Assembly (NCBI GenBank): GCA_020722205.1
Contig: DYLF01000003.1
Coordinates: 3,891-67,890 of the forward strand
Length of the DNA stretch: 64,000 nucleotides
Source of the DNA: Desulfobacca acetoxidans
Lineage (GTDB): Bacteria; Desulfobacterota; Desulfobaccia; Desulfobaccales; 0-14-0-80-60-11
Reading direction: 5' to 3'
Position numbers and translations under genes: made by a program. How positions within the stretch are numbered: the stretch's first letter is position 1; each line of letters starts with the position of its first letter. The notes beneath the pieces were generated by a model. That model was not told the DNA's origin. It saw only the letters and a list, made by a program, of their open reading frames with translations, and ran no database searches. Positions 1-64,000 of the stretch are shown piece by piece.

Positions 1-140
1 GTAGGTGGTGGGCCAAAGGCTAGGGACGAAGTTAGAGGGATAAAATATACTGTAAGGAACAAAATCTGACGCATTATAGATGCGGCTTTAAGCATAATCA
101 ATGGGAGGGTGAAATAGATTAACTACCACCCTCACCTTTA

Positions 141-240
141 CCTTCTCCCGCAAGGGAGAGGGGATTAAGGGAAGTTCAAGGGAGAAGGGGATTAAAGGCT
201 GACGCTCGCCCGCAAGAGAGAGGGAATTAAAGGAAGTTCC
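141..240. repeat. Degenerate tandem repeat: two ~37-nt units plus a half unit, with a CTCCC-GCAA-GGGAG-type hairpin (perfect in unit 1, degenerate in unit 2)
   Basis: 141-177 'ccttctcccgcaagggagaggggattaagggaagttc' versus 203-239 'cgctcgcccgcaagagagagggaattaaaggaagttc' gives 31/37 identities by hand alignment. 180-198 'gggagaaggggattaaagg' repeats the 3' half. 'tctcccgcaagggaga' is a perfect stem with a GCAA loop. Confidence 0.6.
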
Positions 241-309
241 TAAAGTTAATCAATTTATCGCCCTGAGTAATAAGTTTAAGTTTGAGAGCATAATAAAGTG
301 AGAGTCTTC

Positions 310-2565
310 ATGGGGAACCAGGGGGGCGGCACCACAAGGTCAGGGAGATGCATAAAGCTCCTGGTGGTGGTATATGGGGGCGGCGTCCTGGCGGGCCAGG
401 TAATAATCCTGCGGGAGGTGCTGGTGCTGTGCCAGGGGCAGGAGCTTAAGCTGGCGTTGGGACTATGGTGCTGGCTGATGTGTACCGGGATAGGGAGTCT
501 TGTGGGGGGGCGAATGACCAGGGGGAGGGTGCCGGGTATCAGCCATATGGGAGGGCTTTTGGCCCTGTTGGGCGTCATCTTGCCCGCCACGGTGATTACC
601 GCCCGGTTGTTGCCATTCTTGGCTTGGCTACCTCCGGGGCAATCCTTGCCGGTGCAAACGGCGATAGTTCTTTTCCTGATACTGTTAGCCCCTTTTGGTT
701 TGGTTTCGGGGGTCTTTTTCCCTTTGGCCTGCCAGACTCTGCGAGCCACCTCCCCACTGGCCGGGAGCGCTGGTCGCATCTATACATTGGAGACTCTAGG
801 GTCTGGGTTAGGTGTCTGCCTGGTGCAGATCTTGTTGGCGGGCCGGTATGATTCTCTGGCGGTGGGCATGGGGGCGGGGGCTGTGTTGATCATAAGCGCC
901 TGGCTTCTTTCCCTTCCTCACAGCCGGCTGGGACATGGCGGCTATGTGGTCAGCCTGACAGTTCTGCTGGCAGCTGGCATCTTGTTCTCCGCCTTGGACA
1001 AACAGTGTGGGCGCACCGCCCGGTGGCCGCGCCAAATGCTGGCCTCGGTGGACAGTCCCTATGCACGCCTGAGCGCCAGCCGAGAAGGAGAACAGGTAAG
1101 CTTTTTTGCCAATAATGTATGGCAGTTCACGGTACCGGATCCCTATCATGCTGAACATGGGGTGCACTTGGGGCTGGCACAGCATCCCCAGCCTCATGAG
1201 GTGCTCCTCCTTGGAGGGGGGGTGGGGGGGCTGGCGAGGGAAATCTTGAAAATCAAGGGCCTCAGGCGGCTGGACTATGTGGAACTGGACCCGGAACTGG
1301 TGAGGCTGGCCAAAAGGCTGCTGCCGCCTGAGGCCACCGGCTTCAGCCAAGACCCCCGGGTTGAGATTATTCATCAGGATGCCCGGCGTTTCCTGACGGA
1401 AACCCAACGTCGTTACGATGTCATTCTTATGAACTTGCCGGAGCCGACCAGCGCCCAGTTGAACCGGTTTTACACCCAGGAGTTTTTCCAGTCGGCAGCC
1501 CGGCATCTCTACCCCCAGGGAGTGTTCGGCTTCTCCCTGCCCGGGGCCGAGACCAGTCTCAATCCCTGGCGGGCTGCCTATCTGGCTCTCAGCTTAAACA
1601 CCTTGCGCCAGGTTTTTCCTGAGGTGGCGGTATTGCCGGGGGACAGGCTGCGATTTTTTGCGGCGTTGACTGCAGGGACTCTGATCAGGGAACCGGAGGC
1701 CATCACGGCGCGTCTGGAAGAACGCCGAGTTGAGTTGCAATATGTCCGTGAATATTATCTGCGCTATGATCTTTCCCCCCAGCGGCGGGAATTTGTCGAA
1801 GAAATTTTGAACCGTCAGGCAGTGGAGATCAACACTGACCTGAACCCCAGGAGTTACTTTTACGATCTGGCTCTCACCGGGGCCCGGGAAGGGTTGCCGC
1901 TGAGAGAGTTTTTACAGACCATGAAGAACCTGCCGGGGGCGCTGTTAGGAGCCGGGGTGATTATTGCCGCCTTGTTGTTGCTTTTGGTAAGGGGGCGAGG
2001 CGCGGGTGTGCCGTACCTGACTCAGGTAGTGGTTATGGGGGTAGGTACCATGGGTTTGGAGATATTGGTCATCATTCTTTATCAGATCAATTGGGGGGCT
2101 TTATACCAGCAACTGGGATTGTTAATTGCCGCTTTTATGGGCGGCATGGGTTTGGGAGGGGCCTGGGGGGTGCATCTGGCGGGGAAAGGACAGGCCAGGC
2201 GGTGGCATCTGGCGGGTCTGCAAGCCGGGCTGGGTGTGCTGGCCCTGTTGACGGCAGGAGTCTTTTCGGGGGCGGTGGGGTTGGCCTGGCAACCAGGGGA
2301 ATGGATGGCGATGGCAGGATATTTGTTGATAATGGCGCTAGCCGGCGGCGGCGGCGGGGCCATTTTTGCAGTGAGCGCTCAGTTATGGTATCAGAGCAGT
2401 GCTGCCACGGCCTGGAAAGACGGGATGCTCTATGCCGCCGACTTGGCCGGCGCCACCTTGGGAATCCTGGGCTGCAGCTTGCTGGTGATTCCGGTGTGGG
2501 GGATAGTAGCGGGACTTTGTACGCTGGCGGGGGTGCACTTACTGGCCGCGCTGCTCCTGGTGTAA
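310..2565 (+). CDS. Fused polytopic membrane / spermidine synthase-family (aminopropyltransferase-like) protein
   Basis: The central region has the SAM-MTase/spermidine-synthase motifs 'VLLLGGGVGGLAREILK', 'LDYVELDPELVRLAKR' and 'DVILMNLPEP'. It is flanked by multiple hydrophobic helices at the N- and C-termini. The start could be GTG 298 or ATG 310. Confidence 0.75.
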   Translation: MGNQGGGTTRSGRCIKLLVVVYGGGVLAGQVIILREVLVLCQGQELKLALGLWCWLMCTGIGSLVGGRMTRGRVPGISHMGGLLALLGVILPATVITARLLPFLAWLPPGQSLPVQTAIVLFLILLAPFGLVSGVFFPLACQTLRATSPLAGSAGRIYTLETLGSGLGVCLVQILLAGRYDSLAVGMGAGAVLIISAWLLSLPHSRLGHGGYVVSLTVLLAAGILFSALDKQCGRTARWPRQMLASVDSPYARLSASREGEQVSFFANNVWQFTVPDPYHAEHGVHLGLAQHPQPHEVLLLGGGVGGLAREILKIKGLRRLDYVELDPELVRLAKRLLPPEATGFSQDPRVEIIHQDARRFLTETQRRYDVILMNLPEPTSAQLNRFYTQEFFQSAARHLYPQGVFGFSLPGAETSLNPWRAAYLALSLNTLRQVFPEVAVLPGDRLRFFAALTAGTLIREPEAITARLEERRVELQYVREYYLRYDLSPQRREFVEEILNRQAVEINTDLNPRSYFYDLALTGAREGLPLREFLQTMKNLPGALLGAGVIIAALLLLLVRGRGAGVPYLTQVVVMGVGTMGLEILVIILYQINWGALYQQLGLLIAAFMGGMGLGGAWGVHLAGKGQARRWHLAGLQAGLGVLALLTAGVFSGAVGLAWQPGEWMAMAGYLLIMALAGGGGGAIFAVSAQLWYQSSAATAWKDGMLYAADLAGATLGILGCSLLVIPVWGIVAGLCTLAGVHLLAALLLV

Positions 2566-2764
2566 ACCCACAAAGCCACGGCGGTGAAGGCGAAGCCGGC
2601 CATACTGATGGCAAAGGATGCAAGGTGGTAGCTAAGTATAACGGACAGGAGGCGGGTTTGGTGAGTGGCAGCCGCAAAGTGAAAGCCGTAATCAGGAAAA
2701 CACTGGTATTAAGAAGAAAAACGTTTCATGGTTTATAATACCTGCCCCTTACAGGAATAATTGC

Positions 2765-3772
2765 TCAGTGATCAGTGACCGGCGAGGAGGGAGGCAGAAA
2801 CTCTTTTATTTCCCCCAGCCCTTGGGCCAGGGCAAGCTGGTAGACGGCAAAAGCCAGGGCCAGGTCCTGAATGATGAGGCCGGTGGAATCAAATACGGTT
2901 ATTTCGTTGGGGTGTTCCCGGCCGGGTTTCTTTCCGGCCACTACTTCTCCCAGAGAGGCGTGGATATGTCGGGAAGAGATCTTCCCTTGGGCCAGGGGGA
3001 CGTTGATTTCCCCGGAATGGCTGGCTTGGGCCCAATCGTCCACCACGATTTTGGCTTGCTGGAGGATGGCTGGGTCCAGCTCCTGTTTGCCGGCCGCGTC
3101 GGCGCCGATGGCATTGATATGAACACCGGTCGAGAGCCACTGCTGCTCTACCAAGGGGTAGCGGCTGGGGGTGGTGGTGACCAGGATGTCCATGTCCTGG
3201 ACGGCCTCGGCGGCAGTGGCCACCACTCTGGTCTTGACCTCAAAGTTTGCCGCCACTTCATGAGCCAGGCTCTGAGCCCGTGAGATATTACGGTTAAAGA
3301 TCACCACTTCCTTTATGGGTCGGACTTTCAAAATGGCGGCCACTTGGGTGCGGGCCTGTTGGCCGGCTCCGATGAGGCCCAGGCGGGTGGAGTTTTCCCG
3401 GGAGAGACAGCGGGCTGCGAGGCCGCCGGCGGCGCCGGTGCGGTAATTGGTGATGAGGGTGCCGTCCAGGTCGGCCCATTCCAGGCCGGTGTCGGGATCA
3501 TTGAGCAGGATTTTGGCCATGACGGTGGGCAGTCGGCGGGACGGATTTTGGGGGTGGACATTGACCCACTTCAAGCCGCAGAGGTGGATGTCGTTCAGAA
3601 AGATTTCTCCGTACATGGCGCGGAAGTCCCCTTTGGGCAGGGTAAGATAAGCTTTGGGGGGCATGTTTACGCGGCCTTGCCCATAAGCCTGAAAGGCCTG
3701 TTGGGCGGCGTCCAGTGCCAGATTCATGTCCAAGACCTGGCTGATTTCGGCGGCGGTTAGGATAAGAGTCAT
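2765..3772 (-). CDS. Ornithine cyclodeaminase / mu-crystallin family protein
   Basis: Family-typical N-terminus 'MTLILTAAEISQVLDM..AL..AF' and Rossmann motif 'LGLIGAGQQARTQ'. ATG 3772 is preceded by GGGAGG. Confidence 0.8.
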   Translation of the reverse strand: MTLILTAAEISQVLDMNLALDAAQQAFQAYGQGRVNMPPKAYLTLPKGDFRAMYGEIFLNDIHLCGLKWVNVHPQNPSRRLPTVMAKILLNDPDTGLEWADLDGTLITNYRTGAAGGLAARCLSRENSTRLGLIGAGQQARTQVAAILKVRPIKEVVIFNRNISRAQSLAHEVAANFEVKTRVVATAAEAVQDMDILVTTTPSRYPLVEQQWLSTGVHINAIGADAAGKQELDPAILQQAKIVVDDWAQASHSGEINVPLAQGKISSRHIHASLGEVVAGKKPGREHPNEITVFDSTGLIIQDLALAFAVYQLALAQGLGEIKEFLPPSSPVTDH

Positions 3773-3804
3773 GGAACCTCCCTGCAATCAGGGGTCAGTG
3801 GCCG

Positions 3805-4647
3805 TTATTTACTGCTCAGAGCAGCCAAATCCTGGGCCCGCCAGGCAGCGGCTTCCACGGCATTCATGACCAGTCCGCGAAAACCGCCCTGCTCGAGGGC
3901 GTGAAGTCCGGCGATGGTGGTGCCTCCTGGAGAAGCCACTTGATCCTTCAGGATTCCAGGATGCAGGCCTTTTTCCTGGCAGAGTTTGGCCGTTCCGAGG
4001 AGGGTTTGGACGGCCAGCTCCATGGCCAGGGTACGGGGCAGGCCCATTTTGACGCCGCCATCCGCCAAGGCTTCCAGAAACAGGGCCACATAGGCCGGGC
4101 CGCTACCGCTGAGGGCGGTCACTGCGTCGAAAAGCTTTTCTTCCACCAGTAAAGCCCGGCCCAAGGCATTGAACAGGGTGAGGGTCAGTTGCAGATCCTG
4201 GGGTGTGGCTCGTGTTCCTGGGGCGACGGCGGTCATGCCTGCCTGGACTTGCAAAGGGGTATTGGGCATCACCCGGATCAGGCGCGCCTGGGACAAGGTG
4301 CCTTCCAAGGCGGCCAAGGGGAAACCTGCCACGATGGAGATCAGCAGGTGGCGGCTTAGAGCCAGGTCTTTGAGGGCCTTCAGAACTTCGCCAACCACCT
4401 GTGGTTTCACCGCCAGGATTACCACCTCAGCCTGCATGACCTCGGCATAATTGGCAGCAGCTTTGAGTCCCAGGGCTGCCAGTTCCTGCCGGCGTTTTGG
4501 ATCCGGATCCAGAAAGCTGAGCTTTTGCGGGGCAGCCAGTCCTGCCGCCAGCAAGCCGCGCATCATGGCGGCGCCCATCTGGCCGGCGCCGATAAAGCCG
4601 AGATTTACAGGCGACCAGGGTTCGGTTATCTCTGCAGTCATTGACAT
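3805..4647 (-). CDS. proC: Pyrroline-5-carboxylate reductase
   Basis: 'LGFIGAGQMGAAMMRGL', 'VRVMPNTP' and 'VASPGGTTIAGL' are classic ProC motifs. Confidence 0.9.
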   Translation of the reverse strand: MSMTAEITEPWSPVNLGFIGAGQMGAAMMRGLLAAGLAAPQKLSFLDPDPKRRQELAALGLKAAANYAEVMQAEVVILAVKPQVVGEVLKALKDLALSRHLLISIVAGFPLAALEGTLSQARLIRVMPNTPLQVQAGMTAVAPGTRATPQDLQLTLTLFNALGRALLVEEKLFDAVTALSGSGPAYVALFLEALADGGVKMGLPRTLAMELAVQTLLGTAKLCQEKGLHPGILKDQVASPGGTTIAGLHALEQGGFRGLVMNAVEAAAWRAQDLAALSSK

Positions 4648-4690
4648 TTGCTCCGGAGACAGTCATATTGTGAGATGTCGATATTCTGCC

Positions 4691-4712
4691 ATATTTGCAT
4701 ATATTTGCATAT
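4691..4712. promoter_or_regulatory. Exact tandem decamer (ATATTTGCAT x2, plus AT) in the divergent proC/pdxA intergenic region; possible operator
   Basis: 4691-4700 and 4701-4710 are both 'atatttgcat'. The site lies 23 nt upstream of the pdxA ATG (4735). Confidence 0.3.
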
Positions 4713-4734
4713 GAGAAAATTATTAATCTGAAAG

Positions 4735-5760
4735 ATGATGATTGAGGTAAATAAGCGGCCGATACTGGCCATAACCATGGGCGATCCGGTGGGGGTAGGG
4801 CCGGAGATAGTGGTGCAGGCGTTAACCGGTGGCGAGGTTTACGAGTTTTGCCGGCCTTTGGTTTTAGGGGACCGCCTGGCTTTGGAGCAGGCCAGGGGTA
4901 TACTTGGCCTCGAAGTGGACATCCATTTAGTAACTGAGCCGGCTGAGGGAAGCTATCGCCTGGGAGCGCTTGATCTTTTGCCCCTTTCTGAACTCAGCCG
5001 GGAGGATCTGCGTCCCGGGCAGCCTACGGCGGCTGGTGGAGCCGCCATGGTCTCCTATATAATTACGGCCATCGAGCTGGCCAGGCGAGGAGCAGTCGCC
5101 GGCATAGTCACTGGGCCCATCAGCAAACAGGCCATGCACCTGGCAGGTTACCGCTATCCGGGTCATACCGAGCTTTTGGCCGAGCGCAGCGGGGCGTCGG
5201 AGGTGGCCATGATGCTGGCGGGCGGCAATTTTCGGGTGGTGCTGGCCACTATCCATTGCCCGCTGGCGGAGGTAGCCGGCCGCCTGCACCCGGACAGGCT
5301 GGTTGACCTTTTCCGCCTCACCTGTCGAGCCTTGGCTCAGGATTTCGGCTTGGTGAAACCGGAGGTGGGGGTGGCGGCCCTCAACCCCCATGCCGGTGAA
5401 GGCGGGTTATTCGGTGGTGAGGAGGCGGAGATTATCGCGCCGGCGGTGCGACGAGTTCAGGGAGAAGGGCTGGCGGTATATGGTCCCTATCCGGCGGACA
5501 CCCTTTTCTGGCGACATCAGCAGGGGGAATTTGACGCCGTGGTCTGCATGTATCACGATCAAGGGCTTATCCCTTTAAAACTTCTGCACTTTATGGATGC
5601 CGTGAACGTTACTTTGGGGCTGCCCATTATCCGCACCTCGGTGGATCACGGCACTGCTTATGAGCTGGCCGGCAAAGGCTTGGCCAATCCGGGTTCTCTC
5701 AAGGCCGCCCTTCTGATGGCTGCGCAAATAGCCCGGAGAAAGATGGTCATGAACCGGTGA
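4735..5760 (+). CDS. pdxA: 4-hydroxythreonine-4-phosphate dehydrogenase
   Basis: 'ILAITMGDPVGVGPEI', 'GHTELLA', 'LNPHAGE' and 'YHDQGLIP..TSVDHGTA'. Confidence 0.9.
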   Translation: MMIEVNKRPILAITMGDPVGVGPEIVVQALTGGEVYEFCRPLVLGDRLALEQARGILGLEVDIHLVTEPAEGSYRLGALDLLPLSELSREDLRPGQPTAAGGAAMVSYIITAIELARRGAVAGIVTGPISKQAMHLAGYRYPGHTELLAERSGASEVAMMLAGGNFRVVLATIHCPLAEVAGRLHPDRLVDLFRLTCRALAQDFGLVKPEVGVAALNPHAGEGGLFGGEEAEIIAPAVRRVQGEGLAVYGPYPADTLFWRHQQGEFDAVVCMYHDQGLIPLKLLHFMDAVNVTLGLPIIRTSVDHGTAYELAGKGLANPGSLKAALLMAAQIARRKMVMNR

Positions 5761-5785
5761 ATCGAGAGGGAAGGATAATTAAGGC

Positions 5786-6886
5786 ATGCCGACAAGATCG
5801 CGCCGGAAGAAGCAGGATCTGAGCGCTGTTCTCAGAATCTCCACGCTGATCAACTCCTCTCTGGAAATGGAGGCGGTTTTGGATAATGCCATGCACGGGG
5901 TGGAAGAGTTGCTGAACGCCGAGGCCAGCGCCATCTGGGGGATTGATGCCGAGCGGGAGGAACTTTTTTTCCAATTGGCCCGGGGTGAAAGCGCCGATCG
6001 GGTCAAAGAGCTGCGCCTGAAGATGGGCGAAGGGGTTGTGGGTTGGGTGGCCCAAAGGGGTCAACCCCTGATTATCCCGGATACTTCCCTAGATCCCCGT
6101 TTCTCCCAACGGGTGGATGCAGAGTCCGGTTTCAAAACCCGCTCCATTATGTGTGTGCCTTTGAGTCACCAAGGCCACCTGGTGGGAGTCCTGGAGGTCC
6201 TGAACAAGAAAACCGCCGGTGGGTTCACTGATGAGGACCTGGGTTTTCTCACCCTGTTGGGCAATCAGATTGCCACAGCAATGGAGAACGCCAAATCTCA
6301 CGGCCGGATTCAGCGCCTTTTTCAGCAGGTGGTTAATGCACTGTCGGTAACGGCGGAGATGAGGGACCCTTACACTGCCGGCCATCAGCACCGGGTCACT
6401 CAATTGGCCTGCGCCATTGCCCGGGACATGGGTTTGCCGGACGAGCAGGTGGCTGCCATTAACATTGCCGGGCTGCTCCACGACATCGGCAAGATTGTGG
6501 TGCCGGCCGAGATTTTGGCCAAACCCGGGCGGCTCAGCGAGCTGGAGTTGGGGCTGATCAAGACCCACTCCCGCATCGGCTATGAGATCCTGCGGAGCAT
6601 AGAATTTCCCTGGCGCATTGCCGAGATGGTGCGTCAGCACCATGAGATGCTGGACGGCACGGGTTACCCCGACGGTCTGAAGGGGGAGGAGATTTTGTTG
6701 GAGGCGAGAATCATTGCGGTGGCGGACGTGGTGGAGGCAATCTCCTCCCATCGGCCTTACCGGCCCTCCCTGGGGACCGAAACGGCTTTTGAGGAGATCA
6801 GCAGCAAGTCCGGGATAAAGTATGATCCCCAGGTGGTGGAGGTCTGTCTGCGTCTGTTCAAAGAAAAAGGTTTTGCCTTTGCCTGA
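5786..6886 (+). CDS. GAF domain / HD-GYP domain protein (putative c-di-GMP phosphodiesterase)
   Basis: N-terminal GAF-like region ('GVVGWVAQRGQPLIIPD'). C-terminal 'LLHDIGK' and 'HHEMLDGTGYP' form the HD-GYP signature. Confidence 0.85.
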   Translation: MPTRSRRKKQDLSAVLRISTLINSSLEMEAVLDNAMHGVEELLNAEASAIWGIDAEREELFFQLARGESADRVKELRLKMGEGVVGWVAQRGQPLIIPDTSLDPRFSQRVDAESGFKTRSIMCVPLSHQGHLVGVLEVLNKKTAGGFTDEDLGFLTLLGNQIATAMENAKSHGRIQRLFQQVVNALSVTAEMRDPYTAGHQHRVTQLACAIARDMGLPDEQVAAINIAGLLHDIGKIVVPAEILAKPGRLSELELGLIKTHSRIGYEILRSIEFPWRIAEMVRQHHEMLDGTGYPDGLKGEEILLEARIIAVADVVEAISSHRPYRPSLGTETAFEEISSKSGIKYDPQVVEVCLRLFKEKGFAFA

Positions 6887-6892
6887 GAATGC

Positions 6893-7855
6893 TCAGGTCC
6901 GATAAGGATTCTTCCCCTGGTGGGGAGCGCTGAGGAACTTTTCCAGGTCGGCGCGGTTTTGGATGTTGATGAAGTGCTCCGGGGGCTCCTGGGGCAAAAT
7001 TTTTTTGACCAGCCCGGTGAGGACGTTTTTGGGTCCCACCTCCACCCAGGTATCGATGCCGGTTTGCTTTAAATTGAGGATAAGCTCAGCCCAGCGTACT
7101 TGCGAGGTGAGCTGCCGGGCCATGGCTTCACGCAGGTGATCCGGGTCAGTCTCCGAAGCGGCGGTGGCGTTTAAATACAGGGGCAAGCGGGGGGCGCGAA
7201 AGCGGCAGGCGGCCAGGACGGCGGCAAAATCCTCATAGGCCCCGGCCATCAGCGGAGAGTGCCAGGCGCCCGACACTTTCAAGGGCACCGCCCGGGCCTT
7301 CACGCTTTTGACCAATTCCACGGCCTTGGCCACCATCTCCGGAGAGCCGGAAATGACCGTTTGCTCAGGGGTGTTGAAGTTGGCCAACGCCAAAGGGCCC
7401 ACTGGCACCAAGGGAGCGAGCAGGTCCGCCAGCTTGGCCGGTTCCAGACCGATGACCGCCGCCATGGCGCCGGGATATTTGCCGGCTTCCCGATGCATGA
7501 GGCGGCCGCGCTCCCGCACGGCTGTCAAGGTATCGGCGGCGTCCAGAACTCCGGCGGCATAGAGAGCGCTGTATTCTCCTAAACTATGGCCGCAGACTGC
7601 GGTGGGGACGACCTCGGCGGCGGTCAGGGCCTCGTACAGGCAGAGATTGACCACGGTGACAGCCGGTTGGAGATTCACCGTTTTGGTGAGCTCCTCCATG
7701 GGCCCTGCAAAACACAAACGCTTGATAGGCAGAGCGGTGATTTCCTCCGCCAAGTCAAACAGTTCCCTGGCCTTTGGTGCGGCATCATAGAGATCCTTGC
7801 CCATGCCTACATATTGGGAACCTTGACCAGGAAAAAGAAAAGCTGTCGTGGGCAT
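6893..7855 (-). CDS. fabD: Malonyl-CoA:ACP transacylase
   Basis: 'FLFPGQGSQYVGMG' and the active-site motif 'GHSLGEYSAL'. Confidence 0.9.
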   Translation of the reverse strand: MPTTAFLFPGQGSQYVGMGKDLYDAAPKARELFDLAEEITALPIKRLCFAGPMEELTKTVNLQPAVTVVNLCLYEALTAAEVVPTAVCGHSLGEYSALYAAGVLDAADTLTAVRERGRLMHREAGKYPGAMAAVIGLEPAKLADLLAPLVPVGPLALANFNTPEQTVISGSPEMVAKAVELVKSVKARAVPLKVSGAWHSPLMAGAYEDFAAVLAACRFRAPRLPLYLNATAASETDPDHLREAMARQLTSQVRWAELILNLKQTGIDTWVEVGPKNVLTGLVKKILPQEPPEHFINIQNRADLEKFLSAPHQGKNPYRT

Positions 7856-7951
7856 AATAACTCCTTAGAGATAGGGTTGCTATGAATTGATTTGACAAAA
7901 TAGGCATTGTTCTGAGCAATAAACAATATTCATCGATAACTGGTCATTGAA

Positions 7952-8743
7952 TCAAAGTCCCAAGTACGTCTGGCGGATGTCGTCGTTTTTCAGGAGCTGG
8001 CGGGGGTCGCCATGGAGCCAGATTTTGCCGTGGGCCAAAACATAGGCGTAATCGCTGACGGCCAGGGCCATGGCGACGTTTTGTTCCACCAGGAGCATGG
8101 TAAGGCCAGCCTCCTTGAGACGGGTAAGGGATTCAAAAAGGTTAAGAGCCATAATCGGGGACAGGCCCAGGGAAAGTTCATCGATGAGGAGGATTTTCGG
8201 CTGGGCCATCAGACCCCGGGATACGGCCAGCATCTGCTGCTCGCCGCCGCTCAGGGAGCTGACCTTTTGGTGGCGCCGTTCCGCCAACCGGGGGAACATA
8301 GCAAAGACTTTCTCCAGATTTTCTCTATAATGTGCGTGAGCCCGCTTGGAGAAGGCTCCCAACTCCAGATTTTCGAGGACGGTCATTTCTGTAAAAAGTT
8401 GTCGTCCTTCGGGCACCAGGACCATACCGAGTTTAGCCCGGGAATGGGGGGAATTCCGGGTCAGGTCCCGCCCCAGGAAGGTGACACGGCCAGCCCAAGG
8501 GCGCAAGAGACCCATCACGGCGCGCAGCAAGGTGGTTTTGCCGACCCCGTTCGAGCCCAGCAAGGTGGTGAGTTTGCCCTTCTCTAAGGTTAGACTTACT
8601 CCCCACAGGATCTGCACATCAGCGTACCCTGTGGTCAGATCGCTGACGGCGAGCCAGGGGTGTAGGCGGTTATCAGTGTCCTGTTCTCTATTTTCTCTTA
8701 CCGGTGAGTCAGTCACTGGCTTGGTTTCCCCCCGCCGGGTCAA
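7952..8743 (-). CDS. livF: Branched-chain amino acid ABC transporter ATP-binding protein (LivF type) with an N-terminal extension
   Basis: Walker A 'GSNGVGKTT', signature 'LSGGEQQMLA' and Walker B 'LLIDELS'. No canonical start lies close to the conserved core, so there is a 25-35 aa extension. The start is TTG 8743 or GTG 8716. Confidence 0.8.
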   Translation of the reverse strand: MTRRGETKPVTDSPVRENREQDTDNRLHPWLAVSDLTTGYADVQILWGVSLTLEKGKLTTLLGSNGVGKTTLLRAVMGLLRPWAGRVTFLGRDLTRNSPHSRAKLGMVLVPEGRQLFTEMTVLENLELGAFSKRAHAHYRENLEKVFAMFPRLAERRHQKVSSLSGGEQQMLAVSRGLMAQPKILLIDELSLGLSPIMALNLFESLTRLKEAGLTMLLVEQNVAMALAVSDYAYVLAHGKIWLHGDPRQLLKNDDIRQTYLGL

Positions 8744-8909
8744 TATATCTTACCAGTCATTAAGACCGAGAATTTGTCACAGCTATAATTTACAGTCTAA
8801 CGCCGAGCCCGGAGAGCCAGACAATTTTTGGATGGCTGGCCGTTGAGTGCTGAAAGCTATAAGATAATCAAGGTGATTTTCACCTAAAAAATGAAAAAAG
8901 AAGAGGCCA

Positions 8910-9653
8910 TTATCCTGTCAGGAGTCGGGCCGCCAGTTTGGGATCGCCTAGATAAGCTTCGATCACCGCCAAGTTGTTTGCTACTTCCTGGGGTGAGCCA
9001 TCGGCGATGATTTGTCCATAATCCAGAACCAGGATGCGCTCAGAGATGTTCATCACGGCCTGCATGACATGTTCGATCATGATGATGGTGACGCCGGTAT
9101 CCCGGATGCGGCGGATGGTGTCCAACATGGCGGCGATTTCCGAAGGATTAAGGCCGGCCAGGACTTCATCCAGCAAGAGCAGGTAAGGCTGGGCGGCCAC
9201 GGCGCGGGCCAGTTCCAGACGCTTTTTTTCGGCGACGTTCAGGCTGCCCGCCGGGAGCGCGGAGTGACGGACAAGGCCCACCTGCTGTAAAACCTCCCTG
9301 GCAACTTGGGCGGCCTGGTGAAGAGAGTAACAGTGTCGTCCGAAGCAGGAGCCCACCATGACATTTTCTAATACTGTGAGGTCGGCTAAGGGGCGCACGA
9401 CCTGGTAGGTGCGGGCCAGCCCCCGGCGGGCCACCTCATAGGGCGGCAGGCCGGTGATATCCTCGCCTCGCAAAGTAACCCGTCCCTGATCCGGCGGAAA
9501 CACCCCGTTGATGACATTAAACAGGGTGGTCTTACCCGCGCCATTGGGACCAATAAGCCCCAGGATTTGCCCTTCCGGCAGAGTGAACGAGACATGGTTG
9601 AGGGCTTGCAGGCCGCCGAAGAGTTTGGTGACGTCTTTCACCTCCAGGATCAT
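8910..9653 (-). CDS. livG: Branched-chain amino acid ABC transporter ATP-binding protein (LivG type)
   Basis: 'GPNGAGKTTLFN' and 'LLLLDEVLAGLNP'. It overlaps livM by 4 nt. Confidence 0.85.
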   Translation of the reverse strand: MILEVKDVTKLFGGLQALNHVSFTLPEGQILGLIGPNGAGKTTLFNVINGVFPPDQGRVTLRGEDITGLPPYEVARRGLARTYQVVRPLADLTVLENVMVGSCFGRHCYSLHQAAQVAREVLQQVGLVRHSALPAGSLNVAEKKRLELARAVAAQPYLLLLDEVLAGLNPSEIAAMLDTIRRIRDTGVTIIMIEHVMQAVMNISERILVLDYGQIIADGSPQEVANNLAVIEAYLGDPKLAARLLTG

Positions 9654-10618
9654 TCCAAGAATCTCCTGAGTCCCTGGAAACGCTGGCGCAGCCAGCCGAT
9701 GGCTCCGGCAGGCAGGAAAAGCACAATGAGGAGCAGTACCAGTCCGGCGATGGCCAGATGCAGACTTTTAAACAGGGGACTGGTGAGCAGATATCCTCTA
9801 AGCCCCTGATAGGTGACGGCTCCCAACAAAGGTCCCGACACTGTGCCTTGGCCACCCAGCATGATCATCACCAGAGTTTCGATGGACATATGCAACTGAA
9901 AGGCGTCCCCCGGCTCCACGTTGCCGTTTTTAAAGAAGTAGAGAGTGCCGACAATACCAGGGAAAAAGGCGGAAATGACGAAGGCGATGGTCTTGGCTTG
10001 GGGGGCCTTGACGCCCATCACCAGGGCGGCGTCTTCATCTTCGCGGATAGCCATCAGACCCAGGCCGAAACGGGAATGTTTCACCCCATAACTGACCACG
10101 GTTACCAGCAGAATCGTCAGCCATAAACTTATGAAGGTGAGCCATAAGGCTCGACCGGCGCCCCCATAACTCTGGTAATATGAAAAATTGACAAACAAAC
10201 CCGTGGCGCCCCCGAAGGGCGAGAAGTTACTGATGAAGGCCCGGGCTGCCTCATTAATGCCGATGGTGGCCAGGGCAAAATAGGCTCCTCGCAGGCGCAG
10301 CACTGCCAGACCCAAAAGTCCCGCTACGGCGGCGGATAAGAGCCCCCCAGAGACAGCCGCAAGAGAAAGGGGCCAGCCGCGCTGGCTTAACAGGTAGAAC
10401 CCAGTGTAACCTCCCAACCCGAAAAAGACGATGTGACCGAAACTGACGTAACCGGTATAGCCCAGCAGGATGTTGAGGCTGGCGGCCAGGGTGGCGAACA
10501 TCATGAGGGTGAAGGTAACCTCCCTCATGCTATCCAGACCCGAGACCAGGATGAGCAGGCCCCAGAGGAAGACGAGGATTAATGGTATCCAGAGGCCGGG
10601 TCGGCGCCAGAGGGTCAT
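9650..10618 (-). CDS. livM: Branched-chain amino acid ABC transporter permease (LivM type)
   Basis: Polytopic protein with 'GYTGYVSFGHIVFFGLGGY', typical of LivM. Confidence 0.85.
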   Translation of the reverse strand: MTLWRRPGLWIPLILVFLWGLLILVSGLDSMREVTFTLMMFATLAASLNILLGYTGYVSFGHIVFFGLGGYTGFYLLSQRGWPLSLAAVSGGLLSAAVAGLLGLAVLRLRGAYFALATIGINEAARAFISNFSPFGGATGLFVNFSYYQSYGGAGRALWLTFISLWLTILLVTVVSYGVKHSRFGLGLMAIREDEDAALVMGVKAPQAKTIAFVISAFFPGIVGTLYFFKNGNVEPGDAFQLHMSIETLVMIMLGGQGTVSGPLLGAVTYQGLRGYLLTSPLFKSLHLAIAGLVLLLIVLFLPAGAIGWLRQRFQGLRRFLE

Positions 10619-11476
10619 TTAGCGAGCACCCAACAGGCCGGTGGGGCGCAGCACCAGAACCAGCACGAACAGAACGAATTCCACCGTCGGCACCCAGCTG
10701 ACGGGCATAAAGGTAGGAATCAGGCCCTCCAGACCGCCCAGTAGGAGGCCGCCGAGGAGGGCGCCCAGGGGATTGCCCAACCCACCCAGAACACAAATGA
10801 CAAAGGACTTTAATTCATAAGGGCCGCCGCTCAGGATGGTGAAAGGGAAAAAAGTGGCGATGAGCCCGCCGGCCACTGCCGCCAGCATGGTGCCGAGGCC
10901 GAAACTGGAGGCCAGCACCAAGGAAGTGGGGATGCCCATGAGTTCGGCCGCCGTGCGGTTGTTGGCCACCGCCCGGATGGCCTTGCCAGGACGAGAGAAA
11001 AAGAGAAAAAGATACAGCGCGACGGTGAGCAGGATGGCCGCCATAGCGGCGATGAGCCTGGTGACCGGGAAGATGACCGCTCCGATCTGCAGCGAGCCCA
11101 GGGAATAGTCAAGGTTACGCGGGGAGGTGGTAAAGATGGCGGTGCCGAGGCCGATGAAAATCATGTTGACCGCAAAAGTGGCCAACAGGGAGGAGAGGTG
11201 TGGGGCATTGATGACCCGGTGCACCGCTGCTCCATAGATCGCAGTTCCGGTCAGGAAGCCCACCACCGCCACCGCCAGGAGGGCCAGATAAGGATTCCAG
11301 GCGGTTTGGGAAAACAATAGATAGGTACCGAACATTCCCAACGCAATGACCGAACCGTGAGCCAGATTGATGACGCACATCACCCCCCAGATGAGAGACA
11401 AACCCATTGCGGCCAAGCCATAGACAAACCCCAGGAGGAGACCATCAGTAAGAGAGGCCAAGAGTTGGTTCAGCAC
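10619..11476 (-). CDS. livH: Branched-chain amino acid ABC transporter permease (LivH type)
   Basis: 'LLASLTDGLLLGFVYGLAAMGLSLIWG' is a LivH-type N-terminus. I chose GTG 11476, although the ORF stays open up to 11539. Confidence 0.8.
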   Translation of the reverse strand: MLNQLLASLTDGLLLGFVYGLAAMGLSLIWGVMCVINLAHGSVIALGMFGTYLLFSQTAWNPYLALLAVAVVGFLTGTAIYGAAVHRVINAPHLSSLLATFAVNMIFIGLGTAIFTTSPRNLDYSLGSLQIGAVIFPVTRLIAAMAAILLTVALYLFLFFSRPGKAIRAVANNRTAAELMGIPTSLVLASSFGLGTMLAAVAGGLIATFFPFTILSGGPYELKSFVICVLGGLGNPLGALLGGLLLGGLEGLIPTFMPVSWVPTVEFVLFVLVLVLRPTGLLGAR

Positions 11477-11545
11477 CAAGAAGACCTTTTCCGTATGCCT
11501 GGAGATATGGGATGTAAGCTGTGAGCAAGGCCCATGCACGGCTCA

Positions 11546-12805
11546 CTATTTGCGGTAAAGGATGGCCTCGGCGGTCTTGAAGGCCTCGGGCCAGACCAGT
11601 TTTTTTACCAGTTTCCCCTCGGAATGCCTCTGCCATTGGCTGTAAATCATATCGTGGGCGATCTGCAAGCCGTGCATCTTCTGGGTGTCAAACTTGATAC
11701 GACCATAAAAGGTCAGGATGTCCATGGCATCCAGGGCGGCCTTGACCTTGTCGGTGGTGGTGCTGCCGCTGGCCAGAATGGCTTTTTGAAGCAATAAGCC
11801 GGCGACATAGCCACCGGCGCTGTGGTAAGAGGGATCTTCTTTAAACCTCTGCTGGTAGGCTTTAATAAATTCAGGCACCCCAATCCCGAACCATTCTACG
11901 TTAAGCTTTTTAGCAGAAGCGGGGTTATAGGCGGCGGTGTGCGGTTCCCATTGGCTGGGGCCGATGACGCCCAGTGCCGCCTCACCCAACTCGGCAAATT
12001 GAGGCTCCGGCGGTGCCACCAGGAGGGCTACCATCTTGGCCTTTACCCCTTTCTCGTGCAGTTGTCGGGCTAGGGTGCTGGTGTCGGCATAATGGCCGCC
12101 TCCCAGGATGGCGTCCACTCCCGCCGGGATCTTATTGATGAAAGGGGCAAAATCGGTGGTGCCCGATTCATATCCCTCAAGCAGTGCCACCTGGCAGCCC
12201 TTGCCTTCGGCGTAAGTTCTCAGGGCGTTGACCACATCGGTGGAGAACTTATCCTTTTCATGGATGATGGCGATTTTTTTGGCCTTAGGGTCCATTTGGG
12301 CCAGCAAATCGACAGCGCCGGTAAGGTAGCGGCTGGCCGGGGTGTAAGTCTGAAAGACCAAGGTGTAGCCTTTCTTATAAGTGGAATCTGAGGCAGCGCC
12401 GGCCGTGATCATGATTTTGTTGTATTGCTGGGCGATCACCGCCGCGGCATCCGCCAAGCCACTGCTGTAGGGGCTGATGAGAAATTCTGCTTTGTCCTGA
12501 TTGATCAGCTTGGTATAAAGTTCCTGCACCCGTTCCTTTTTACTTTCGTCATCATAGAACTTGGCGGTAAATTTCACCACTGTGCCGTCCGGCAACTTGA
12601 CGCCGCCGGCGGCATTAACCTGCTCCATCCAGAGCTGTAAGCCATTGATCTGGCGCATGGCCTCCATGTTCAGCTTGCCGGTTTGGGAGGCAGTGAAGCC
12701 GATGACGACATTTTTTTCCACCGCGTTTACTATCGCCGTATCGACACCGATAATCAGGCTTATGACTCCCAAAGCGACCATCAGGAAGGGCCTCAGCGGT
12801 TTCAC
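11546..12805 (-). CDS. ABC transporter substrate-binding protein (Leu/Ile/Val-binding-protein family)
   Basis: Signal-anchor sequence followed by 'VVIGFTASQTGKL', characteristic of the type I periplasmic binding fold. GTG 12805 is preceded by AAAGGAGG with 7-nt spacing. Confidence 0.8.
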   Translation of the reverse strand: MKPLRPFLMVALGVISLIIGVDTAIVNAVEKNVVIGFTASQTGKLNMEAMRQINGLQLWMEQVNAAGGVKLPDGTVVKFTAKFYDDESKKERVQELYTKLINQDKAEFLISPYSSGLADAAAVIAQQYNKIMITAGAASDSTYKKGYTLVFQTYTPASRYLTGAVDLLAQMDPKAKKIAIIHEKDKFSTDVVNALRTYAEGKGCQVALLEGYESGTTDFAPFINKIPAGVDAILGGGHYADTSTLARQLHEKGVKAKMVALLVAPPEPQFAELGEAALGVIGPSQWEPHTAAYNPASAKKLNVEWFGIGVPEFIKAYQQRFKEDPSYHSAGGYVAGLLLQKAILASGSTTTDKVKAALDAMDILTFYGRIKFDTQKMHGLQIAHDMIYSQWQRHSEGKLVKKLVWPEAFKTAEAILYRK

Positions 12806-12893
12806 AATCTGTCCTCCTTTGAGTTTATCGGCGGCGGGTTGGCCATGAACACAATACCCGGAGTTCATACTCTGGCAAGAAAGCTATAAAAAC

Positions 12894-12922
12894 TTATAAT
12901 CCTTCAGATGAAATTTAGTCAA
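12894..12922 (-). promoter_or_regulatory. Sigma70-like promoter for the minus-strand liv operon
   Basis: On the minus strand: TTGACT, a 17-nt spacer, then TTATAA(G). It lies about 90 nt upstream of the GTG start. Confidence 0.4.
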
Positions 12923-13005
12923 GAACATAATTTTACTGTTAACGGTGGGCCGGGTGTCTTAAGCCCACCGCTTTTGCTCACTCCGGCATAAAGGGAAAAC
13001 CGATT

Positions 13006-14103
13006 ATGCCCGCCATTCGACGGATACTGGTGGAGGAGGAGGCCGCGGCCTATGAGACGAGCCAGCGGATTCTGAATCGTTTGCGCGGGATACCGGTGGA
13101 AGTTATTCCTGAGCGTGGTGTCTTAAGGGCAACCGACCGGCGGCCAGCCGCCTGGCTGGCCGAAGCCAAGAGTACTCTGCTATTGGCAGTACAAAAGGGC
13201 CCCTTTTGGCGACCCTGTCCGGGCACCAAGGGCTACATCTGCTGCGGTTATCAAGTTCTGCAAACCGCCCTCAACTGTCCTCTCGATTGCACTTACTGTA
13301 TTCTGCAAGGCTATGTCAACCTACCGGCTCTCACCATCTTTGTGAATCAGGAAGATCTCATCGCCGAGTTGAGGGGCAGATGGGCGCAAAATCCCCAACA
13401 GGTATGGCGTTTGGGGACCGGTGAATTCAACGACAGTCTGGCCCTGGATGAGCTCAGCGGCCTGCATGAACGTTTGCTTCCCCTGTTCGCCGAAAACCGA
13501 TGCGCCATCCTGGAGATCAAGAGCAAATGGTCCCGTCTGGAGCACCTTTTATCCCTGGGACCTAATTCCCAGGTAATCTTTGCCTGGTCGTTGAATCCGC
13601 CAATGGTAATCAGGCGTGAGGAGCGGGGAGCGGCTTCCTTGCTTGCCCGGCTGAGTGCGGCGCGGCAGGCAGCAGAGGCTGGTTTCCGCCTGGCCTTTCA
13701 CTTTGATCCCCTGCTCTTTTTTCCTGGTTGGCAGGAGGCTTACCGGCGCACCGTGGAGCAATTGGCCAAGGCAGTGCCGCCCCGGAAAATCGCTTGGATC
13801 AGTTTAGGCGCCTTGCGTTTTATGCCGGCTTTACGCCAGGTCATCCTGGTGCGCTTCCCCCGAAGCCGCCTGGCGGCTGAAGAAATGGTGCTCGCCCCGG
13901 ACGGCAAGCTTCGGTATTTCAAAGACTTGCGTGTGGAGATGTTCAGTCTTCTGAAAGAATGGCTGAATGAGATTCTGCCCGGGGTTTTTCTCTATTTATG
14001 CATGGAAAGCCCCCGGGTCTGGCAGGAGGTCTTCGGTTTCAGGCCAGAGGGGGGACTTTTGGCCAAACTACTGGATGAAAGGGCGATGACTAAGACGGGC
14101 TGA
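13006..14103 (+). CDS. Spore-photoproduct-lyase family radical SAM protein
   Basis: 'CPGTKGYICCGYQVL', then the radical-SAM triad 'CPLDCTYCILQGY', then 'RLGTGEFNDSLALD'. Confidence 0.75.
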   Translation: MPAIRRILVEEEAAAYETSQRILNRLRGIPVEVIPERGVLRATDRRPAAWLAEAKSTLLLAVQKGPFWRPCPGTKGYICCGYQVLQTALNCPLDCTYCILQGYVNLPALTIFVNQEDLIAELRGRWAQNPQQVWRLGTGEFNDSLALDELSGLHERLLPLFAENRCAILEIKSKWSRLEHLLSLGPNSQVIFAWSLNPPMVIRREERGAASLLARLSAARQAAEAGFRLAFHFDPLLFFPGWQEAYRRTVEQLAKAVPPRKIAWISLGALRFMPALRQVILVRFPRSRLAAEEMVLAPDGKLRYFKDLRVEMFSLLKEWLNEILPGVFLYLCMESPRVWQEVFGFRPEGGLLAKLLDERAMTKTG

Positions 14104-14126
14104 GATTTGCATCAATAAGTATGCTG

Positions 14127-14876
14127 TTAAAGGTTTGATAACCGGTTAATCCTTCGTCCACAATAATTTCCCATGGGACAGGCCTGGCAGTTTGGTTTAC
14201 GACAGTAATCCCGGCCCAACCTCACCAAGGCTGCCTCCAGGTCGACAAAATCATGACCGCCGACGGGTTGGGCCGACCATTGGGCGGTCAGAGTTTTCAG
14301 GGCTGCAACGCCATCGAGGCCGGGGGGCAGTAAAGTCAAATGTTCAGCGGCCAAATGAGCCAAGGGGCTTAAGGGTGGGGTAGCCAGGGGCCATATCCCC
14401 CTGAGTTCCCGTAGGAAAATATTGACTGTGGCCGGGCCGAGGCCAGGCGCCAGAGCCCGCAGCCGGCGCTCCAGGTCATCGTAATCTTTAGAAATTTCGG
14501 CTAATCGTTCCAACTTGCCGCCATATTGTTCCTGCAAGGAGGCCATGACCTTAAGGAGTTTGGTGGCGGTTTTATAATCATAGCGGGTGTATCCGCCCTC
14601 GTCCAAGAGGGTCACCAGGTTATCCCAGCCCTGGGCCAGGATAGCCTCTGGACTGATGATACCATGGGCTGCGAAGACTCGATATGTGCGCGCGGCTATC
14701 TGCCCGGAAATGCGGGCTCCGAATAAGATGGCTGCCAAGAACCACTTTTGCCGTTCTTCCGGGCCGGTTTCCACTCTGATGTCCAACTCGGCGGAAAACC
14801 GACCCTTAACCCGACTGAGCAGTTCAGTAGCAATAGACATGTATTTCCTTAATTCATTATATAATGTTTTAGTCAA
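14127..14876 (-). CDS. Endonuclease III-like (HhH) DNA glycosylase family protein
   Basis: HhH-like 'LRALAPGLGPATVNIFLREL' and a C-terminal Cys cluster 'CRKPNCQACPMGNYC' (FeS-loop-like). Confidence 0.6.
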   Translation of the reverse strand: MTKTLYNELRKYMSIATELLSRVKGRFSAELDIRVETGPEERQKWFLAAILFGARISGQIAARTYRVFAAHGIISPEAILAQGWDNLVTLLDEGGYTRYDYKTATKLLKVMASLQEQYGGKLERLAEISKDYDDLERRLRALAPGLGPATVNIFLRELRGIWPLATPPLSPLAHLAAEHLTLLPPGLDGVAALKTLTAQWSAQPVGGHDFVDLEAALVRLGRDYCRKPNCQACPMGNYCGRRINRLSNL

Positions 14877-14879
14877 ATA

Positions 14880-16589
14880 TTAACGTTCATAACTATTCAA
14901 TTGCAAAGTAATGGGTTTGTTATCAGCACCGGCGCCGTGGAATTGAATGGGGCCAGGGAAGCGATAGCAGTCGCCGGCGGCCCAGCGGGCTCTTTCCTGC
15001 GCCAGAATTTTAAAAGCGGGTGAGTCGAGGTCCACTCTTTGCTTTTGAATTACCAGCTGCAATCGGCCTTGGCGCTCTTCCAGGTGCATCAGGGCCGCCA
15101 GGGGAATGCCGACGGGCTGCCAAGCGGAAACCGGCTGATGCAGGTTGCGGATGGCGGCCATGTAACCTGTGGCCCCGGAAGCCAGGAGGCTTACCGCGGC
15201 AAAGCCCAGGTTATAAGCGTAATCGCAGTCGAACCGGGTGGGAAAGGTGCCGCGGCCTTCATAGCCGAAATAGTGATTCTGAGTGCGGAAGACCCCCTTG
15301 TAAATCCCCTTGGCCCGCTGCTTACGCAGGTAAGTAGCAACCATTTCCAGGAGAATGCGGTCGGTGTTGACTTGGGCATATTGAAAATTGCCATGGCTGT
15401 CTCGGGGCAAAAGGAGGCCTCGCTGAAGGATGGCAGGCAGGCCCAGGAAGACCCGGCTGTCATAGTCCCGCCAGATATCGCTGTTGTCGATCAATTGCAC
15501 CTGGTCCTCGAAGGACAGCTTGTGGAAAGACTCCTCGGGTGCGGCCTCCCGGTTATAGGCGGCGATGATGTAGCTGATCTTGATGATCAGGGCGTTGATT
15601 TCATGAATAAATTCCAGGATGCCCTCGGGGATCAGGATGGTGCCGTAGTTTTTCCCCTGCCGGGCCCGTTCCACCACCACGTCGGCGATGAGCCGCACCA
15701 CGTTATGGATGGTGAATTCCTTTTCTTCAATTTCCTCGCCGATGAGAACTACATTGGGGTGGGTCTGGAAAGACACTTCCATCACAATGTGGGAAGCGCT
15801 GCGGCCCATGAGTCGGTTGAAATGCCAGTACTTGAGGTCTGACTTGCAGTCGGCGTTGAGGTTGGCGATTTCAGTAGCATAGGCCAGACAGGCGGAATGG
15901 AAGCCAAAGGGGATTGGCAGGAGACCTGGAACCTGAAGGTCCCCGTCAATGGTCTTGGGAATGCCGATCACCTGAACGCCGACGTGCCGCAAATTCTCTG
16001 CCAGGAAGGCGGCGTTGGTATTGGAATCATCACCGCCTACCACCACCAGGCCAGACAAGCTCAGAACTTGACAGGTTTCCCGGCAGCTGGCCATCTTCTC
16101 CGGAGTGTCGATCTTTTCCCGACCGGTGCCCAGCATGTGAAAGCCGCTGGAGTTCAGGTGCTCCTTGACCATTGGCAGCGTGACTTCGGTGTAGCGCTTC
16201 ATCATGATCCCGCTGGGGCCGCCCAGGAAGCCGATGAGTTTGCTGTCAGGATGCAGCTTTCTGAGCGCCTCAAACACTCCGGCGATAACATTGTGCCCTC
16301 CCGGTGCCGGCCCGCCAGAAAGAACAATGCCGACCCGTCGGGGGTGCAGATCTTGCGGCCGATCGCCGTCCGGCACAATTTGCAACAAAGTATTTTGGCT
16401 CACAAAGGGAAGGTGCTCTTTCGCCACTTTCAGGACTTCCAAGTCAAAGCCGGGCAGCGGTCTGGTAGAAGATGATTCGACAGCTAGAGCCGGGCACAGC
16501 CGGGGTTGATAAGAGCAGCGCTCGGCTGTGAAAGGCGTCTCAGTTCGCAGGAGTTCATGGAGTTGGGCGGGAGAACGGTCATTTGCCAT
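14880..16589 (-). CDS. pfp: Pyrophosphate-dependent 6-phosphofructokinase (long form)
   Basis: 'RVGIVLSGGPAPGGHNVI', 'VVVGGDDSNTNAA', 'GIPKTIDGDL' and 'MGRSASH'. Confidence 0.85.
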   Translation of the reverse strand: MANDRSPAQLHELLRTETPFTAERCSYQPRLCPALAVESSSTRPLPGFDLEVLKVAKEHLPFVSQNTLLQIVPDGDRPQDLHPRRVGIVLSGGPAPGGHNVIAGVFEALRKLHPDSKLIGFLGGPSGIMMKRYTEVTLPMVKEHLNSSGFHMLGTGREKIDTPEKMASCRETCQVLSLSGLVVVGGDDSNTNAAFLAENLRHVGVQVIGIPKTIDGDLQVPGLLPIPFGFHSACLAYATEIANLNADCKSDLKYWHFNRLMGRSASHIVMEVSFQTHPNVVLIGEEIEEKEFTIHNVVRLIADVVVERARQGKNYGTILIPEGILEFIHEINALIIKISYIIAAYNREAAPEESFHKLSFEDQVQLIDNSDIWRDYDSRVFLGLPAILQRGLLLPRDSHGNFQYAQVNTDRILLEMVATYLRKQRAKGIYKGVFRTQNHYFGYEGRGTFPTRFDCDYAYNLGFAAVSLLASGATGYMAAIRNLHQPVSAWQPVGIPLAALMHLEERQGRLQLVIQKQRVDLDSPAFKILAQERARWAAGDCYRFPGPIQFHGAGADNKPITLQLNSYER

Positions 16590-16692
16590 GGTCTTCTTCC
16601 TTTAAAGACAATTCTTGTTTTCTATAAAAATACAGAAAATCGGGCAGGCTGGCACTACTCATCGGTAAAATTGCCAAGGACAGGCAGGGCCA

Positions 16693-16725
16693 GAAAAATG
16701 AGGAAGGCAGCCCTAAGGCCGCCTT
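16693..16725 (-). terminator. Rho-independent terminator downstream of the RRM gene
   Basis: On the minus strand: 'aaggcggcc-ttag-ggctgcctt' followed by 'cctcattttt'. Confidence 0.5.
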
Positions 16726-16794
16726 GTAGTTATCTTTCTGACCTCAGACGAGAAGTGATGGGTAAATCACTGCTGGCCTGAGGGGTCTAATGCA

Positions 16795-17082
16795 TTACCG
16801 GTAACCGCGGCCGCGGCCGCCGAAAGAGCCTTTGTGCTGCGGTCTGGCTTCATTGACGGCCAGGGGCCGTCCGTCCACAGTCCGGCCGTTGATCATGGAT
16901 ATGGCCTTCTGACCTTCCACTTTGGTTTCCATTTCGACAAAACCGAAGCCTCTGGGCTGGCCTGTTTGCCGGTCGGTGATGATTTTGGCGGAAGCGACAT
17001 GGCCGGCCTCGGTAAAAATGGCCTGGAGCTCCTCTTCAGTCATCTGGTGGGGCAGGTTGCCCACATACAATCGCATACTCAT
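16795..17082 (-). CDS. RRM (RNP-1/RNP-2) RNA-binding protein
   Basis: RNP-2 'LYVGNL' and RNP-1 'RGFGFVEM', with a Gly/Arg tail. A GAGGAG RBS is present. The gene starts 27 nt downstream of csp. Confidence 0.9.
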   Translation of the reverse strand: MSMRLYVGNLPHQMTEEELQAIFTEAGHVASAKIITDRQTGQPRGFGFVEMETKVEGQKAISMINGRTVDGRPLAVNEARPQHKGSFGGRGRGYR

Positions 17083-17109
17083 GTTTTCTCCTCTGTCAAT
17101 GCGGCGGGA

Positions 17110-17313
17110 CTACAGTTTGACCACGTTTTCGGCTTTGGCTCCCTTGGGACCCTGAACCACCTCGAACTCCACCGCTTGGTCTTCTGACAGAGAGCGGAAG
17201 CCGTCACCCAAGATGGCGCTGTGATGCACAAATACATCCGGACCATTTTCCCGGGAAATAAACCCGAAGCCTTTGGAGTCATTAAACCACTTTACTCTAC
17301 CTTGTTCCTTCAT
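17110..17313 (-). CDS. cspA: Cold-shock protein (CspA family)
   Basis: '[15 protein letters not shown]' and 'DVFVHHSAI'. The 67-aa protein starts at ATG 17313, preceded by GCAGGAGG. Confidence 0.9.
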
Positions 17314-17381
17314 TCTACAAACCTCCTGCACTAAGTGCCTAAATATTCCTGCCAAAAAAGCAGGGGGCACAGCAGTCAGGC

Positions 17382-17419
17382 AAAAAAATCGGCCGGGTAT
17401 TAGCACCCCGAGCCGATTT
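17382..17419 (-). terminator. Intrinsic-terminator-like hairpin plus U7 inside the csp leader
   Basis: On the minus strand: 'aaatcggc(t)cggg-gtgctaata-cccggccgatt' followed directly by 'ttttttt'. That gives about 12 GC-rich base pairs. The 3' end of the structure lies ~69 nt upstream of the csp ATG. Confidence 0.55.
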
Positions 17420-17471
17420 CTCTCCAGGACTTATCGCCCGGCTTTCAGTCTGACATGCTAAACTTGTTATT

Positions 17472-17499
17472 ATTGTACCAGAAAAATGTTAGAAGTCAA
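17472..17499 (-). promoter_or_regulatory. Near-consensus sigma70 promoter for the csp-rbp operon
   Basis: On the minus strand: TTGACT (17499-17494), a 16-nt spacer, then TACAAT (17477-17472). An A/T-rich UP-like tract lies upstream. Confidence 0.5.
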
Positions 17500-17645
17500 A
17501 ATATTTTTTCTAGAGAGCCAGTAGTAGCCGGGTATAATTCCGGATGACCCAAAGAGGTACCCTCATATTTCCCACCATTTAAATTGGCGCTTTCCTGCTT
17601 AATCTTAAGGATAATTAAGTATTTTAGCTAAATTATGCAATGTAA

Positions 17646-18605
17646 TTAAACCGACCATAATCGTGGCTGGACTTTCAGATTGCCCCTTTGCCAGACCATC
17701 AGCAGCCAGCCGCAACCGGAGGGAGGGAGACCGGGGCACATGTGGGCGGGAGTTCCCTGGAGAGGTTGGGGGAGGGGCCACGAGGTGGCCGGGAGTGCCA
17801 GGTGGATAAGACGATTTTGATTTTTTGGCTTCGGGTTTGGCGTGAGAAAGGAAAAGTGATTGTGCCAAGGATTGGTTGTTTCAACGTCCACGAACCCCTG
17901 ACTCGCGGAGCCCAGTCCCTGCAAGCTCGCTCCTGCTTGGTGGACATGGCCGTGCAGACATAGAACCTGGCGGAAGTGGTCAAAGAGTGGCGCGAGCCGA
18001 TGGGCGTCTGCGGTCCAGTGCTGCCAGGGTCGGTAGAGGTGCAGGAGGGGGGCGTGGGACAGGACAATGAGCGCTTGGGCCGGATTTAGGCGGCTCAGTT
18101 CGGAGGCCAGCCAGCGCAGTTGAACCTCCCCGAGATGAAAAAACGGTCTTCCGGGGTCGGGAAACCAAGCGGTATGCAGACCCAGCACCTGGAGACCCTG
18201 GAAGGTATAGGAAAACCAGGGGGGTCCAAACAGACGCCGCCAGGGGTTAGTGGTGTGCGGCAGGCTGTCAGCTTCCCCCATGACTGCCAGAAGAGGGGCT
18301 GGCAATTCGGAGAGGATTTCCCGGCCCAGGGCCAGTGCCTGGGGATGGCCGCGATGGGTCAGGTCCCCGGCCAGGAACACCAGAGCAGGGGGAGGCTGCA
18401 ATGCACGGATCTCCGTTACCGCCCGGGCCAAGGCCAGGGCCTCAGGGCGGTTCGGGTTGCCATCCTGGAGATGGGCATCGGCCAGCAAAGCAAAGGAGAT
18501 TTCCGGAAGGGCTCCGTGAACCTCAGCGGCCCAGGGAAAGCGGTGCTGAAGCCAAGTGGCCCCCAGGCCAATTCCCAAAAAACGCAGGAATGCGCGGCGC
18601 TGCAT
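17646..18605 (-). CDS. Metallophosphoesterase with a Tat-type signal peptide
   Basis: 'MQRRAFLRFLGIGLGA' is a twin-arginine signal. 'LLADAHL', 'AGDLTHRG' and 'LHGHVH' are calcineurin-like motifs. Confidence 0.75.
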   Translation of the reverse strand: MQRRAFLRFLGIGLGATWLQHRFPWAAEVHGALPEISFALLADAHLQDGNPNRPEALALARAVTEIRALQPPPALVFLAGDLTHRGHPQALALGREILSELPAPLLAVMGEADSLPHTTNPWRRLFGPPWFSYTFQGLQVLGLHTAWFPDPGRPFFHLGEVQLRWLASELSRLNPAQALIVLSHAPLLHLYRPWQHWTADAHRLAPLFDHFRQVLCLHGHVHQAGASLQGLGSASQGFVDVETTNPWHNHFSFLTPNPKPKNQNRLIHLALPATSWPLPQPLQGTPAHMCPGLPPSGCGWLLMVWQRGNLKVQPRLWSV

Positions 18606-18653
18606 GATCCTTAATTACCCCCAAACTTCTTACCTTAACCACACCCCACTGCC

Positions 18654-19238
18654 CTAAAGCATTCCCTTAGTGGAAGGCACCCCTTGGGCCCGGGGCTCCG
18701 GCCGGGTGGCTTGGTCCAAAGCTCGGCCGGCCGCCTTGAAGATGGCCTCCATGATGTGGTGAGTGTTGTCTCCATAGGGTACTTCGATATGAAGAGTCAT
18801 GCCGCCATGCACGCTGACGGCCCGCCAAAATTCCTTCACCAGTTGAGGGTCCAAAGCCGCTTGGCCGGGAGGGAAAGCCACCTGGAAGTGTAGAAAGGGC
18901 CGATTGCTGAGATCCACCGTCACTTGGGCTAAGGCTTCATCCATGGGCACCCGGGCCTCCCCGTAGCGGCGCACGCTTGGGCAGGCCTGATATACCTCAC
19001 GCCAAGCTTGTCCCAGGCAGATGCCGATGTCTTCCACGGTGTGGTGCTGATCAACCTCCAAGTCGCCTTTGGCTTTGACCTTGAGATCAAAATAGCCGTG
19101 GGCGGCAAAAAGGTGCAGCATATGGTCCAGAAAGGGTATGCCGGTGTCAATGTCCACCTGTCCACGACCATCCACTTCCAGTTCGAGGTGGACGTCGGTT
19201 TCTCTAGTACGGCGGGTAATGGAGCTTGTTGGCGTCAT
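18654..19238 (-). CDS. hisB: Imidazoleglycerol-phosphate dehydratase
   Basis: 'RRTRETDVHLEL..DG', 'GIPFLDHML', 'DQHHTVEDIGI' and 'NTHHIMEAIFKA'. Confidence 0.9.
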   Translation of the reverse strand: MTPTSSITRRTRETDVHLELEVDGRGQVDIDTGIPFLDHMLHLFAAHGYFDLKVKAKGDLEVDQHHTVEDIGICLGQAWREVYQACPSVRRYGEARVPMDEALAQVTVDLSNRPFLHFQVAFPPGQAALDPQLVKEFWRAVSVHGGMTLHIEVPYGDNTHHIMEAIFKAAGRALDQATRPEPRAQGVPSTKGML

Positions 19239-19461
19239 AATCCGAATCTCCAGAAACACAGCAGGGATGAGGTTAATGTCTACTATAATAACCTATTAAG
19301 CTAACAGTTACAAATCATTATAATATTAAGGACCCAGGCCAGGAATATATTTTGGGGATACGAAACCATTTCCAGTGAGGGCAGGTGTAAAGCCGGGATA
19401 ATTGAGCTGGGCATCGCTTCCGGAAACGCTATTAATGGATTGCCTGGGTGTTTGCCGACCC

Positions 19462-20061
19462 CTACCCGGAGTCTTTCGGCTCGCCTGGAAGGAGTAATTC
19501 ATTCAAAAGATGGCAGGCGAACTCCCGACAGAGTTGCCGAAGGAGGAGGTCTGCCTCCTTAAGGGCCGGAGGCCCTGGATTTACCGGAGAGGAGAGGCTG
19601 AGACGGTCCTGGAAGGCGACGACAATCCGGTCACCCTGAGTGATCGTGCCGGTAATTTCCAAGTGGGCAGAGAGTCTTCCCAGAAAGAAGCGCAGGGCGC
19701 CGCCGCTGATCCCGACGTGCTGAATGACGCCCGATAAGCGGCAGGCGATTTCGTCGTCAGACACTTTTAGGCCGTTGGCCTCCCAGGTTTGAGCCAGCTC
19801 AGCGTGAAAGAGAGGCAGAAAGGTGCCGGCATCAACGCCGCTGGTCTCCTGCAAAAGAAAGGAATTCAGGTGGAAGGAAACCGCTGCCGGTTTAAACCCG
19901 GAAGCTTGAAAGTAGCTGCTCAGGTAACGGCCTGGGAGCAGGGTGACCCCGATCGCCGGGGTGGGGGGCCGGGGCAGGGAACAACCAGCCAGCGCCAGAG
20001 TTAGCATCAGGCCAGAGAGCAGAAAAATTTCTGACTTTCTCTTTCCCTTATTGGAAGCCAT
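19462..20061 (-). CDS. Hypothetical lipoprotein
   Basis: Lipobox 'LALAGC' follows a hydrophobic signal sequence. I recognise no catalytic motifs. Confidence 0.55.
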   Translation of the reverse strand: MASNKGKRKSEIFLLSGLMLTLALAGCSLPRPPTPAIGVTLLPGRYLSSYFQASGFKPAAVSFHLNSFLLQETSGVDAGTFLPLFHAELAQTWEANGLKVSDDEIACRLSGVIQHVGISGGALRFFLGRLSAHLEITGTITQGDRIVVAFQDRLSLSSPVNPGPPALKEADLLLRQLCREFACHLLNELLLPGEPKDSG

Positions 20062-20224
20062 GTTGTAATATATAAATCGTTTTTACCCATCAAGGGCGAT
20101 TACATCCTAACAGCCTTGCTTTAATCGATAACCAACAACAAAAATTTTTTCTGGGTTTTTCCATACCATAACCGAGGGGGAGATTGCAAAGAAATTACCT
20201 TGACTGGCAGAAAAAGGAGGATAT

Positions 20225-22141
20225 ATGACATCCGGTGAGAAGATCACGCTGTCTGTTATCAAGGCTGATGTCGGCGGCTGGGTGGGTCACTGTACGTCGC
20301 ATCCGGAGATGCTGGAACTGGCTGGGAAGCTGGTCAAAGAGGCCGTAAACCGCGGTTTCTTGATTGACGGTCAGGTACTTCATGTGGGCGATGATATAGA
20401 ACTCATCATGACCCACACCCGGGGTGAGGACAACACCGAGGTCCACCAGTTCGCCTGGGACACCTTCATGGAACTCACCGCCTTGGCCAAGCGTTTAAAA
20501 CTCTACGGCGCCGGCCAGGACATGCTGGCCGATTCTTTTTCCGGCAACGTCAAGGGCATGGGGCCAGGGGTAGCCGAGCTGTCTTTTGTGGAACGGAAGA
20601 GTGAACCCGTCGTCATCTTTATGGCGGATAAGACCTCCCCCGGGGCGTGGAACCTTCCCCTGTTCCGTATTTTCGCCGATCCTTTCAACACCGCCGGCCT
20701 GGTTATTGATCCCTCCATGCACCGGGGCTTCCGTTTTCGGGTGTTGGATGTCATGGAACATAAGGAGTGGATTCTATCCTGCCCGGAAGACATGTATGAC
20801 CTTTTGGTATTGGTGGGGGCCACCGGCCGCTATGTCATTGAAAACATCTATCGCAAAAAGGATAACGAGGTGGCGGCGGTAGCCTCGTCCCAGAGGCTCG
20901 GGCTCATAGCCGGACGCTATGTCGGCAAAGACGATCCTGTCATGATAGTTCGCTGCCAATCTGGGTTTCCGGCGGTTGGCGAAGTGCTGGAACCATTTGC
21001 CTTCCCCCATATGGTGGAGGGCTGGATGCGGGGCTCACATCACGGCCCCTTGATGCCGGTGAGTTTCAAGGATGCCCGCCCTATCCGGTTTGACGGGCCG
21101 CCCCGGGTCATTGCCGCTGGCTTCCAGCTCTGCCAGGGCAAGTTCATCGGCCCAGTGGACCTGTTCTCTGATGTGGCCTTCGATGAGGCGAGACGAGAGG
21201 CCAACCGGGTGGCCAATTACATGCGTCGGCACGGCCCCTTTGAACCCCACCGCCTTGGCCTGCACGAAATGGAGTATACCACCCTGCCCCAAGTGATGGC
21301 CTTTATCTTTGAAAAATCCGCCATCCCGCGCCGTGCCGACCTGGAAGAGGAAATTCGCCAGCTTTATCCACATATCCGGGAAGTCAGAGTGGTGGAGCCA
21401 GGCGTCAAGGACTTTGACGCCATTCAAAAGACCATTGCCAGGGAAGCTGCGGTTTATCTGGAGGAAATTGCTCCCCCGGAGGCAAAGATCGGCTTGTCCT
21501 GCGGCAAGACCTTGTATTATGTGATCAACTATCTGGAAGCCGAACGGCTCACGGCGCCGCAACTTTATCCACTCTCCCTGACGCGGATTTTCACCATGCC
21601 GGGATTGACCTCCAACGCCTTGGTGGGGATGATGAGCACCAAATATCCTGATGCCGTGGCTTTTAATCTTCCTTCCATGCCGGTAACCTCCCGGGAGGAG
21701 TATGAAAAGCAGTTGACCGCCAACCCGGCGCTCTTGAAAATTTATCAGGACATCTGGGATGTGGACATCATGCTCCTGGCCATCGGCCACCTGGCTGTGG
21801 ATAAACCAGGGTTCATGGCCCTGGCCGTCCAGGAACTGGGTTTGACCGCCGAACAGTTGGCCAGTAAAGGAGTGGTGGCAGAAATCAACCACACCCCCAT
21901 CAATGCCCAGGGTGAGCCTCTGATCGATAATGAAGATGCCGAGCTGGCAGCGCTGACGCGGCGGGTCATTGGAGTGGGGGCCCTGGAACTCAGAGAGCGC
22001 GCCGCCCGAGCCGATAAGACCTTGATTGCGGTAGCCGGCGGCCTGGAAAAGACCGAGGCCATCCGGGCCTGCTGCAAGGGCAAGTTTTTCAACGTCCTGA
22101 TCACCGACGCTTTCGTGGCCGAGGCGCTAGTACGGAAATGA
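20225..22141 (+). CDS. fbp: Fructose-1,6-bisphosphate aldolase/phosphatase (class V, archaeal type) fused to a SorC/CggR-type sugar-binding domain
   Basis: N-terminal 'KITLSVIKADVGGWVGH' through 'GPFEPHRLGLHEMEYTTLP' (aa 1 to ~362). The C-terminal part carries 'IGLSCGKTL', 'VDIMLLAIG', 'LIAVAGGLEKTEAI' and 'NVLITD' (aa ~395-638). AAGGAGG RBS. Confidence 0.85.
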   Translation: MTSGEKITLSVIKADVGGWVGHCTSHPEMLELAGKLVKEAVNRGFLIDGQVLHVGDDIELIMTHTRGEDNTEVHQFAWDTFMELTALAKRLKLYGAGQDMLADSFSGNVKGMGPGVAELSFVERKSEPVVIFMADKTSPGAWNLPLFRIFADPFNTAGLVIDPSMHRGFRFRVLDVMEHKEWILSCPEDMYDLLVLVGATGRYVIENIYRKKDNEVAAVASSQRLGLIAGRYVGKDDPVMIVRCQSGFPAVGEVLEPFAFPHMVEGWMRGSHHGPLMPVSFKDARPIRFDGPPRVIAAGFQLCQGKFIGPVDLFSDVAFDEARREANRVANYMRRHGPFEPHRLGLHEMEYTTLPQVMAFIFEKSAIPRRADLEEEIRQLYPHIREVRVVEPGVKDFDAIQKTIAREAAVYLEEIAPPEAKIGLSCGKTLYYVINYLEAERLTAPQLYPLSLTRIFTMPGLTSNALVGMMSTKYPDAVAFNLPSMPVTSREEYEKQLTANPALLKIYQDIWDVDIMLLAIGHLAVDKPGFMALAVQELGLTAEQLASKGVVAEINHTPINAQGEPLIDNEDAELAALTRRVIGVGALELRERAARADKTLIAVAGGLEKTEAIRACCKGKFFNVLITDAFVAEALVRK

Positions 22142-22186
22142 ACCAAGTTTAACGACATTTAAGGTCCAAGGCCTTTGGAAGCAAAA

Positions 22187-22222
22187 AGGGGCGGTAGTTG
22201 ATCACCGCCCCTCCTCTTCTTT
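22187..22222 (+). terminator. Rho-independent terminator after fbp
   Basis: 'aggggcgg-tagttgatca-ccgcccct' followed by the pyrimidine/T-rich 'cctcttcttt'. Confidence 0.5.
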
Positions 22223-22235
22223 CAACCATTGGTGG

Positions 22236-23228
22236 ATGATCACACTGCAAAGAATATTTTTATGGATTGTCGGTCTGACCGCCATCATTATACTGGGCAG
22301 TCTGGGTTATGTCTGGCTGGAGGGTTGGGACTTCTTCGACGGCCTGTATATGACAGTCAACACCCTGACGACGGTGGGTTTCGGCGAAGTCCATCCACTG
22401 TCCCGCTTGGGGCGGGCTTACACCATGGCTCTGCTGCTTTTAGGCATGGGCTTTTTGTTCTATGTGGTCACTGCAGTGGCTCAGGTAGTGGTGGAAGGCA
22501 AGATCCGGGAAGCCCTGGGAAAACGTAAGTTGCAAAAACAGATAAAGAAAATTCGCAACCATTATATTATTTGCGGTTTTGGGCGCATCGGCGAGATCGT
22601 TGCCCGGCAACTTGCTCAGGCCGGCCTTCCTCTGGTGGTCATTGACAACGATCCTGCGGCGAGTGAGCGCCTGGAAAGTAGCGGTTATAATTTTTTGGTG
22701 GCGGACGCCACCCGGGAAGAAGTGCTTCTGGAGGCTGGCATTGAGCGGGCCAAAGGGCTGGTAGCAGTAGTATCCTCGGATGCCGGCAACGTCTATATCA
22801 CTCTGACCGCCCGTAGCCTCAACCCCAGCTTATTTATTGTGGCGCGGGGAGAGGGTCTGGGTTCTCACAAGAAACTGCTGCGGGCCGGAGCAGACCGGGT
22901 GGAATCCCCCCATGAGATGGGAGGGCGCAAGATGGCTCACACTATTCTGCGGCCTACTGTCGTGACCTTGATGGAACTGGCCATGCACGAAGGAGTGGAG
23001 TGGAGCATGGAGGAAGTTGTCGTGGGTTCTTCCTCTCCTCTGTTGGGTCTGCCCCTTAAGGACACCGGCATCCGGCAGCAACTTAATCTCATCCTGGTGG
23101 CCATTAAACGCGCCGATGGGGAATTGCTCTTCAACCCTACTCCCCAGACCGCTATCCAGGCCGGTGATACGTTGATTGCCGTGGGACTACGCTCTAACCT
23201 GGAAGCCCTGGAAAAAATGTTGGGATAG
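22236..23228 (+). CDS. K+ channel with RCK (TrkA-N/TrkA-C) domains
   Basis: Pore/filter 'TLTTVGFGEV' is a variant of TVGYGD. Rossmann motif 'IICGFGRIGEIVARQL'. C-terminal TrkA-C-like region. Confidence 0.8.
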   Translation: MITLQRIFLWIVGLTAIIILGSLGYVWLEGWDFFDGLYMTVNTLTTVGFGEVHPLSRLGRAYTMALLLLGMGFLFYVVTAVAQVVVEGKIREALGKRKLQKQIKKIRNHYIICGFGRIGEIVARQLAQAGLPLVVIDNDPAASERLESSGYNFLVADATREEVLLEAGIERAKGLVAVVSSDAGNVYITLTARSLNPSLFIVARGEGLGSHKKLLRAGADRVESPHEMGGRKMAHTILRPTVVTLMELAMHEGVEWSMEEVVVGSSSPLLGLPLKDTGIRQQLNLILVAIKRADGELLFNPTPQTAIQAGDTLIAVGLRSNLEALEKMLG

Positions 23229-23522
23229 TGGTCAACCTTTTGGCGAGGTTCCTGTCGGGCAGACCTGGATAGTTTGAGCATCTGGGTCTGTGTCAACTCT
23301 TGTTCTGGGGCCAGCCGGTAATCCAACAGCAAAGAAGTTGCGGCGACAATAAAGGGAGGGGTGGAGCTGGCAGGGAAAAAATTGGTTTGGATATTTTTAT
23401 ATTGACGAATAGAAATCAGTTAGGTAGATAATTAAAGTTTAGTCAGACCCGGAGACATAAAGGGGGTGACAATTAGGGACGCGCTTTCCTGCGCAAATTC
23501 TTTTTAGAGGGAGGGTCAGCCC

Positions 23523-23909
23523 ATGAAAGGGGAGTTCCTGGTCCAGAACCCGCGACCGGATGGCTACCACCTGATGATGGAACTTTACGGTTGCGATCAG
23601 GAAAAGCTCAATTCCCGCAAATTCCTGCACAACACAGTCAAGAGCGCGGTCACCAAGGTGGGACTGACCAACCTAGGGTCCCGCTTTCATCAATTCCAAC
23701 CATACGGGGTCACGGGGTTTACCCTGCTGGCTCAATCTCATATTTCCTTGCATACCTGGCCGGAGTTCGGCTACTTGGTGTTGGACATCTTCACCTGTGG
23801 CGACGCTCAGCAGGCCGATCAACTGGCGGCTCACTGTTTGGAACGATTGCGACCTGAGCGCGTTAACCGACACGTGGTACGCAAGGGCTTCAAGTATCCT
23901 CGCGAATAA
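23523..23909 (+). CDS. speH: S-adenosylmethionine decarboxylase proenzyme (small bacterial/archaeal class)
   Basis: 'GVTGFTLLAQSHISLHTWPEFGYLVLDIFTCG' contains the self-processing Ser region and family motifs. Confidence 0.85.
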   Translation: MKGEFLVQNPRPDGYHLMMELYGCDQEKLNSRKFLHNTVKSAVTKVGLTNLGSRFHQFQPYGVTGFTLLAQSHISLHTWPEFGYLVLDIFTCGDAQQADQLAAHCLERLRPERVNRHVVRKGFKYPRE

Positions 23910-23984
23910 TTATAAATTATTCTAATCTGTTATCCGAGGCTGGGCTAAAAAGAAGTTGACGATAGGCCTCAAAGTGGCATAATA

Positions 23985-24626
23985 GTGGCTGAGGTGAACT
24001 TCTTGAGGAGGAAACTGCGTCTGCCGCTGCACAAATTATTCTGGTGTTGTCCCTTGTTGTTGGTTCTGGTGCTTGCCGGCTGTGGCAGCGTCCCGATGAC
24101 AGCCCCGCCGGAAACAGCAGGTGCACCCCCTGCCCCCGTACTCCCTAATTACCCTGACCATGCCCTCCTGAAAGACGCACTTCAGGGGAAGACGCTAACC
24201 CTCAAGGAGAAGGCAGAGTTGAGCGACCGCCTCTTGGTGGAAGGTGCTTCCACTTTCAAAGATGGAGAAACCATGGCGCGCCTTGAGTTGCTGCTCCTGA
24301 AGGCTCTGAAGGAAGACGATCGGCAACAGCGCCATCGATTCCTGCGTAATCTGGGGATTATTCACTACCATCAGAAACATTACAAACGGGCTCGTCAGGA
24401 ATTACAGGCCTCCAATGAATTGTATCCCCGGGATGCCCGCACCCACTACTATCTGGCGCGTCTTTGGGCTATTGAAGGGGCCAAGTACGACCGTAAAGGA
24501 CAGAAAAAGAAATCCCGCGGTCAGCTCAAACTGGCCGTCACCGAGCTTGCTCTGGCCCGTAAGCTGGAGCCCACTAATCCTTTGTACCAACAGGGTGTTT
24601 CACAACTGTTGCGCCAGAATCCGTAG
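23985..24626 (+). CDS. TPR-like repeat lipoprotein (start uncertain)
   Basis: Lipobox 'VLAGCGS', with TPR-like helices in the C-terminal part ('ARTHYYLARLWAIEG'). A TTGACG-16-CATAAT promoter-like site at 23956-23983 suggests the true start lies downstream of 23985. Confidence 0.55.
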   Translation: MAEVNFLRRKLRLPLHKLFWCCPLLLVLVLAGCGSVPMTAPPETAGAPPAPVLPNYPDHALLKDALQGKTLTLKEKAELSDRLLVEGASTFKDGETMARLELLLLKALKEDDRQQRHRFLRNLGIIHYHQKHYKRARQELQASNELYPRDARTHYYLARLWAIEGAKYDRKGQKKKSRGQLKLAVTELALARKLEPTNPLYQQGVSQLLRQNP

Positions 24627-24628
24627 AA

Positions 24629-24844
24629 ATGAAAATCGCTTGCCCGTATTGTGGCAATGATGTCGATTTCTATGAGATCGCCGAAGGGGTAACCGTTACC
24701 ACATTTTACGTGCAGAATGAAGATGGCAGCTTTTCTGCGGTGAGCGACGATTCAGAAATCCAGGGGGAAGTTCGGCTCTTTTGCGGCGAGTGCCATAAGG
24801 AACTGAAAGAACTACATAACCATTTTCTTGACATGCTGTTCTAA
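24629..24844 (+). CDS. Small zinc-ribbon protein
   Basis: Two CxxC pairs, 'CPYCG' and 'CGEC'. It starts 3 nt after the TPR gene stop, so the two are likely co-transcribed. Confidence 0.5.
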   Translation: MKIACPYCGNDVDFYEIAEGVTVTTFYVQNEDGSFSAVSDDSEIQGEVRLFCGECHKELKELHNHFLDMLF

Positions 24845-24848
24845 ACGC

Positions 24849-26957
24849 TTATTCCTTGGCCAGGGTCTTTTTTTCCTCGGCATTGCGGGCAAAAAGGTTC
24901 ATATACTCCGTCTGCACAGACTTAGCTTCGCCTTCGGCCAATTCCAGTCTCTTTTCCAACTCACTGATAACCTTCACATGTTGTTGGGAGCTCCTTGCTA
25001 AGCGTTCTAGTTCTTCCACCAGTTGTGATTTTTCAGAGGTCAAAGTGTCTAATTGTTGTCGCAATTCCCCCACCGCCGCCTTTAGTTCCAGTCTCTCTTT
25101 TTCCAGGGTTTCCACTTGGGCTTTGAGCAGGAGGTTCAGCTGTTCTGCGGACCCCTTGGCGTCAGCGCCTGATATAAGCGCCGTCTTTTCCCCTGCCTCA
25201 ACGCTGGGGCGCCGCGCTCGCCGCAGATAAAAAGGGAGAGCCAAGCTGGTGAGGGAGGCGATCATTACCAAAGCCACGGCGAGCCAAAACCAGTGGCGTG
25301 ATAAGCTGGGGAGGGAAACCCTCAGGCTGCTTAGTCGTGGTAGCCAGCTGCCGAGCGAGAAGGGTGCGCCGATGGGCCTTGGCTTTGGTGGCGCTGCGGA
25401 GGCGGTCAGGTCCAGGCGCCAGGGTCCTGGCTGCAAAGACAGCGGCCTGCCGTCAGAAGAGAGGCCCATCAGCCTCAGATCAACCACATGGGGGCCAGGG
25501 CTAGCGGCCGTTAACGGACAGATGAATTCGGCTTCATCCGGCGGCTTCAGAAAGGTGGCGGCCACAACACCGGCAGGAGACTGAATGCTGAGCAACCCCC
25601 AGACCTGTTTAAGGCGTCGCCCCGGGGAAGGCTGGCATACTAAACTGGCTGTCTTGCCGGCAGCGCCGGGATCCATGCCGACCTTGTACCAGGGCAAAGA
25701 GACAGGCAGGGTACATGTCTGTTCTCGTTGAAAAGTCTTGCTTTTGGCCGTCACTTTGATTATCGCTTGGCCGGTATAATGAAAAGGCGGAAACCGCCCC
25801 ACCATGGTTCCCGGTGGCCAGATGTCCCGCTGTTCCGATAAAGGGGGGGTTAGTTCCAGAGTCAGCGGGTCTTGATTTTCGAACCGCATTTCCGCCGAAA
25901 ACCTGGTGCTTTCCAAAAGTTCCGAAGTAGTCACCGGTTTCCCTTTGTCAACCAAAGCCGCGCCCACCAGCGGTGCTTCATCGGCGCCGAAATCCGCCGG
26001 CAGCAAAGGGCAGATCAATTTCAGGTCGGTCATCAGAACGACCTTGCCTTCTCCCGATGCACCACCGCTGATAGTCCAGAACCCTGGCTGTGGCTGGGTG
26101 ATGGTCACCAGGTCAAAGGCAGGAGCGGCAAACCACCGGAGGTTTGGGGGGTGATTTTTCTGGGTCAGATGGTTTCCATTAGGGTTGGTGAGGGTCACGG
26201 CTTGCCACATCTGGGCCCGGCCGGCGATGAGGACTGCTTCAGCAACCGAGGGGTCAATGAGAAAGCGGTCACCGATGATGGGGGCTGTCTGAGGATGTTT
26301 GAGATTCTCATAGAGCCAGGTAAAGGCGAGATGGACCTCCCGGGCCGAGGGCGTCAGCAGAAAGCGGCCTCCGGTGGCGGCTGCCATGCTCTTAAGCAGC
26401 TCCTGATCGCTACGAGTCGTAAAGGCCACGGTGTAAATGGGGATTTTGGCCTGCGCATATTGAGGGATGATTTCCCGGACCAATCTGGTCGAGAAGGCGG
26501 CGGAATCTCCCTTTTTGGGGTCCACGTCCATCTGGCCGTCTGTGATCAGCAATAAGGCGCGGTGCTCTGCCGGGTCAGCTGCAAAGGTTTTCAAGGCCTC
26601 GGCCAGGACAGTGTAAAGGTCGGTGTAGGGGCCACGTGGACACAGAGCCTGTAGTTCTCTGATCCCCTGCCGGCGTCGGTCGGCGTCCAGAGGAGCGGGG
26701 GTGAGCAGCATTTTAGTGGTGCCCTCAAACGCCAAAATCCCGAGATGATCGCTGCTGTCAAGGAGGTTCACTACGATGGTGGCGGCTTTGGGCAACAGGC
26801 GCAAAGGATCGGTGCGGCGCATGCTGCCCGAGATGTCCAGTGCCATGAGAAGGTGCAGCGCCTGACTTTCCTCTGCTGCAGCTGAAAGAGGGGAAAAGAC
26901 TTCTGTCATGCCAAAGCAGATTAATAAAACCAGAAAGATTTTGGTGGGCGTACGCAT
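24849..26957 (-). CDS. Secreted VWA-domain protein with a C-terminal TM anchor and a cytoplasmic coiled coil
   Basis: Signal peptide, then MIDAS motif 'ALDISGSM' plus 'LLLITDG'. Long beta-rich middle region. TM helix 'WFWLAVALVMIASLTSLALPFYL'. Heptad-rich tail ('LEKERLELKAAVGELRQQLDTL...'). Confidence 0.75.
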   Translation of the reverse strand: MRTPTKIFLVLLICFGMTEVFSPLSAAAEESQALHLLMALDISGSMRRTDPLRLLPKAATIVVNLLDSSDHLGILAFEGTTKMLLTPAPLDADRRRQGIRELQALCPRGPYTDLYTVLAEALKTFAADPAEHRALLLITDGQMDVDPKKGDSAAFSTRLVREIIPQYAQAKIPIYTVAFTTRSDQELLKSMAAATGGRFLLTPSAREVHLAFTWLYENLKHPQTAPIIGDRFLIDPSVAEAVLIAGRAQMWQAVTLTNPNGNHLTQKNHPPNLRWFAAPAFDLVTITQPQPGFWTISGGASGEGKVVLMTDLKLICPLLPADFGADEAPLVGAALVDKGKPVTTSELLESTRFSAEMRFENQDPLTLELTPPLSEQRDIWPPGTMVGRFPPFHYTGQAIIKVTAKSKTFQREQTCTLPVSLPWYKVGMDPGAAGKTASLVCQPSPGRRLKQVWGLLSIQSPAGVVAATFLKPPDEAEFICPLTAASPGPHVVDLRLMGLSSDGRPLSLQPGPWRLDLTASAAPPKPRPIGAPFSLGSWLPRLSSLRVSLPSLSRHWFWLAVALVMIASLTSLALPFYLRRARRPSVEAGEKTALISGADAKGSAEQLNLLLKAQVETLEKERLELKAAVGELRQQLDTLTSEKSQLVEELERLARSSQQHVKVISELEKRLELAEGEAKSVQTEYMNLFARNAEEKKTLAKE

Positions 26958-27252
26958 ATCTGTGACGTGGGGCAAGCCTATGAAATCTTCCTGAGGGGCC
27001 GTTTTGAGCTGAGAAATCCTGGTAAGTTAAATCGGTTTGCCCCTTGTGGTTAATATCGAATTTAAGTCTGATTTTCTTGAGCAAGAGAGCGAACTTTTTT
27101 ATAATCCGCCCAAAAGACCAGGTGCAGGAGGAGAATGATAATGACGAGTAGCAGCGATGTGAGCCACATAACATTTTTATGACATTGCTGAGAGCTTTAT
27201 GCCGAAGCAATGATTACCAACCTCTTGCCTGTTGCCCATAGGGTATTTTGTT

Positions 27253-28209
27253 ATGCCTGAACTGCCGGAAGTGGAAGTCATTCGCCAGGGTCTGGCCCCG
27301 CGCTTGGTGGGACGCCGCTTTCTGGCCGTACACAAAGGGGAGAAGAAGCTGCGCCGAGAATCTTCCCTGCTCCGGCTGCAGCGCCTGGTGGTGGGCCGGC
27401 GCCTGACGGCGTTAAAGCGGCGCGGTAAATATCTGCTCTTTCAGCTGGAAGGAGGAGCCACCTTAGTCATCCATCTGGGCATGACTGGGCGGTTGCTCCT
27501 GTGGCGGGCTACCCTGGTGCCTCTCGCCGACGGGCAGGTGGAAGACTCCGGCCACAAAGGGTGTGAGCCTTCCCCACCATTTTCGCTCCGGGCAGTGGAG
27601 ATGGCGGCGGCCGCCGACGATGTCGAGCTGCACAAATTTTTATTCCCCCACGTGCACCTGCGCTTTCAGGTGGAAGGCGATTTTTGGTTGCTTTATCAAG
27701 ATGTGCGGCGATTTGGACAGGTGCTGGCCTGTGCGCCGGGAGAGGTTCCGGAAGCTTTGGGGCGGATGGGGCGGGAGCCATTTTCCCGGCGAGTGAAGCC
27801 TGAATGGCTTCTTGAGATGGGCCGGAGACGCAAATGCCCATTGAAAAATTTTCTTCTGGATGGCCGCACCATCACCGGCATCGGCAATATTTATGCGAGT
27901 GAGATCATGTTTGCCGCGCAGCTTTCCCCTACCCTACCCGTGAGCCGTTTGACGCTGAGAGACTGGCAACGGATTATCATGGCGACCCGCCGCATACTGC
28001 GCCTGGCTATCCGCCGCGGCGGCACCACGGTGAACGATTATTTGAATTGTGAAGGAAAAGCCGGTTTGTTTCAGTTTGAGCTGATGGTCTACGGCCGGGC
28101 CGGTGAGCCCTGCAAGAAATGCGGCGCCCTGATTGAACGGCTGGTGCAGGCCGGCCGGAGCACTTTTTATTGCCCTTGGTGTCAGAAGAATCAGGCAATA
28201 AATGATTAG
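27253..28209 (+). CDS. mutM: Formamidopyrimidine-DNA glycosylase
   Basis: 'MPELPEVE' (catalytic Pro2), 'GIGNIYASE' and the zinc finger 'CKKCG...YCPWCQ'. It contains an extra ~45-aa segment. Confidence 0.85.
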   Translation: MPELPEVEVIRQGLAPRLVGRRFLAVHKGEKKLRRESSLLRLQRLVVGRRLTALKRRGKYLLFQLEGGATLVIHLGMTGRLLLWRATLVPLADGQVEDSGHKGCEPSPPFSLRAVEMAAAADDVELHKFLFPHVHLRFQVEGDFWLLYQDVRRFGQVLACAPGEVPEALGRMGREPFSRRVKPEWLLEMGRRRKCPLKNFLLDGRTITGIGNIYASEIMFAAQLSPTLPVSRLTLRDWQRIIMATRRILRLAIRRGGTTVNDYLNCEGKAGLFQFELMVYGRAGEPCKKCGALIERLVQAGRSTFYCPWCQKNQAIND

Positions 28210-28287
28210 CTATTGGCGGCGGGAATGGCGACTCCGGCAGCCCAAACAATTACCTGAAGAATTAAAACCAGATGACAAGAAATAATC

Positions 28288-30006
28288 ATGGACACGGCCA
28301 GGATACAAAAAAGACTCAAAGTAGCTCGGGGTGAAGCGGACGCCGAGGTGGTTATCTCCGGCGGCTGGTTGGCCAATGTGTTTACCGGCGAGTGGTTGTG
28401 CCAAGATATTGCATTGTATGACGGCGTCATCGTCGGCTTAGGAAAGTATAGCGGTCCCAGAGTTGATGTGTCGGGGAAATATGTGCTTCCTGGCCTCATC
28501 GACGGCCATATGCACCTGGAAAGCAGTATGCTTACCCCAACAGAACTGAGCCGGGCCTTGTTGCCCCTGGGAACCACCACCATAGTGTCCGACCCCCACG
28601 AGATTGCTAACGTTTGGGGGGCGAAAGGTTTGGACTATCTGCTGGCGGCCAGCGAGGGTTTGCCTCTGGATATCTTTTTCATGCTGCCCTCGTGTGTTCC
28701 GGCCTCTCCGTTGGGGACTTCCGGGGCAGTGCTCACCACCGCCGACCTCAAGCCTTACCGGGATCACCCCCGAGTCCTGGGTTTGGCGGAGGTTATGAAC
28801 TATCCCGGTTTAATCGCAGGCGGGAAAGACCTTTTGGAAAAGATCGTCATGTTTCCAAACCGGCCGTGCGATGGCCATGCTCCCCTGCTCTCCGGTCAGA
28901 AGTTGAATGCCTACCGCCTGCCCGGCATCGGCTCCGAGCACGAATGCTCCCGAAGTGAGGAAGCCTGGGAGAAGCTAAGGCTGGGTTTTTACGTCATGCT
29001 GCGGGAGGGCAGTCTGGCCAAAAATCTGGCCGACCTGCTAGCGGTGGTCACGTCGGCTACCCTTAGGCGTACCCTGCTGGTGACGGATGATTGTCATCCC
29101 GGCTATCTCCTGACCACCGGTCATCTCACCCATCTTCTCGGCAAAGCCGTGTCTTTAGGTTTGTCGCCTATCCAGGCCGTTACCATGGTAACCCTGAACC
29201 CGGCGGAATATTTTGGTTTGCGAGATCGTGGCGCCATTGCTCCGGGACTAGCCGCTGACCTGGTGGTGGTGGACGACCTTACTACCTTCCGGGTGGACAG
29301 GGTGTGGAAAGATGGAAATCTGGTGGTGGAGGACGGCCGGCTCAGTCCGGACCTGAAATTCCTCACCCCCCCGCCCCCCTTTTTGCCCCTGAAGGTGAAA
29401 CCCTTGCTGAGGGAGGCCCTCTTTCCACCGGCCACTGCCGCCAGGGTGAAAGTTATCGGTCTGATTCCCGGACAGCTCCTGACAGACAAACGCATCCTGC
29501 CGACGCCTGTTAAAGGGGGGAGGCTGGCCACCGATCCAGCGCGCGACCTGCTCAAGATGGCGGTGGTGGAACGGCATCAGGGAAGTGGTAGGGTGGGATT
29601 AGGCTTAATTCAGGGATTCGGACTGCAAAAGGGGGCCTTGGCCTCGTCGGTGGCGCATGACTGCCACAATCTAGTGGCGGTGGGAGCCAGCGAAGATGAT
29701 ATGCTCGCCGCCCTGCATCATCTCATCAAACTCCAGGGCGGGCTCGCAGTGGCGGCGGAGGGGAAGATATTAGCAGAGCTGCCCCTTCCCATCGCCGGCC
29801 TGCTCAGTCCACTTTCTTTAGCTGAGGTCGCTGCTGCTTACGACACTCTCACCAGAGCTTATTTGTCTCTAGGGGGCGTTCTCTCTGACCCGTTCATGGC
29901 CTTGTCTTTCATGGCTCTGGAAGTTATTCCGGCCTTGAAATTGACCGACCAGGGTCTGGTGGATGTGGACCGCTTTCAGGTGGTACCCCTATTCGACTTA
30001 GATTAA
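28288..30006 (+). CDS. ade: Adenine deaminase
   Basis: 'VLPGLIDGHMHLESSML', 'SDPHEIANV' and 'GSEHECS' are amidohydrolase/Ade motifs. Confidence 0.85.
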   Translation: MDTARIQKRLKVARGEADAEVVISGGWLANVFTGEWLCQDIALYDGVIVGLGKYSGPRVDVSGKYVLPGLIDGHMHLESSMLTPTELSRALLPLGTTTIVSDPHEIANVWGAKGLDYLLAASEGLPLDIFFMLPSCVPASPLGTSGAVLTTADLKPYRDHPRVLGLAEVMNYPGLIAGGKDLLEKIVMFPNRPCDGHAPLLSGQKLNAYRLPGIGSEHECSRSEEAWEKLRLGFYVMLREGSLAKNLADLLAVVTSATLRRTLLVTDDCHPGYLLTTGHLTHLLGKAVSLGLSPIQAVTMVTLNPAEYFGLRDRGAIAPGLAADLVVVDDLTTFRVDRVWKDGNLVVEDGRLSPDLKFLTPPPPFLPLKVKPLLREALFPPATAARVKVIGLIPGQLLTDKRILPTPVKGGRLATDPARDLLKMAVVERHQGSGRVGLGLIQGFGLQKGALASSVAHDCHNLVAVGASEDDMLAALHHLIKLQGGLAVAAEGKILAELPLPIAGLLSPLSLAEVAAAYDTLTRAYLSLGGVLSDPFMALSFMALEVIPALKLTDQGLVDVDRFQVVPLFDLD

Positions 30007-30186
30007 TCTTAAAGCCCACAAATGAGATAAATTTACATTAGGAATATCGATTCCGAGACTGAAGCCAAGTAACCAATTAGGCCTAGCGCTATGGGCTAGG
30101 GGCGGCAAACCGGCGGTTAGCAATACTTATTCAGGAAGTGGTTTGTAGAATTGACCATCCTATGGGCAATAGCAACAGCCCAAAGC

Positions 30187-32895
30187 CTACCTTCTTAAAA
30201 ACCTGGCTAGTTGTCGCCCGTAGTATTCCTTAACGTCCTCATCCTCGGGGCGACTGAAGGTGACGGTGCCTTTGCCGATGGGCTTTCTTTTGAGGACGAT
30301 GCCCTTTTCGCCAAAAAGTTTCAAGGAATTCTGAAAGGTCAATTTGGAGAGGGCCTCAGGGCGTTCCACTTCCCCCATTTTGTGCAGTTTGTGCCCGATG
30401 GAGTGGATACGTTTGAGGAATTCCTTTTCACTGCGGGGTTTTTTCTGCAAATACTTGATGGAGCGGAACACGATCCAATAAGATTCCAGGTAGTTGTAGA
30501 GCAGATTGGCAAAATAAGCCAATTCCTTAAGCCCGGAGGCCGAGACTATGTGCCAGGTTCCTTGGGGGTCTGTGCTGACCACCACGCTCCGGGAAATAAA
30601 GTAGGCCAGGGATTTATCTACTAGAAGCTCAGTATTAAAACTGTCATAAATAAATTCATATTTGAATAAATCCAGCAGGAAACGGATATCCTCCACCACT
30701 TGGTTCCGTTCGAAGTCAAACCCCTGACCGGTCAGGATGGACAAGGAGGCCATGGAAACAGGGAGGAAGAAATGAATAATATTATTCTTGTAGTATTCCA
30801 GCAAGGGCCTTTTGGTCTCGTCAATGCTGTACCCCCCCAGACCCAGTTCATCGGTGACCCCTTCTTCTTTTTCAATGGGGGTGATGAGTTTCCGGGATTC
30901 GCACAGTGCTAAGGTGTCTTCCACGGCTTGAGGCAAGTTATCCAGGGAGTCGGCCAGCGGCGCCCCTTGGGCTTTTAAAAAATCATATAATACTTGGATG
31001 ATTCTCCAAAGTTCCCGCCGATAAACTCCTTTACGGGGGTAGGTCAGGAGAGCGGCACAGACCAGGGCAAAGGGTGTAACCACCGAGATACGATTGATGG
31101 CCTGAACCACCTGAAAGCCTAATTCCTGGCTGAGATGGCGGATATTCTCCAATTGGTCAGTAGTGCTAAGAGGGTAGTGGTTCAAGTAATCCCCAATAGA
31201 AATTGGGTCGCTGAAATGAATATAAGCCCGCCCGTAGCGGGTCTTTAAGAATTTTCGGGCTTTTACTAGTTGTTCCACATTTTCGGTTACTTTTTTTCCC
31301 CCCTCCAATTCCTTGAGGTAGGCCTTCTCTTCCGGCACCTGATCGTAGCCGATAAAGGTAGGCACAAAGAACAAGTCGGCGGCGGCCCCCTCAATGTAAG
31401 CCCGCAGGATCATATTAAGCAGGCCCAACTTGGGCAGCACCAACTTACCGGTCCGGCTTCTACCCCCTTCAATAAAAACCTCCAGATTGTAGCCGGTCTT
31501 AATAAGGGTTTTGATATAAGCATAGAGAACTTCGGCATAAAGCTTGGCGCCATGGAAGCGGCGGCGGATAAAGAAGGCACCAGATCTCCGGAAGATGGGA
31601 CCAAGCGGCCAGAAAGCCAGATTTTTCCCGGCCGCAATGCGCGGCGGATGCATGTTATGATGATAGATTAGGTGGTTCAGAAGCAAATAATCCAGGTGGC
31701 TCTTATGGCAAGGAATAAAGATCAAGGTGCCCCGCTCGTTGGCTTGACGAACCTTCTCAAAGCCTTCCAGATCAAAGACCACACCGTCAAAGATATTCTG
31801 GGACATCCAGCTAACCAGGCGATGCATGAAATTGATCACTAAGACGCTGTAATCCGCAGAGATTTCCCAGAAGTAATCCTGAGCGGATTTCTTCACCTTG
31901 GAAAGCTTTTTCTTCTCGGTTTCCGCCAGATTTGCCATGAGACGAGTGAGCTCTGGATCGGTGAGCGTAAGCTCCAGAAACTCTTCCCGTGATTTGATGA
32001 CCGGACCAGTGATTACCCGCCTCTTCTGGTCCAACCGGCGGATTAATTCCCGGCGCAAATTTTGGGCTAACTCTGACGACTGAGCTTCATCAGGCGCCCC
32101 TGCCAACACCTCCTGAAGATTGATCGCATCGGCCACCTCCACCACCGCCTTCTTGGACCTGGTTAGGCAAAGCGCCAGCTTCCTCAGCTTGCCAGGTTTC
32201 TCCCGGTCGCCAAAGAAAAGGGCCAGCAAGCCCTTATCCTGGTGTTCAGGCTCTTTACTGTACATTACCAATTGCGGCACCAGGAAAATGGGATATGTAA
32301 GCTGACCTTGGAGTTCCAACAGGTGGAGGATTGGGTCTTCACGTGGTTTCAGAAAGCGGTGCCGGAAGCCCACGGGGTCCACCAGAAAGAGCATGGAGGC
32401 CCTTTTTTCTTGCAGAATCCTGAGAAAATATCGATCTTGAAAAGGATTGGGCCAAGCCCGTCTGCGGGTGAAGTAATTGACTGCCGCGGAGATTATCTGC
32501 ACTAGATGAGATAAGGGCTGGTATACCCATAAGTTGGTGTCAAAAGCCACTTCTGGTGGGGGGGCTCCCAGCTTCTGGTACCTGCGGTTGAAAAAAAGAA
32601 AATCCAGGTGGCTGCGATATTTCATTACATATACCAACACCCCCTGGGCATCCAGTTGGTGCAACTTTTCCAGGCAGCGGGGGTTGATGGTGGTCTGGGA
32701 AAAAAATGGCCCCAGGGTAAAACGCAACAACCATCCCGGCTTACTGGGTAGATAGCCGGCATAATGAAATTCTTGCCCTCCCAGCCAGCTCGTCAGGCGG
32801 CCGAATAACCGTCTGAACCTGCCTGCCGGCTCCGGTTTTTCTGGAGGCGCCTGGTCTGGTTGCTCCAATCTGGATGACTCCTGGTCCATTACCAA
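30187..32895 (-). CDS. plsB: Glycerol-3-phosphate acyltransferase (PlsB-like)
   Basis: Acyltransferase motifs 'CHKSHLDYLLL' (HX4D) and 'FIEGGRSRTGK'. The ~900-aa length is typical of PlsB. Confidence 0.8.
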   Translation of the reverse strand: MVMDQESSRLEQPDQAPPEKPEPAGRFRRLFGRLTSWLGGQEFHYAGYLPSKPGWLLRFTLGPFFSQTTINPRCLEKLHQLDAQGVLVYVMKYRSHLDFLFFNRRYQKLGAPPPEVAFDTNLWVYQPLSHLVQIISAAVNYFTRRRAWPNPFQDRYFLRILQEKRASMLFLVDPVGFRHRFLKPREDPILHLLELQGQLTYPIFLVPQLVMYSKEPEHQDKGLLALFFGDREKPGKLRKLALCLTRSKKAVVEVADAINLQEVLAGAPDEAQSSELAQNLRRELIRRLDQKRRVITGPVIKSREEFLELTLTDPELTRLMANLAETEKKKLSKVKKSAQDYFWEISADYSVLVINFMHRLVSWMSQNIFDGVVFDLEGFEKVRQANERGTLIFIPCHKSHLDYLLLNHLIYHHNMHPPRIAAGKNLAFWPLGPIFRRSGAFFIRRRFHGAKLYAEVLYAYIKTLIKTGYNLEVFIEGGRSRTGKLVLPKLGLLNMILRAYIEGAAADLFFVPTFIGYDQVPEEKAYLKELEGGKKVTENVEQLVKARKFLKTRYGRAYIHFSDPISIGDYLNHYPLSTTDQLENIRHLSQELGFQVVQAINRISVVTPFALVCAALLTYPRKGVYRRELWRIIQVLYDFLKAQGAPLADSLDNLPQAVEDTLALCESRKLITPIEKEEGVTDELGLGGYSIDETKRPLLEYYKNNIIHFFLPVSMASLSILTGQGFDFERNQVVEDIRFLLDLFKYEFIYDSFNTELLVDKSLAYFISRSVVVSTDPQGTWHIVSASGLKELAYFANLLYNYLESYWIVFRSIKYLQKKPRSEKEFLKRIHSIGHKLHKMGEVERPEALSKLTFQNSLKLFGEKGIVLKRKPIGKGTVTFSRPEDEDVKEYYGRQLARFLRR

Positions 32896-33143
32896 CCTAA
32901 CAATTATCTTTTTTATAATTTAATTAAATATAACCTGTCTTAACTGTCAACTGCCAGCAAAATAGGAGAAACCGGTTTCAGTCGGAGTAGCCAGTCGGCC
33001 TCAAGAAGCTCACGCAATAAGGTAGCCGATTGATAAAAGAAATTTCCTTGACATTCTAATTTTGGTAAAATGAAACGTCGATATACAAAAATACTGCGCT
33101 TCCTTTTGGAGGTCAAACCACGGCTGGCACAGATATTCTGGAC

Positions 33144-33512
33144 TTGGCGTCGCAGGGAGTGGAACAGGTGCGCCGTACAGGCATCGGGGCCGGTTTGTTA
33201 AACTTTTTCATTTTCGGCTCCACCGTTGCCCTGACCACCATTGAGTCTTGGGTAATGAATGATCGGCGGCAGTTTATTGAATGCCTCCTTCCCCGGCACC
33301 TGGTTTGTGAACACGACCGGGGTTTGGGAGACGCCAACGGCTATTCCCATGTGCTTGCCGTCTTTTCCAAACCTTCCCTCAACATACCCTTGGAGAAGGG
33401 GGAACTCCTCCTGGGTCCTCGGCAGCAGATGGTCCTTCTGGATTTTGACAACCGGCCCTGGCAGCGTTGCGTTCCGGGGCAGGTCATGGGAGAAAAACCC
33501 CCCTTGGAGTGA
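33144..33512 (+). CDS. YjbQ/UPF0047 family protein (N-terminus uncertain; possible frameshift near 33115-33120)
   Basis: 'GLLNFFIFGSTVALTTIE', 'GDANGYSHVLAVFSKPSLNIPLEKGELLLGPRQQMVLLDFD' follows the YjbQ pattern. The first in-frame canonical start is TTG 33144, but the frame is open from 33069. Confidence 0.6.
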   Translation: MASQGVEQVRRTGIGAGLLNFFIFGSTVALTTIESWVMNDRRQFIECLLPRHLVCEHDRGLGDANGYSHVLAVFSKPSLNIPLEKGELLLGPRQQMVLLDFDNRPWQRCVPGQVMGEKPPLE

Positions 33513-33539
33513 AGGCCATCAGGGCCAATACCTCAACTT

Positions 33540-34523
33540 ATGTCAACCGATCATTTGGACTTTTCCGACAACACCCTGGCTCAGACCCTATTTGGTGAAC
33601 ACGGCCAGCATCTCCAGATCATCGGTCGCACTCTCGGAGTGAAACTGTCGGCCCGGGGCAACCAGGTGACGGTGACAGGGAGTGCCGATGAGGTGCACTT
33701 GGCCAGGCGGACCTTGACGGAGTTGTATGACTTGGTGCAGGCCGGCTACGGCCTCCATCCGCAGGACGTCCAGTACGCCCTTAAGATCCTGCAGGAAAAA
33801 GAATCAGCCTCGGTCAAAGAATTGTTTCTGGACACTGTCTATATCTCCGCCATGAAGCGGCGGATTTCCCCCAAAAGTCTCAATCAGAAACGCTACATTG
33901 AGGCCATGCGTTCCCATGATCTGGTTTTTGGGATCGGCCCGGCTGGCACCGGCAAGACCTATCTGGCCATGGCTATGGCAGTAGCGGCTCTGATGAACCA
34001 TGAGTTTATCCGCATTGTCCTGGCCCGTCCCGCCGTGGAAGCCGGAGAAAAATTAGGCTTTCTGCCGGGCGACCTTTATGAGAAAGTAAACCCTTATCTG
34101 CGACCCCTCTATGACGCCCTCCATGACATGATGGATTTTGACAAGGCCTCCCGCCTGGTGCAACGGGGGGTGGTGGAGGTAGCTCCCTTGGCCTTCATGC
34201 GAGGCCGGACGCTGAATGACTCTTTCGTGATCCTGGACGAAGCTCAGAACACCACCTCCGAGCAGATGCTGATGTTCCTGACCCGTTTAGGATTTGGTGC
34301 CAAGGCGGTAATCACTGGTGATGTAACCCAGATTGACCTGCCTGCCGGCGTCACTTCCGGGTTGGTGGAGGCCCGGCAGCTCTTGTCCGGGGTGGAAGGT
34401 ATTGCTTTTGTTTACTTTACTGAGAGGGACGTGGTGCGCCATCCCCTGGTCCAGGATATTATCCGGGCCTATGAAGGCCGCCGCACCCGCTTGGATGTAA
34501 TCAACCGCGAACATCATGACTGA
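33540..34523 (+). CDS. phoH: PhoH-like ATPase (YbeZ type)
   Basis: Walker A '[13 protein letters not shown]', 'LGFLPGD' and 'FVILDEAQN'. Confidence 0.9.
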
Positions 34524-36972
34524 GAAAGACCCTCAGGAAAAAATCGGCCATATATTCGGTTACGGGCGCTTTTGGCGTGGCCGCCGGCTGCGCGGCTGGC
34601 CCTGTGACCCGAAACACTGGTTTAAAGATTATCAGAATCTTGGTAAAGTTATCCTGCTGCTTGGTCTTTCCCTCTGCATTGCTCTGATTCTTACCCCCCA
34701 ACCCCAAAAATTGTGGGAGAACTACAACGTCGGGGATATTGCCCGCCACACCGTCAGAGCCACGACTGACCTGTTGGTGGAGGACGTGGAAACTTCCAGA
34801 CAGCGGCAAAAAGAACTTCTTGCCCAGATACCACCAGTCTTTGACCTGGATGAAGAAGCCTTCCGCCGGGTGCAGGAGCGTCTTGGTAAAGCCCTGACTT
34901 TCATGCGCCAGCAATATCAGGAGCTGGTTGCCAAGACATCTCCGGCAGGAGCCCCGGATGAACCGACAAAAAAGCAAAAGCCCAAATTTTCCGTGCTTTA
35001 TAAAGAGCTGTTAAAGCAGAAACCGGAGTTTGACAGGTTATTAGGAGTCAGTTTACCCAACTCCACCTTCTACCTGTTGGCCAAAGCCGAGTTTTCCCCC
35101 ACTCACGAGCTGTTGGTGAACCAGGTCCTGAGACAGTTTTTCCAGCGTGGAGTGATCAGCAGTTCCATTCTCCCCGGCCTGGAGGGGCGGCAGATCATGC
35201 TCCGGCAGTTGCCCTCCCGCCAGGAGCAGAAGCTCTCCCCACCATATCCCTTTACCAGCCTGGAAGAAATCCGCCAGCCAATAGCCGCATACTGTCGGGA
35301 GGTGGCCGCGGATTTTTCCCCCACTGACCGCTGGCTGGTATGCGACATGATCCAGTATCTCATGGTTCCCAACGTCTCTCCCAATGTAGCGGAAACTCAG
35401 GAGCGCCAAAGGGCCAGTCTGAGGGAGTTGAAGGCCACATATTTCAAGGTCAGGAAAGGGGAAGCCATCGTACGCCAGGGGGAGCGGGTAACCCCCCTCA
35501 CGCTGGCCAAACTCAAGGCTCAAAGACTGAACTCCCCCAAAAATCAGGGTATCCTCATCTTCCTGGGGATTTTCGTCAGCGTCAGCCTGTTGTTGGGATT
35601 GGCCTATTATCTAACCACGCAGACCTTCCGTCGCAACCCCCTCCGACTCCGGGACCTCGCCTTTCTGGCGGTATTGCTTCTGGTCTGCACCCTCCTCAAT
35701 CAAGGATTTGTTAAGATCGGCGCGTACCTGTCCCTGGCTTTTCCGGAAGTGGGGCAAAACCTGGTGTACGCTCATCCCATCGGGCTTTTCGCCATATTTG
35801 TCGCCATGTTTCTTGGTCTGGAGACCAGCTTGGCCTTTTCTTTCCTGGCCGCCACTCTCTCCGTTTTTCCGTTGGAGAAGCCTTTCCCTCTCTTTTTATA
35901 TTACGTGACTGCCTGTTTTACCGGCGTCTGGTGGGTCAAGCGCTTTCGTCAACGCAGCGCCCTGCTCATCACTGGGTTATTCATCTCTCTGATCAATCTT
36001 TTCATGCTCACGGCGCTCAAATTCTTGGAGTATCCTTTTACCGCCCTGGATTTTCTGACTGGGCAGGCTTTGGCCCTAAGCGGCGGTCTGATCACCGGCA
36101 TCTTGGCTCTGGGTCTAACACCAGTAATCGAAACCAGCTTCGGCTACGCCTCCAATTTCCGCTTACAGGAATTGCTCAACCTTGATCAGCCGGTCCTGAG
36201 AGAATTAATGCTGGTGGCCCCAGGGACCTACCATCATTCTCTGGTGGTGGGGCAAATGGTGGAAGCTGCCGCCGAGGCCATCGGGGCCAACCCTTTGTTG
36301 GCCAAAGCCGCGGCATATTACCACGACATTGGGAAAATCAAGAAACCGGCTTATTTTGTGGAAAACCAGTTCGGAGGGGAGAACAAACATGAAAAACTTG
36401 CCCCTTCCATGAGCAGCCTCATTTTGATCTCTCACATCAAAGACGGAGTGGAGCTGGCTCACAAACATAAACTGGGAGACCGCATCATCGACATCATTCA
36501 ACAGCACCATGGCCGATGCCTCATCAGTTATTTTTATCACAAGGCCAAGCAGCAGGCTGCCAACCCCAACCTGATAAACTTTGACGACTATCGCTACCCT
36601 GGTCCACGGCCCCAAACTAAAGAGGCAGGACTGGTGCTGATTGCCGATCAGGTGGAAGCTGCTTCCAAGACTCTGGATGAACCCACGCCGGCCCGCATCC
36701 AGGGACTGGTACAGAAGATCATCAACAACGCTTTTGCCGACGGCCAGTTGGACGAATGCGAGCTTACTCTCCGGGAATTACACCTCATCGCCAAAAGCTG
36801 CAACAAAATCCTGAGCGGTATCTTCCACCAGCGCATCAGTTACCCCACACCCCCGGACAAGAAAAAGACCAATGACGATCTGGATAAGCAACCGTCAAAG
36901 AAAAGTAACGGTAAATTTAGAGACCCTCAGGAGAAAAACCGGGAAGATCTTAAGCGCCTTGGACAGGAGTGA
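34516..36972 (+). CDS. 7TM-receptor / HD-domain phosphohydrolase (PgpH/YqfF-like)
   Basis: Extracytoplasmic N-terminal domain, about 7 TM helices, then HD domain motifs 'HHSLVVGQM' and 'YYHDIGK'. It overlaps phoH by 8 nt. Confidence 0.85.
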   Translation: MTEKDPQEKIGHIFGYGRFWRGRRLRGWPCDPKHWFKDYQNLGKVILLLGLSLCIALILTPQPQKLWENYNVGDIARHTVRATTDLLVEDVETSRQRQKELLAQIPPVFDLDEEAFRRVQERLGKALTFMRQQYQELVAKTSPAGAPDEPTKKQKPKFSVLYKELLKQKPEFDRLLGVSLPNSTFYLLAKAEFSPTHELLVNQVLRQFFQRGVISSSILPGLEGRQIMLRQLPSRQEQKLSPPYPFTSLEEIRQPIAAYCREVAADFSPTDRWLVCDMIQYLMVPNVSPNVAETQERQRASLRELKATYFKVRKGEAIVRQGERVTPLTLAKLKAQRLNSPKNQGILIFLGIFVSVSLLLGLAYYLTTQTFRRNPLRLRDLAFLAVLLLVCTLLNQGFVKIGAYLSLAFPEVGQNLVYAHPIGLFAIFVAMFLGLETSLAFSFLAATLSVFPLEKPFPLFLYYVTACFTGVWWVKRFRQRSALLITGLFISLINLFMLTALKFLEYPFTALDFLTGQALALSGGLITGILALGLTPVIETSFGYASNFRLQELLNLDQPVLRELMLVAPGTYHHSLVVGQMVEAAAEAIGANPLLAKAAAYYHDIGKIKKPAYFVENQFGGENKHEKLAPSMSSLILISHIKDGVELAHKHKLGDRIIDIIQQHHGRCLISYFYHKAKQQAANPNLINFDDYRYPGPRPQTKEAGLVLIADQVEAASKTLDEPTPARIQGLVQKIINNAFADGQLDECELTLRELHLIAKSCNKILSGIFHQRISYPTPPDKKKTNDDLDKQPSKKSNGKFRDPQEKNREDLKRLGQE

Positions 36973-37315
36973 CTCAGATTTGAGTCTGACCCTCCTGGGA
37001 GATCGGGCGATGGCGCGCCTTAACCGGGAAACTTTTGGGAGGCGCGGCCCTACCAATGTCATTGCCTTTCCGTTGGATGACAGCCCCCCATTTGAAGGCG
37101 TGCCCTGTCTGTTGGGTGAAGTGGTTATTTCATTGCCTACCGCAGCCAGGCAGGCTCAGGATTATGGCTGGCCCATCGACGAGATGCTGGATTATTATCT
37201 GATCCATGGCATTCTGCATCTTCTGGGTTATGATCACCACGATCCTCAAGAAGCTAACGCCATGGAGGAGAAGACTTGGGACCTGCTGAAAATAGTTAAA
37301 AGTCCTGAGCCTTGA
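36872..37315 (+). CDS. ybeY: Endoribonuclease YbeY (rRNA maturation)
   Basis: 'IWISNRQRKV' N-terminus, 'PTNVIAFP' and metal site 'HGILHLLGYDH'. Confidence 0.85.
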   Translation: MTIWISNRQRKVTVNLETLRRKTGKILSALDRSDSDLSLTLLGDRAMARLNRETFGRRGPTNVIAFPLDDSPPFEGVPCLLGEVVISLPTAARQAQDYGWPIDEMLDYYLIHGILHLLGYDHHDPQEANAMEEKTWDLLKIVKSPEP

Positions 37316-37374
37316 GTTCTTAGTAATGAAAGGGATGCAATGCTGATAAGAATCGGAATAAGTGAGGTGCAATC

Positions 37375-38091
37375 GTGCCCAGACTGGAAGTGAATGTTGA
37401 TCATGTGGCCACCCTGCGGCAAGCCCGTCTGATAGACGAGCCCGACCCGGTAACTGCCGCGGCCCTGGCCGAACTCGCGGGGGCGGACGGCATTATTGTC
37501 CATCTCCGCGAAGACCGGCGACATATTCAGGACCGCGATCTCAAGCTCTTGCGCCAGACGGTGAAAACTCATCTTAATTTGGAAATGGCGGCCACCCGGG
37601 AAATGTTGGAAATTGCTCGGACAGTTAAACCGGATGTCGTTACTTTGGTGCCGGAGAAGCGCCAGGAACTAACCACGGAGGGCGGCCTGAACGTCGTGGG
37701 CAACCAAAAGATGCTACGCGACTATCTCAAGCAGCTCAAAGAAGATGGGATAAGAGTGAGCTTGTTCATCGATCCCACTCCCCAACAGATAAACGCCGCC
37801 AAAGAAGTGGGGGCCATGTGGGTGGAGCTGCATACTGGCGCTTATGCCGAGGCCAGAGATGAAGTCCAGGCTCAGAAATTGTTCGACGAGCTTCTGGACG
37901 CCGCCCGACATGCCAGAACTCTGGGTTTGCGGGTAAAATGCGGCCACGGCCTTAATTATCGCAACATCAAGCGCTTCCGGGGACGTCAGGAGTTTGAGGA
38001 GTTCTCCATCGGCCACGCCATTATGGCGCGGGCCATATTAGTGGGGCTGGAAAGGGCAGTACGGGAGATGATTGATCTAATAAACGGCTGA
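37375..38091 (+). CDS. pdxJ: Pyridoxine 5'-phosphate synthase
   Basis: '[15 protein letters not shown]', '[12 protein letters not shown]' and 'VELHTG'. GTG start. Confidence 0.9.
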
Positions 38092-38129
38092 ACCAAAGAC
38101 GTTTTCTGTTAAAACCAAGCCATTAGACC

Positions 38130-39038
38130 ATGCCCCCAACCAAAAACTCGCAACACGGAACCATCTTGATTGATCTGCACATTCACTCCACCGCCTCGGA
38201 CGGCTCACTCAGTCCTACCGAGGTAGTGCGTCTGGCCAAGGAGCGAGGTCTTAAAGCCATTGCCCTCACTGACCATGATACCGTGGATGGGGTGGCGGAA
38301 GCAGTGGCTGCTGGGAAGAGGGTGGGTTTGGAGGTCGTTCCGGGTATAGAGATCAGTGCCCGCTTTCCTGACGGCACCATGCATATTCTCGGCTATTTCG
38401 TGAATTACACCTCCGGTCGGTTGGCAGACCGCTTGGCGGTGTTGAAAAAGGCCCGGGCCGACCGAAACCCCCAGATCATCGCCAAACTGAACAAGTTGGG
38501 GATTCCTATAACCATGGCGCAGGTGAGTTACCTCTCCGGCGGCGGCCAAATCGGCCGGCCCCATATAGCCCGGGCTCTGTATGAAGGAGGCTATGTAGCC
38601 AACGTCCAGGACGCCTTTGACCTCTATCTGCGTCAAGGCGGCTTGGCTCATGTCAGCAAGTTCCGCTTTCCGCCGGAAGAGGCCATCGTCATGATCCAGG
38701 AGGCCCAGGGTGTCCCTGTTCTTGCTCATCCCTTTACCTTAGGTCTGAACTCACCTAAGGCCTTGAAAGCTTTCCTCCAGGAGCTTAAGGATGTGGGACT
38801 GGCCGGCCTGGAGGTATTTTATCCGGAACACTCCCAGGAACAAGAAGCGCTATACCTGAGGTTAGCTCGGGAGTTGGGCTTGCTGGTTACCGGCGGTTCA
38901 GACTTTCATGGCCTCAACAAGCCGGCGGTCCAGTTGGGACGTTCCCCTTGTCAACTTAGGATCACTTATCAGTTACTGGAACGTTTGAAGCTTTGGCGCC
39001 TTGAGCAATACGGGCCGCTGGACAGCACCGGGGAATGA
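38130..39038 (+). CDS. PHP-domain phosphoesterase (TrpH/YciV-like)
   Basis: 'IDLHIHSTASDGSLSP', 'ALTDHDT' and 'LAHP...GGSDFHG'. Confidence 0.8.
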   Translation: MPPTKNSQHGTILIDLHIHSTASDGSLSPTEVVRLAKERGLKAIALTDHDTVDGVAEAVAAGKRVGLEVVPGIEISARFPDGTMHILGYFVNYTSGRLADRLAVLKKARADRNPQIIAKLNKLGIPITMAQVSYLSGGGQIGRPHIARALYEGGYVANVQDAFDLYLRQGGLAHVSKFRFPPEEAIVMIQEAQGVPVLAHPFTLGLNSPKALKAFLQELKDVGLAGLEVFYPEHSQEQEALYLRLARELGLLVTGGSDFHGLNKPAVQLGRSPCQLRITYQLLERLKLWRLEQYGPLDSTGE

Positions 39039-40135
39039 GAACATTTCCTATTTTTCGTCCCCGGTTGCTGGAGAACTATCTGAGCCGGGAATTTCTCAAG
39101 CTCCTGGGTATGACCTTGGGAGCTTTCCTTGCCATTTTTCTGATTGTAGATTTCTTTGAAAAGATTGATAAGCTGACCCGTGCTGCACTGGGAGCCGGGC
39201 ATCTCTCTCTTTACCTCGCTCTGAAAATTCCCTTCGCCTTGGGATGGGTATTACCCATCGCCCTGCTGTTGGCTGTCATCCTGACTTTTGGCCTGTTGGG
39301 GGGGTCCCAGGAAATTATGGCCATCAAGACCGCCGGTCTGGATATCGTCCAAGTGGCCCGGCCCATCCTGACGGTAGGCATCCTGGCGGGCGGTGTTCTG
39401 TTATTTTGCAATGCTTTCGTGATCCCTTGGAGCCAAGCCAGACTGAACAGCTTCTGGGAGACCCAGGTATTGAAAAAGCCAGCCCGCAGCCTCGTAAATC
39501 TGGAGCAGTTCTGGTACAAAGGCGACCAGGCAATCTTTAATATTCTTTTATTTCGCAAGGACCTCCAGGTCTTGGAAGGGGTGAGAATATACTTTTTCAA
39601 TCGGGACTTTCATCTGACTCAGGTCATCAGCGCCAAAAAGGCCCAGTGGCAGGGTAATTTTTGGCGCTTATCACAAGGTTTTCTCCAGAATTTCCCTCCT
39701 ACTGAGGGAGACTCGAGGAGAAAATTTCAGGAATTTGATTTGGTTCTGACGGAACGACCTGAGGATTTCAGGGCCTTAGAAAAGAAGGTCAGTGAGATGA
39801 ATCTGATAGAATTGACCAACATGATCAGACGTCTGGAACGTGATAACTATAAGTCCACTTCCTACCGGGTGGAAAAACAAAATCGCCTCTCCCAAGGTCT
39901 GATACCCATTATTTTAACTCTCATGGGGCTGGGGCTGGCTTTAAGACAGGAAAAAATCTATCTCTCGGCCACAGTTGCCCTGGCTCTGGTTCTCCTATTT
40001 GGATACTGGTTGTTGATGGGTTTTGGCACCTCCTTGGCCCAAGCTGACCGTTGGCCGGTTTTCTGGGCAGTTTGGCTGCCTCACGGCGCCATGGTTGTAT
40101 TGGCTTTCTTCCTGCTTCGCCAAGCGCGACGGTGA
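39035..40135 (+). CDS. LptF/LptG-family LPS export permease
   Basis: YjgP/YjgQ-type N-terminus 'LENYLSREFLKLLGMTLGAFLAIFLIVDFFEKIDKL'. Six-TM layout with a periplasmic insert. ATGA overlap with the PHP gene. Confidence 0.8.
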   Translation: MRTFPIFRPRLLENYLSREFLKLLGMTLGAFLAIFLIVDFFEKIDKLTRAALGAGHLSLYLALKIPFALGWVLPIALLLAVILTFGLLGGSQEIMAIKTAGLDIVQVARPILTVGILAGGVLLFCNAFVIPWSQARLNSFWETQVLKKPARSLVNLEQFWYKGDQAIFNILLFRKDLQVLEGVRIYFFNRDFHLTQVISAKKAQWQGNFWRLSQGFLQNFPPTEGDSRRKFQEFDLVLTERPEDFRALEKKVSEMNLIELTNMIRRLERDNYKSTSYRVEKQNRLSQGLIPIILTLMGLGLALRQEKIYLSATVALALVLLFGYWLLMGFGTSLAQADRWPVFWAVWLPHGAMVVLAFFLLRQARR

Positions 40136-40387
40136 GAAAGAAGATAATTCTTAGAAAAACCTGACTATCCCTTAATTTTTTATTGTCATGGCTGACTATT
40201 TTATGCTATCAAGGGGGAACTGCACGTTAATTGAGGAGTTGGCCACAGTTCACCGAAAACCTTAGGAAGGGAAATCTTTTAAAGGGGGTATGAAAAAAAG
40301 CATAAGAATACGAAGGCGACGGTCTGGTAATAGCAAGTTTCAGGGAATATCAACTACTTCTGTTAAAATTACCAAGAGGGGGAAGAT

Positions 40388-40660
40388 ATGACCAAGGGAG
40401 AGCTTATTGCCCAGGTGGCGGGAGAGGCCCAGATTAAAAAAGTTGAGGCGGAAAAAGCTCTGAACGCGATGATTCAGGTAGTCACGGACGCCTTGAAGAA
40501 AGATGGCCGTTTGGCGATGGCGGGCTTCGGCACCTTCGTGGTGACAGAGAGGAAGGCCAGGGAGGGACGTAATCCCCAAACCGGTAAACCCATTAAAATT
40601 CCTGCAACCAAAGTAGTAAAATTTAAACCTGGGAAGCAGTTGAAGGATTCGGTGAAGTGA
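40388..40660 (+). CDS. hup: HU-family DNA-binding protein
   Basis: 'MTKGELI', 'GFGTFVVTERKAREGRNPQTGKPIKIPA' and 'KFKPGK'. Confidence 0.9.
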   Translation: MTKGELIAQVAGEAQIKKVEAEKALNAMIQVVTDALKKDGRLAMAGFGTFVVTERKAREGRNPQTGKPIKIPATKVVKFKPGKQLKDSVK

Positions 40661-41271
40661 ACCTGACCGGTTAAGGGTCTCTGCCTGGTGTCCACCAACC
40701 ATATCATTTTCCATGCTCGGCGATGGTATGGCTAGCCGGTGATAGAGACTTTTGCCCACAAGGTGGATTTCTGACCACGGTTCCCTAATTGTTTTCCGGG
40801 AAAAAGGCCAGATCAAACTGACAAACTCATCAATACAACCAAGCTGGGGACTCCCGAAAATCTTCATGACCCAGGGGCGGTGGAATGTTGTCTCAAGATT
40901 CTGAGATTGGTAAGACTTTTGCTGTTATACTAATTGGTCAGAATCAGTAAACCTCGCCGCCCCAGGGTTGAAATTTTCTTGTCGTAAGCCTCTCCCGATA
41001 CCGACATCACATTTGTGACAAGGTTTGGGGTGTAAAGTGAAAAGGCTTATCCGTAACCGCTTTTCGCTAACCCCTGTTGGGAGAAAAAGTCCCCCTTGCC
41101 ATGGTAAAACAAAGAGGTATTTTTTCTGCCGCCAACCAGGGCAGTATAACCCTAGTCCATTTCGTTCATGCGTCTGCCGCAACACTCTGGGATAAGATCG
41201 CTGACTGGCGCGGTTTAAAAAGTGTTGCATTGCATGCAGAGGCAGGTCTTTCGTGTTTTCAGCGCCCTGCC

Positions 41272-41622
41272 TTAATTTTCCAATGGACGCTCATAATTTT
41301 CGTCCACCTGCCAGCCTCTCTCTACCCAGGCTTCAATGGAGGGTGGATAGCTGCCGGCAAAAAAATCCTTGTTGTCTTTGGTATCCTCCATTTTCACCAC
41401 CACCACCACGTTATCCTTGTGCACCCGGTAGCCCCATTCGAAGTTCTGCTGAGTAGAAGGAGCAGTGGCTTTACCTTCATAGATGATGGTATCACCTTCC
41501 CTTTTTACCTTAGAATAGGTGAAGCAACAATCCAAACCGCCGCCACCGCAACCACACTTGCCGCGTCGCAGCTCCAAACCATCCACTCCAAGTCCCCCAG
41601 GAATTCGTTCGATCTTGACCAT
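41272..41622 (-). CDS. Hypothetical small soluble protein with an N-terminal Cys cluster (C-x-C-x7-CC)
   Basis: 116-aa ORF with balanced composition. 'RRGKCGCGGGGLDCC' is followed by a beta-rich region. An AAGGGAA RBS-like element lies 7-13 nt upstream of the ATG. The overlapping plus-strand ORF looks like an antisense shadow ('HFHHHHH'). Confidence 0.5.
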   Translation of the reverse strand: MVKIERIPGGLGVDGLELRRGKCGCGGGGLDCCFTYSKVKREGDTIIYEGKATAPSTQQNFEWGYRVHKDNVVVVVKMEDTKDNKDFFAGSYPPSIEAWVERGWQVDENYERPLEN

Positions 41623-42164
41623 GTTCTATTCCCTTTTTTTAATATCTTTTACTATATAATATTAATTTTCTTTTCTATGGAATCAAGACTCCAAATGATT
41701 TTTTCAGAGAATTGAGTTCTTAGAAGAAAATAGAAAAATTTGGACTATCCGGTGGCCGGTTCCGAAAATGCCTGCTACCACCATTTCCCAGCCTGCTCAG
41801 GCTCATCCATTTGATCTATCCTTAGATCTAAAAATTATTTTAATAATTTACAGCTAAATGCCGAAAACCCGATTGGAAGGCCGGACAGTAGGCGCGGCGG
41901 AAAAATTTCTTGACCGGTGTTATTTTTTAAATAAAATTTTTAGTATAAGCATCTAATTGTTAAGAACCTGTTATTTTCAAATAATAATCTTAACAGTGGG
42001 GAGAAACAAGGAGGGGGAGCCAAGGTGGGGGAAATCGCCAGCGGTCCCTAACGAGTTCAGGGGCTTGATCGTCGCCACGGTTATCTTCTGAGCCGGCTGC
42101 CTTTCTGAGTTCTTCCCTTAACGGAAAAACCTTGACGCAGAAAAATGGACTTCGTCATACCTGT

Positions 42165-44921
42165 ATGTCTTTCATACGGGTAATGAGCCGGGGGGCCTGG
42201 TTGATCATTGGGTTGGCCTTGATCCTGGCTGTCCTGTCGGTCTATTGTGCCCTCAATTATCTTTCTTTCCGCACCAGCCGCAGCGATCTGGTGGCCAGTG
42301 ACCAGCGTCTGATTCTCCAAGCTGAGAAGTTGGATCAAGAATTCGGCTGCCGAGACGGTCTGGTGGTGGTGGTGGAGAACGGCCATCCCAGTCCGTCGAT
42401 AGCCTTCGCCGAAGCCTTGGCCGAGGAGTTACGGCACAAGTACCCCATCCAGTTCCCCGAACTTTTTTATCGCCTGCATCCTGATAGCTTAAAGCATTGG
42501 GCCCTGTTGTATCTTGAACCGGCCCAGTTACAGGAAATTATCCGCAAGCTGGAAGAGCATCGCGAGGTTCTCGCCTCATTGGCAGCTGAGCCTTCCCTGT
42601 TGCGCTTTTTCCAGATAGTCAACGAAGAGCTCACAGGCGCTATGATCAATGAGCTCTTCACGGGTTTTCTGGGTGAAGATCAGGAGCAGGAAAAGCTCCC
42701 TGATCTTGGTCTGCTCAATGCCACACTTAGTCGCCTTTATGACTCCCTGGAAGGGGCTAAACCTTATGCTTCCCCCTTCTCGACCTTCTTTCCCAAAGAG
42801 CTGGAGGACCTCAGTTCCGCCGGGTATTTTTTTACGGAGAACGATAAATACCTACTGGTTCTGGTGACGCCGGAGGAAGAAAGCTACACCGGTTCCAGCC
42901 GAGCGGTCAAGGTTTTGCGCCGGGTGGTGGCGCAGGTGAAGGAGCGCTTCCCAGAGGTCAAGGCCGGGGTGACCGGCCCTTTGGCACTGGAAGCTGATGA
43001 GATGACCAGTGCCTTAAGCGATATCAGCTTGGCGACCTGGCTCTCCCTGGTGGGTCAGATGGTCTTGCTGGTAATTTTTCTCCGCAGCTTAAAAAGGACG
43101 CTGTTAGAGTGTGTCGTCTTGTTAATTGGCCTTTGTTGGACCTTCGGCCTGGTCACCTTGGCCATTGGCCATCTCAATCTCTTGTCCATAGTGTTTGCGC
43201 CGTTGATGTTGGGTCTGACTATTGATTACGGCATCCACTGGTTTTGCCGTTTGGAGGAGGAGCAGACCCAGGGCGGACGAAGCAACGCCGAGAATCTGAC
43301 CTGCACTTTAAGAAGGGCCACCCCGGGTATCATTTATGCCGCCTTGGCTGCCGCCGTCTCTTTTTTTCCCTTGGTGTTCACCGGTTTCAAAGGCTTGGCA
43401 GAGCTGGGACTGATTCTTACCCTCGGGGTTTTAATCATGCTGGCGGCCACCCTGGTGCTGCTCCCCTGTCTGGTCATTGTTACGGAGCGCTGCACAATCC
43501 TGGAGATCGAGAAGGAGTGCGTTGGTCAACCCCGCCCCTTTCTGGCTCTGCGGTGGCGTCGACCCGGGTGGTTGGTGCTCTTGGGGGTAAGCTTAATGGC
43601 CCTGGGTGGTGTCAGTCTCTGGCAGGTCCCCTTTGATCTAAATCCCCTGCACTTGCAGAATCAAAAAACCGAGTCAGTGGAGTGGGAGTTGAAGCTTCTC
43701 CAGGACTCTCGCTATTCCACCTCCTACGGGGCCTTGAAAGCCGCAAGCCTTCAAGAGCTTCAGGAAAAATCCGCTGCTCTGAAAAAGCTCCCCACCGTCT
43801 CCCATGTGGAGTCCATCTTGTCTTTTCTGCCGGCTGACACCGCAGCCAAGATGCCGCTCCGGCAAGAATTGGCCGAGATTTTGGGCGACATTGACTTTCC
43901 AGCGGCCTTCCCCGGCTCCTGTACTCCCCAGGAATTGGCCAATATCTTGGGACGGATGCACTTCAAACTGGAACAGGCAGAAGCGGCTGACTGGCGACCG
44001 GAAGATAAAAGCACCCTGGATCAGGTCAAGGAGGCCAACCGCCTGTTGACCCAAATTGTTACCCTATTGAATTCTCCGAACCGACAGGAAGTGGGCGGGC
44101 GGTTGGCCGCCTTTGGGCAGAAATTTTTTCTTGATTTGAAAGATAAATGGGAATTTCTGAAGAATAATGTCACTTCGCCGGCCCCCCGCATAGAAGATTT
44201 GCCCGAAGATGTCCGGAAGCGTTTCGTCAGTCAGTTGGGAAACTACCTTATCCGGGTGTTCCCGGCACAGGACATCTGGGACCCTACCCCGCTGGCGAGG
44301 TTTGTTCAAGACATGCGCAGTGTGGACGCCAAGGTGGTAGGAGACCCGGTGCTCCTGCACGTCTTCACCCTGGCCTTCCGCAATGCCTGTTTGTGGGCGG
44401 CCGGTATGGCTCTGGCGGCCATTACTATCCTGCTTTTTCTGCTCTTCCGCAGCGTCAAAATGACCTTATTGGCCCTGCTCCCCTTGGCCCTCGGGACAGG
44501 TTGGACCATTAACCTGATGTGGCTTCTGAATATCCCCTTCAATCAGGCCAACGTCCTTTTTCTGCCTCTTATTCTGGGGGAAGCCATTGAATTCGGCATC
44601 ATTATCGTGGTGCGTTGGATGCAGGAGGAATCGGCTCGAGCTATCACTTTGCCGGCCAGCACCGCCAAGGGTGTGATTTTATCCGCCCTAACCACCACCG
44701 TGGGCTTCGGCAGCTTGATGGTGTCAGGCCATCGGGGCACCTTCAGCCTGGGGCTGTTGGCCACTGTGGGCAGTCTCAGTGTACTTTTGGCTTCCGTGAG
44801 CGTTCTTCCTGCTTTCCTGCGCCTCCTGGAAGGCCGGCAGCGCAGCCCGCTATTGGCCCCCTACCACATCTTTGAGTTCCGACGTTGGCTGTCAAAGTTC
44901 GTAGGAAAAGAACAGACATGA
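42165..44921 (+). CDS. MMPL/RND-superfamily transporter (HpnN-like, two 6-TM bundles with large periplasmic loops)
   Basis: The topology is repeated twice: a TM helix, a large loop, then five TM helices. The SSD-like region includes 'GLTIDYGIHW'. The start could be 42132, 42165 or 42183. Confidence 0.75.
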   Translation: MSFIRVMSRGAWLIIGLALILAVLSVYCALNYLSFRTSRSDLVASDQRLILQAEKLDQEFGCRDGLVVVVENGHPSPSIAFAEALAEELRHKYPIQFPELFYRLHPDSLKHWALLYLEPAQLQEIIRKLEEHREVLASLAAEPSLLRFFQIVNEELTGAMINELFTGFLGEDQEQEKLPDLGLLNATLSRLYDSLEGAKPYASPFSTFFPKELEDLSSAGYFFTENDKYLLVLVTPEEESYTGSSRAVKVLRRVVAQVKERFPEVKAGVTGPLALEADEMTSALSDISLATWLSLVGQMVLLVIFLRSLKRTLLECVVLLIGLCWTFGLVTLAIGHLNLLSIVFAPLMLGLTIDYGIHWFCRLEEEQTQGGRSNAENLTCTLRRATPGIIYAALAAAVSFFPLVFTGFKGLAELGLILTLGVLIMLAATLVLLPCLVIVTERCTILEIEKECVGQPRPFLALRWRRPGWLVLLGVSLMALGGVSLWQVPFDLNPLHLQNQKTESVEWELKLLQDSRYSTSYGALKAASLQELQEKSAALKKLPTVSHVESILSFLPADTAAKMPLRQELAEILGDIDFPAAFPGSCTPQELANILGRMHFKLEQAEAADWRPEDKSTLDQVKEANRLLTQIVTLLNSPNRQEVGGRLAAFGQKFFLDLKDKWEFLKNNVTSPAPRIEDLPEDVRKRFVSQLGNYLIRVFPAQDIWDPTPLARFVQDMRSVDAKVVGDPVLLHVFTLAFRNACLWAAGMALAAITILLFLLFRSVKMTLLALLPLALGTGWTINLMWLLNIPFNQANVLFLPLILGEAIEFGIIIVVRWMQEESARAITLPASTAKGVILSALTTTVGFGSLMVSGHRGTFSLGLLATVGSLSVLLASVSVLPAFLRLLEGRQRSPLLAPYHIFEFRRWLSKFVGKEQT

Positions 44922-45520
44922 TCAGACGCTACGCTCTCTTTGTCATGGTTCTATTGGTTGGCTGTCTCTGGCGCTCTTATGCCCTAGCCTCTGGTCCCAC
45001 TTCATTTGTCAAGGGCATCATGGATCGCGTACTTGCCATCCAAAACGATCCCGCTTTGGCCGGCGCCGCCCATGAGCAGGCCCGTGCCCAGGCCATCCGT
45101 GAGATTATTCAAAAAAGCTTTGACTTTCCCCATATGGCCAAGAGCTCCCTGGGGTCCGCTTATGGCCGCCTCAGCTCCGGGCAGCGCCCGGAATTTACCA
45201 AAGTTTTCAGTTACCTCTTCCAGGATTCCTATACCCGTCTGGTGTTGAATTTTCTCAAAAAAGAGACGGTAAATTATCATCAGGAAATCCGGCAGGGGAG
45301 CCAAGCCAGGGTGAATACCACCTTGATCCGCACCAATGAAACCATCCCAGTGGATTACCTTCTCCACCAAAACTCACATGGCTGGCTATTATATGACGTC
45401 ATCGTGGACGGTGTGAGCATTCTTAATAACTATAAGAGCCAGTTTGCCAAGACTATTCAGAGTAAATCCTTTGAGTTTCTTCTGGAGCGGTTAAAAAGCC
45501 AATATCGGGCGATGCAATAG
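44918..45520 (+). CDS. MlaC/Ttg2D-family lipid-binding periplasmic protein
   Basis: Signal peptide, then 'FDFPHMAKSSLG', 'FTKVFSYLFQDSY' and 'GWLLYDVIVDGVSILNNYKSQF'. ATGA overlap with the MMPL stop. Confidence 0.75.
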   Translation: MIRRYALFVMVLLVGCLWRSYALASGPTSFVKGIMDRVLAIQNDPALAGAAHEQARAQAIREIIQKSFDFPHMAKSSLGSAYGRLSSGQRPEFTKVFSYLFQDSYTRLVLNFLKKETVNYHQEIRQGSQARVNTTLIRTNETIPVDYLLHQNSHGWLLYDVIVDGVSILNNYKSQFAKTIQSKSFEFLLERLKSQYRAMQ

Positions 45521-45681
45521 TAGTTCCCTAAACTTATTGGAACAAAGCGCACTCCGAAGAGAAGATTGCAATCATCTTCGACCAGAAGTTGGCGAAATTA
45601 CTCTGCCTTGGAGAAAATTTTAAAATCAGTTTAAAGTTTTGCCCTCGGTCAACCGACCTAGCAGTTAAAAGGAGGGTAATC

Positions 45682-45846
45682 ATGGGATGGATTTCGCTGC
45701 CTGTTATTGGCGGGACGGCTTTCTTCCTGGGTGGCCTGTTGTGGGTGTTATGGCGGTTGGCTCGGATGGAGTCAGGATCACCGGCGCTAGCATGGTTTGG
45801 CCAGTATGCTGAGGAGATACCGAACCAAACTCTGTTAAAAGAATGA
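45682..45846 (+). CDS. Small single-TM membrane protein (54 aa)
   Basis: Strong RBS AAAGGAGGG lies 6 nt upstream of the ATG. One hydrophobic helix, 'ISLPVIGGTAFFLGGLLWVLW'. Confidence 0.35.
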   Translation: MGWISLPVIGGTAFFLGGLLWVLWRLARMESGSPALAWFGQYAEEIPNQTLLKE

Positions 45847-46120
45847 GCGATGAGATTGGTGAAGATTGAAACGGGTTCATTTTATCCCGAAGAATTGATC
45901 TTCGCCGATTATGGCTGGTCAATTTTCCCACCTTACCCGCAAAAAGAACAGCCCTGGTAACGGGGAGTTCTTCTCTCGGACTTAGAGGCCTAAGCCACTG
46001 AGAAAACGGTGTCAGTCCAATTCTGTCCGAATAGTCTAATGGTAGTGAAAACAGTTTTATTTCAAAATCCAGAGCGAGCTTACGGCTCCCGGTTGAATAA
46101 TCACTGAATCATTAAATGCC

Positions 46121-46867
46121 ATGCCCCACTCTTCTGACCTCCAGGCTCTGGCCGGCCTCCTCCAGATCCCCCAGCGTGTGGTGGTCCTCACCGGGGCCGG
46201 CGTTTCCCACGAAAGCGGCATTCCCACCTTTCGGGGATCTGGGGGCCTGTGGCGCCATTACCGCCCCGAAGATTTGGCCACCCCCCAGGCCTTTGCCCGG
46301 GAGCCGGAACTGGTCTGGGAATGGTATCACTGGCGGCGCACCCTCATCGCCCAGGCGCGGCCCAATCCGGCGCACCATGCCTTGGTCGCCCTGGAAGCCA
46401 GGAGTCCTGATTTCACCCTGCTGACACAGAACGTTGACGGCCTGCATGCCTTGGCCGGTTCCCGCCGCCTCATCGAAATCCATGGCAGCATCTGGGAAGT
46501 GCGCTGCACCGTTTGCCAGGCCGTCACTGTGGAGCGGCGTCTGGATCTACCTCCCCTGCCCCGCTGCCCTTCCTGTGGCGGCCTGCTGCGCCCCAACGTC
46601 GTCTGGTTCGGCGAAGCCCTGGACGCCGAGCGTCTGGTTGCTGCCAGCGAGGCGGCACAACACGCCCAGGTCATGCTGGTGGTGGGTACCTCCGCCGTAG
46701 TGCAGCCCGCCGCCTCTTTTGCCCTCTGGGCCAAACGCGCCGGCGCCTGCCTAGCGGAATTCAACCTGGAGCCCACCCCCTTGACGCGACACTGCGACTT
46801 TGCTTTCCACGGCCAAGCCGGGGAACTCTTACCCGCTTTTCTTGCCAGTCTGGCCTCCCGGCTTTGA
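46121..46867 (+). CDS. cobB: NAD-dependent protein deacylase (Sir2/CobB family)
   Basis: 'VVVLTGAGVSHESGIPTFRG', 'TQNVDGLH' and Zn ribbon 'CTVC...CPSCGGLLRPNVVWFGE'. Confidence 0.85.
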   Translation: MPHSSDLQALAGLLQIPQRVVVLTGAGVSHESGIPTFRGSGGLWRHYRPEDLATPQAFAREPELVWEWYHWRRTLIAQARPNPAHHALVALEARSPDFTLLTQNVDGLHALAGSRRLIEIHGSIWEVRCTVCQAVTVERRLDLPPLPRCPSCGGLLRPNVVWFGEALDAERLVAASEAAQHAQVMLVVGTSAVVQPAASFALWAKRAGACLAEFNLEPTPLTRHCDFAFHGQAGELLPAFLASLASRL

Positions 46868-47127
46868 AATCTTCATGGCTAACTTTAGCCATCCTGTCTA
46901 CGAAATTTTATAATGCCTAGGCCTATAAAGGCATCTTCCAAAAACGACACTAACTTTCCCTGAACTTTTTAAGGGTGGAGAAAAATAAGAGTGGCTCTTC
47001 CATGGAGTGATAGGAAAGCGTCTCTGGGTAAAGGCTCTTCTCCGGCCCTCCCGCCGCGGGTAGTAATTCACACTACAAAACTAGTGGTTCAGTTGTTTTT
47101 ACCAGGGAAATGAGGTAAAAAAACCAT

Positions 47128-47682
47128 ATGGGGTTGAAATCTTTTCTGGTTACTATTTATCGACTTCCGTCTGATATGTTCAAGCGCGTTTGGCTTCTTC
47201 TAAGTATCCTGGTATTTATTTGGGGATGCGCTCCCATTTCTCAGGCGCTGGTGCGTCAGAGTGAGCCGGACGTTCGATTTAGGGCCCTGAAGGAGAATCC
47301 CGGTCTCTATCAGGGCAAGACAGTGATCCTGGGCGGGGAGGTAGTCTCCGTCACGCTCAAGGACGGCAACAGTGTTTTGCTGGTGGCACAAAAGGCGCTG
47401 GACTCCCGCCAACGGCCGGTGGATGACGCCCGCGAGGACGGTTTTTTCCAGGTAGTCAGCCTCTGTTGGCTGGACCCGGATGCTTATATCCCCCGGCGCA
47501 AGGTAACGGTTGCAGGAGTGGTTTTGGGAGACCGGAAAGGCTTGCTTACTTTGCAGGCTCAAGAGATTTATCTATGGGAAGACCCCCGCCAGCTGGACGA
47601 CTTCCTTAGGGAATGGTTCGAGCCGGAATTGCATGACTGGTTTACTCGGCCCTATTTCGACCCCTGGAAAGCAAGCTGGTGA
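47128..47682 (+). CDS. slp: Slp-family outer-membrane lipoprotein
   Basis: Lipobox 'FIWGC'. 'YQGKTVILGGEVVSV' and 'LDPDAY..RKVTVAG' follow the Slp pattern. Confidence 0.7.
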   Translation: MGLKSFLVTIYRLPSDMFKRVWLLLSILVFIWGCAPISQALVRQSEPDVRFRALKENPGLYQGKTVILGGEVVSVTLKDGNSVLLVAQKALDSRQRPVDDAREDGFFQVVSLCWLDPDAYIPRRKVTVAGVVLGDRKGLLTLQAQEIYLWEDPRQLDDFLREWFEPELHDWFTRPYFDPWKASW

Positions 47683-47757
47683 TTCTTGGCCCGTGCCCAT
47701 CCAAAAACTCTGGTCTTGGCCCGTAGGGGCAAGTCCGGGTTGGAAGACAAAAGGGTC

Positions 47758-48810
47758 ATGTCCCGGATACTTTTTGCAGTGCACGGCACCGGCCATGGGC
47801 ATGCGGTGCGGGCTCTGACCATTGCCCGGCACTTTCGGCAGCACGACTTTTGGTTCATCAGCCACGGCACGGGCGCGGCGATTTTGGGCCGGGAGTTCCC
47901 AGTGGTGGAGCTCGCCAGTTTGGTCACGGTGGTGCACCAGCAGCGGGTGCGGCCGGTCGCCACACTACGGAGCAATGTCAAAGCTGCCGTCGGCTGGCGG
48001 CGCCTGGTGGGACGATATATAAAGGTTGTGGAGCAGATACGTCCTGACGCCGTTCTAGCGGACTATGAACTTTTTCTGCCGCTGGCCTGCCGCCGTCTGG
48101 GACTACCCTGCCTAAATATAGACCATCAGCATGTGATTACCGCCTGCCGGCATCCCTCGGTGCCCCGCAGCCAGCGCCTGAGTTACCTGACCACCTATCT
48201 GATCATCAGGTGCCTGTATAGTTTTGCCTCCCAATACCTGGTGACCTCTTTTTTCCGGCCGCCGGTAAAAAAGGGACTCATGAATCTGAAGCTGGCCTCA
48301 CCTCTGCTTCGGGCCGGTGTGTTGGCCCGGCAACCCAGGCCGGGGGAGCATGTGGTGGCCTACCAAGGCTATTCGACCTTTCAGCGGTTTTTCCCCTTCC
48401 TGAGCAGCATCCCCCGGCCGGTTTATGTCTATGGCTTTAATCTGGACAAACAGGAGGGCAATTTGATTTTCAAGCCGACCTCGGAAGACGGGTTTTTAGA
48501 TGATCTGGCCTCCTGTGCTTACGTGGTATGCGGCGGCAGCCACTCGCTCATTTCTGAAGCCCTGTATTACGGCAAGCCGGTGTTTGCCTTTCCCATCAAA
48601 GACGCCTTTGAGCAGTTTATCAACGCCTTTTACCTGGAACATCTGGGTTACGGGTCTTATTGTCTTGATTTTAAGCCGTCGCCGGGGTTGGTGGCGGCTT
48701 TTGAGTCCAAGCTGCCGGATTTTCGGCGTTGTCTCGAGGAACAGTCGTTCAACGGCAACCCAGAGATTTTCGCGGCGTTGGAAAGTTTTATTGCCAGCGG
48801 CAGCCTTTAG
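47758..48810 (+). CDS. GT-B glycosyltransferase (MJ1255/UDP-glycosyltransferase-like)
   Basis: 'ILFAVHGTGHGHAVRALTIA' N-terminus and C-terminal 'VVCGGSHSLISEALYYGKPVFAFP'. Confidence 0.7.
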   Translation: MSRILFAVHGTGHGHAVRALTIARHFRQHDFWFISHGTGAAILGREFPVVELASLVTVVHQQRVRPVATLRSNVKAAVGWRRLVGRYIKVVEQIRPDAVLADYELFLPLACRRLGLPCLNIDHQHVITACRHPSVPRSQRLSYLTTYLIIRCLYSFASQYLVTSFFRPPVKKGLMNLKLASPLLRAGVLARQPRPGEHVVAYQGYSTFQRFFPFLSSIPRPVYVYGFNLDKQEGNLIFKPTSEDGFLDDLASCAYVVCGGSHSLISEALYYGKPVFAFPIKDAFEQFINAFYLEHLGYGSYCLDFKPSPGLVAAFESKLPDFRRCLEEQSFNGNPEIFAALESFIASGSL

Positions 48811-48830
48811 GGCCTGAAGGAGGGCTGGGT

Positions 48831-50576
48831 ATGAAAAATCAGGAGTTGGCCAGGATCTTCGGGGAGATTGCTGAATACCTGGAGATGGAGGGGGTTAGGT
48901 TCAAGCCCTATGCTTACCAGAAGGCCGCCCTGACCCTGGCTGCCTTGCAGGAAGATGTGGGGGAGGTGTACCGCCGAAGCGGCCTCAAGGGTCTGAGGGC
49001 CATCCCCGGGGTGGGAGAGAGCATCGCAAGCAAGATCGAAGAATATCTTACCAGCGGCAAGATCGCCTACTATGAGGAGTTCAAACGGAAGTTGCCCATC
49101 GATTTGGACGCCATCATTCGGGTGGAGGGTATGGGTCCTAAGAAGGCGAAGGTGCTTTACGAGAAGCTGGGGGTTACCACCCTGGAGGAGCTGGAGGAAG
49201 CTGCCCGGAGCCATAAGATCGCTCCCCTTTTCGGTTTCGGCGACAAGACGGAAGAGAACATCCTGGAGGCAATCGAATTTTTGAAGAGAAGCACCGGCAG
49301 GTTTCTCCTGGGCGAAATTTTACCCATAGCTCAAGGGGTGCTGGCCAAATTGGAGGCGTTGCCGGAGGTGACCACGGTCAGCACGGCCGGGTCTTTACGG
49401 CGCATGAAGGAGACCATCGGCGACGTGGATTTTCTGGCCATCTCGGCAGAACCGGCCAAAGTCATGGACTTTTTTGTCTCCCTGCCAGGAGTGGTGAAGG
49501 TGTGGGGCAAGGGAGGGACCAAGGCTTCGGTGCGCCTGCAACAAGGTTTGGACATGGACCTCAGGGTTATTCCGGCTCAGAGTTACGGCGCGGCGCTGCA
49601 ATATTTCACCGGCTCCAAGGAGCACAATATCGCCTTGCGCAAGATTGCCCTCGACCAGGGTCTGAAGCTCAGCGAATACGGGCTCTTTAAAGGATCCGAG
49701 GCCGTGGCCGCCACCTCTGAGGAGGAGGTTTACCACGCCCTGGGGCTGCCCTATATTCCGCCGGAGCTGAGGGAAGACCGGGGAGAAATCGCCGCCGCTC
49801 GTGCCGGTCGGTTGCCGGCCCTGATCGGCTACCAGGACATCAGAGGTGATTTGCACGTGCACTCTGATTGGGACGGCGGGGCTAATTCCCTGGCAGAGAT
49901 TGCGGCCGCCGGCCAGCGTTTGGGTTATGAATATATCGGCATCGCCGACCACACCAAATTCCTGAAGATTGAGCGGGGTCTGGATGAAGAAGCGCTCCTG
50001 GCCCGCAACCTGGAAATTGACCGCCTGAACCGAAGCTTTGAAAAAGCCGGGCTCTCCTTCCGCTTGCTCAAAGGCTGCGAAGCCAACATCATGGCCGACG
50101 GCGCCATCGACATTGTTGATGAGGTGCTGGCCCAACTGGACTTTGTCATCGCCGGCATCCACTCACACTTTAAGATGAACCGGGAGCAGATGACCGCCCG
50201 GTTGGTTACGGCCATGCAGAATCCTCATGTGGACATCATTTCGCACCCTACCGGAAGAATCATCAAGCGGCGTGATGAATACGCCATTGATTTGGAGACG
50301 ATCCTTACGGTAGCCAGGGATACGGGCACGGTGCTGGAAATCAATTCCTATCCGGAGCGGCTGGACTTAAACGACCTGAACATTCGCCGGGCCAAAGAGA
50401 TGGGCATCAGGATGGTCATCAGCACGGACGCTCACCAGATCGACCAGCTCAACCTGATGATTTATGGGTTGGGCCAAGCCCGGCGGGGCTGGGCGGAGAA
50501 GGCCGATATCATCAACGCTTGGTCGGTGACGGACTTGTTGCAGAGCCTGAAGAAACCAGCCGCCGGCCAGCTGTGA
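48831..50576 (+). CDS. polX: Family X DNA polymerase with a C-terminal PHP domain
   Basis: '[21 protein letters not shown]', HhH '[12 protein letters not shown]', '[16 protein letters not shown]' and PHP motif '[12 protein letters not shown]'. Confidence 0.85.
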
Positions 50577-50626
50577 GGTTTAGGTAGTGCTCATTCGGAA
50601 ACTTTCAACTTTTTTGAGCAGAGTTT

Positions 50627-52549
50627 ATGAAGCGGCACATTTATTTGCGTTTGAAGACGGTGGCAGAGGCGCGGGAGCTTTTTTTCTCCCGGTTCGATCT
50701 GGACACCATGTTGGCCCCCGAAGAGATTGCCACCGTGGCGGCCAGAGGCCGGGTGACTGCGACTCCGGTTTGGGCCCGGTGGTCGTCGCCGACAATGCAT
50801 CAGGCCGCCATGGACGGCTTTGCGGTGGCGGCGGCGAGTACCTTTGGAGCCACTCCTGAGCATCCCCGCTATCTGGCCGTGGGTCAGGAGGCCTATCCCA
50901 TCAATACCGGCCATCCCTTGCCGCCCGGCACGGATGCGGTGATCATGGTGGAGCAAGTGCCGGCTCCGGAGGCAGACCCTATTACAGTGGAGGCAGCGGT
51001 CTTTCCTTGGCAAAACGTACGGCGCATGGGGGAGGACCTGGTGGCCGGTGAGATGGTGTTGGCCGAGAAGGTGGAAATAACTCCTTGGGCTCAGGGGGCG
51101 TTGTTGGCCGCCGGGGTGACGCGGGTGCTGGTGCGCCGGCGGCCGCGGGTGGCCATCATTCCCACCGGCTCGGAACTGACGCCGGTCTTTGAAGCGGCTC
51201 AGGGAATCCCCCCCGATTGCCTGCCTGAGTTCAACTCGGTGATTTTGGCTGGACTGGTGGAAGAAGCGGGTGGGGAGGCGGTGGTGAAAGCCATCGTACC
51301 CGATGAGGCGGACGCCTTGAGCAAAGCCATTCGGGAGGCCTTGGCTGACTGCGACCTGGTGATCATCAACGCCGGCTCGTCGGCTGGCACGGAGGACTAC
51401 ACCTACCAGGCGGTGTCCAGGGTGGGGGAGGTGCTGGTGCATGGGGTGTCCATGATGCCTGGCAAACCTACCCTGCTGGGCATTGCGGCGGGCAAGCCGG
51501 TGATCGGCAATCCTGGCTACCCGGTGTCGGCGGTGTTGTCTTTTGAACAATTTGTAGCACCCTTGATAGCCGGTCTGGTGGGCAAGAACCGCCCCCCCCG
51601 CCCTACCCTGCCGGTGTATCCGGCGCAGAACCTCCCTTCCAAGCCGGGCTTGACAGAATTTATCCGGGTGACTTTAGGCCGGGTGGGGGAGCGCGTCATC
51701 GCCACCCCCTTGCCCCGGGGGGCTGGTGTCATCACCTCTTTGGTGAAGGCGGACGGGCTGCTTTTGGTACCAGCCCGCAGCGAAGGCCTGGAGGAGGACC
51801 GGCCGGTGGCGGCGGAGTTGCTGGTACCTTTTGAAGATATCGAAGGCACCTTGGTGATTTTGGGGAGCCACGACAATACCCTGGACCTGTTGGCCACTAT
51901 GTTCAGGCGGCGGAATTCCCGTTTGCGCCTCTCTTCGGGGCACATCGGCAGCCAGGGAGGGCTGATGGCGCTGCGCCAGGGGCGGTGTCATTTGGCGGGC
52001 AGCCATCTATATGATCCGGAGAGCAACAGCTACAATGTCCCATACATCCGGAAGTATCTGGCCGACATGCCTTTGAAGCTTATAAATCTGGCCTGGCGTG
52101 AGCAGGGTTTGATGGTCAGGCCGGGGAATCCCCAACAGATTAGTGGCATCAAGGACCTGGTGCGCCCGGAGGTGCGCTTCATCAATCGCCAGCGCGGGGC
52201 CGGCACCCGGTTGCTGTTGGATTATCTTTTAAAGGAAAAACAACTTGATCCCGTTCAGGTGAGGGGCTACCAGCGGGAGGAGTACACTCACATGGCGGTG
52301 GCCGTGAATGTGTATTCCGGCACCGCGGACGTAGGATTGGGAATTCTGGCGGCGGCCAAGGCCCTGGGGCTGGATTTCATCCCCCTGAGGCCGGAGCGCT
52401 ATGACCTGGTGGTGCCGGACGGCACCTTTAGAGATTATCGTTTTCAGACCTTGCTGGAGGTTATGAGGTCCAAGGAGTTTCGGGCGGCCGTGGCCGCTTT
52501 GGGCGGCTATGACCTGAAGGATTGTGGGGAGGTGGTGTGGGAGCAATAG
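50627..52549 (+). CDS. moeA: MoeA-like molybdopterin molybdotransferase fused to a PBP-like (periplasmic-binding-protein fold) domain
   Basis: MoeA core motifs 'MDGFAV', 'INAGSSAGTEDY' and 'MMPGKP'. The C-terminal ~230 aa resemble the PBP-like domain ('LVILGSHDNTLDLL', 'INRQRGAGTR'). Confidence 0.75.
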   Translation: MKRHIYLRLKTVAEARELFFSRFDLDTMLAPEEIATVAARGRVTATPVWARWSSPTMHQAAMDGFAVAAASTFGATPEHPRYLAVGQEAYPINTGHPLPPGTDAVIMVEQVPAPEADPITVEAAVFPWQNVRRMGEDLVAGEMVLAEKVEITPWAQGALLAAGVTRVLVRRRPRVAIIPTGSELTPVFEAAQGIPPDCLPEFNSVILAGLVEEAGGEAVVKAIVPDEADALSKAIREALADCDLVIINAGSSAGTEDYTYQAVSRVGEVLVHGVSMMPGKPTLLGIAAGKPVIGNPGYPVSAVLSFEQFVAPLIAGLVGKNRPPRPTLPVYPAQNLPSKPGLTEFIRVTLGRVGERVIATPLPRGAGVITSLVKADGLLLVPARSEGLEEDRPVAAELLVPFEDIEGTLVILGSHDNTLDLLATMFRRRNSRLRLSSGHIGSQGGLMALRQGRCHLAGSHLYDPESNSYNVPYIRKYLADMPLKLINLAWREQGLMVRPGNPQQISGIKDLVRPEVRFINRQRGAGTRLLLDYLLKEKQLDPVQVRGYQREEYTHMAVAVNVYSGTADVGLGILAAAKALGLDFIPLRPERYDLVVPDGTFRDYRFQTLLEVMRSKEFRAAVAALGGYDLKDCGEVVWEQ

Positions 52550-52554
52550 ATGCG

Positions 52555-53586
52555 ATGGCGACTCTTATTCCTGGGAACCTGCGCACTACGGCAATGGGTA
52601 TCCTCCCCCACGACGAGGTGGAACCGGCCTTAAAGCTGGCCCTGTTGCTGGACATTCCCTTTTGGCCGCAACTGCCCCGTCTGAGTTTTTATGAAGACAT
52701 GTATGTTCAGGCGGCGGAGCACTTTCCGGGTATCCAGCTTTTCCCGGAGGAAAAAACCTTGCGCTTTGATACCACGGCTTTCTATGAGGAGTTGCCCCAA
52801 CTGCTGGCATATTGGGATGATCTGGATTATTTTGACATTTCTCCGTCTTATTCGGCGGTGTACCATAAGTTTCTTAACCTGGATCTGAGCGGCTATATTG
52901 CAGTGCGCGGGCAGATGGAAGGGCCGGTGAGTTTCGGGATGAAGATTTTAGATGAAAGTGACCGGCCCATCATCTTTAATGATGAGGTGCGGCCGCTGAT
53001 GATGGATTTCATGGCCCGGCGGGTGGAGGCACAATTGGTGCGTCTCAAGGGCAAGCACCCCAATGCTTTCATGTTTGTCGATGAACCCGGTTTGCAATTT
53101 GTCTTCAGTTCCATGTCCGGCTACACCGACCTAAAGGCCAAAGAAGACCTGGATCGGTTCTTCGCGCAGATTCAGCGACCCCGGGGCATTCATCTCTGCG
53201 GCAATCCGGACTGGGAGTTTCTTCTCCACCGGGATCTGGACATCTTGTCCATGGACACCTTTACCAACGGCGAGATCATCCGTTGTTACGCCGGGGCCAT
53301 CAAGCGTTTTCTGGCCCGGGGGGCCGTTCTTTCCTGGGGCATTATTCCCACTTGGTATGAGGCTTTCGGGGAGGCCAATCTGGATCAGTTGACCGCCTAT
53401 CTGGAAGACCTCTGGGAAACGCTGGTGCAGGGGGGGATTGACCGGGAGCAACTCCTGGCTCAGAGCCTCCTGGGTCCGGCCCGTTGTTGTCTGGTAAACC
53501 CGGACCGCACCCAGACGGTGACCCTGGCCTACGCTTGGCTCAGGGAAATGTCCCAGCGCCTGCGGGAGAAGTACAAGTTGCAATGA
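52555..53586 (+). CDS. Single-domain MetE-like (cobalamin-independent methionine synthase catalytic-domain / URO-D-like) Zn-methyltransferase-fold protein
   Basis: 'RTTAMGILPH' resembles MetE 'TTTIGSFPQT'. 'FMFVDEPGL' resembles 'IQIDEPAL'. 'GIHLCGN' carries an H-x-C motif, and 'CCLVNPD' a second Cys region. The gene starts 6 nt after the moeA stop. Confidence 0.6.
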   Translation: MATLIPGNLRTTAMGILPHDEVEPALKLALLLDIPFWPQLPRLSFYEDMYVQAAEHFPGIQLFPEEKTLRFDTTAFYEELPQLLAYWDDLDYFDISPSYSAVYHKFLNLDLSGYIAVRGQMEGPVSFGMKILDESDRPIIFNDEVRPLMMDFMARRVEAQLVRLKGKHPNAFMFVDEPGLQFVFSSMSGYTDLKAKEDLDRFFAQIQRPRGIHLCGNPDWEFLLHRDLDILSMDTFTNGEIIRCYAGAIKRFLARGAVLSWGIIPTWYEAFGEANLDQLTAYLEDLWETLVQGGIDREQLLAQSLLGPARCCLVNPDRTQTVTLAYAWLREMSQRLREKYKLQ

Positions 53587-53737
53587 GCAGTGCTCAGTAA
53601 TCGGTGAGCAGTGGATAGTGTGGGAAAAGGTTTTTTTTGACGACCTTTTTGACCTGGGTTTTGGGAGAATTTTTAGCTAGCATACAGCTCATATTCACTA
53701 CTTACGGCTCATACCTCACGGCTTACGGCTTACGCTC

Positions 53738-54499
53738 ATGAATTCCTGGCGAACACCGGCCATTGTGCTTAAGGTACAGGATTATGGGGAGGCAGACCGC
53801 TTAGTGACCTTCCTTACGCCGGCGCGCGGCCGGTTGACGGGAATGGCCAAACATGCCAGGAAAAGTCGCCGGCGCTTCGCTCATTGTTTGGAGCCGCTAA
53901 GCCGGGTGGAGTTCTTTTTGTCGGGGCGGAATGCAGGCAATCTTGAGTTTATCGAGAAGGGTGAATCAGTGGAGGTTTTTCAAGAGGTACGTCGGAACCT
54001 CCCCCGTTTGGGGGCGGCGGCCCTGCTGGCGGAACTGGCGGGAGAACTGGCAGCCCCTCCGGACGCCACCGTGCAGATCTTTGCCACGGTGGAACTGGCG
54101 CTGCGACGGTTAGAAGGAGGAGACCCCCCGGGTTCGCTGTTGCCGGCTTTCTTGCTGCACCTGTTGAAGTTGGGGGGTTATGGGCTGCATCTGGACAACT
54201 GCCTGAATTGTGGACAGGTCCCCACCGAGGGGCTGTATTTCAGTGTGCCCCGAGGTGTGATCCTGTGCGCGCCATGTTCCCAAGGCGCCTTAGGCCCCTT
54301 GTTGCCGCTTACATTAGGCGAGTGGAAGCTCTTACAACAGGCGGCCAGTTGGCCGGCGAACAAACTGAGCGTGCTGCGTTTCCCGGGTCAGCAGCGGGAT
54401 AAGAGCTTGCGTCTTGTGAAGTTGTTCCTCAGGCATCATTTGGGGCACGACTTGAAGTCCTGGGCTTTTTGGGAAAAAGTAGCCGCAACCAGGGAATAG
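53738..54499 (+). CDS. recO: DNA repair protein RecO
   Basis: 'AIVLKVQDYGEADRLVTFLT..GR' and zinc motif 'CLNCG...CAPC'. Confidence 0.85.
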   Translation: MNSWRTPAIVLKVQDYGEADRLVTFLTPARGRLTGMAKHARKSRRRFAHCLEPLSRVEFFLSGRNAGNLEFIEKGESVEVFQEVRRNLPRLGAAALLAELAGELAAPPDATVQIFATVELALRRLEGGDPPGSLLPAFLLHLLKLGGYGLHLDNCLNCGQVPTEGLYFSVPRGVILCAPCSQGALGPLLPLTLGEWKLLQQAASWPANKLSVLRFPGQQRDKSLRLVKLFLRHHLGHDLKSWAFWEKVAATRE

Positions 54500-54528
54500 A
54501 GGTTGTAGGGTGGCGGTTGGCATGGGTC

Positions 54529-55443
54529 ATGGACAAATTTAAGCGATCGCTGGCCCGCGAGCTATTACGCTGGTATCTGAAGAACTTTCCGTTAAGGGAC
54601 GGCAAAGGTTTTTGTTATCAAAAATTTAACGAGGCCCTGGCGCCAGCAGAGCGCCATGTCATTATGCCGGTCGCTCATGGATTTTCTTTGCGGCTTGATC
54701 TCTGGGAGCCAGCTCAGAGGAAGATTTATTTTTATGGGTCCTATGATGAACGCCATGAGATCAAATTGGTGCAAAGAGTACTGGAAAGAGGAGAGGTTTT
54801 CTGGGATGTCGGCGCAAATATCGGCTATTTTTCCCTGGCGGCGGCGGCAGCCCTTAAGAACACCGGGCAGGTGGCGGCCTTCGAACCGGGGGAGGCGGCC
54901 TATCGCAGTCTGCTGGTTAACATCGCCCTCAACCCTTTTGGCAACATCAGACCCTACCAGGTGGCGGCGTCGGATCTGGAGGGAGAAGGATTCTTGTACC
55001 TGGGGGGGGAATATGCGGACGGCGGCGCCACTTTGTATATTCAGGAGGGGAGGGTCCGGCGCCGCCAGTCCTGTCGGATGGTAAAGCTGGACTGTTTCAG
55101 TCAGGAGGTCGGGCTGGCTGGGCCGGACTTTATCAAGATGGACATAGAGGGAGCGGAACCGGCGGCGCTCCGGGGGTCAACAGAGATTTTGGCGTTACAC
55201 CGGCCGCTGCTCCTGGTGGAGATGAAGGAGGCTACCTTGCAGGCAGCTGGCAGCGACAAAAACGAGGTCCAGGAGCTTCTTGGTAGTTTCGGCTATCGCC
55301 CGGCTTTTCTACACAAGGGGAAATGGCTAACCACTGATGAGGTACAAACAGTAAGAAGCCGGAATATCTTCTGGTTCAACCCCTTATGGCAGAAACACCG
55401 CCGCAAAGCCGGACTGATTCCGGTTGTGGGAGTTGAAAAGTGA
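54529..55443 (+). CDS. FkbM-family SAM-dependent methyltransferase
   Basis: 'FWDVGANIGYFSL', 'AFEP' and 'IKMDIEGAE'. Confidence 0.8.
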   Translation: MDKFKRSLARELLRWYLKNFPLRDGKGFCYQKFNEALAPAERHVIMPVAHGFSLRLDLWEPAQRKIYFYGSYDERHEIKLVQRVLERGEVFWDVGANIGYFSLAAAAALKNTGQVAAFEPGEAAYRSLLVNIALNPFGNIRPYQVAASDLEGEGFLYLGGEYADGGATLYIQEGRVRRRQSCRMVKLDCFSQEVGLAGPDFIKMDIEGAEPAALRGSTEILALHRPLLLVEMKEATLQAAGSDKNEVQELLGSFGYRPAFLHKGKWLTTDEVQTVRSRNIFWFNPLWQKHRRKAGLIPVVGVEK

Positions 55444-55516
55444 AAAGTTCAAAGCTATTTATTTAGCTGTTTACAGGTTGGCGAGCTCAGATCGGCAACC
55501 AGGAGGAGGTGTAAGG

Positions 55517-56047
55517 ATGAGATTGACCGGAAAGAGAATAGCCATTTTGGTGGAGAACCTCTACCAGGATTTGGAGGTTTGGTACCCTCTCTTGCGCTTT
55601 AAAGAGGAGGGCGCGGAGGTGGTGGTGATAGGCTCAGGAAGTGCCGCCAGCTACACCGGCAAGTTCGGCTATCCGGTAGTGGTGGATAAAGAGGCCTCGG
55701 AGGTGACGGCGGCTGAGTTTGACGCGGTGGTGATACCAGGCGGCTACGCCCCGGACATCATGCGGCGCTATTCCGCCATGGTGTCTTTGGTGCGTGAGGC
55801 TCACCTAAATGGGAAAGTGGTGGCCGCCATCTGCCACGGGGGCTGGATGCTGGCTTCTGCCAAAATCTTACCTGGCAAAACGGTGACAGCCTTCTTTGCT
55901 ATCCGAGATGACCTCGAGCACGCCGGAGCAAAGTTTGTGGATGTGGAGGTGGCCGTGGACGGTAATCTTATTACCTCCCGTCAGCCCGAGGATTTGCCGG
56001 CCTTTTGCCGGGCCATAATTGTGGCTTTACAGAGAGGTAAGGGTTAA
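55517..56047 (+). CDS. DJ-1/PfpI-family protein (intracellular protease/glyoxalase-like)
   Basis: 'KRIAILVE', 'DAVVIPGG' and nucleophile elbow 'AAICHGGWML'. GGAGGAGG RBS. Confidence 0.85.
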   Translation: MRLTGKRIAILVENLYQDLEVWYPLLRFKEEGAEVVVIGSGSAASYTGKFGYPVVVDKEASEVTAAEFDAVVIPGGYAPDIMRRYSAMVSLVREAHLNGKVVAAICHGGWMLASAKILPGKTVTAFFAIRDDLEHAGAKFVDVEVAVDGNLITSRQPEDLPAFCRAIIVALQRGKG

Positions 56048-56330
56048 ATAAGGATATAATTCATGTTGCCCAGAAAACCTTAATTATTGGGACAGGTTAT
56101 GGGACAGATGGCCGACCGGCCAGTGGTTGGCATGAATAAATCAAGTCTAATATATTAATAATAACATATAGTTATAATAATGAATAGGATTGGTGCGGTA
56201 TTTGCAGGGTTTTTTGATTACTATAATGATTTTACTACATTTTTTGTGACATCTGAAGACATTTGTCTTATCTGTGACGGACAAAATCTTCCTCCCAGGT
56301 TAGGAAAGAGGGTAACGACCAAAAAAGATA

Positions 56331-57032
56331 ATGGTATTTTCAGAGGCCATGGAAGGACGAAGCAATTCCTGGTTGAGGCATCAGGGTCAAAGAGGGCCGG
56401 GGCAGGAAAAAGACGACCTGCATCGCGCCCTGGTGGCCGGATTGATGCTGGACGTCCTTCTGGAGAGCCCACCGGGTCAGGCTAATCCTCGAGTTAGAAG
56501 GGCCGAGGTCAAGGCCCGGCTCAAGAGCGCCATGGTGGCGCAACTGGCAGGACATATGCCTCTCGAGACTTTCCGCCGGCTAACGAGGAACCTGGATATC
56601 TGGTTTGACCGCTATTATCCTCTGGTTGCTGGCAGCGATCTGGGTGCCACCAGGCAGCTTTATCTAGCCGAGGAACAATCCCCCTATACCTGTCAGTCGC
56701 CGAGACAGTTGCGGGAGACCGTGGGAAGGGGCTTGATAAAGGAGCATCTGGATGGGCTTCAGGAGTTGCTCCCCCGCCGTCGTCACCGCAAGTTGGACCA
56801 GGGAAAGCTGGTGGATTTTCTACAGGAGACACGAGGTGAGTGGTTTCGATTAGGTGATTTTGAAAACTACTTCGGGATGGACCGGAAAACCGCTTGGGAA
56901 TATGTGCAGAAGTTGATCCAAGCGGAGCTGCTAGTGCACAATCAGGGGCGGTCCGCGGCAGTGCGTTACCGGCTGGCAGATCGATTTATCGTTTCAGGTC
57001 AAGGATCTGGTAATTCTGGCAAAAGGTGCTAA
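56331..57032 (+). CDS. Hypothetical protein with a C-terminal winged-helix-like segment
   Basis: 'KLVDFLQETRGEWFRLGDFENYFGMDRKTAWEYVQKLIQAELLVHNQGRSAAVRYRL' looks like a wHTH. The N-terminal two thirds have no recognisable motifs. The RBS is weak. Confidence 0.45.
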   Translation: MVFSEAMEGRSNSWLRHQGQRGPGQEKDDLHRALVAGLMLDVLLESPPGQANPRVRRAEVKARLKSAMVAQLAGHMPLETFRRLTRNLDIWFDRYYPLVAGSDLGATRQLYLAEEQSPYTCQSPRQLRETVGRGLIKEHLDGLQELLPRRRHRKLDQGKLVDFLQETRGEWFRLGDFENYFGMDRKTAWEYVQKLIQAELLVHNQGRSAAVRYRLADRFIVSGQGSGNSGKRC

Positions 57033-57266
57033 CCAACCTCACTTCGCTCTTCAGATTTTCCAACCTGCTTTTCTTCCTTCACGTTTGATGCCTTTGGCTT
57101 CTTCCTGCCTGGGTGGAAATTTGTAAATCAGTTGACCCGTAATGATTCCTTACTCTCTTTTGGTGCGGTTTTAGAGTTGGAGGAAAAGGTAAGACTTTGT
57201 CATTGACCACAAGGGTGAACTTGTGATAGTTTGGACAAGTTAGAATACTTGGAGGCCTTTCCTATC

Positions 57267-58571
57267 ATGATCCATGATATTTATCACGAAACTTTACCAC
57301 GGGGCGAGTTGGAGGCTTTACAGCTTAAGCGGTTGCAATCGTTGGTGGAGCGGGTTTATCACTTGGTGCCCTTTTATCGCCGTCGTATGGATGAGGTTGG
57401 GGTGAAGCCCGAGCACATTCAGACGCTGGGCGATTTGGAGCATCTGCCCTTTACCACCAAACAGGACCTCCGGGACAATTATCCCTTCGGCATGTTTGCC
57501 GTGCCGATGGATCATATTGTCCGGTTACATGCCTCTTCCGGGACTACCGGGAAACCCACGCCGGTGGCCTATACTCAGCGCGACCTGGATACCTGGTCGG
57601 AGTTGATGGCGCGCACCCTGGCTGCCGGAGGGGTGCACCGGGGTGATATTGTACACATCGCCTATGGATATGGTCTATTTACGGGGGGTTTGGGCTTTCA
57701 CTATGGGGTGGAGCGCCTGGGTGCGACGGTAATTCCAGTGTCCGGCGGTCAGACCCGCCGACAGATCATGCTGATTAAGGATTTCGGGCCCACAGTGATC
57801 TGCTGTACACCTTCTTTCGCCCTTTACCTGGCCGAAGTGGGTGAAGAACTGGGGCTCAAATTTGCCGACACCCGTCTCAGGGTTGGTTTTTTCGGTGCGG
57901 AGCCCTGGACGGAAACCATACGCCAGGAAATTGAAAGTCGCCTGCACTTGGAAGCCCTGGATATTTACGGCTTGTCGGAAGTCATCGGGCCAGGTGTGGG
58001 TATTGAGTGTCTAGAGATGAAACACGGGCTGCATCTATTTGAGGATCACTTTTTACCTGAAATCATTGATCCGGTGAGCCTGGAGAAGTTGCCGCCGGGC
58101 GACACCGGGGAACTGGTGCTCACCACCCTCACCAAGGAAGCCTTTCCGCTCCTGCGCTATCGCACCCGGGATGTCACGGCCATCGACTATACCCCCTGCC
58201 GGTGCGGCCGCACCTTGGCCCGCATTCAGCGTCTCAAGGGACGGAGCGACGACATGCTTATCATCCGGGGAGTGAACGTCTTCCCCTCCCAGATCGAAGC
58301 GGTGCTCTTGGATATCCCCGGCGTAGCCCCCCATTATCAATTGATTGTTGAACGGGAAGGCCACTTGGACACCCTTGAGGTTATGGTGGAAGTGGATGAG
58401 TCTCTCTTCTCGGACGAGGTCAAGGGGCTGCAGATTCTGGCCCAAAAGATTGAGCGCCAGATTAAGGACTTCCTCACGGTGTCGGTGAAAGTGCGTCTGG
58501 TGGAACCGCGGAGCATTCCTCGCAGCGAGGGTAAGGCGCAACGGGTGATTGATAAGCGTAAGATCGGCTAG
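57267..58571 (+). CDS. paaK: Phenylacetate-CoA ligase family protein
   Basis: '[11 protein letters not shown]', '[19 protein letters not shown]', AMP motif 'SSGTTGKPT' and 'YGLSE'. Confidence 0.85.
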
Positions 58572-58628
58572 CAGCGATAAGCAAGTGGCCGGTAGAGGAT
58601 AAAATGTAGGGTAAAAGAGAGGTAATTT

Positions 58629-59060
58629 ATGAAAGTTGAGCAGATTTCAGTATTCCTGGAAAATAAAGCAGGGCGGCTGGCCGAGGTTACGCGGGTCCTG
58701 GGCGAGGCCGGCATCAATATTCGGGCCTTGTCCCTGGCGGACACCACGGATTTCGGGATTCTGCGCCTCATTGTGGACCAGTTTGATACGGCGCGGCAAG
58801 TCCTGAAGGAGAGAGGCTTTACCGTCGGCAAAACGGAGGTGGTGGCCATTGAGGTGCCGGATCGCCCGGGGGGGTTGGCCTCCGTGCTTCAGGTCCTGAG
58901 CGAAGCCGGCATCAACGTAGAGTATATGTACGCCTTTGTTCAGCATAGCGGCAAGAATGCCGTCATCATCTTCCGCTTTGACAATCTGGAGGAGGCGATT
59001 GCTCTGCTCCAAAAAGCCGGCGTGCACATTTACAAGGGAGAAGAGGTTTATAAATTATAG
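58629..59060 (+). CDS. ACT-domain (amino-acid-binding) protein
   Basis: Two ACT-like halves, '[29 protein letters not shown]' and '[29 protein letters not shown]'. Confidence 0.8.
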
Positions 59061-59098
59061 AAGGATGAAGTAGACATTCATTATTGGAGGAGGAGGTC

Positions 59099-60259
59099 AT
59101 GAAGGCGAAGATTGTCAGTCGGCTGTTTCTGTCGGTGGTGGCGCTAAGTTTATTGATTTTCGCTGGCGCCAGTGCCTCGGCTAAAGAACCTCTGGTCATT
59201 GGCGGCGTATTCTCGGTCACCGGCACCCACTCTTATTTGGGTGACCCGGAGAAGAAGACCCTGGAAATGATGGTAGCAGAGAGCAACGCCAAAGGGGGTC
59301 TGAAAGGCCAGCCGTTGAAGGTGGTCATTTATGATGACGAAGGGGACCCTACCAAGGCCCGCCTGCAGGCGGAAAAACTTATTCAGAAGGACAAAGCATT
59401 GGCCATCATCGGTCCCAGTCTGACCCCCACTTCCATGGCCATACTGCCAGTCACAAGCAAGGCCAAGGTGCCTTTGATCTCCTGTGCGGCGGGCATCGGC
59501 ATCACCTCCCCGGCCCATGAGCGGCAGTGGGTCTTCAAGACCGCCCAAACCGATCAGATGGCTGTCAGCCGGATTTATCAGTATTTACAAAAAACCGGGA
59601 TCAATAAAGTCGCCATCCTGACGGTGGCCACCGGGTTTGGCATCTCTGGGAAAGAGCAGCTCAATGCGCTGGCGCCGAAGTACGGCATCCAGTTAGTGGC
59701 CCAGGAGGTCTTTGGGGAGAAAGACACGGATATGACGCCGCAGCTCACCAAGATTAGGGGCACTGCGGCTCAAGCGGTGATCTGCTGGGGCACCGGGCCT
59801 GCTCCGGCTTTGGTGGCCAAGAACATGAAACAATTGGGCCTGACCATCCCGCTGGTCCAGAGTCATGGGGCGGCCTCTAAGAAATTCATTGAACTGGCCG
59901 GGGAAGCAGGCGACGGCATCATCATGCCGGCCGGCAAGCTGGTGATTTACAAACTGCTTACTGACACTGATCCCCAGAAGGCCGTTTGTCAGGAATATGA
60001 TAAAAAATACCAAGCCAAATACAGTGCGCCGGCCTCCAGCTTCGGCGGTTATGCCTATGATGCCTGGCGGATGCTGACCCAAGCGGTGGAGAAGGTTGGC
60101 AAGGACCGGGCCAAAATCAGGGGGGCCTTGGAAGGCACCAAGAATTTTGTGGGAGTCAGCGGCATCTTCAACATGAGCCCGGATGACCACAACGGCCTTA
60201 GCCCCGAAGCCTTTGTGATGGTAAAGATTGAGAAGGGTGAGTTCAAGCTGCTGGACTAA
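59099..60259 (+). CDS. ABC transporter substrate-binding protein (Leu/Ile/Val-binding-protein family)
   Basis: Signal peptide, then 'LVIGGVFSVTGTHSYLG' and 'GPSLTPTSMA'. GGAGGAGGAGG RBS. Confidence 0.85.
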   Translation: MKAKIVSRLFLSVVALSLLIFAGASASAKEPLVIGGVFSVTGTHSYLGDPEKKTLEMMVAESNAKGGLKGQPLKVVIYDDEGDPTKARLQAEKLIQKDKALAIIGPSLTPTSMAILPVTSKAKVPLISCAAGIGITSPAHERQWVFKTAQTDQMAVSRIYQYLQKTGINKVAILTVATGFGISGKEQLNALAPKYGIQLVAQEVFGEKDTDMTPQLTKIRGTAAQAVICWGTGPAPALVAKNMKQLGLTIPLVQSHGAASKKFIELAGEAGDGIIMPAGKLVIYKLLTDTDPQKAVCQEYDKKYQAKYSAPASSFGGYAYDAWRMLTQAVEKVGKDRAKIRGALEGTKNFVGVSGIFNMSPDDHNGLSPEAFVMVKIEKGEFKLLD

Positions 60260-60441
60260 GCATGAGCCGATTATCATAACCTTCGCCGGCCGGGGCGGCT
60301 GCCGTCACCTTCAGCCGCGCCCGGCCATGAGTAATCCAAGCTCACTTAGCAGGTTATTGAAAAGGTGCTGTCAGGCCCTAAAACCCCTTCCCCAACCCCA
60401 AATTGGGATATTGGCTGCGCCAAAGGGTAAAAAAATGGCTT

Positions 60442-60476
60442 ATTCTCCCACCCGAAAAAAGGCAGGAGAATTTTTC
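60442..60476 (+). terminator. Weak terminator/attenuator-like hairpin between the binding-protein and permease genes
   Basis: 'attctcc', a 16-nt loop, then 'ggagaat' followed by 'tttt'. The stem is only 7 bp. Confidence 0.25.
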
Positions 60477-60506
60477 AACAGCCTGTAGGGAAGGACTGCG
60501 CGATCT

Positions 60507-61376
60507 TTGAATGTGCTCGCCGACCTGCTGCAATATCTCTTCTCCGGTTTGACCAACGGCGCTATTTTTGCCCTCATTGCCTTAGGTTTTGGGATCATCT
60601 ACAATGCCACCACTATCATCAACTTTGCTCAGGGTGAGATGGTGATGTTGGGGGCCCTCTCGGCTATAAGCTTTTATCATCTGAAGCCCTCTCTGCCCTT
60701 GGCCTTTGTGGGTGGAGTCGCAACAGTCATCGTCGTCGGCCTGGTTTTTGAGCGCTTGGCTTTGCGGCCGGTGCGAGAGCCCACTCCCCTGACGCTCATC
60801 ATTATCACCGTGGGGGGGGCAGTACTCATCAAAGGGTTGGCCATGCTCTATTGGGGCAAGGAGGCTTACAGCCTGCCCTCTTTTAGCGGGGAGGCGCCCT
60901 TGTACCTGGGGACGGCCACTATTCTGCCGCAGAATCTTTGGGTTCTGGGCCTGACGGCCTTATTGGTGGCCGTTTTGGAGGCCTTCTTTCGCTTGACTTT
61001 GGTGGGCAAAGCCATGCGAGCCTGCGCTTATAATGCCCGGGCGGCGCGGTTGGTGGGCATTCCTCCCGGCCGCATGGTACAGCTCTCCTTTGGACTGAGC
61101 GCCGCCCTGGGGGCGGCAGGAGGCATTCTCATTGTACCTCTGACCATGGGCATGTATGACATGGGCACCATGCTCGGCCTCAAGGGTTTTTCCGCCGCCA
61201 TTTTAGGAGGACTGGGCAGCAGTCTGGGGGGAGTACTTGGGGGTCTGTTACTGGGGGTGGCGGAATCTTTGGCCTGTGGCTTGATTTCGTCAGGTTACCG
61301 GGATGCAGTGGCTTTCTTTATTTTGCTGGTGGTGCTGTTTCTCCGGCCGCAGGGGCTTCTGGGAGGACGAGAATAA
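60507..61376 (+). CDS. livH: Branched-chain amino acid ABC permease (LivH type)
   Basis: 'LFSGLTNGAIFALIALGFGIIYN', polytopic. The start is TTG 60507 or GTG 60513. Confidence 0.85.
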   Translation: MNVLADLLQYLFSGLTNGAIFALIALGFGIIYNATTIINFAQGEMVMLGALSAISFYHLKPSLPLAFVGGVATVIVVGLVFERLALRPVREPTPLTLIIITVGGAVLIKGLAMLYWGKEAYSLPSFSGEAPLYLGTATILPQNLWVLGLTALLVAVLEAFFRLTLVGKAMRACAYNARAARLVGIPPGRMVQLSFGLSAALGAAGGILIVPLTMGMYDMGTMLGLKGFSAAILGGLGSSLGGVLGGLLLGVAESLACGLISSGYRDAVAFFILLVVLFLRPQGLLGGRE

Positions 61377-62357
61377 ATGCTGACGGGCTTGCTTAACCGC
61401 TGGCTTCTCTTGGCCCTGACATGTTTGGCCGCGTTGGTAACCATTGACAATGATTATTATTTATCGCTGCTTAATTTTATCGGCATTCACACCCTTCTGG
61501 TGGTGGGGTTGAATCTGCTTATGGGCTATGCGGGCCAGATTTCCTTGGGTCATGCCGCCTTTTACGGTTTGGGGGCTTATACTTCCGGCATCCTTACCAC
61601 CACCTATGGCGTCAACCCCTGGCTGGCCCTACTATTGGGGTTGGCGGTAGGCAGTCTAACCGCCTTTGTGATCGGTATCCCGGCCTTGAAGCTCAGAGGC
61701 TATTATCTGGCGATGGCTACTTTGGGCTTCGGCATCATTGTCTATATTGTGCTCAACGAAGCCCAGAGCTGGACCGGCGGCCCATCCGGGTTGTCCGGTA
61801 TCCCCTCTTTCTCCCTGGCCGGCCTGGCTCTCGACACTCCCCGGCGGCTCTTTGCTCTGATATGGCTCATGGTGGGGCTGATTCTAGCTCTCAGCGCCAA
61901 TCTGGTGGACTCACGCCTCGGCCGGGCCTTAAGGGCCTTACATGACAGCGAAAATGCGGCCGCCTCCCTGGGGGTCAACACCGGTCGCCTGAAGCTAATC
62001 ATCTTTGTCTGGAGCGCCCTTTACGCCGCTTTGGCCGGCAGCCTCTATGCCCACACCCTGAACTTCATCGCACCGGGTTCTTTTGGGTTTATGTTTTCCA
62101 TTAAACTGGTCACCATGGTGGTGGTGGGTGGTATGGCCAGCATTTGGGGCTCTCTTTTGGGGGCCGCCGTCCTGACGATCCTGCCGGAGCTTCTGGTCGT
62201 CTTCCATGACCTGGAAGTAGTTATCTTCGGGGCTATTCTAATGGTGGTGATGATCTTCATGCCCCGGGGGCTGGTGCGCGGTATCCTGGACATCTGGGAA
62301 CAGCAAAAGCGTTGGCGGCAAGGAAGGCTAAGCACTGGTGGCAGAAGTGCTTCTTGA
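61377..62357 (+). CDS. livM: Branched-chain amino acid ABC permease (LivM type)
   Basis: 'GYAGQISLGHAAFYGLGAY'. It starts immediately after the livH stop. Confidence 0.85.
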   Translation: MLTGLLNRWLLLALTCLAALVTIDNDYYLSLLNFIGIHTLLVVGLNLLMGYAGQISLGHAAFYGLGAYTSGILTTTYGVNPWLALLLGLAVGSLTAFVIGIPALKLRGYYLAMATLGFGIIVYIVLNEAQSWTGGPSGLSGIPSFSLAGLALDTPRRLFALIWLMVGLILALSANLVDSRLGRALRALHDSENAAASLGVNTGRLKLIIFVWSALYAALAGSLYAHTLNFIAPGSFGFMFSIKLVTMVVVGGMASIWGSLLGAAVLTILPELLVVFHDLEVVIFGAILMVVMIFMPRGLVRGILDIWEQQKRWRQGRLSTGGRSAS

Positions 62358-63108
62358 CCTGCAGGGGGTGAGCTTGGCCTTTGGGGGTTTGCGGGCGTTG
62401 GAAGGGGTGAGTTTTCAGGTGCCAGGTGGGATCATAAAAGCGGTCATCGGTCCCAACGGGGCCGGCAAAACCACTCTGTTCCATCTGATCACTGGTTTTC
62501 TTACCCCTCAGCAGGGGCGTATTTTTTTCCGCGGGGAAGAGATTCAGGGAAAACCACCTCATGTAATAGCGTCCCGGGGTATCGCCCGCACCTTTCAGTT
62601 AGTGGAACTTTTCGACCACATGACAGTGCTGGAAAATGTCATGGTGGGTAGACACCGCCTGAGCCGGGCAGGGCTGTTGGCCAGCGCCCTGCGTCTTCCC
62701 TGGACCCGCCGGGAAGAGACTGAGATTATGCAGAAAGCCTGGGGGGCATTGGAATTTGTCGGCTTGGCGGATTGGGCCAGGCAGCCGGCCGCCGTGCTGC
62801 CCCTGGGTCTGAAACGCTTGCTTGAAATCGCCCGGGCACTGGCCTCAGAACCTGAGTTGCTCCTCTTGGATGAACCGGCTTCCGGGCTGGACGTTCATGA
62901 AACCGAACGGTTGGGAGAAATGATCTTGGCCCTCAAGGACCAGGGTCTCACCATTATTCTGGTGGAACATGACATGAGTCTTACCATGGAGGTGGCCCAG
63001 GAAATTGCGGTCCTCAACTACGGCAAGCTCATCGCCGAAGGGCCCCCCCGGGCCATCCAGAGGCATCCGGAGGTGATTGCCGCCTATTTAGGAAGCGACT
63101 GGCAGTAA
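62338..63108 (+). CDS. livG: ABC ATP-binding protein (LivG type)
   Basis: 'GPNGAGKTTLFH' and 'LLLLDEPASGLD'. Confidence 0.85.
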   Translation: MAEVLLDLQGVSLAFGGLRALEGVSFQVPGGIIKAVIGPNGAGKTTLFHLITGFLTPQQGRIFFRGEEIQGKPPHVIASRGIARTFQLVELFDHMTVLENVMVGRHRLSRAGLLASALRLPWTRREETEIMQKAWGALEFVGLADWARQPAAVLPLGLKRLLEIARALASEPELLLLDEPASGLDVHETERLGEMILALKDQGLTIILVEHDMSLTMEVAQEIAVLNYGKLIAEGPPRAIQRHPEVIAAYLGSDWQ

Positions 63109-63111
63109 TTC

Positions 63112-63849
63112 ATGTTGAAGATCCGCAATCTTTATGCCTATTATGGTGCAGTTACTGCTTTGAGCGGGGTCACCTGCCACGTTAATGAGGGGGAGATCGT
63201 AACCCTCATTGGTGCCAATGGGGCCGGCAAGACCACTCTACTCAACGCCGTCTGCGGCTTGGTGCGGCATGAGGGGGAGGTGACCTTTGGGGGGCGGTCT
63301 TTGACCGGGATACTCCCCGAAAACTTGGTGGGCCTGGGTATTGCCATGGTGCCGGAAGGCCGCCAGCTTTTTACGCCCATGACGGTGGCGGAGAATCTGG
63401 AACTGGGGGCGTACCGGCGGTATCGGCGGAATGCCAAAGCGGCGATTGCGGAGGACCTGGATCTGGTCTATCAACTTTTTCCCAAGCTTAAGGAGCGGCG
63501 GCAACAAATAGCAGGTACCTTAAGCGGTGGCGAACAACAGATGCTGGCCATCGGCCGCAGCCTCATGGCCAGTCCCCGGCTGTTACTTCTGGATGAACCC
63601 TCCTTGGGTTTGGCCCCTATTGTGGTGGAGGACATCCTGGCCACACTCACAAGGTTACGGCGGGAAGGGGTAACCATCCTGCTGGTGGAGCAGAATGCCC
63701 GAGAAGCCTTGAAGGTGGCAGACCGGGCCTATGTCATGGAGACGGGTCGGATTATTTTGAGTGGCCCCGCCCAAGCTCTACTTAAAGACCGCCAAGTCAC
63801 CCGAGCTTATCTGGGGCGGGATTACAAGGAGTTTACCGAAGGGAGGTAA
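63112..63849 (+). CDS. livF: ABC ATP-binding protein (LivF type)
   Basis: 'GANGAGKTTLL', 'LSGGEQQMLAI' and 'LLLLDEPSLGLAP'. Confidence 0.85.
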   Translation: MLKIRNLYAYYGAVTALSGVTCHVNEGEIVTLIGANGAGKTTLLNAVCGLVRHEGEVTFGGRSLTGILPENLVGLGIAMVPEGRQLFTPMTVAENLELGAYRRYRRNAKAAIAEDLDLVYQLFPKLKERRQQIAGTLSGGEQQMLAIGRSLMASPRLLLLDEPSLGLAPIVVEDILATLTRLRREGVTILLVEQNAREALKVADRAYVMETGRIILSGPAQALLKDRQVTRAYLGRDYKEFTEGR

Positions 63850-63854
63850 GGGTC

Positions 63855-64000
63855 TTGCGTCAGCCCCAAGTCGAGGCCCTGGAGCCGGCAGAGCTGGAAC
63901 TGCTGCAACTGGAGCGGCTGCAAAGTGTGCTCAACCGGGCCTACCGGCAAGTGAAGTTCTACCGTCGCCAATTTGACCGCCTGGGACTACGGCCGGAGGA
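63855..64000 (+). CDS. paaK: Second phenylacetate-CoA ligase family gene, 5' fragment (runs off the window)
   Basis: Hand translation from TTG 63855 gives '..EALEPAELELLQLERLQSVLNRAYRQVKFYRRQFDRLGLRPE', parallel to the N-terminus of the 57267 gene. Confidence 0.55.
   Translation, partial: MRQPQVEALEPAELELLQLERLQSVLNRAYRQVKFYRRQFDRLGLRPE

Follow-up and report, generated by a model that had tools for sequence, protein, structure and literature searches.

The analyzed window, a 64-kb stretch of DNA from Desulfobacca acetoxidans, contains a gene for a single polypeptide in which a complete fructose-1,6-bisphosphate (FBP) aldolase/phosphatase (FBPA/P) is followed by a SorC-type effector-binding domain (EBD) lacking a helix-turn-helix (HTH) domain. 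This architecture was confirmed. For the function of the appended domain, sequence comparisons point to metabolite-gated allosteric control of the FBPA/P as the most likely one, with a probability slightly above one half (about 0.55). Thereby, control would probably have been shifted from the level of the gene to that of the enzyme.

Gene structure and domain composition

The whole fusion gene (20225..22141, + strand) has an ATG start codon and comprises 638 codons plus stop codon. As claimed in an earlier note on this DNA, the reading frame runs from the ATG to the stop codon without a break and thus yields one product of 638 aa. A Shine-Dalgarno sequence, AGGAGG (20215..20220, + strand), was read off the sequence, with 4 nt separating it from the ATG at 20225. 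Downstream, a consensus scan only indicated a terminator-like hairpin (22187..22212, + strand) with a 9-bp stem including 7 GC pairs and a T-rich tail, which begins 46 nt past the stop codon. An entry of the NCBI-derived protein collection (P0001) is 100% identical to the fusion protein of the window, and fusion proteins are already deposited in databases under the plain enzyme name. In full-text literature searches, no paper describing or characterizing a fusion of FBPA/P and SorC effector domain was found, in agreement with the earlier statement that no characterized example was known.

For the domain assignment, a profile HMM search of the 638-aa product was carried out as the earlier note had proposed, and both the FBPase_3 and the Sugar-bind models matched. 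The FBPA/P domain (20240..21307, + strand) comprises residues 6–361, which match Pfam FBPase_3 (PF01950) with E=6.3e-182 and 605 bits (cutoff 25) over profile positions 1–356 of 361. The NCBIfam equivalog FBP_aldo_phos (NF041126) was also matched above its cutoff (593 vs 520 bits), so that the complete enzyme expected within the N-terminal ~362 residues is indeed present. The accompanying statement that stand-alone members end at about residue 362 has to be corrected, as solved enzymes extend ~25 aa past the shared core (385 aa in S. tokodaii). The enzyme half could be aligned without gaps to the S. tokodaii enzyme (3R1M/1UMG) with an offset of +3 and E=1.5e-153. According to the alignment to 3R1M, Y229, K232, and Y348 of S. 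tokodaii correspond to Y232 and K235 in 'YVGKDDP' and Y351 in 'EMEYTTLP' of the fusion, and these three residues are invariant across 19 fusions. The Schiff-base lysine, the catalytic tyrosines, and the metal-binding motifs (DDxxL, ADKT, GKDDP) are all present, and from these kept residues we propose that the enzyme half is catalytically intact. The roles of the Schiff-base lysine and the catalytic tyrosines in FBPA/P were reportedly assigned in crystal-structure papers of 2011, and the PDB title of 3T2G, 'Y229F variant', agrees with the role ascribed to Tyr229.

The SorC-family effector-binding (Sugar-bind, PF04198) domain (21332..22132, + strand) comprises residues 370–636, with E=1.4e-26 and 93.7 bits (cutoff 27). 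It therefore begins at about residue 370 and not at ~395 as assumed before. The SorC-family match, on which the earlier note had made its reading depend, was also obtained when the C-terminal 276 aa were searched alone (Sugar-bind, E=1.3e-27). No HTH family was found in the fusion protein in Pfam or NCBIfam scans, as predicted. Due to the missing HTH domain, the fusion protein is not a SorC regulator, only a bearer of its sensor domain. Of the designation 'CggR/SorC-type', the SorC part holds (PF04198, 93.7 bits), while a particular likeness to CggR does not, since a phmmer comparison with CggR was marginal (E=0.13) and DeoR was the best structural match. Also, the motifs formerly quoted for CggR were wrong; in the sequence from PDB 8r3g, CggR has 'VAVTGGTTIE' and not 'GVGWGRTL'.

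Spread, integrity, and constraint of the fusion

A survey of the distribution of the fusion, likewise proposed beforehand, detected the same architecture in at least 120 protein clusters of the NCBI-derived protein collection (60–100% identity) and in 35 GTDB species genomes of Desulfobaccales, Ca. Desulfofervidus, and relatives. The fusion is fixed in the whole clade and is not a one-off. The 50%-identity representative library is listed without full-length fusions and is therefore unfit for gauging this breadth. The junction is in frame in 35/35 species-level genomes, 30 of which hold complete single ORFs, while in three the gene is cut by contig ends and in two there are frameshifts elsewhere in the gene. 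Thus, no stop codon or frameshift near the junction, which according to the earlier note could make this two genes, occurs in any of the 35 independent genomes.

In the NCBI annotation of some MAGs, only the C-terminal half is called (P0121, P0151, P0344), which would fit a sequencing or assembly error that merged two neighboring genes, or a C-terminal domain translated separately from Met358. However, the DNA at these same loci holds one unbroken fusion ORF, all 35 independent genomes keep the frame across the junction, and purifying selection is strongest there. Ahead of the internal Met358, no Shine-Dalgarno sequence was present in any of 38 loci, and an internal translation start at this position was therefore rejected. 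Taken together, such an artefact has a practically negligible probability. The apparent stand-alone C-domain proteins P0121, P0143, P0146, and P0151 were considered as split genes and rejected, since they arose from gene calling that truncated intact fusion ORFs. Loci L001 and L002 hold intact fusion ORFs of 664 and 669 codons, the enzyme half of which was left uncalled. Annotation at NCBI shortens some fusion genes to a 'sugar-binding domain-containing protein', hiding the enzyme half.

Enzyme and sensor domains yield the same three clades, and their pairwise distances correlate with r=0.947 (Mantel 0/5000). Judged from these comparisons, both domains are co-inherited and share one phylogeny. 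The junction (residues 355–375; 21287..21349, + strand; 'PQVMAFIFEKSAIPRRADLEE'), in which the Pfam domain ends at 361 and 370 are located, is the most constrained segment of the fusion protein, with a dN/dS of 0.041 compared to 0.116 for the enzyme and 0.201 for the sensor. Hence, purifying selection acts on the sensor domain and is strongest on the connector. The junction directly follows the Tyr351 segment, and its length is invariant within Desulfobaccales.

Fold, putative ligand pocket, and related regulators

The AF2 model of the full-length protein was calculated for a single chain of the enzyme, which is expected to form an octamer. The pLDDT was about 85–95 over the C-domain and low in the enzyme half, with a pTM of 0.49. 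Because of this pTM and the poor enzyme half, the model was used for the fold of the C-domain only and is mute on inter-domain contacts. Foldseek ranks 8–45 were all SorC-family effector domains (DeoR, SorC, LsrR, CggR) with TM up to 0.85; the 38 regulator effector domains in the list scored E≤4e-12, and B. subtilis DeoR was the closest solved structure. The best NagB/RpiA-superfamily enzyme in the list was the 6-phosphogluconolactonase 3LWD (E=3.9e-3, TM 0.40). Enzymes of this superfamily are thus not the closest structural or sequence neighbors of the C-domain; regulator domains are.

In SorC EBDs, the former NagB active site serves as the binding site for phosphosugars, and conformation or oligomer contacts change on binding (PMC11229326, PMC2943609). 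By residue mapping to CggR, a putative phosphosugar site was located in the fusion protein (+ strand) at G427-K428-T429, S451-L-T453, E553-I-N555, and A604-G-G-x-x-K609. T152, E269, and K310 of CggR map to T429, E553, and K609, which are invariant in fusions and in SorC relatives, and the C-domain keeps the core of the putative phosphosugar-binding pocket. The FBP-contact set of CggR comprises T151, T152, R175, R250, and E269 (PMC6920703), and the roles of T152, E269, and R250 have been published (PMC6920703, PMC9351453). In the fusion, this set is incomplete: T152 and E269 are kept, T151 is replaced by K/R428 and R175 by S/T/N451, while no alignment was possible for R250, which lies within an indel region. 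As R175 is not kept and R250 is not alignable, FBP is just one candidate ligand.

The position of the Schiff-base lysine in the 'QLKGG' motif of DeoR, which we take to be DeoR Lys141, aligns to S451 in 'YPLSLT' (S/T/N in fusions). The EBD of B. subtilis DeoR, of the dR5P-binding type, forms a covalent adduct with its ligand, and SorC EBDs are descended from NagB-type enzymes (PMC11229326). Together with the invariant pocket residues, this would be compatible with a catalytic C-domain, i.e. a third, isomerase- or deaminase-type activity on a phosphosugar inherited from the NagB superfamily, resulting in a trifunctional gluconeogenic enzyme. We consider this very unlikely, since all of Foldseek ranks 8–45 are regulator EBDs and NagB-superfamily enzymes follow only at E about 4e-3 and TM 0.40, the DeoR lysine position carries S/T/N in the fusions, and the closest relatives of the domain, with which it shares 43 conserved positions, are genuine HTH regulators. 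Similarly, the conserved pocket core could serve for capture or channeling, so that triose phosphates or FBP would be concentrated near the active site, or labile triose phosphates protected, without allosteric signaling. For DHAP and FBP, the CggR EBD has a KD of about 3 μM (PMC11229326), and the fusion provides one binding site per active site. Tight binding, however, would sequester the substrate instead of delivering it, and the very strong constraint on the connector fits mechanical coupling better, so that capture or channeling appears clearly unlikely.

The closest relatives of the fused sensor are HTH-bearing SorC regulators, which share 36–43% identity with it and form a discrete score tier. 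Genes of this sister subfamily (P0365–P0393, P0156, P0385; loci L041–L045) are oriented divergently to an FBPase_3 gene, which they adjoin in 7/7 contigs that include that flank. As the nearest relatives adjoin FBPase_3 genes, the fused domain can be assigned to a regulator associated with this enzyme family, of which it represents the effector domain; this also lends support to the regulatory reading. The neighboring FBPase_3 proteins are very divergent (31% identity, 481–503 aa), so that the adjacency ties the regulator subfamily to the enzyme family and not to this exact enzyme. Presumably, the sister regulators control the neighboring FBPase_3 gene transcriptionally. In the intergenic regions between sister regulator and FBPase_3 genes, a 19-nt-spaced direct repeat was present in L041 and L044 only, and an operator conserved across these regions could not be shown.

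The sister regulators keep an HTH domain of ~56 aa ahead of the EBD, at the place where the enzyme stands in the fusion. The positions in common are 43 fusion-invariant positions that are also at least 90% conserved in the sister regulators, including YPL, KY, PGF, EIN, and NxLITD. Position 428 is Y/F in sister regulators and K/R in fusions, position 453 is E in sister regulators and T in fusions, and position 481 is A in sister regulators and systematically different in fusions. The shift at the pocket periphery at 428 and 453 suggests a retuned charge preference for the ligand. Since the pocket is more positively charged than in the sister regulators, a bisphosphate such as FBP would fit as ligand.

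The appended domain might alternatively be a structural, oligomerization, or stability module dimerizing between neighboring subunits, any ligand being a stabilizing cofactor and not a regulatory signal. SorC EBDs dimerize, and phosphosugars protect CggR from aggregation (PMC2943609); also, the connector is rigid and conserved, and some fusion members come from thermophilic lineages, e.g. Ca. Desulfofervidus. Yet, the invariant T429, E553, and K609 and the retuning at 428 and 453 exceed the needs of a pure scaffold, stand-alone archaeal FBPA/Ps are stable without such a domain, and the origin of the domain from a regulator that pairs with FBPase_3 genes points to signaling. This makes a purely structural role rather unlikely.

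Proposed allosteric control and comparison with known systems

The fusion gene is flanked by hisB and genes for a lipoprotein, a TrkA-type K+ channel, and SpeH. The nearby PPi-dependent phosphofructokinase (PPi-PFK) gene (14880..16589, − strand) pointed out before was verified as TIGR02477 PFKA_PPi equivalog (601.8 bits, cutoff 587.95) with a match to Pfam PFK; it is located 3.6 kb from the fusion gene on the opposite strand and does not share an operon with it. No FBP-node genes besides PPi-PFK and no SorC regulator genes were found within the 64-kb window. The latter bears on the possibility of a 'trigger enzyme', in which the EBD half would pair with its counterpart in a separate SorC regulator bearing an HTH and couple enzyme occupancy to transcription. 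SorC regulators assemble via EBD-EBD contacts (PMC11229326) and the fused domain derives from a regulator, but with no SorC regulator gene in the window and no HTH in the fusion, we regard this possibility as extremely unlikely.

The EBD originates from the regulator subfamily encoded divergently beside an FBPase_3 gene in other bacteria. Before Desulfobaccales, Ca. Desulfofervidus, and relatives diverged, the enzyme took the place of the ~56-aa DNA-binding domain of the regulator. For metabolite-gated allosteric control, we infer ligand binding, the identity of the ligand, and the direction and route of the effect as follows. At the ancestral NagB-type pocket (T429, E553, K609), the EBD may bind a phosphorylated carbon metabolite belonging to the FBP node, with FBP, DHAP/GAP, and F6P/G6P as candidates. 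The ligand would then move the loop equivalent to CggR 177–185 (S451–T453 in the fusion) and the EBD dimer interface, as known for SorC EBDs, and the rigid connector could relay this change to the C-terminal FBPA/P segment bearing Tyr351. According to the 2011 crystal-structure papers, the Tyr348-type segment is said to be mobile and to remodel the active site between aldolase and phosphatase states; the Tyr351 segment might be the corresponding mobile element. As outcome, gluconeogenic flux would be metabolite-gated at the enzyme level, which would be useful next to a reversible PPi-PFK. In its most specific form, namely that an enzyme captured the sensor of a transcription factor regulating its family, and that this sensor acts via the rigid connector on the Tyr351 segment, gating the aldolase/phosphatase switch on a bisphosphate such as FBP, the model is put forward tentatively, at somewhat less than even odds.

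FBP aldolase/phosphatase is seen as a gluconeogenic enzyme that is ancient and works in one direction. To our knowledge, its control has been described mainly at the transcriptional level, and we know of no dedicated allosteric domain described for characterized FBPA/Ps. If the proposed control is true, this would be the first FBPA/P with such a domain and a natural case of rewiring a regulator into an allosteric domain. A clade-wide built-in sensor would show post-translational gating of FBP-node flux in acetate-oxidizing and syntrophic sulfate reducers with reversible PPi-PFK. Moreover, the sensor subfamily is encoded separately as a regulator beside FBPase_3 genes in one lineage and joined to the enzyme in a second one, which makes a clean natural pair for studying how the effector domain of a transcription factor becomes an allosteric module. 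FBP biosensors have already been built on the CggR effector domain (PMC9351453, PMC6920703), so that a relative of this domain with another pocket could broaden the toolkit.

Compared with archaeal-type FBPA/Ps (class V FBPase; S. tokodaii ST0318, PDB 1UMG/3R1M; T. neutrophilus, 3T2B–3T2G), the N-terminal 361 residues of the fusion align gaplessly to ST0318, with about 60% identity in Foldseek hits. Characterized FBPA/Ps are single-domain proteins of about 360–385 aa, whereas the fusion has a putative ligand-binding domain of 270 aa instead of a short C-terminal tail. With SorC regulators (B. subtilis DeoR and CggR, K. pneumoniae SorC, E. coli LsrR), the C-domain shares the PF04198 double-Rossmann NagB-like fold (TM 0.78–0.85), and it retains the phosphate loop (G-x-T), the acidic E553, and the lysine of the AGGxxK motif. 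In contrast to these regulators, the fusion has no DNA-binding domain and therefore cannot act as a SorC repressor. An HTH-less PF04198 domain C-terminal to an enzymatic domain, as in the fusion, also occurs in caspase-, SIR2-, and HD-CE-Sugar-bind proteins (P0242, P0256, P0214), but their partner enzymes are unrelated to FBPA/P and look like defense-type effectors, with 26–31% identity to the C-domain of the window. P0214 (635 aa, C-terminal match with 31% identity) was considered as a second deep FBPase fusion lineage and rejected, as it consists of HD-CE and Sugar-bind. Judged from these domain combinations, HTH-less PF04198 is a portable module joined to several enzyme types. The sister regulators differ from the fusion in being separate HTH-bearing genes with a divergent FBPase_3 partner of 481–503 aa.

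Architecture and surroundings of the fusion gene

The gene at 20225-22141 (+) reads as one ORF of 638 codons, with an AGGAGG Shine-Dalgarno sequence before its ATG (4-nt gap) and a terminator-like hairpin 46 nt past its stop codon. Profile searches of the product, which had been proposed in the earlier note, placed both domains far above cutoff. In Pfam, residues 6-361 matched FBPase_3 (E=6.3e-182) and residues 370-636 Sugar-bind (PF04198; 93.7 bits, cutoff 27), the latter also when the C-terminal 276 aa were searched alone (E=1.3e-27). In NCBIfam, the FBP_aldo_phos equivalog was reached with 593 bits (cutoff 520), and the C-terminal part showed weak likeness to the DeoR and LsrR models. HTH models of Pfam and NCBIfam remained unmatched. 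These results bear out the claim of a single ORF with two domains, the C-terminal one being HTH-less. At the sequence level, the protein belongs to the fructose-1,6-bisphosphate aldolase/phosphatase (FBPA/P) family, because all features tested were present. It is no SorC regulator, since the search for the HTH that defines these proteins was negative. For such an enzyme with an HTH-less appended domain, a role as trigger enzyme is very improbable.

The alignment of the enzyme half with S. tokodaii ST0318 (3R1M/1UMG; E=1.5e-153) is gapless at an offset of +3, so that Y229, K232 and Y348 of ST0318 correspond to Y232, K235 and Y351 of the fusion, which are invariant across 19 fusions. Crystal structures of 2011 reportedly identified K232 as the Schiff-base lysine and Y229 and Y348 as catalytic tyrosines, and are said to show mobile loops that rebuild the active site when it changes between its aldolase and its phosphatase state; the PDB titles 'aldolase form' and 'Y229F variant with DHAP' agree with these residue roles. 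In the earlier note, stand-alone members were put as ending at about residue 362. Homology to them stops at ~361, but the solved ones run ~25 residues past the shared core, a tail that is replaced in the fusion, where the connector starts ~10 residues past Tyr351.

A PPi-PFK gene (14880-16589, -) is located 3.6 kb from the fusion gene on the opposite strand. Its TIGR02477 match above cutoff substantiates the earlier point that both directions of the FBP node are encoded locally, and hence in this organism. Co-transcription does not apply to this gene pair, and the remaining neighbours of the fusion gene are unrelated. A 249-aa ORF without Pfam or NCBIfam matches (14127-14876, -), 3 nt downstream of the PPi-PFK gene on the same strand, is probably co-transcribed with it. 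Divergently upstream of the fusion gene, an ORF for a 199-aa predicted lipoprotein-like protein (19462-20061, -) gave no family match. Since its homologue occupies the same position (2771-3382) in the fusion locus L001, the two genomes are syntenic for hisB, the lipoprotein-like ORF, the fusion gene and a K+ channel gene. Polyamine genes are dispersed across the window, namely a speH-type AdoMet decarboxylase as a separate gene (23523-23909, +) and a synthase-like protein of unusual size (755 aa; 298-2565, +), in which the spermidine-synthase domain is confined to the middle (residues 289-410). Two HD-domain signalling proteins, a GAF-HD protein (HD_5; 5786-6886, +) and a 7TM receptor with intracellular HD hydrolase (34516-36972, +), are not linked to the fusion.

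Spread and integrity of the fusion

The survey of its spread suggested earlier yielded at least 120 clusters (defined at 90% identity) in a whole-protein search, with ~637 aa, both Pfam domains and 60-100% identity, among them UniRef entries under the name Desulfobacca acetoxidans and MAGs with the labels Desulfobaccales, Thermodesulfobacteriota or Desulfobacteraceae. A scan of GTDB with one genome per species recovered 35 loci. Both domains are encoded in one stop-free ORF at 30 of these, the ORF is broken by a contig end at three, and a frameshift within a domain was found at two. At the junction, where an interruption would have spoken against a single gene, none of the 35 shows a stop or a frameshift.

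The ~280-aa 'sugar-binding domain-containing protein' of some NCBI records was rejected as a candidate stand-alone C-domain gene, the DNA there being an intact fusion ORF with an unannotated enzyme half; among these records is Ca. Desulfofervidus auxilii, with 52% identity in the C-domain. At L001 3437-5431, at a second such locus (L002 3840-5849) and for protein P0344, NCBI calls only the C-terminal ~250-280 aa. Half-called MAG genes are annotated as 'sugar-binding domain-containing protein' or 'hypothetical protein', leaving out the FBPase half of the intact ORF; systematic shortening of gene calls in several MAGs thus conceals the enzyme half. A Shine-Dalgarno sequence before internal Met358, the start used by these calls, was found at none of 38 loci.

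Over ~400 locus pairs, dN/dS (Nei-Gojobori) was lowest in residues 355-375 (0.041), compared with 0.116 in the enzyme domain and 0.201 in the sensor domain. The connector 'PQVMAFIFEKSAIPRR' is near-invariant within Desulfobaccales and carries a 2-residue insertion in the Desulfofervidus clade. Next to these values and the uninterrupted junctions, an artefact, which half-called copies might suggest, is practically negligible as an explanation. Pairwise distances of the two domains are correlated (r=0.947; Mantel 0/5000), the sensor domain evolving ~1.7-fold faster, and either domain gives the same three clades, which indicates one ancient fusion, passed on as a unit since.

In the full-text literature, taken without most subscription journals, neither the FBPA/P-sensor architecture nor a pairing of SorC regulator and FBPase_3 genes was found described, in agreement with the earlier statement that no characterised example is known. 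The sequences are already public, named 'fructose-1,6-bisphosphate aldolase/phosphatase' or shortened to 'sugar-binding domain-containing protein'. The fusion is an uncharacterised, clade-wide and probably allosteric form of FBPA/P. The architecture is solid and the evolutionary story unusually clean and directly testable; the mechanism is inferential.

HTH-less C-terminal PF04198 domains also follow caspase (P0242, P0243, P0306, P0317), SIR2_2 (P0256) and HD-CE domains (P0214), and further HTH-less PF04198 proteins have N-termini of unknown type (P0227, P0252, P0313, P0325). The caspase, SIR2-like and HD-CE proteins look like the effector-plus-sensor type of defence systems, and PF04198 may be a portable small-molecule sensor used more widely than the label 'transcription regulator' implies.

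Sister regulators and the origin of the sensor

Using a profile of the fusion C-domains, three tiers were obtained: the fusion family (250-494 bits), ~35 clusters of HTH-bearing SorC regulators (36-43% identity, 186-236 bits), here called sister regulators, and generic SorC/DeoR proteins (<=74 bits). The C-domain searches, which under-report full-length fusions, gave neither PF01950 proteins below ~52% identity nor a second fusion lineage. Genomic context was taken for six sister regulators (P0385, P0370, P0369 with two contigs, P0365, P0386 and P0388). On 7/7 contigs the regulator divergently adjoins an FBPase_3 gene (481-503 aa), despite differing genes on the opposite flank. A seventh regulator, P0156, has the common downstream synteny, and its contig ends at the expected FBPase position; the more distant P0161 (186 bits) has mobile-element-like surroundings without FBPase. 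The adjacent FBPase_3 proteins are a divergent form, 31% identical to the window's enzyme, with large insertions and with ADKT and GKDDPV kept. In the loci L041 (5286-6737), L042 (5441-6892), L043 (4083-5528), L044 (4297-5748) and L045 (880-2391), all on the minus strand, every gene of this long FBPase_3 subfamily, assigned by sequence family, has a SorC-type regulator gene as its divergent partner.

In an alignment of 19 fusions and 31 sister regulators, 43 fusion-invariant positions are also >=90% conserved in the regulators, including T429, YPL448-450, KY473-474, PGF528-530, EIN553-555, GGxxK605-609, N623, T627 and D628. At the N-terminus, the regulators are longer by ~56 residues, which form the HTH domain and lie exactly where the fusions have the enzyme attached. 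Systematic changes from regulators to fusions concern positions 428 (Y/F to K/R), 481 (A to N) and 453 (E to T), the last in the loop equivalent to CggR 177-185, which moves on FBP binding. Relative to the sister regulators, the pocket periphery is shifted by a charge of ~+2; speculatively, the ligand may be more anionic, for example a bisphosphate. The relationship is of the Rosetta-stone type, one SorC subfamily being linked to FBPase_3 by adjacency in one lineage and by fusion in another, and the fused sensor descends from this FBPase_3-linked regulator subfamily.

Tandem direct repeats with 19-nt spacing were observed in the divergent regulator/FBPase_3 intergenic regions at L041 6883-6913 (AATTTYTTGCAA, twice) and L044 5877-5908 (TCAWGAAATTTTT, twice) and may represent a SorC-type operator; they are absent from the three other such regions, where regulator starts are possibly mis-called. 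In L045, the gene for DnaE (DNA polymerase III alpha; 4529-9274, -) beside the regulator has an intein with LAGLIDADG endonuclease (1581 aa versus ~1157 aa in other loci).

Sensor fold, pocket and proposed function

Residues 370-638 were modelled by AF2 with pLDDT ~85-95; the enzyme half was poor and the pTM of the model 0.49, and it was used for the C-domain fold alone. In Foldseek against the PDB, the FBPA/P entries were followed by 38 consecutive matches, all SorC-family effector-binding domains (EBDs), with B. subtilis DeoR on top (TM 0.85) and SorC, LsrR and CggR at TM 0.78-0.82; the first NagB-superfamily enzyme had E=3.9e-3. By sequence, the best solved relatives were 2R5F (1e-9) and DeoR (2e-6). 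Both rankings identify a generic SorC effector domain. Of the proposed SorC/CggR type, the SorC assignment thus stands (PF04198, Foldseek), while CggR-specific likeness (sequence E=0.13) does not.

The former NagB active site serves SorC EBDs as the binding pocket for phosphosugars, ligand binding alters the pocket loop and the EBD-EBD interface, and FBP and DHAP are both true effectors of CggR with a KD of ~3 uM each (PMC11229326, PMC2943609). With NagB-superfamily enzymes ranking behind the EBDs, a third catalytic activity of the appended domain is quite improbable. As judged from its residues, the fusion has an intact enzyme and an intact, selected sensor domain with conserved pocket core; the connector is rigid and hyper-conserved. 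We propose that the change induced by ligand in SorC EBDs would also take place in the fused EBD, reach the mobile segment at the C-terminal end of the catalytic domain via the connector and/or via EBD pairing of adjacent subunits, and thereby gate gluconeogenic flux. This allosteric metabolite gating has a probability of roughly 0.55. A structural or stability module, with which a rigid connector would also be compatible, is unlikely next to a conserved pocket core, and metabolite capture or channelling, which would likewise employ a binding pocket, is still less likely.

The FBP contacts of CggR were mapped onto the fusion with a CggR sequence checked against PDB 8R3G (100% identity). FBP is contacted in CggR by T151, T152, R175, R250 and E269 (PMC6920703), T152 being located at the 6-phosphate (PMC9351453). 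T152 and E269 correspond to T429 and E553, conserved in 19/19 fusions, as is K609 (CggR K310, AGGxxK), which is also conserved in all SorC relatives. T151 is replaced by basic K/R428, whereas at R175, which aligns with the lysine of DeoR 'QLKGG', the fusions have lost the basic residue (S/T/N451), and R250 falls within an indel region with no alignable equivalent. A generic phosphosugar pocket is apparently kept in the fusion and the specificity shell differs, the fused EBD being unlike CggR and also unlike DeoR at the specificity residues.
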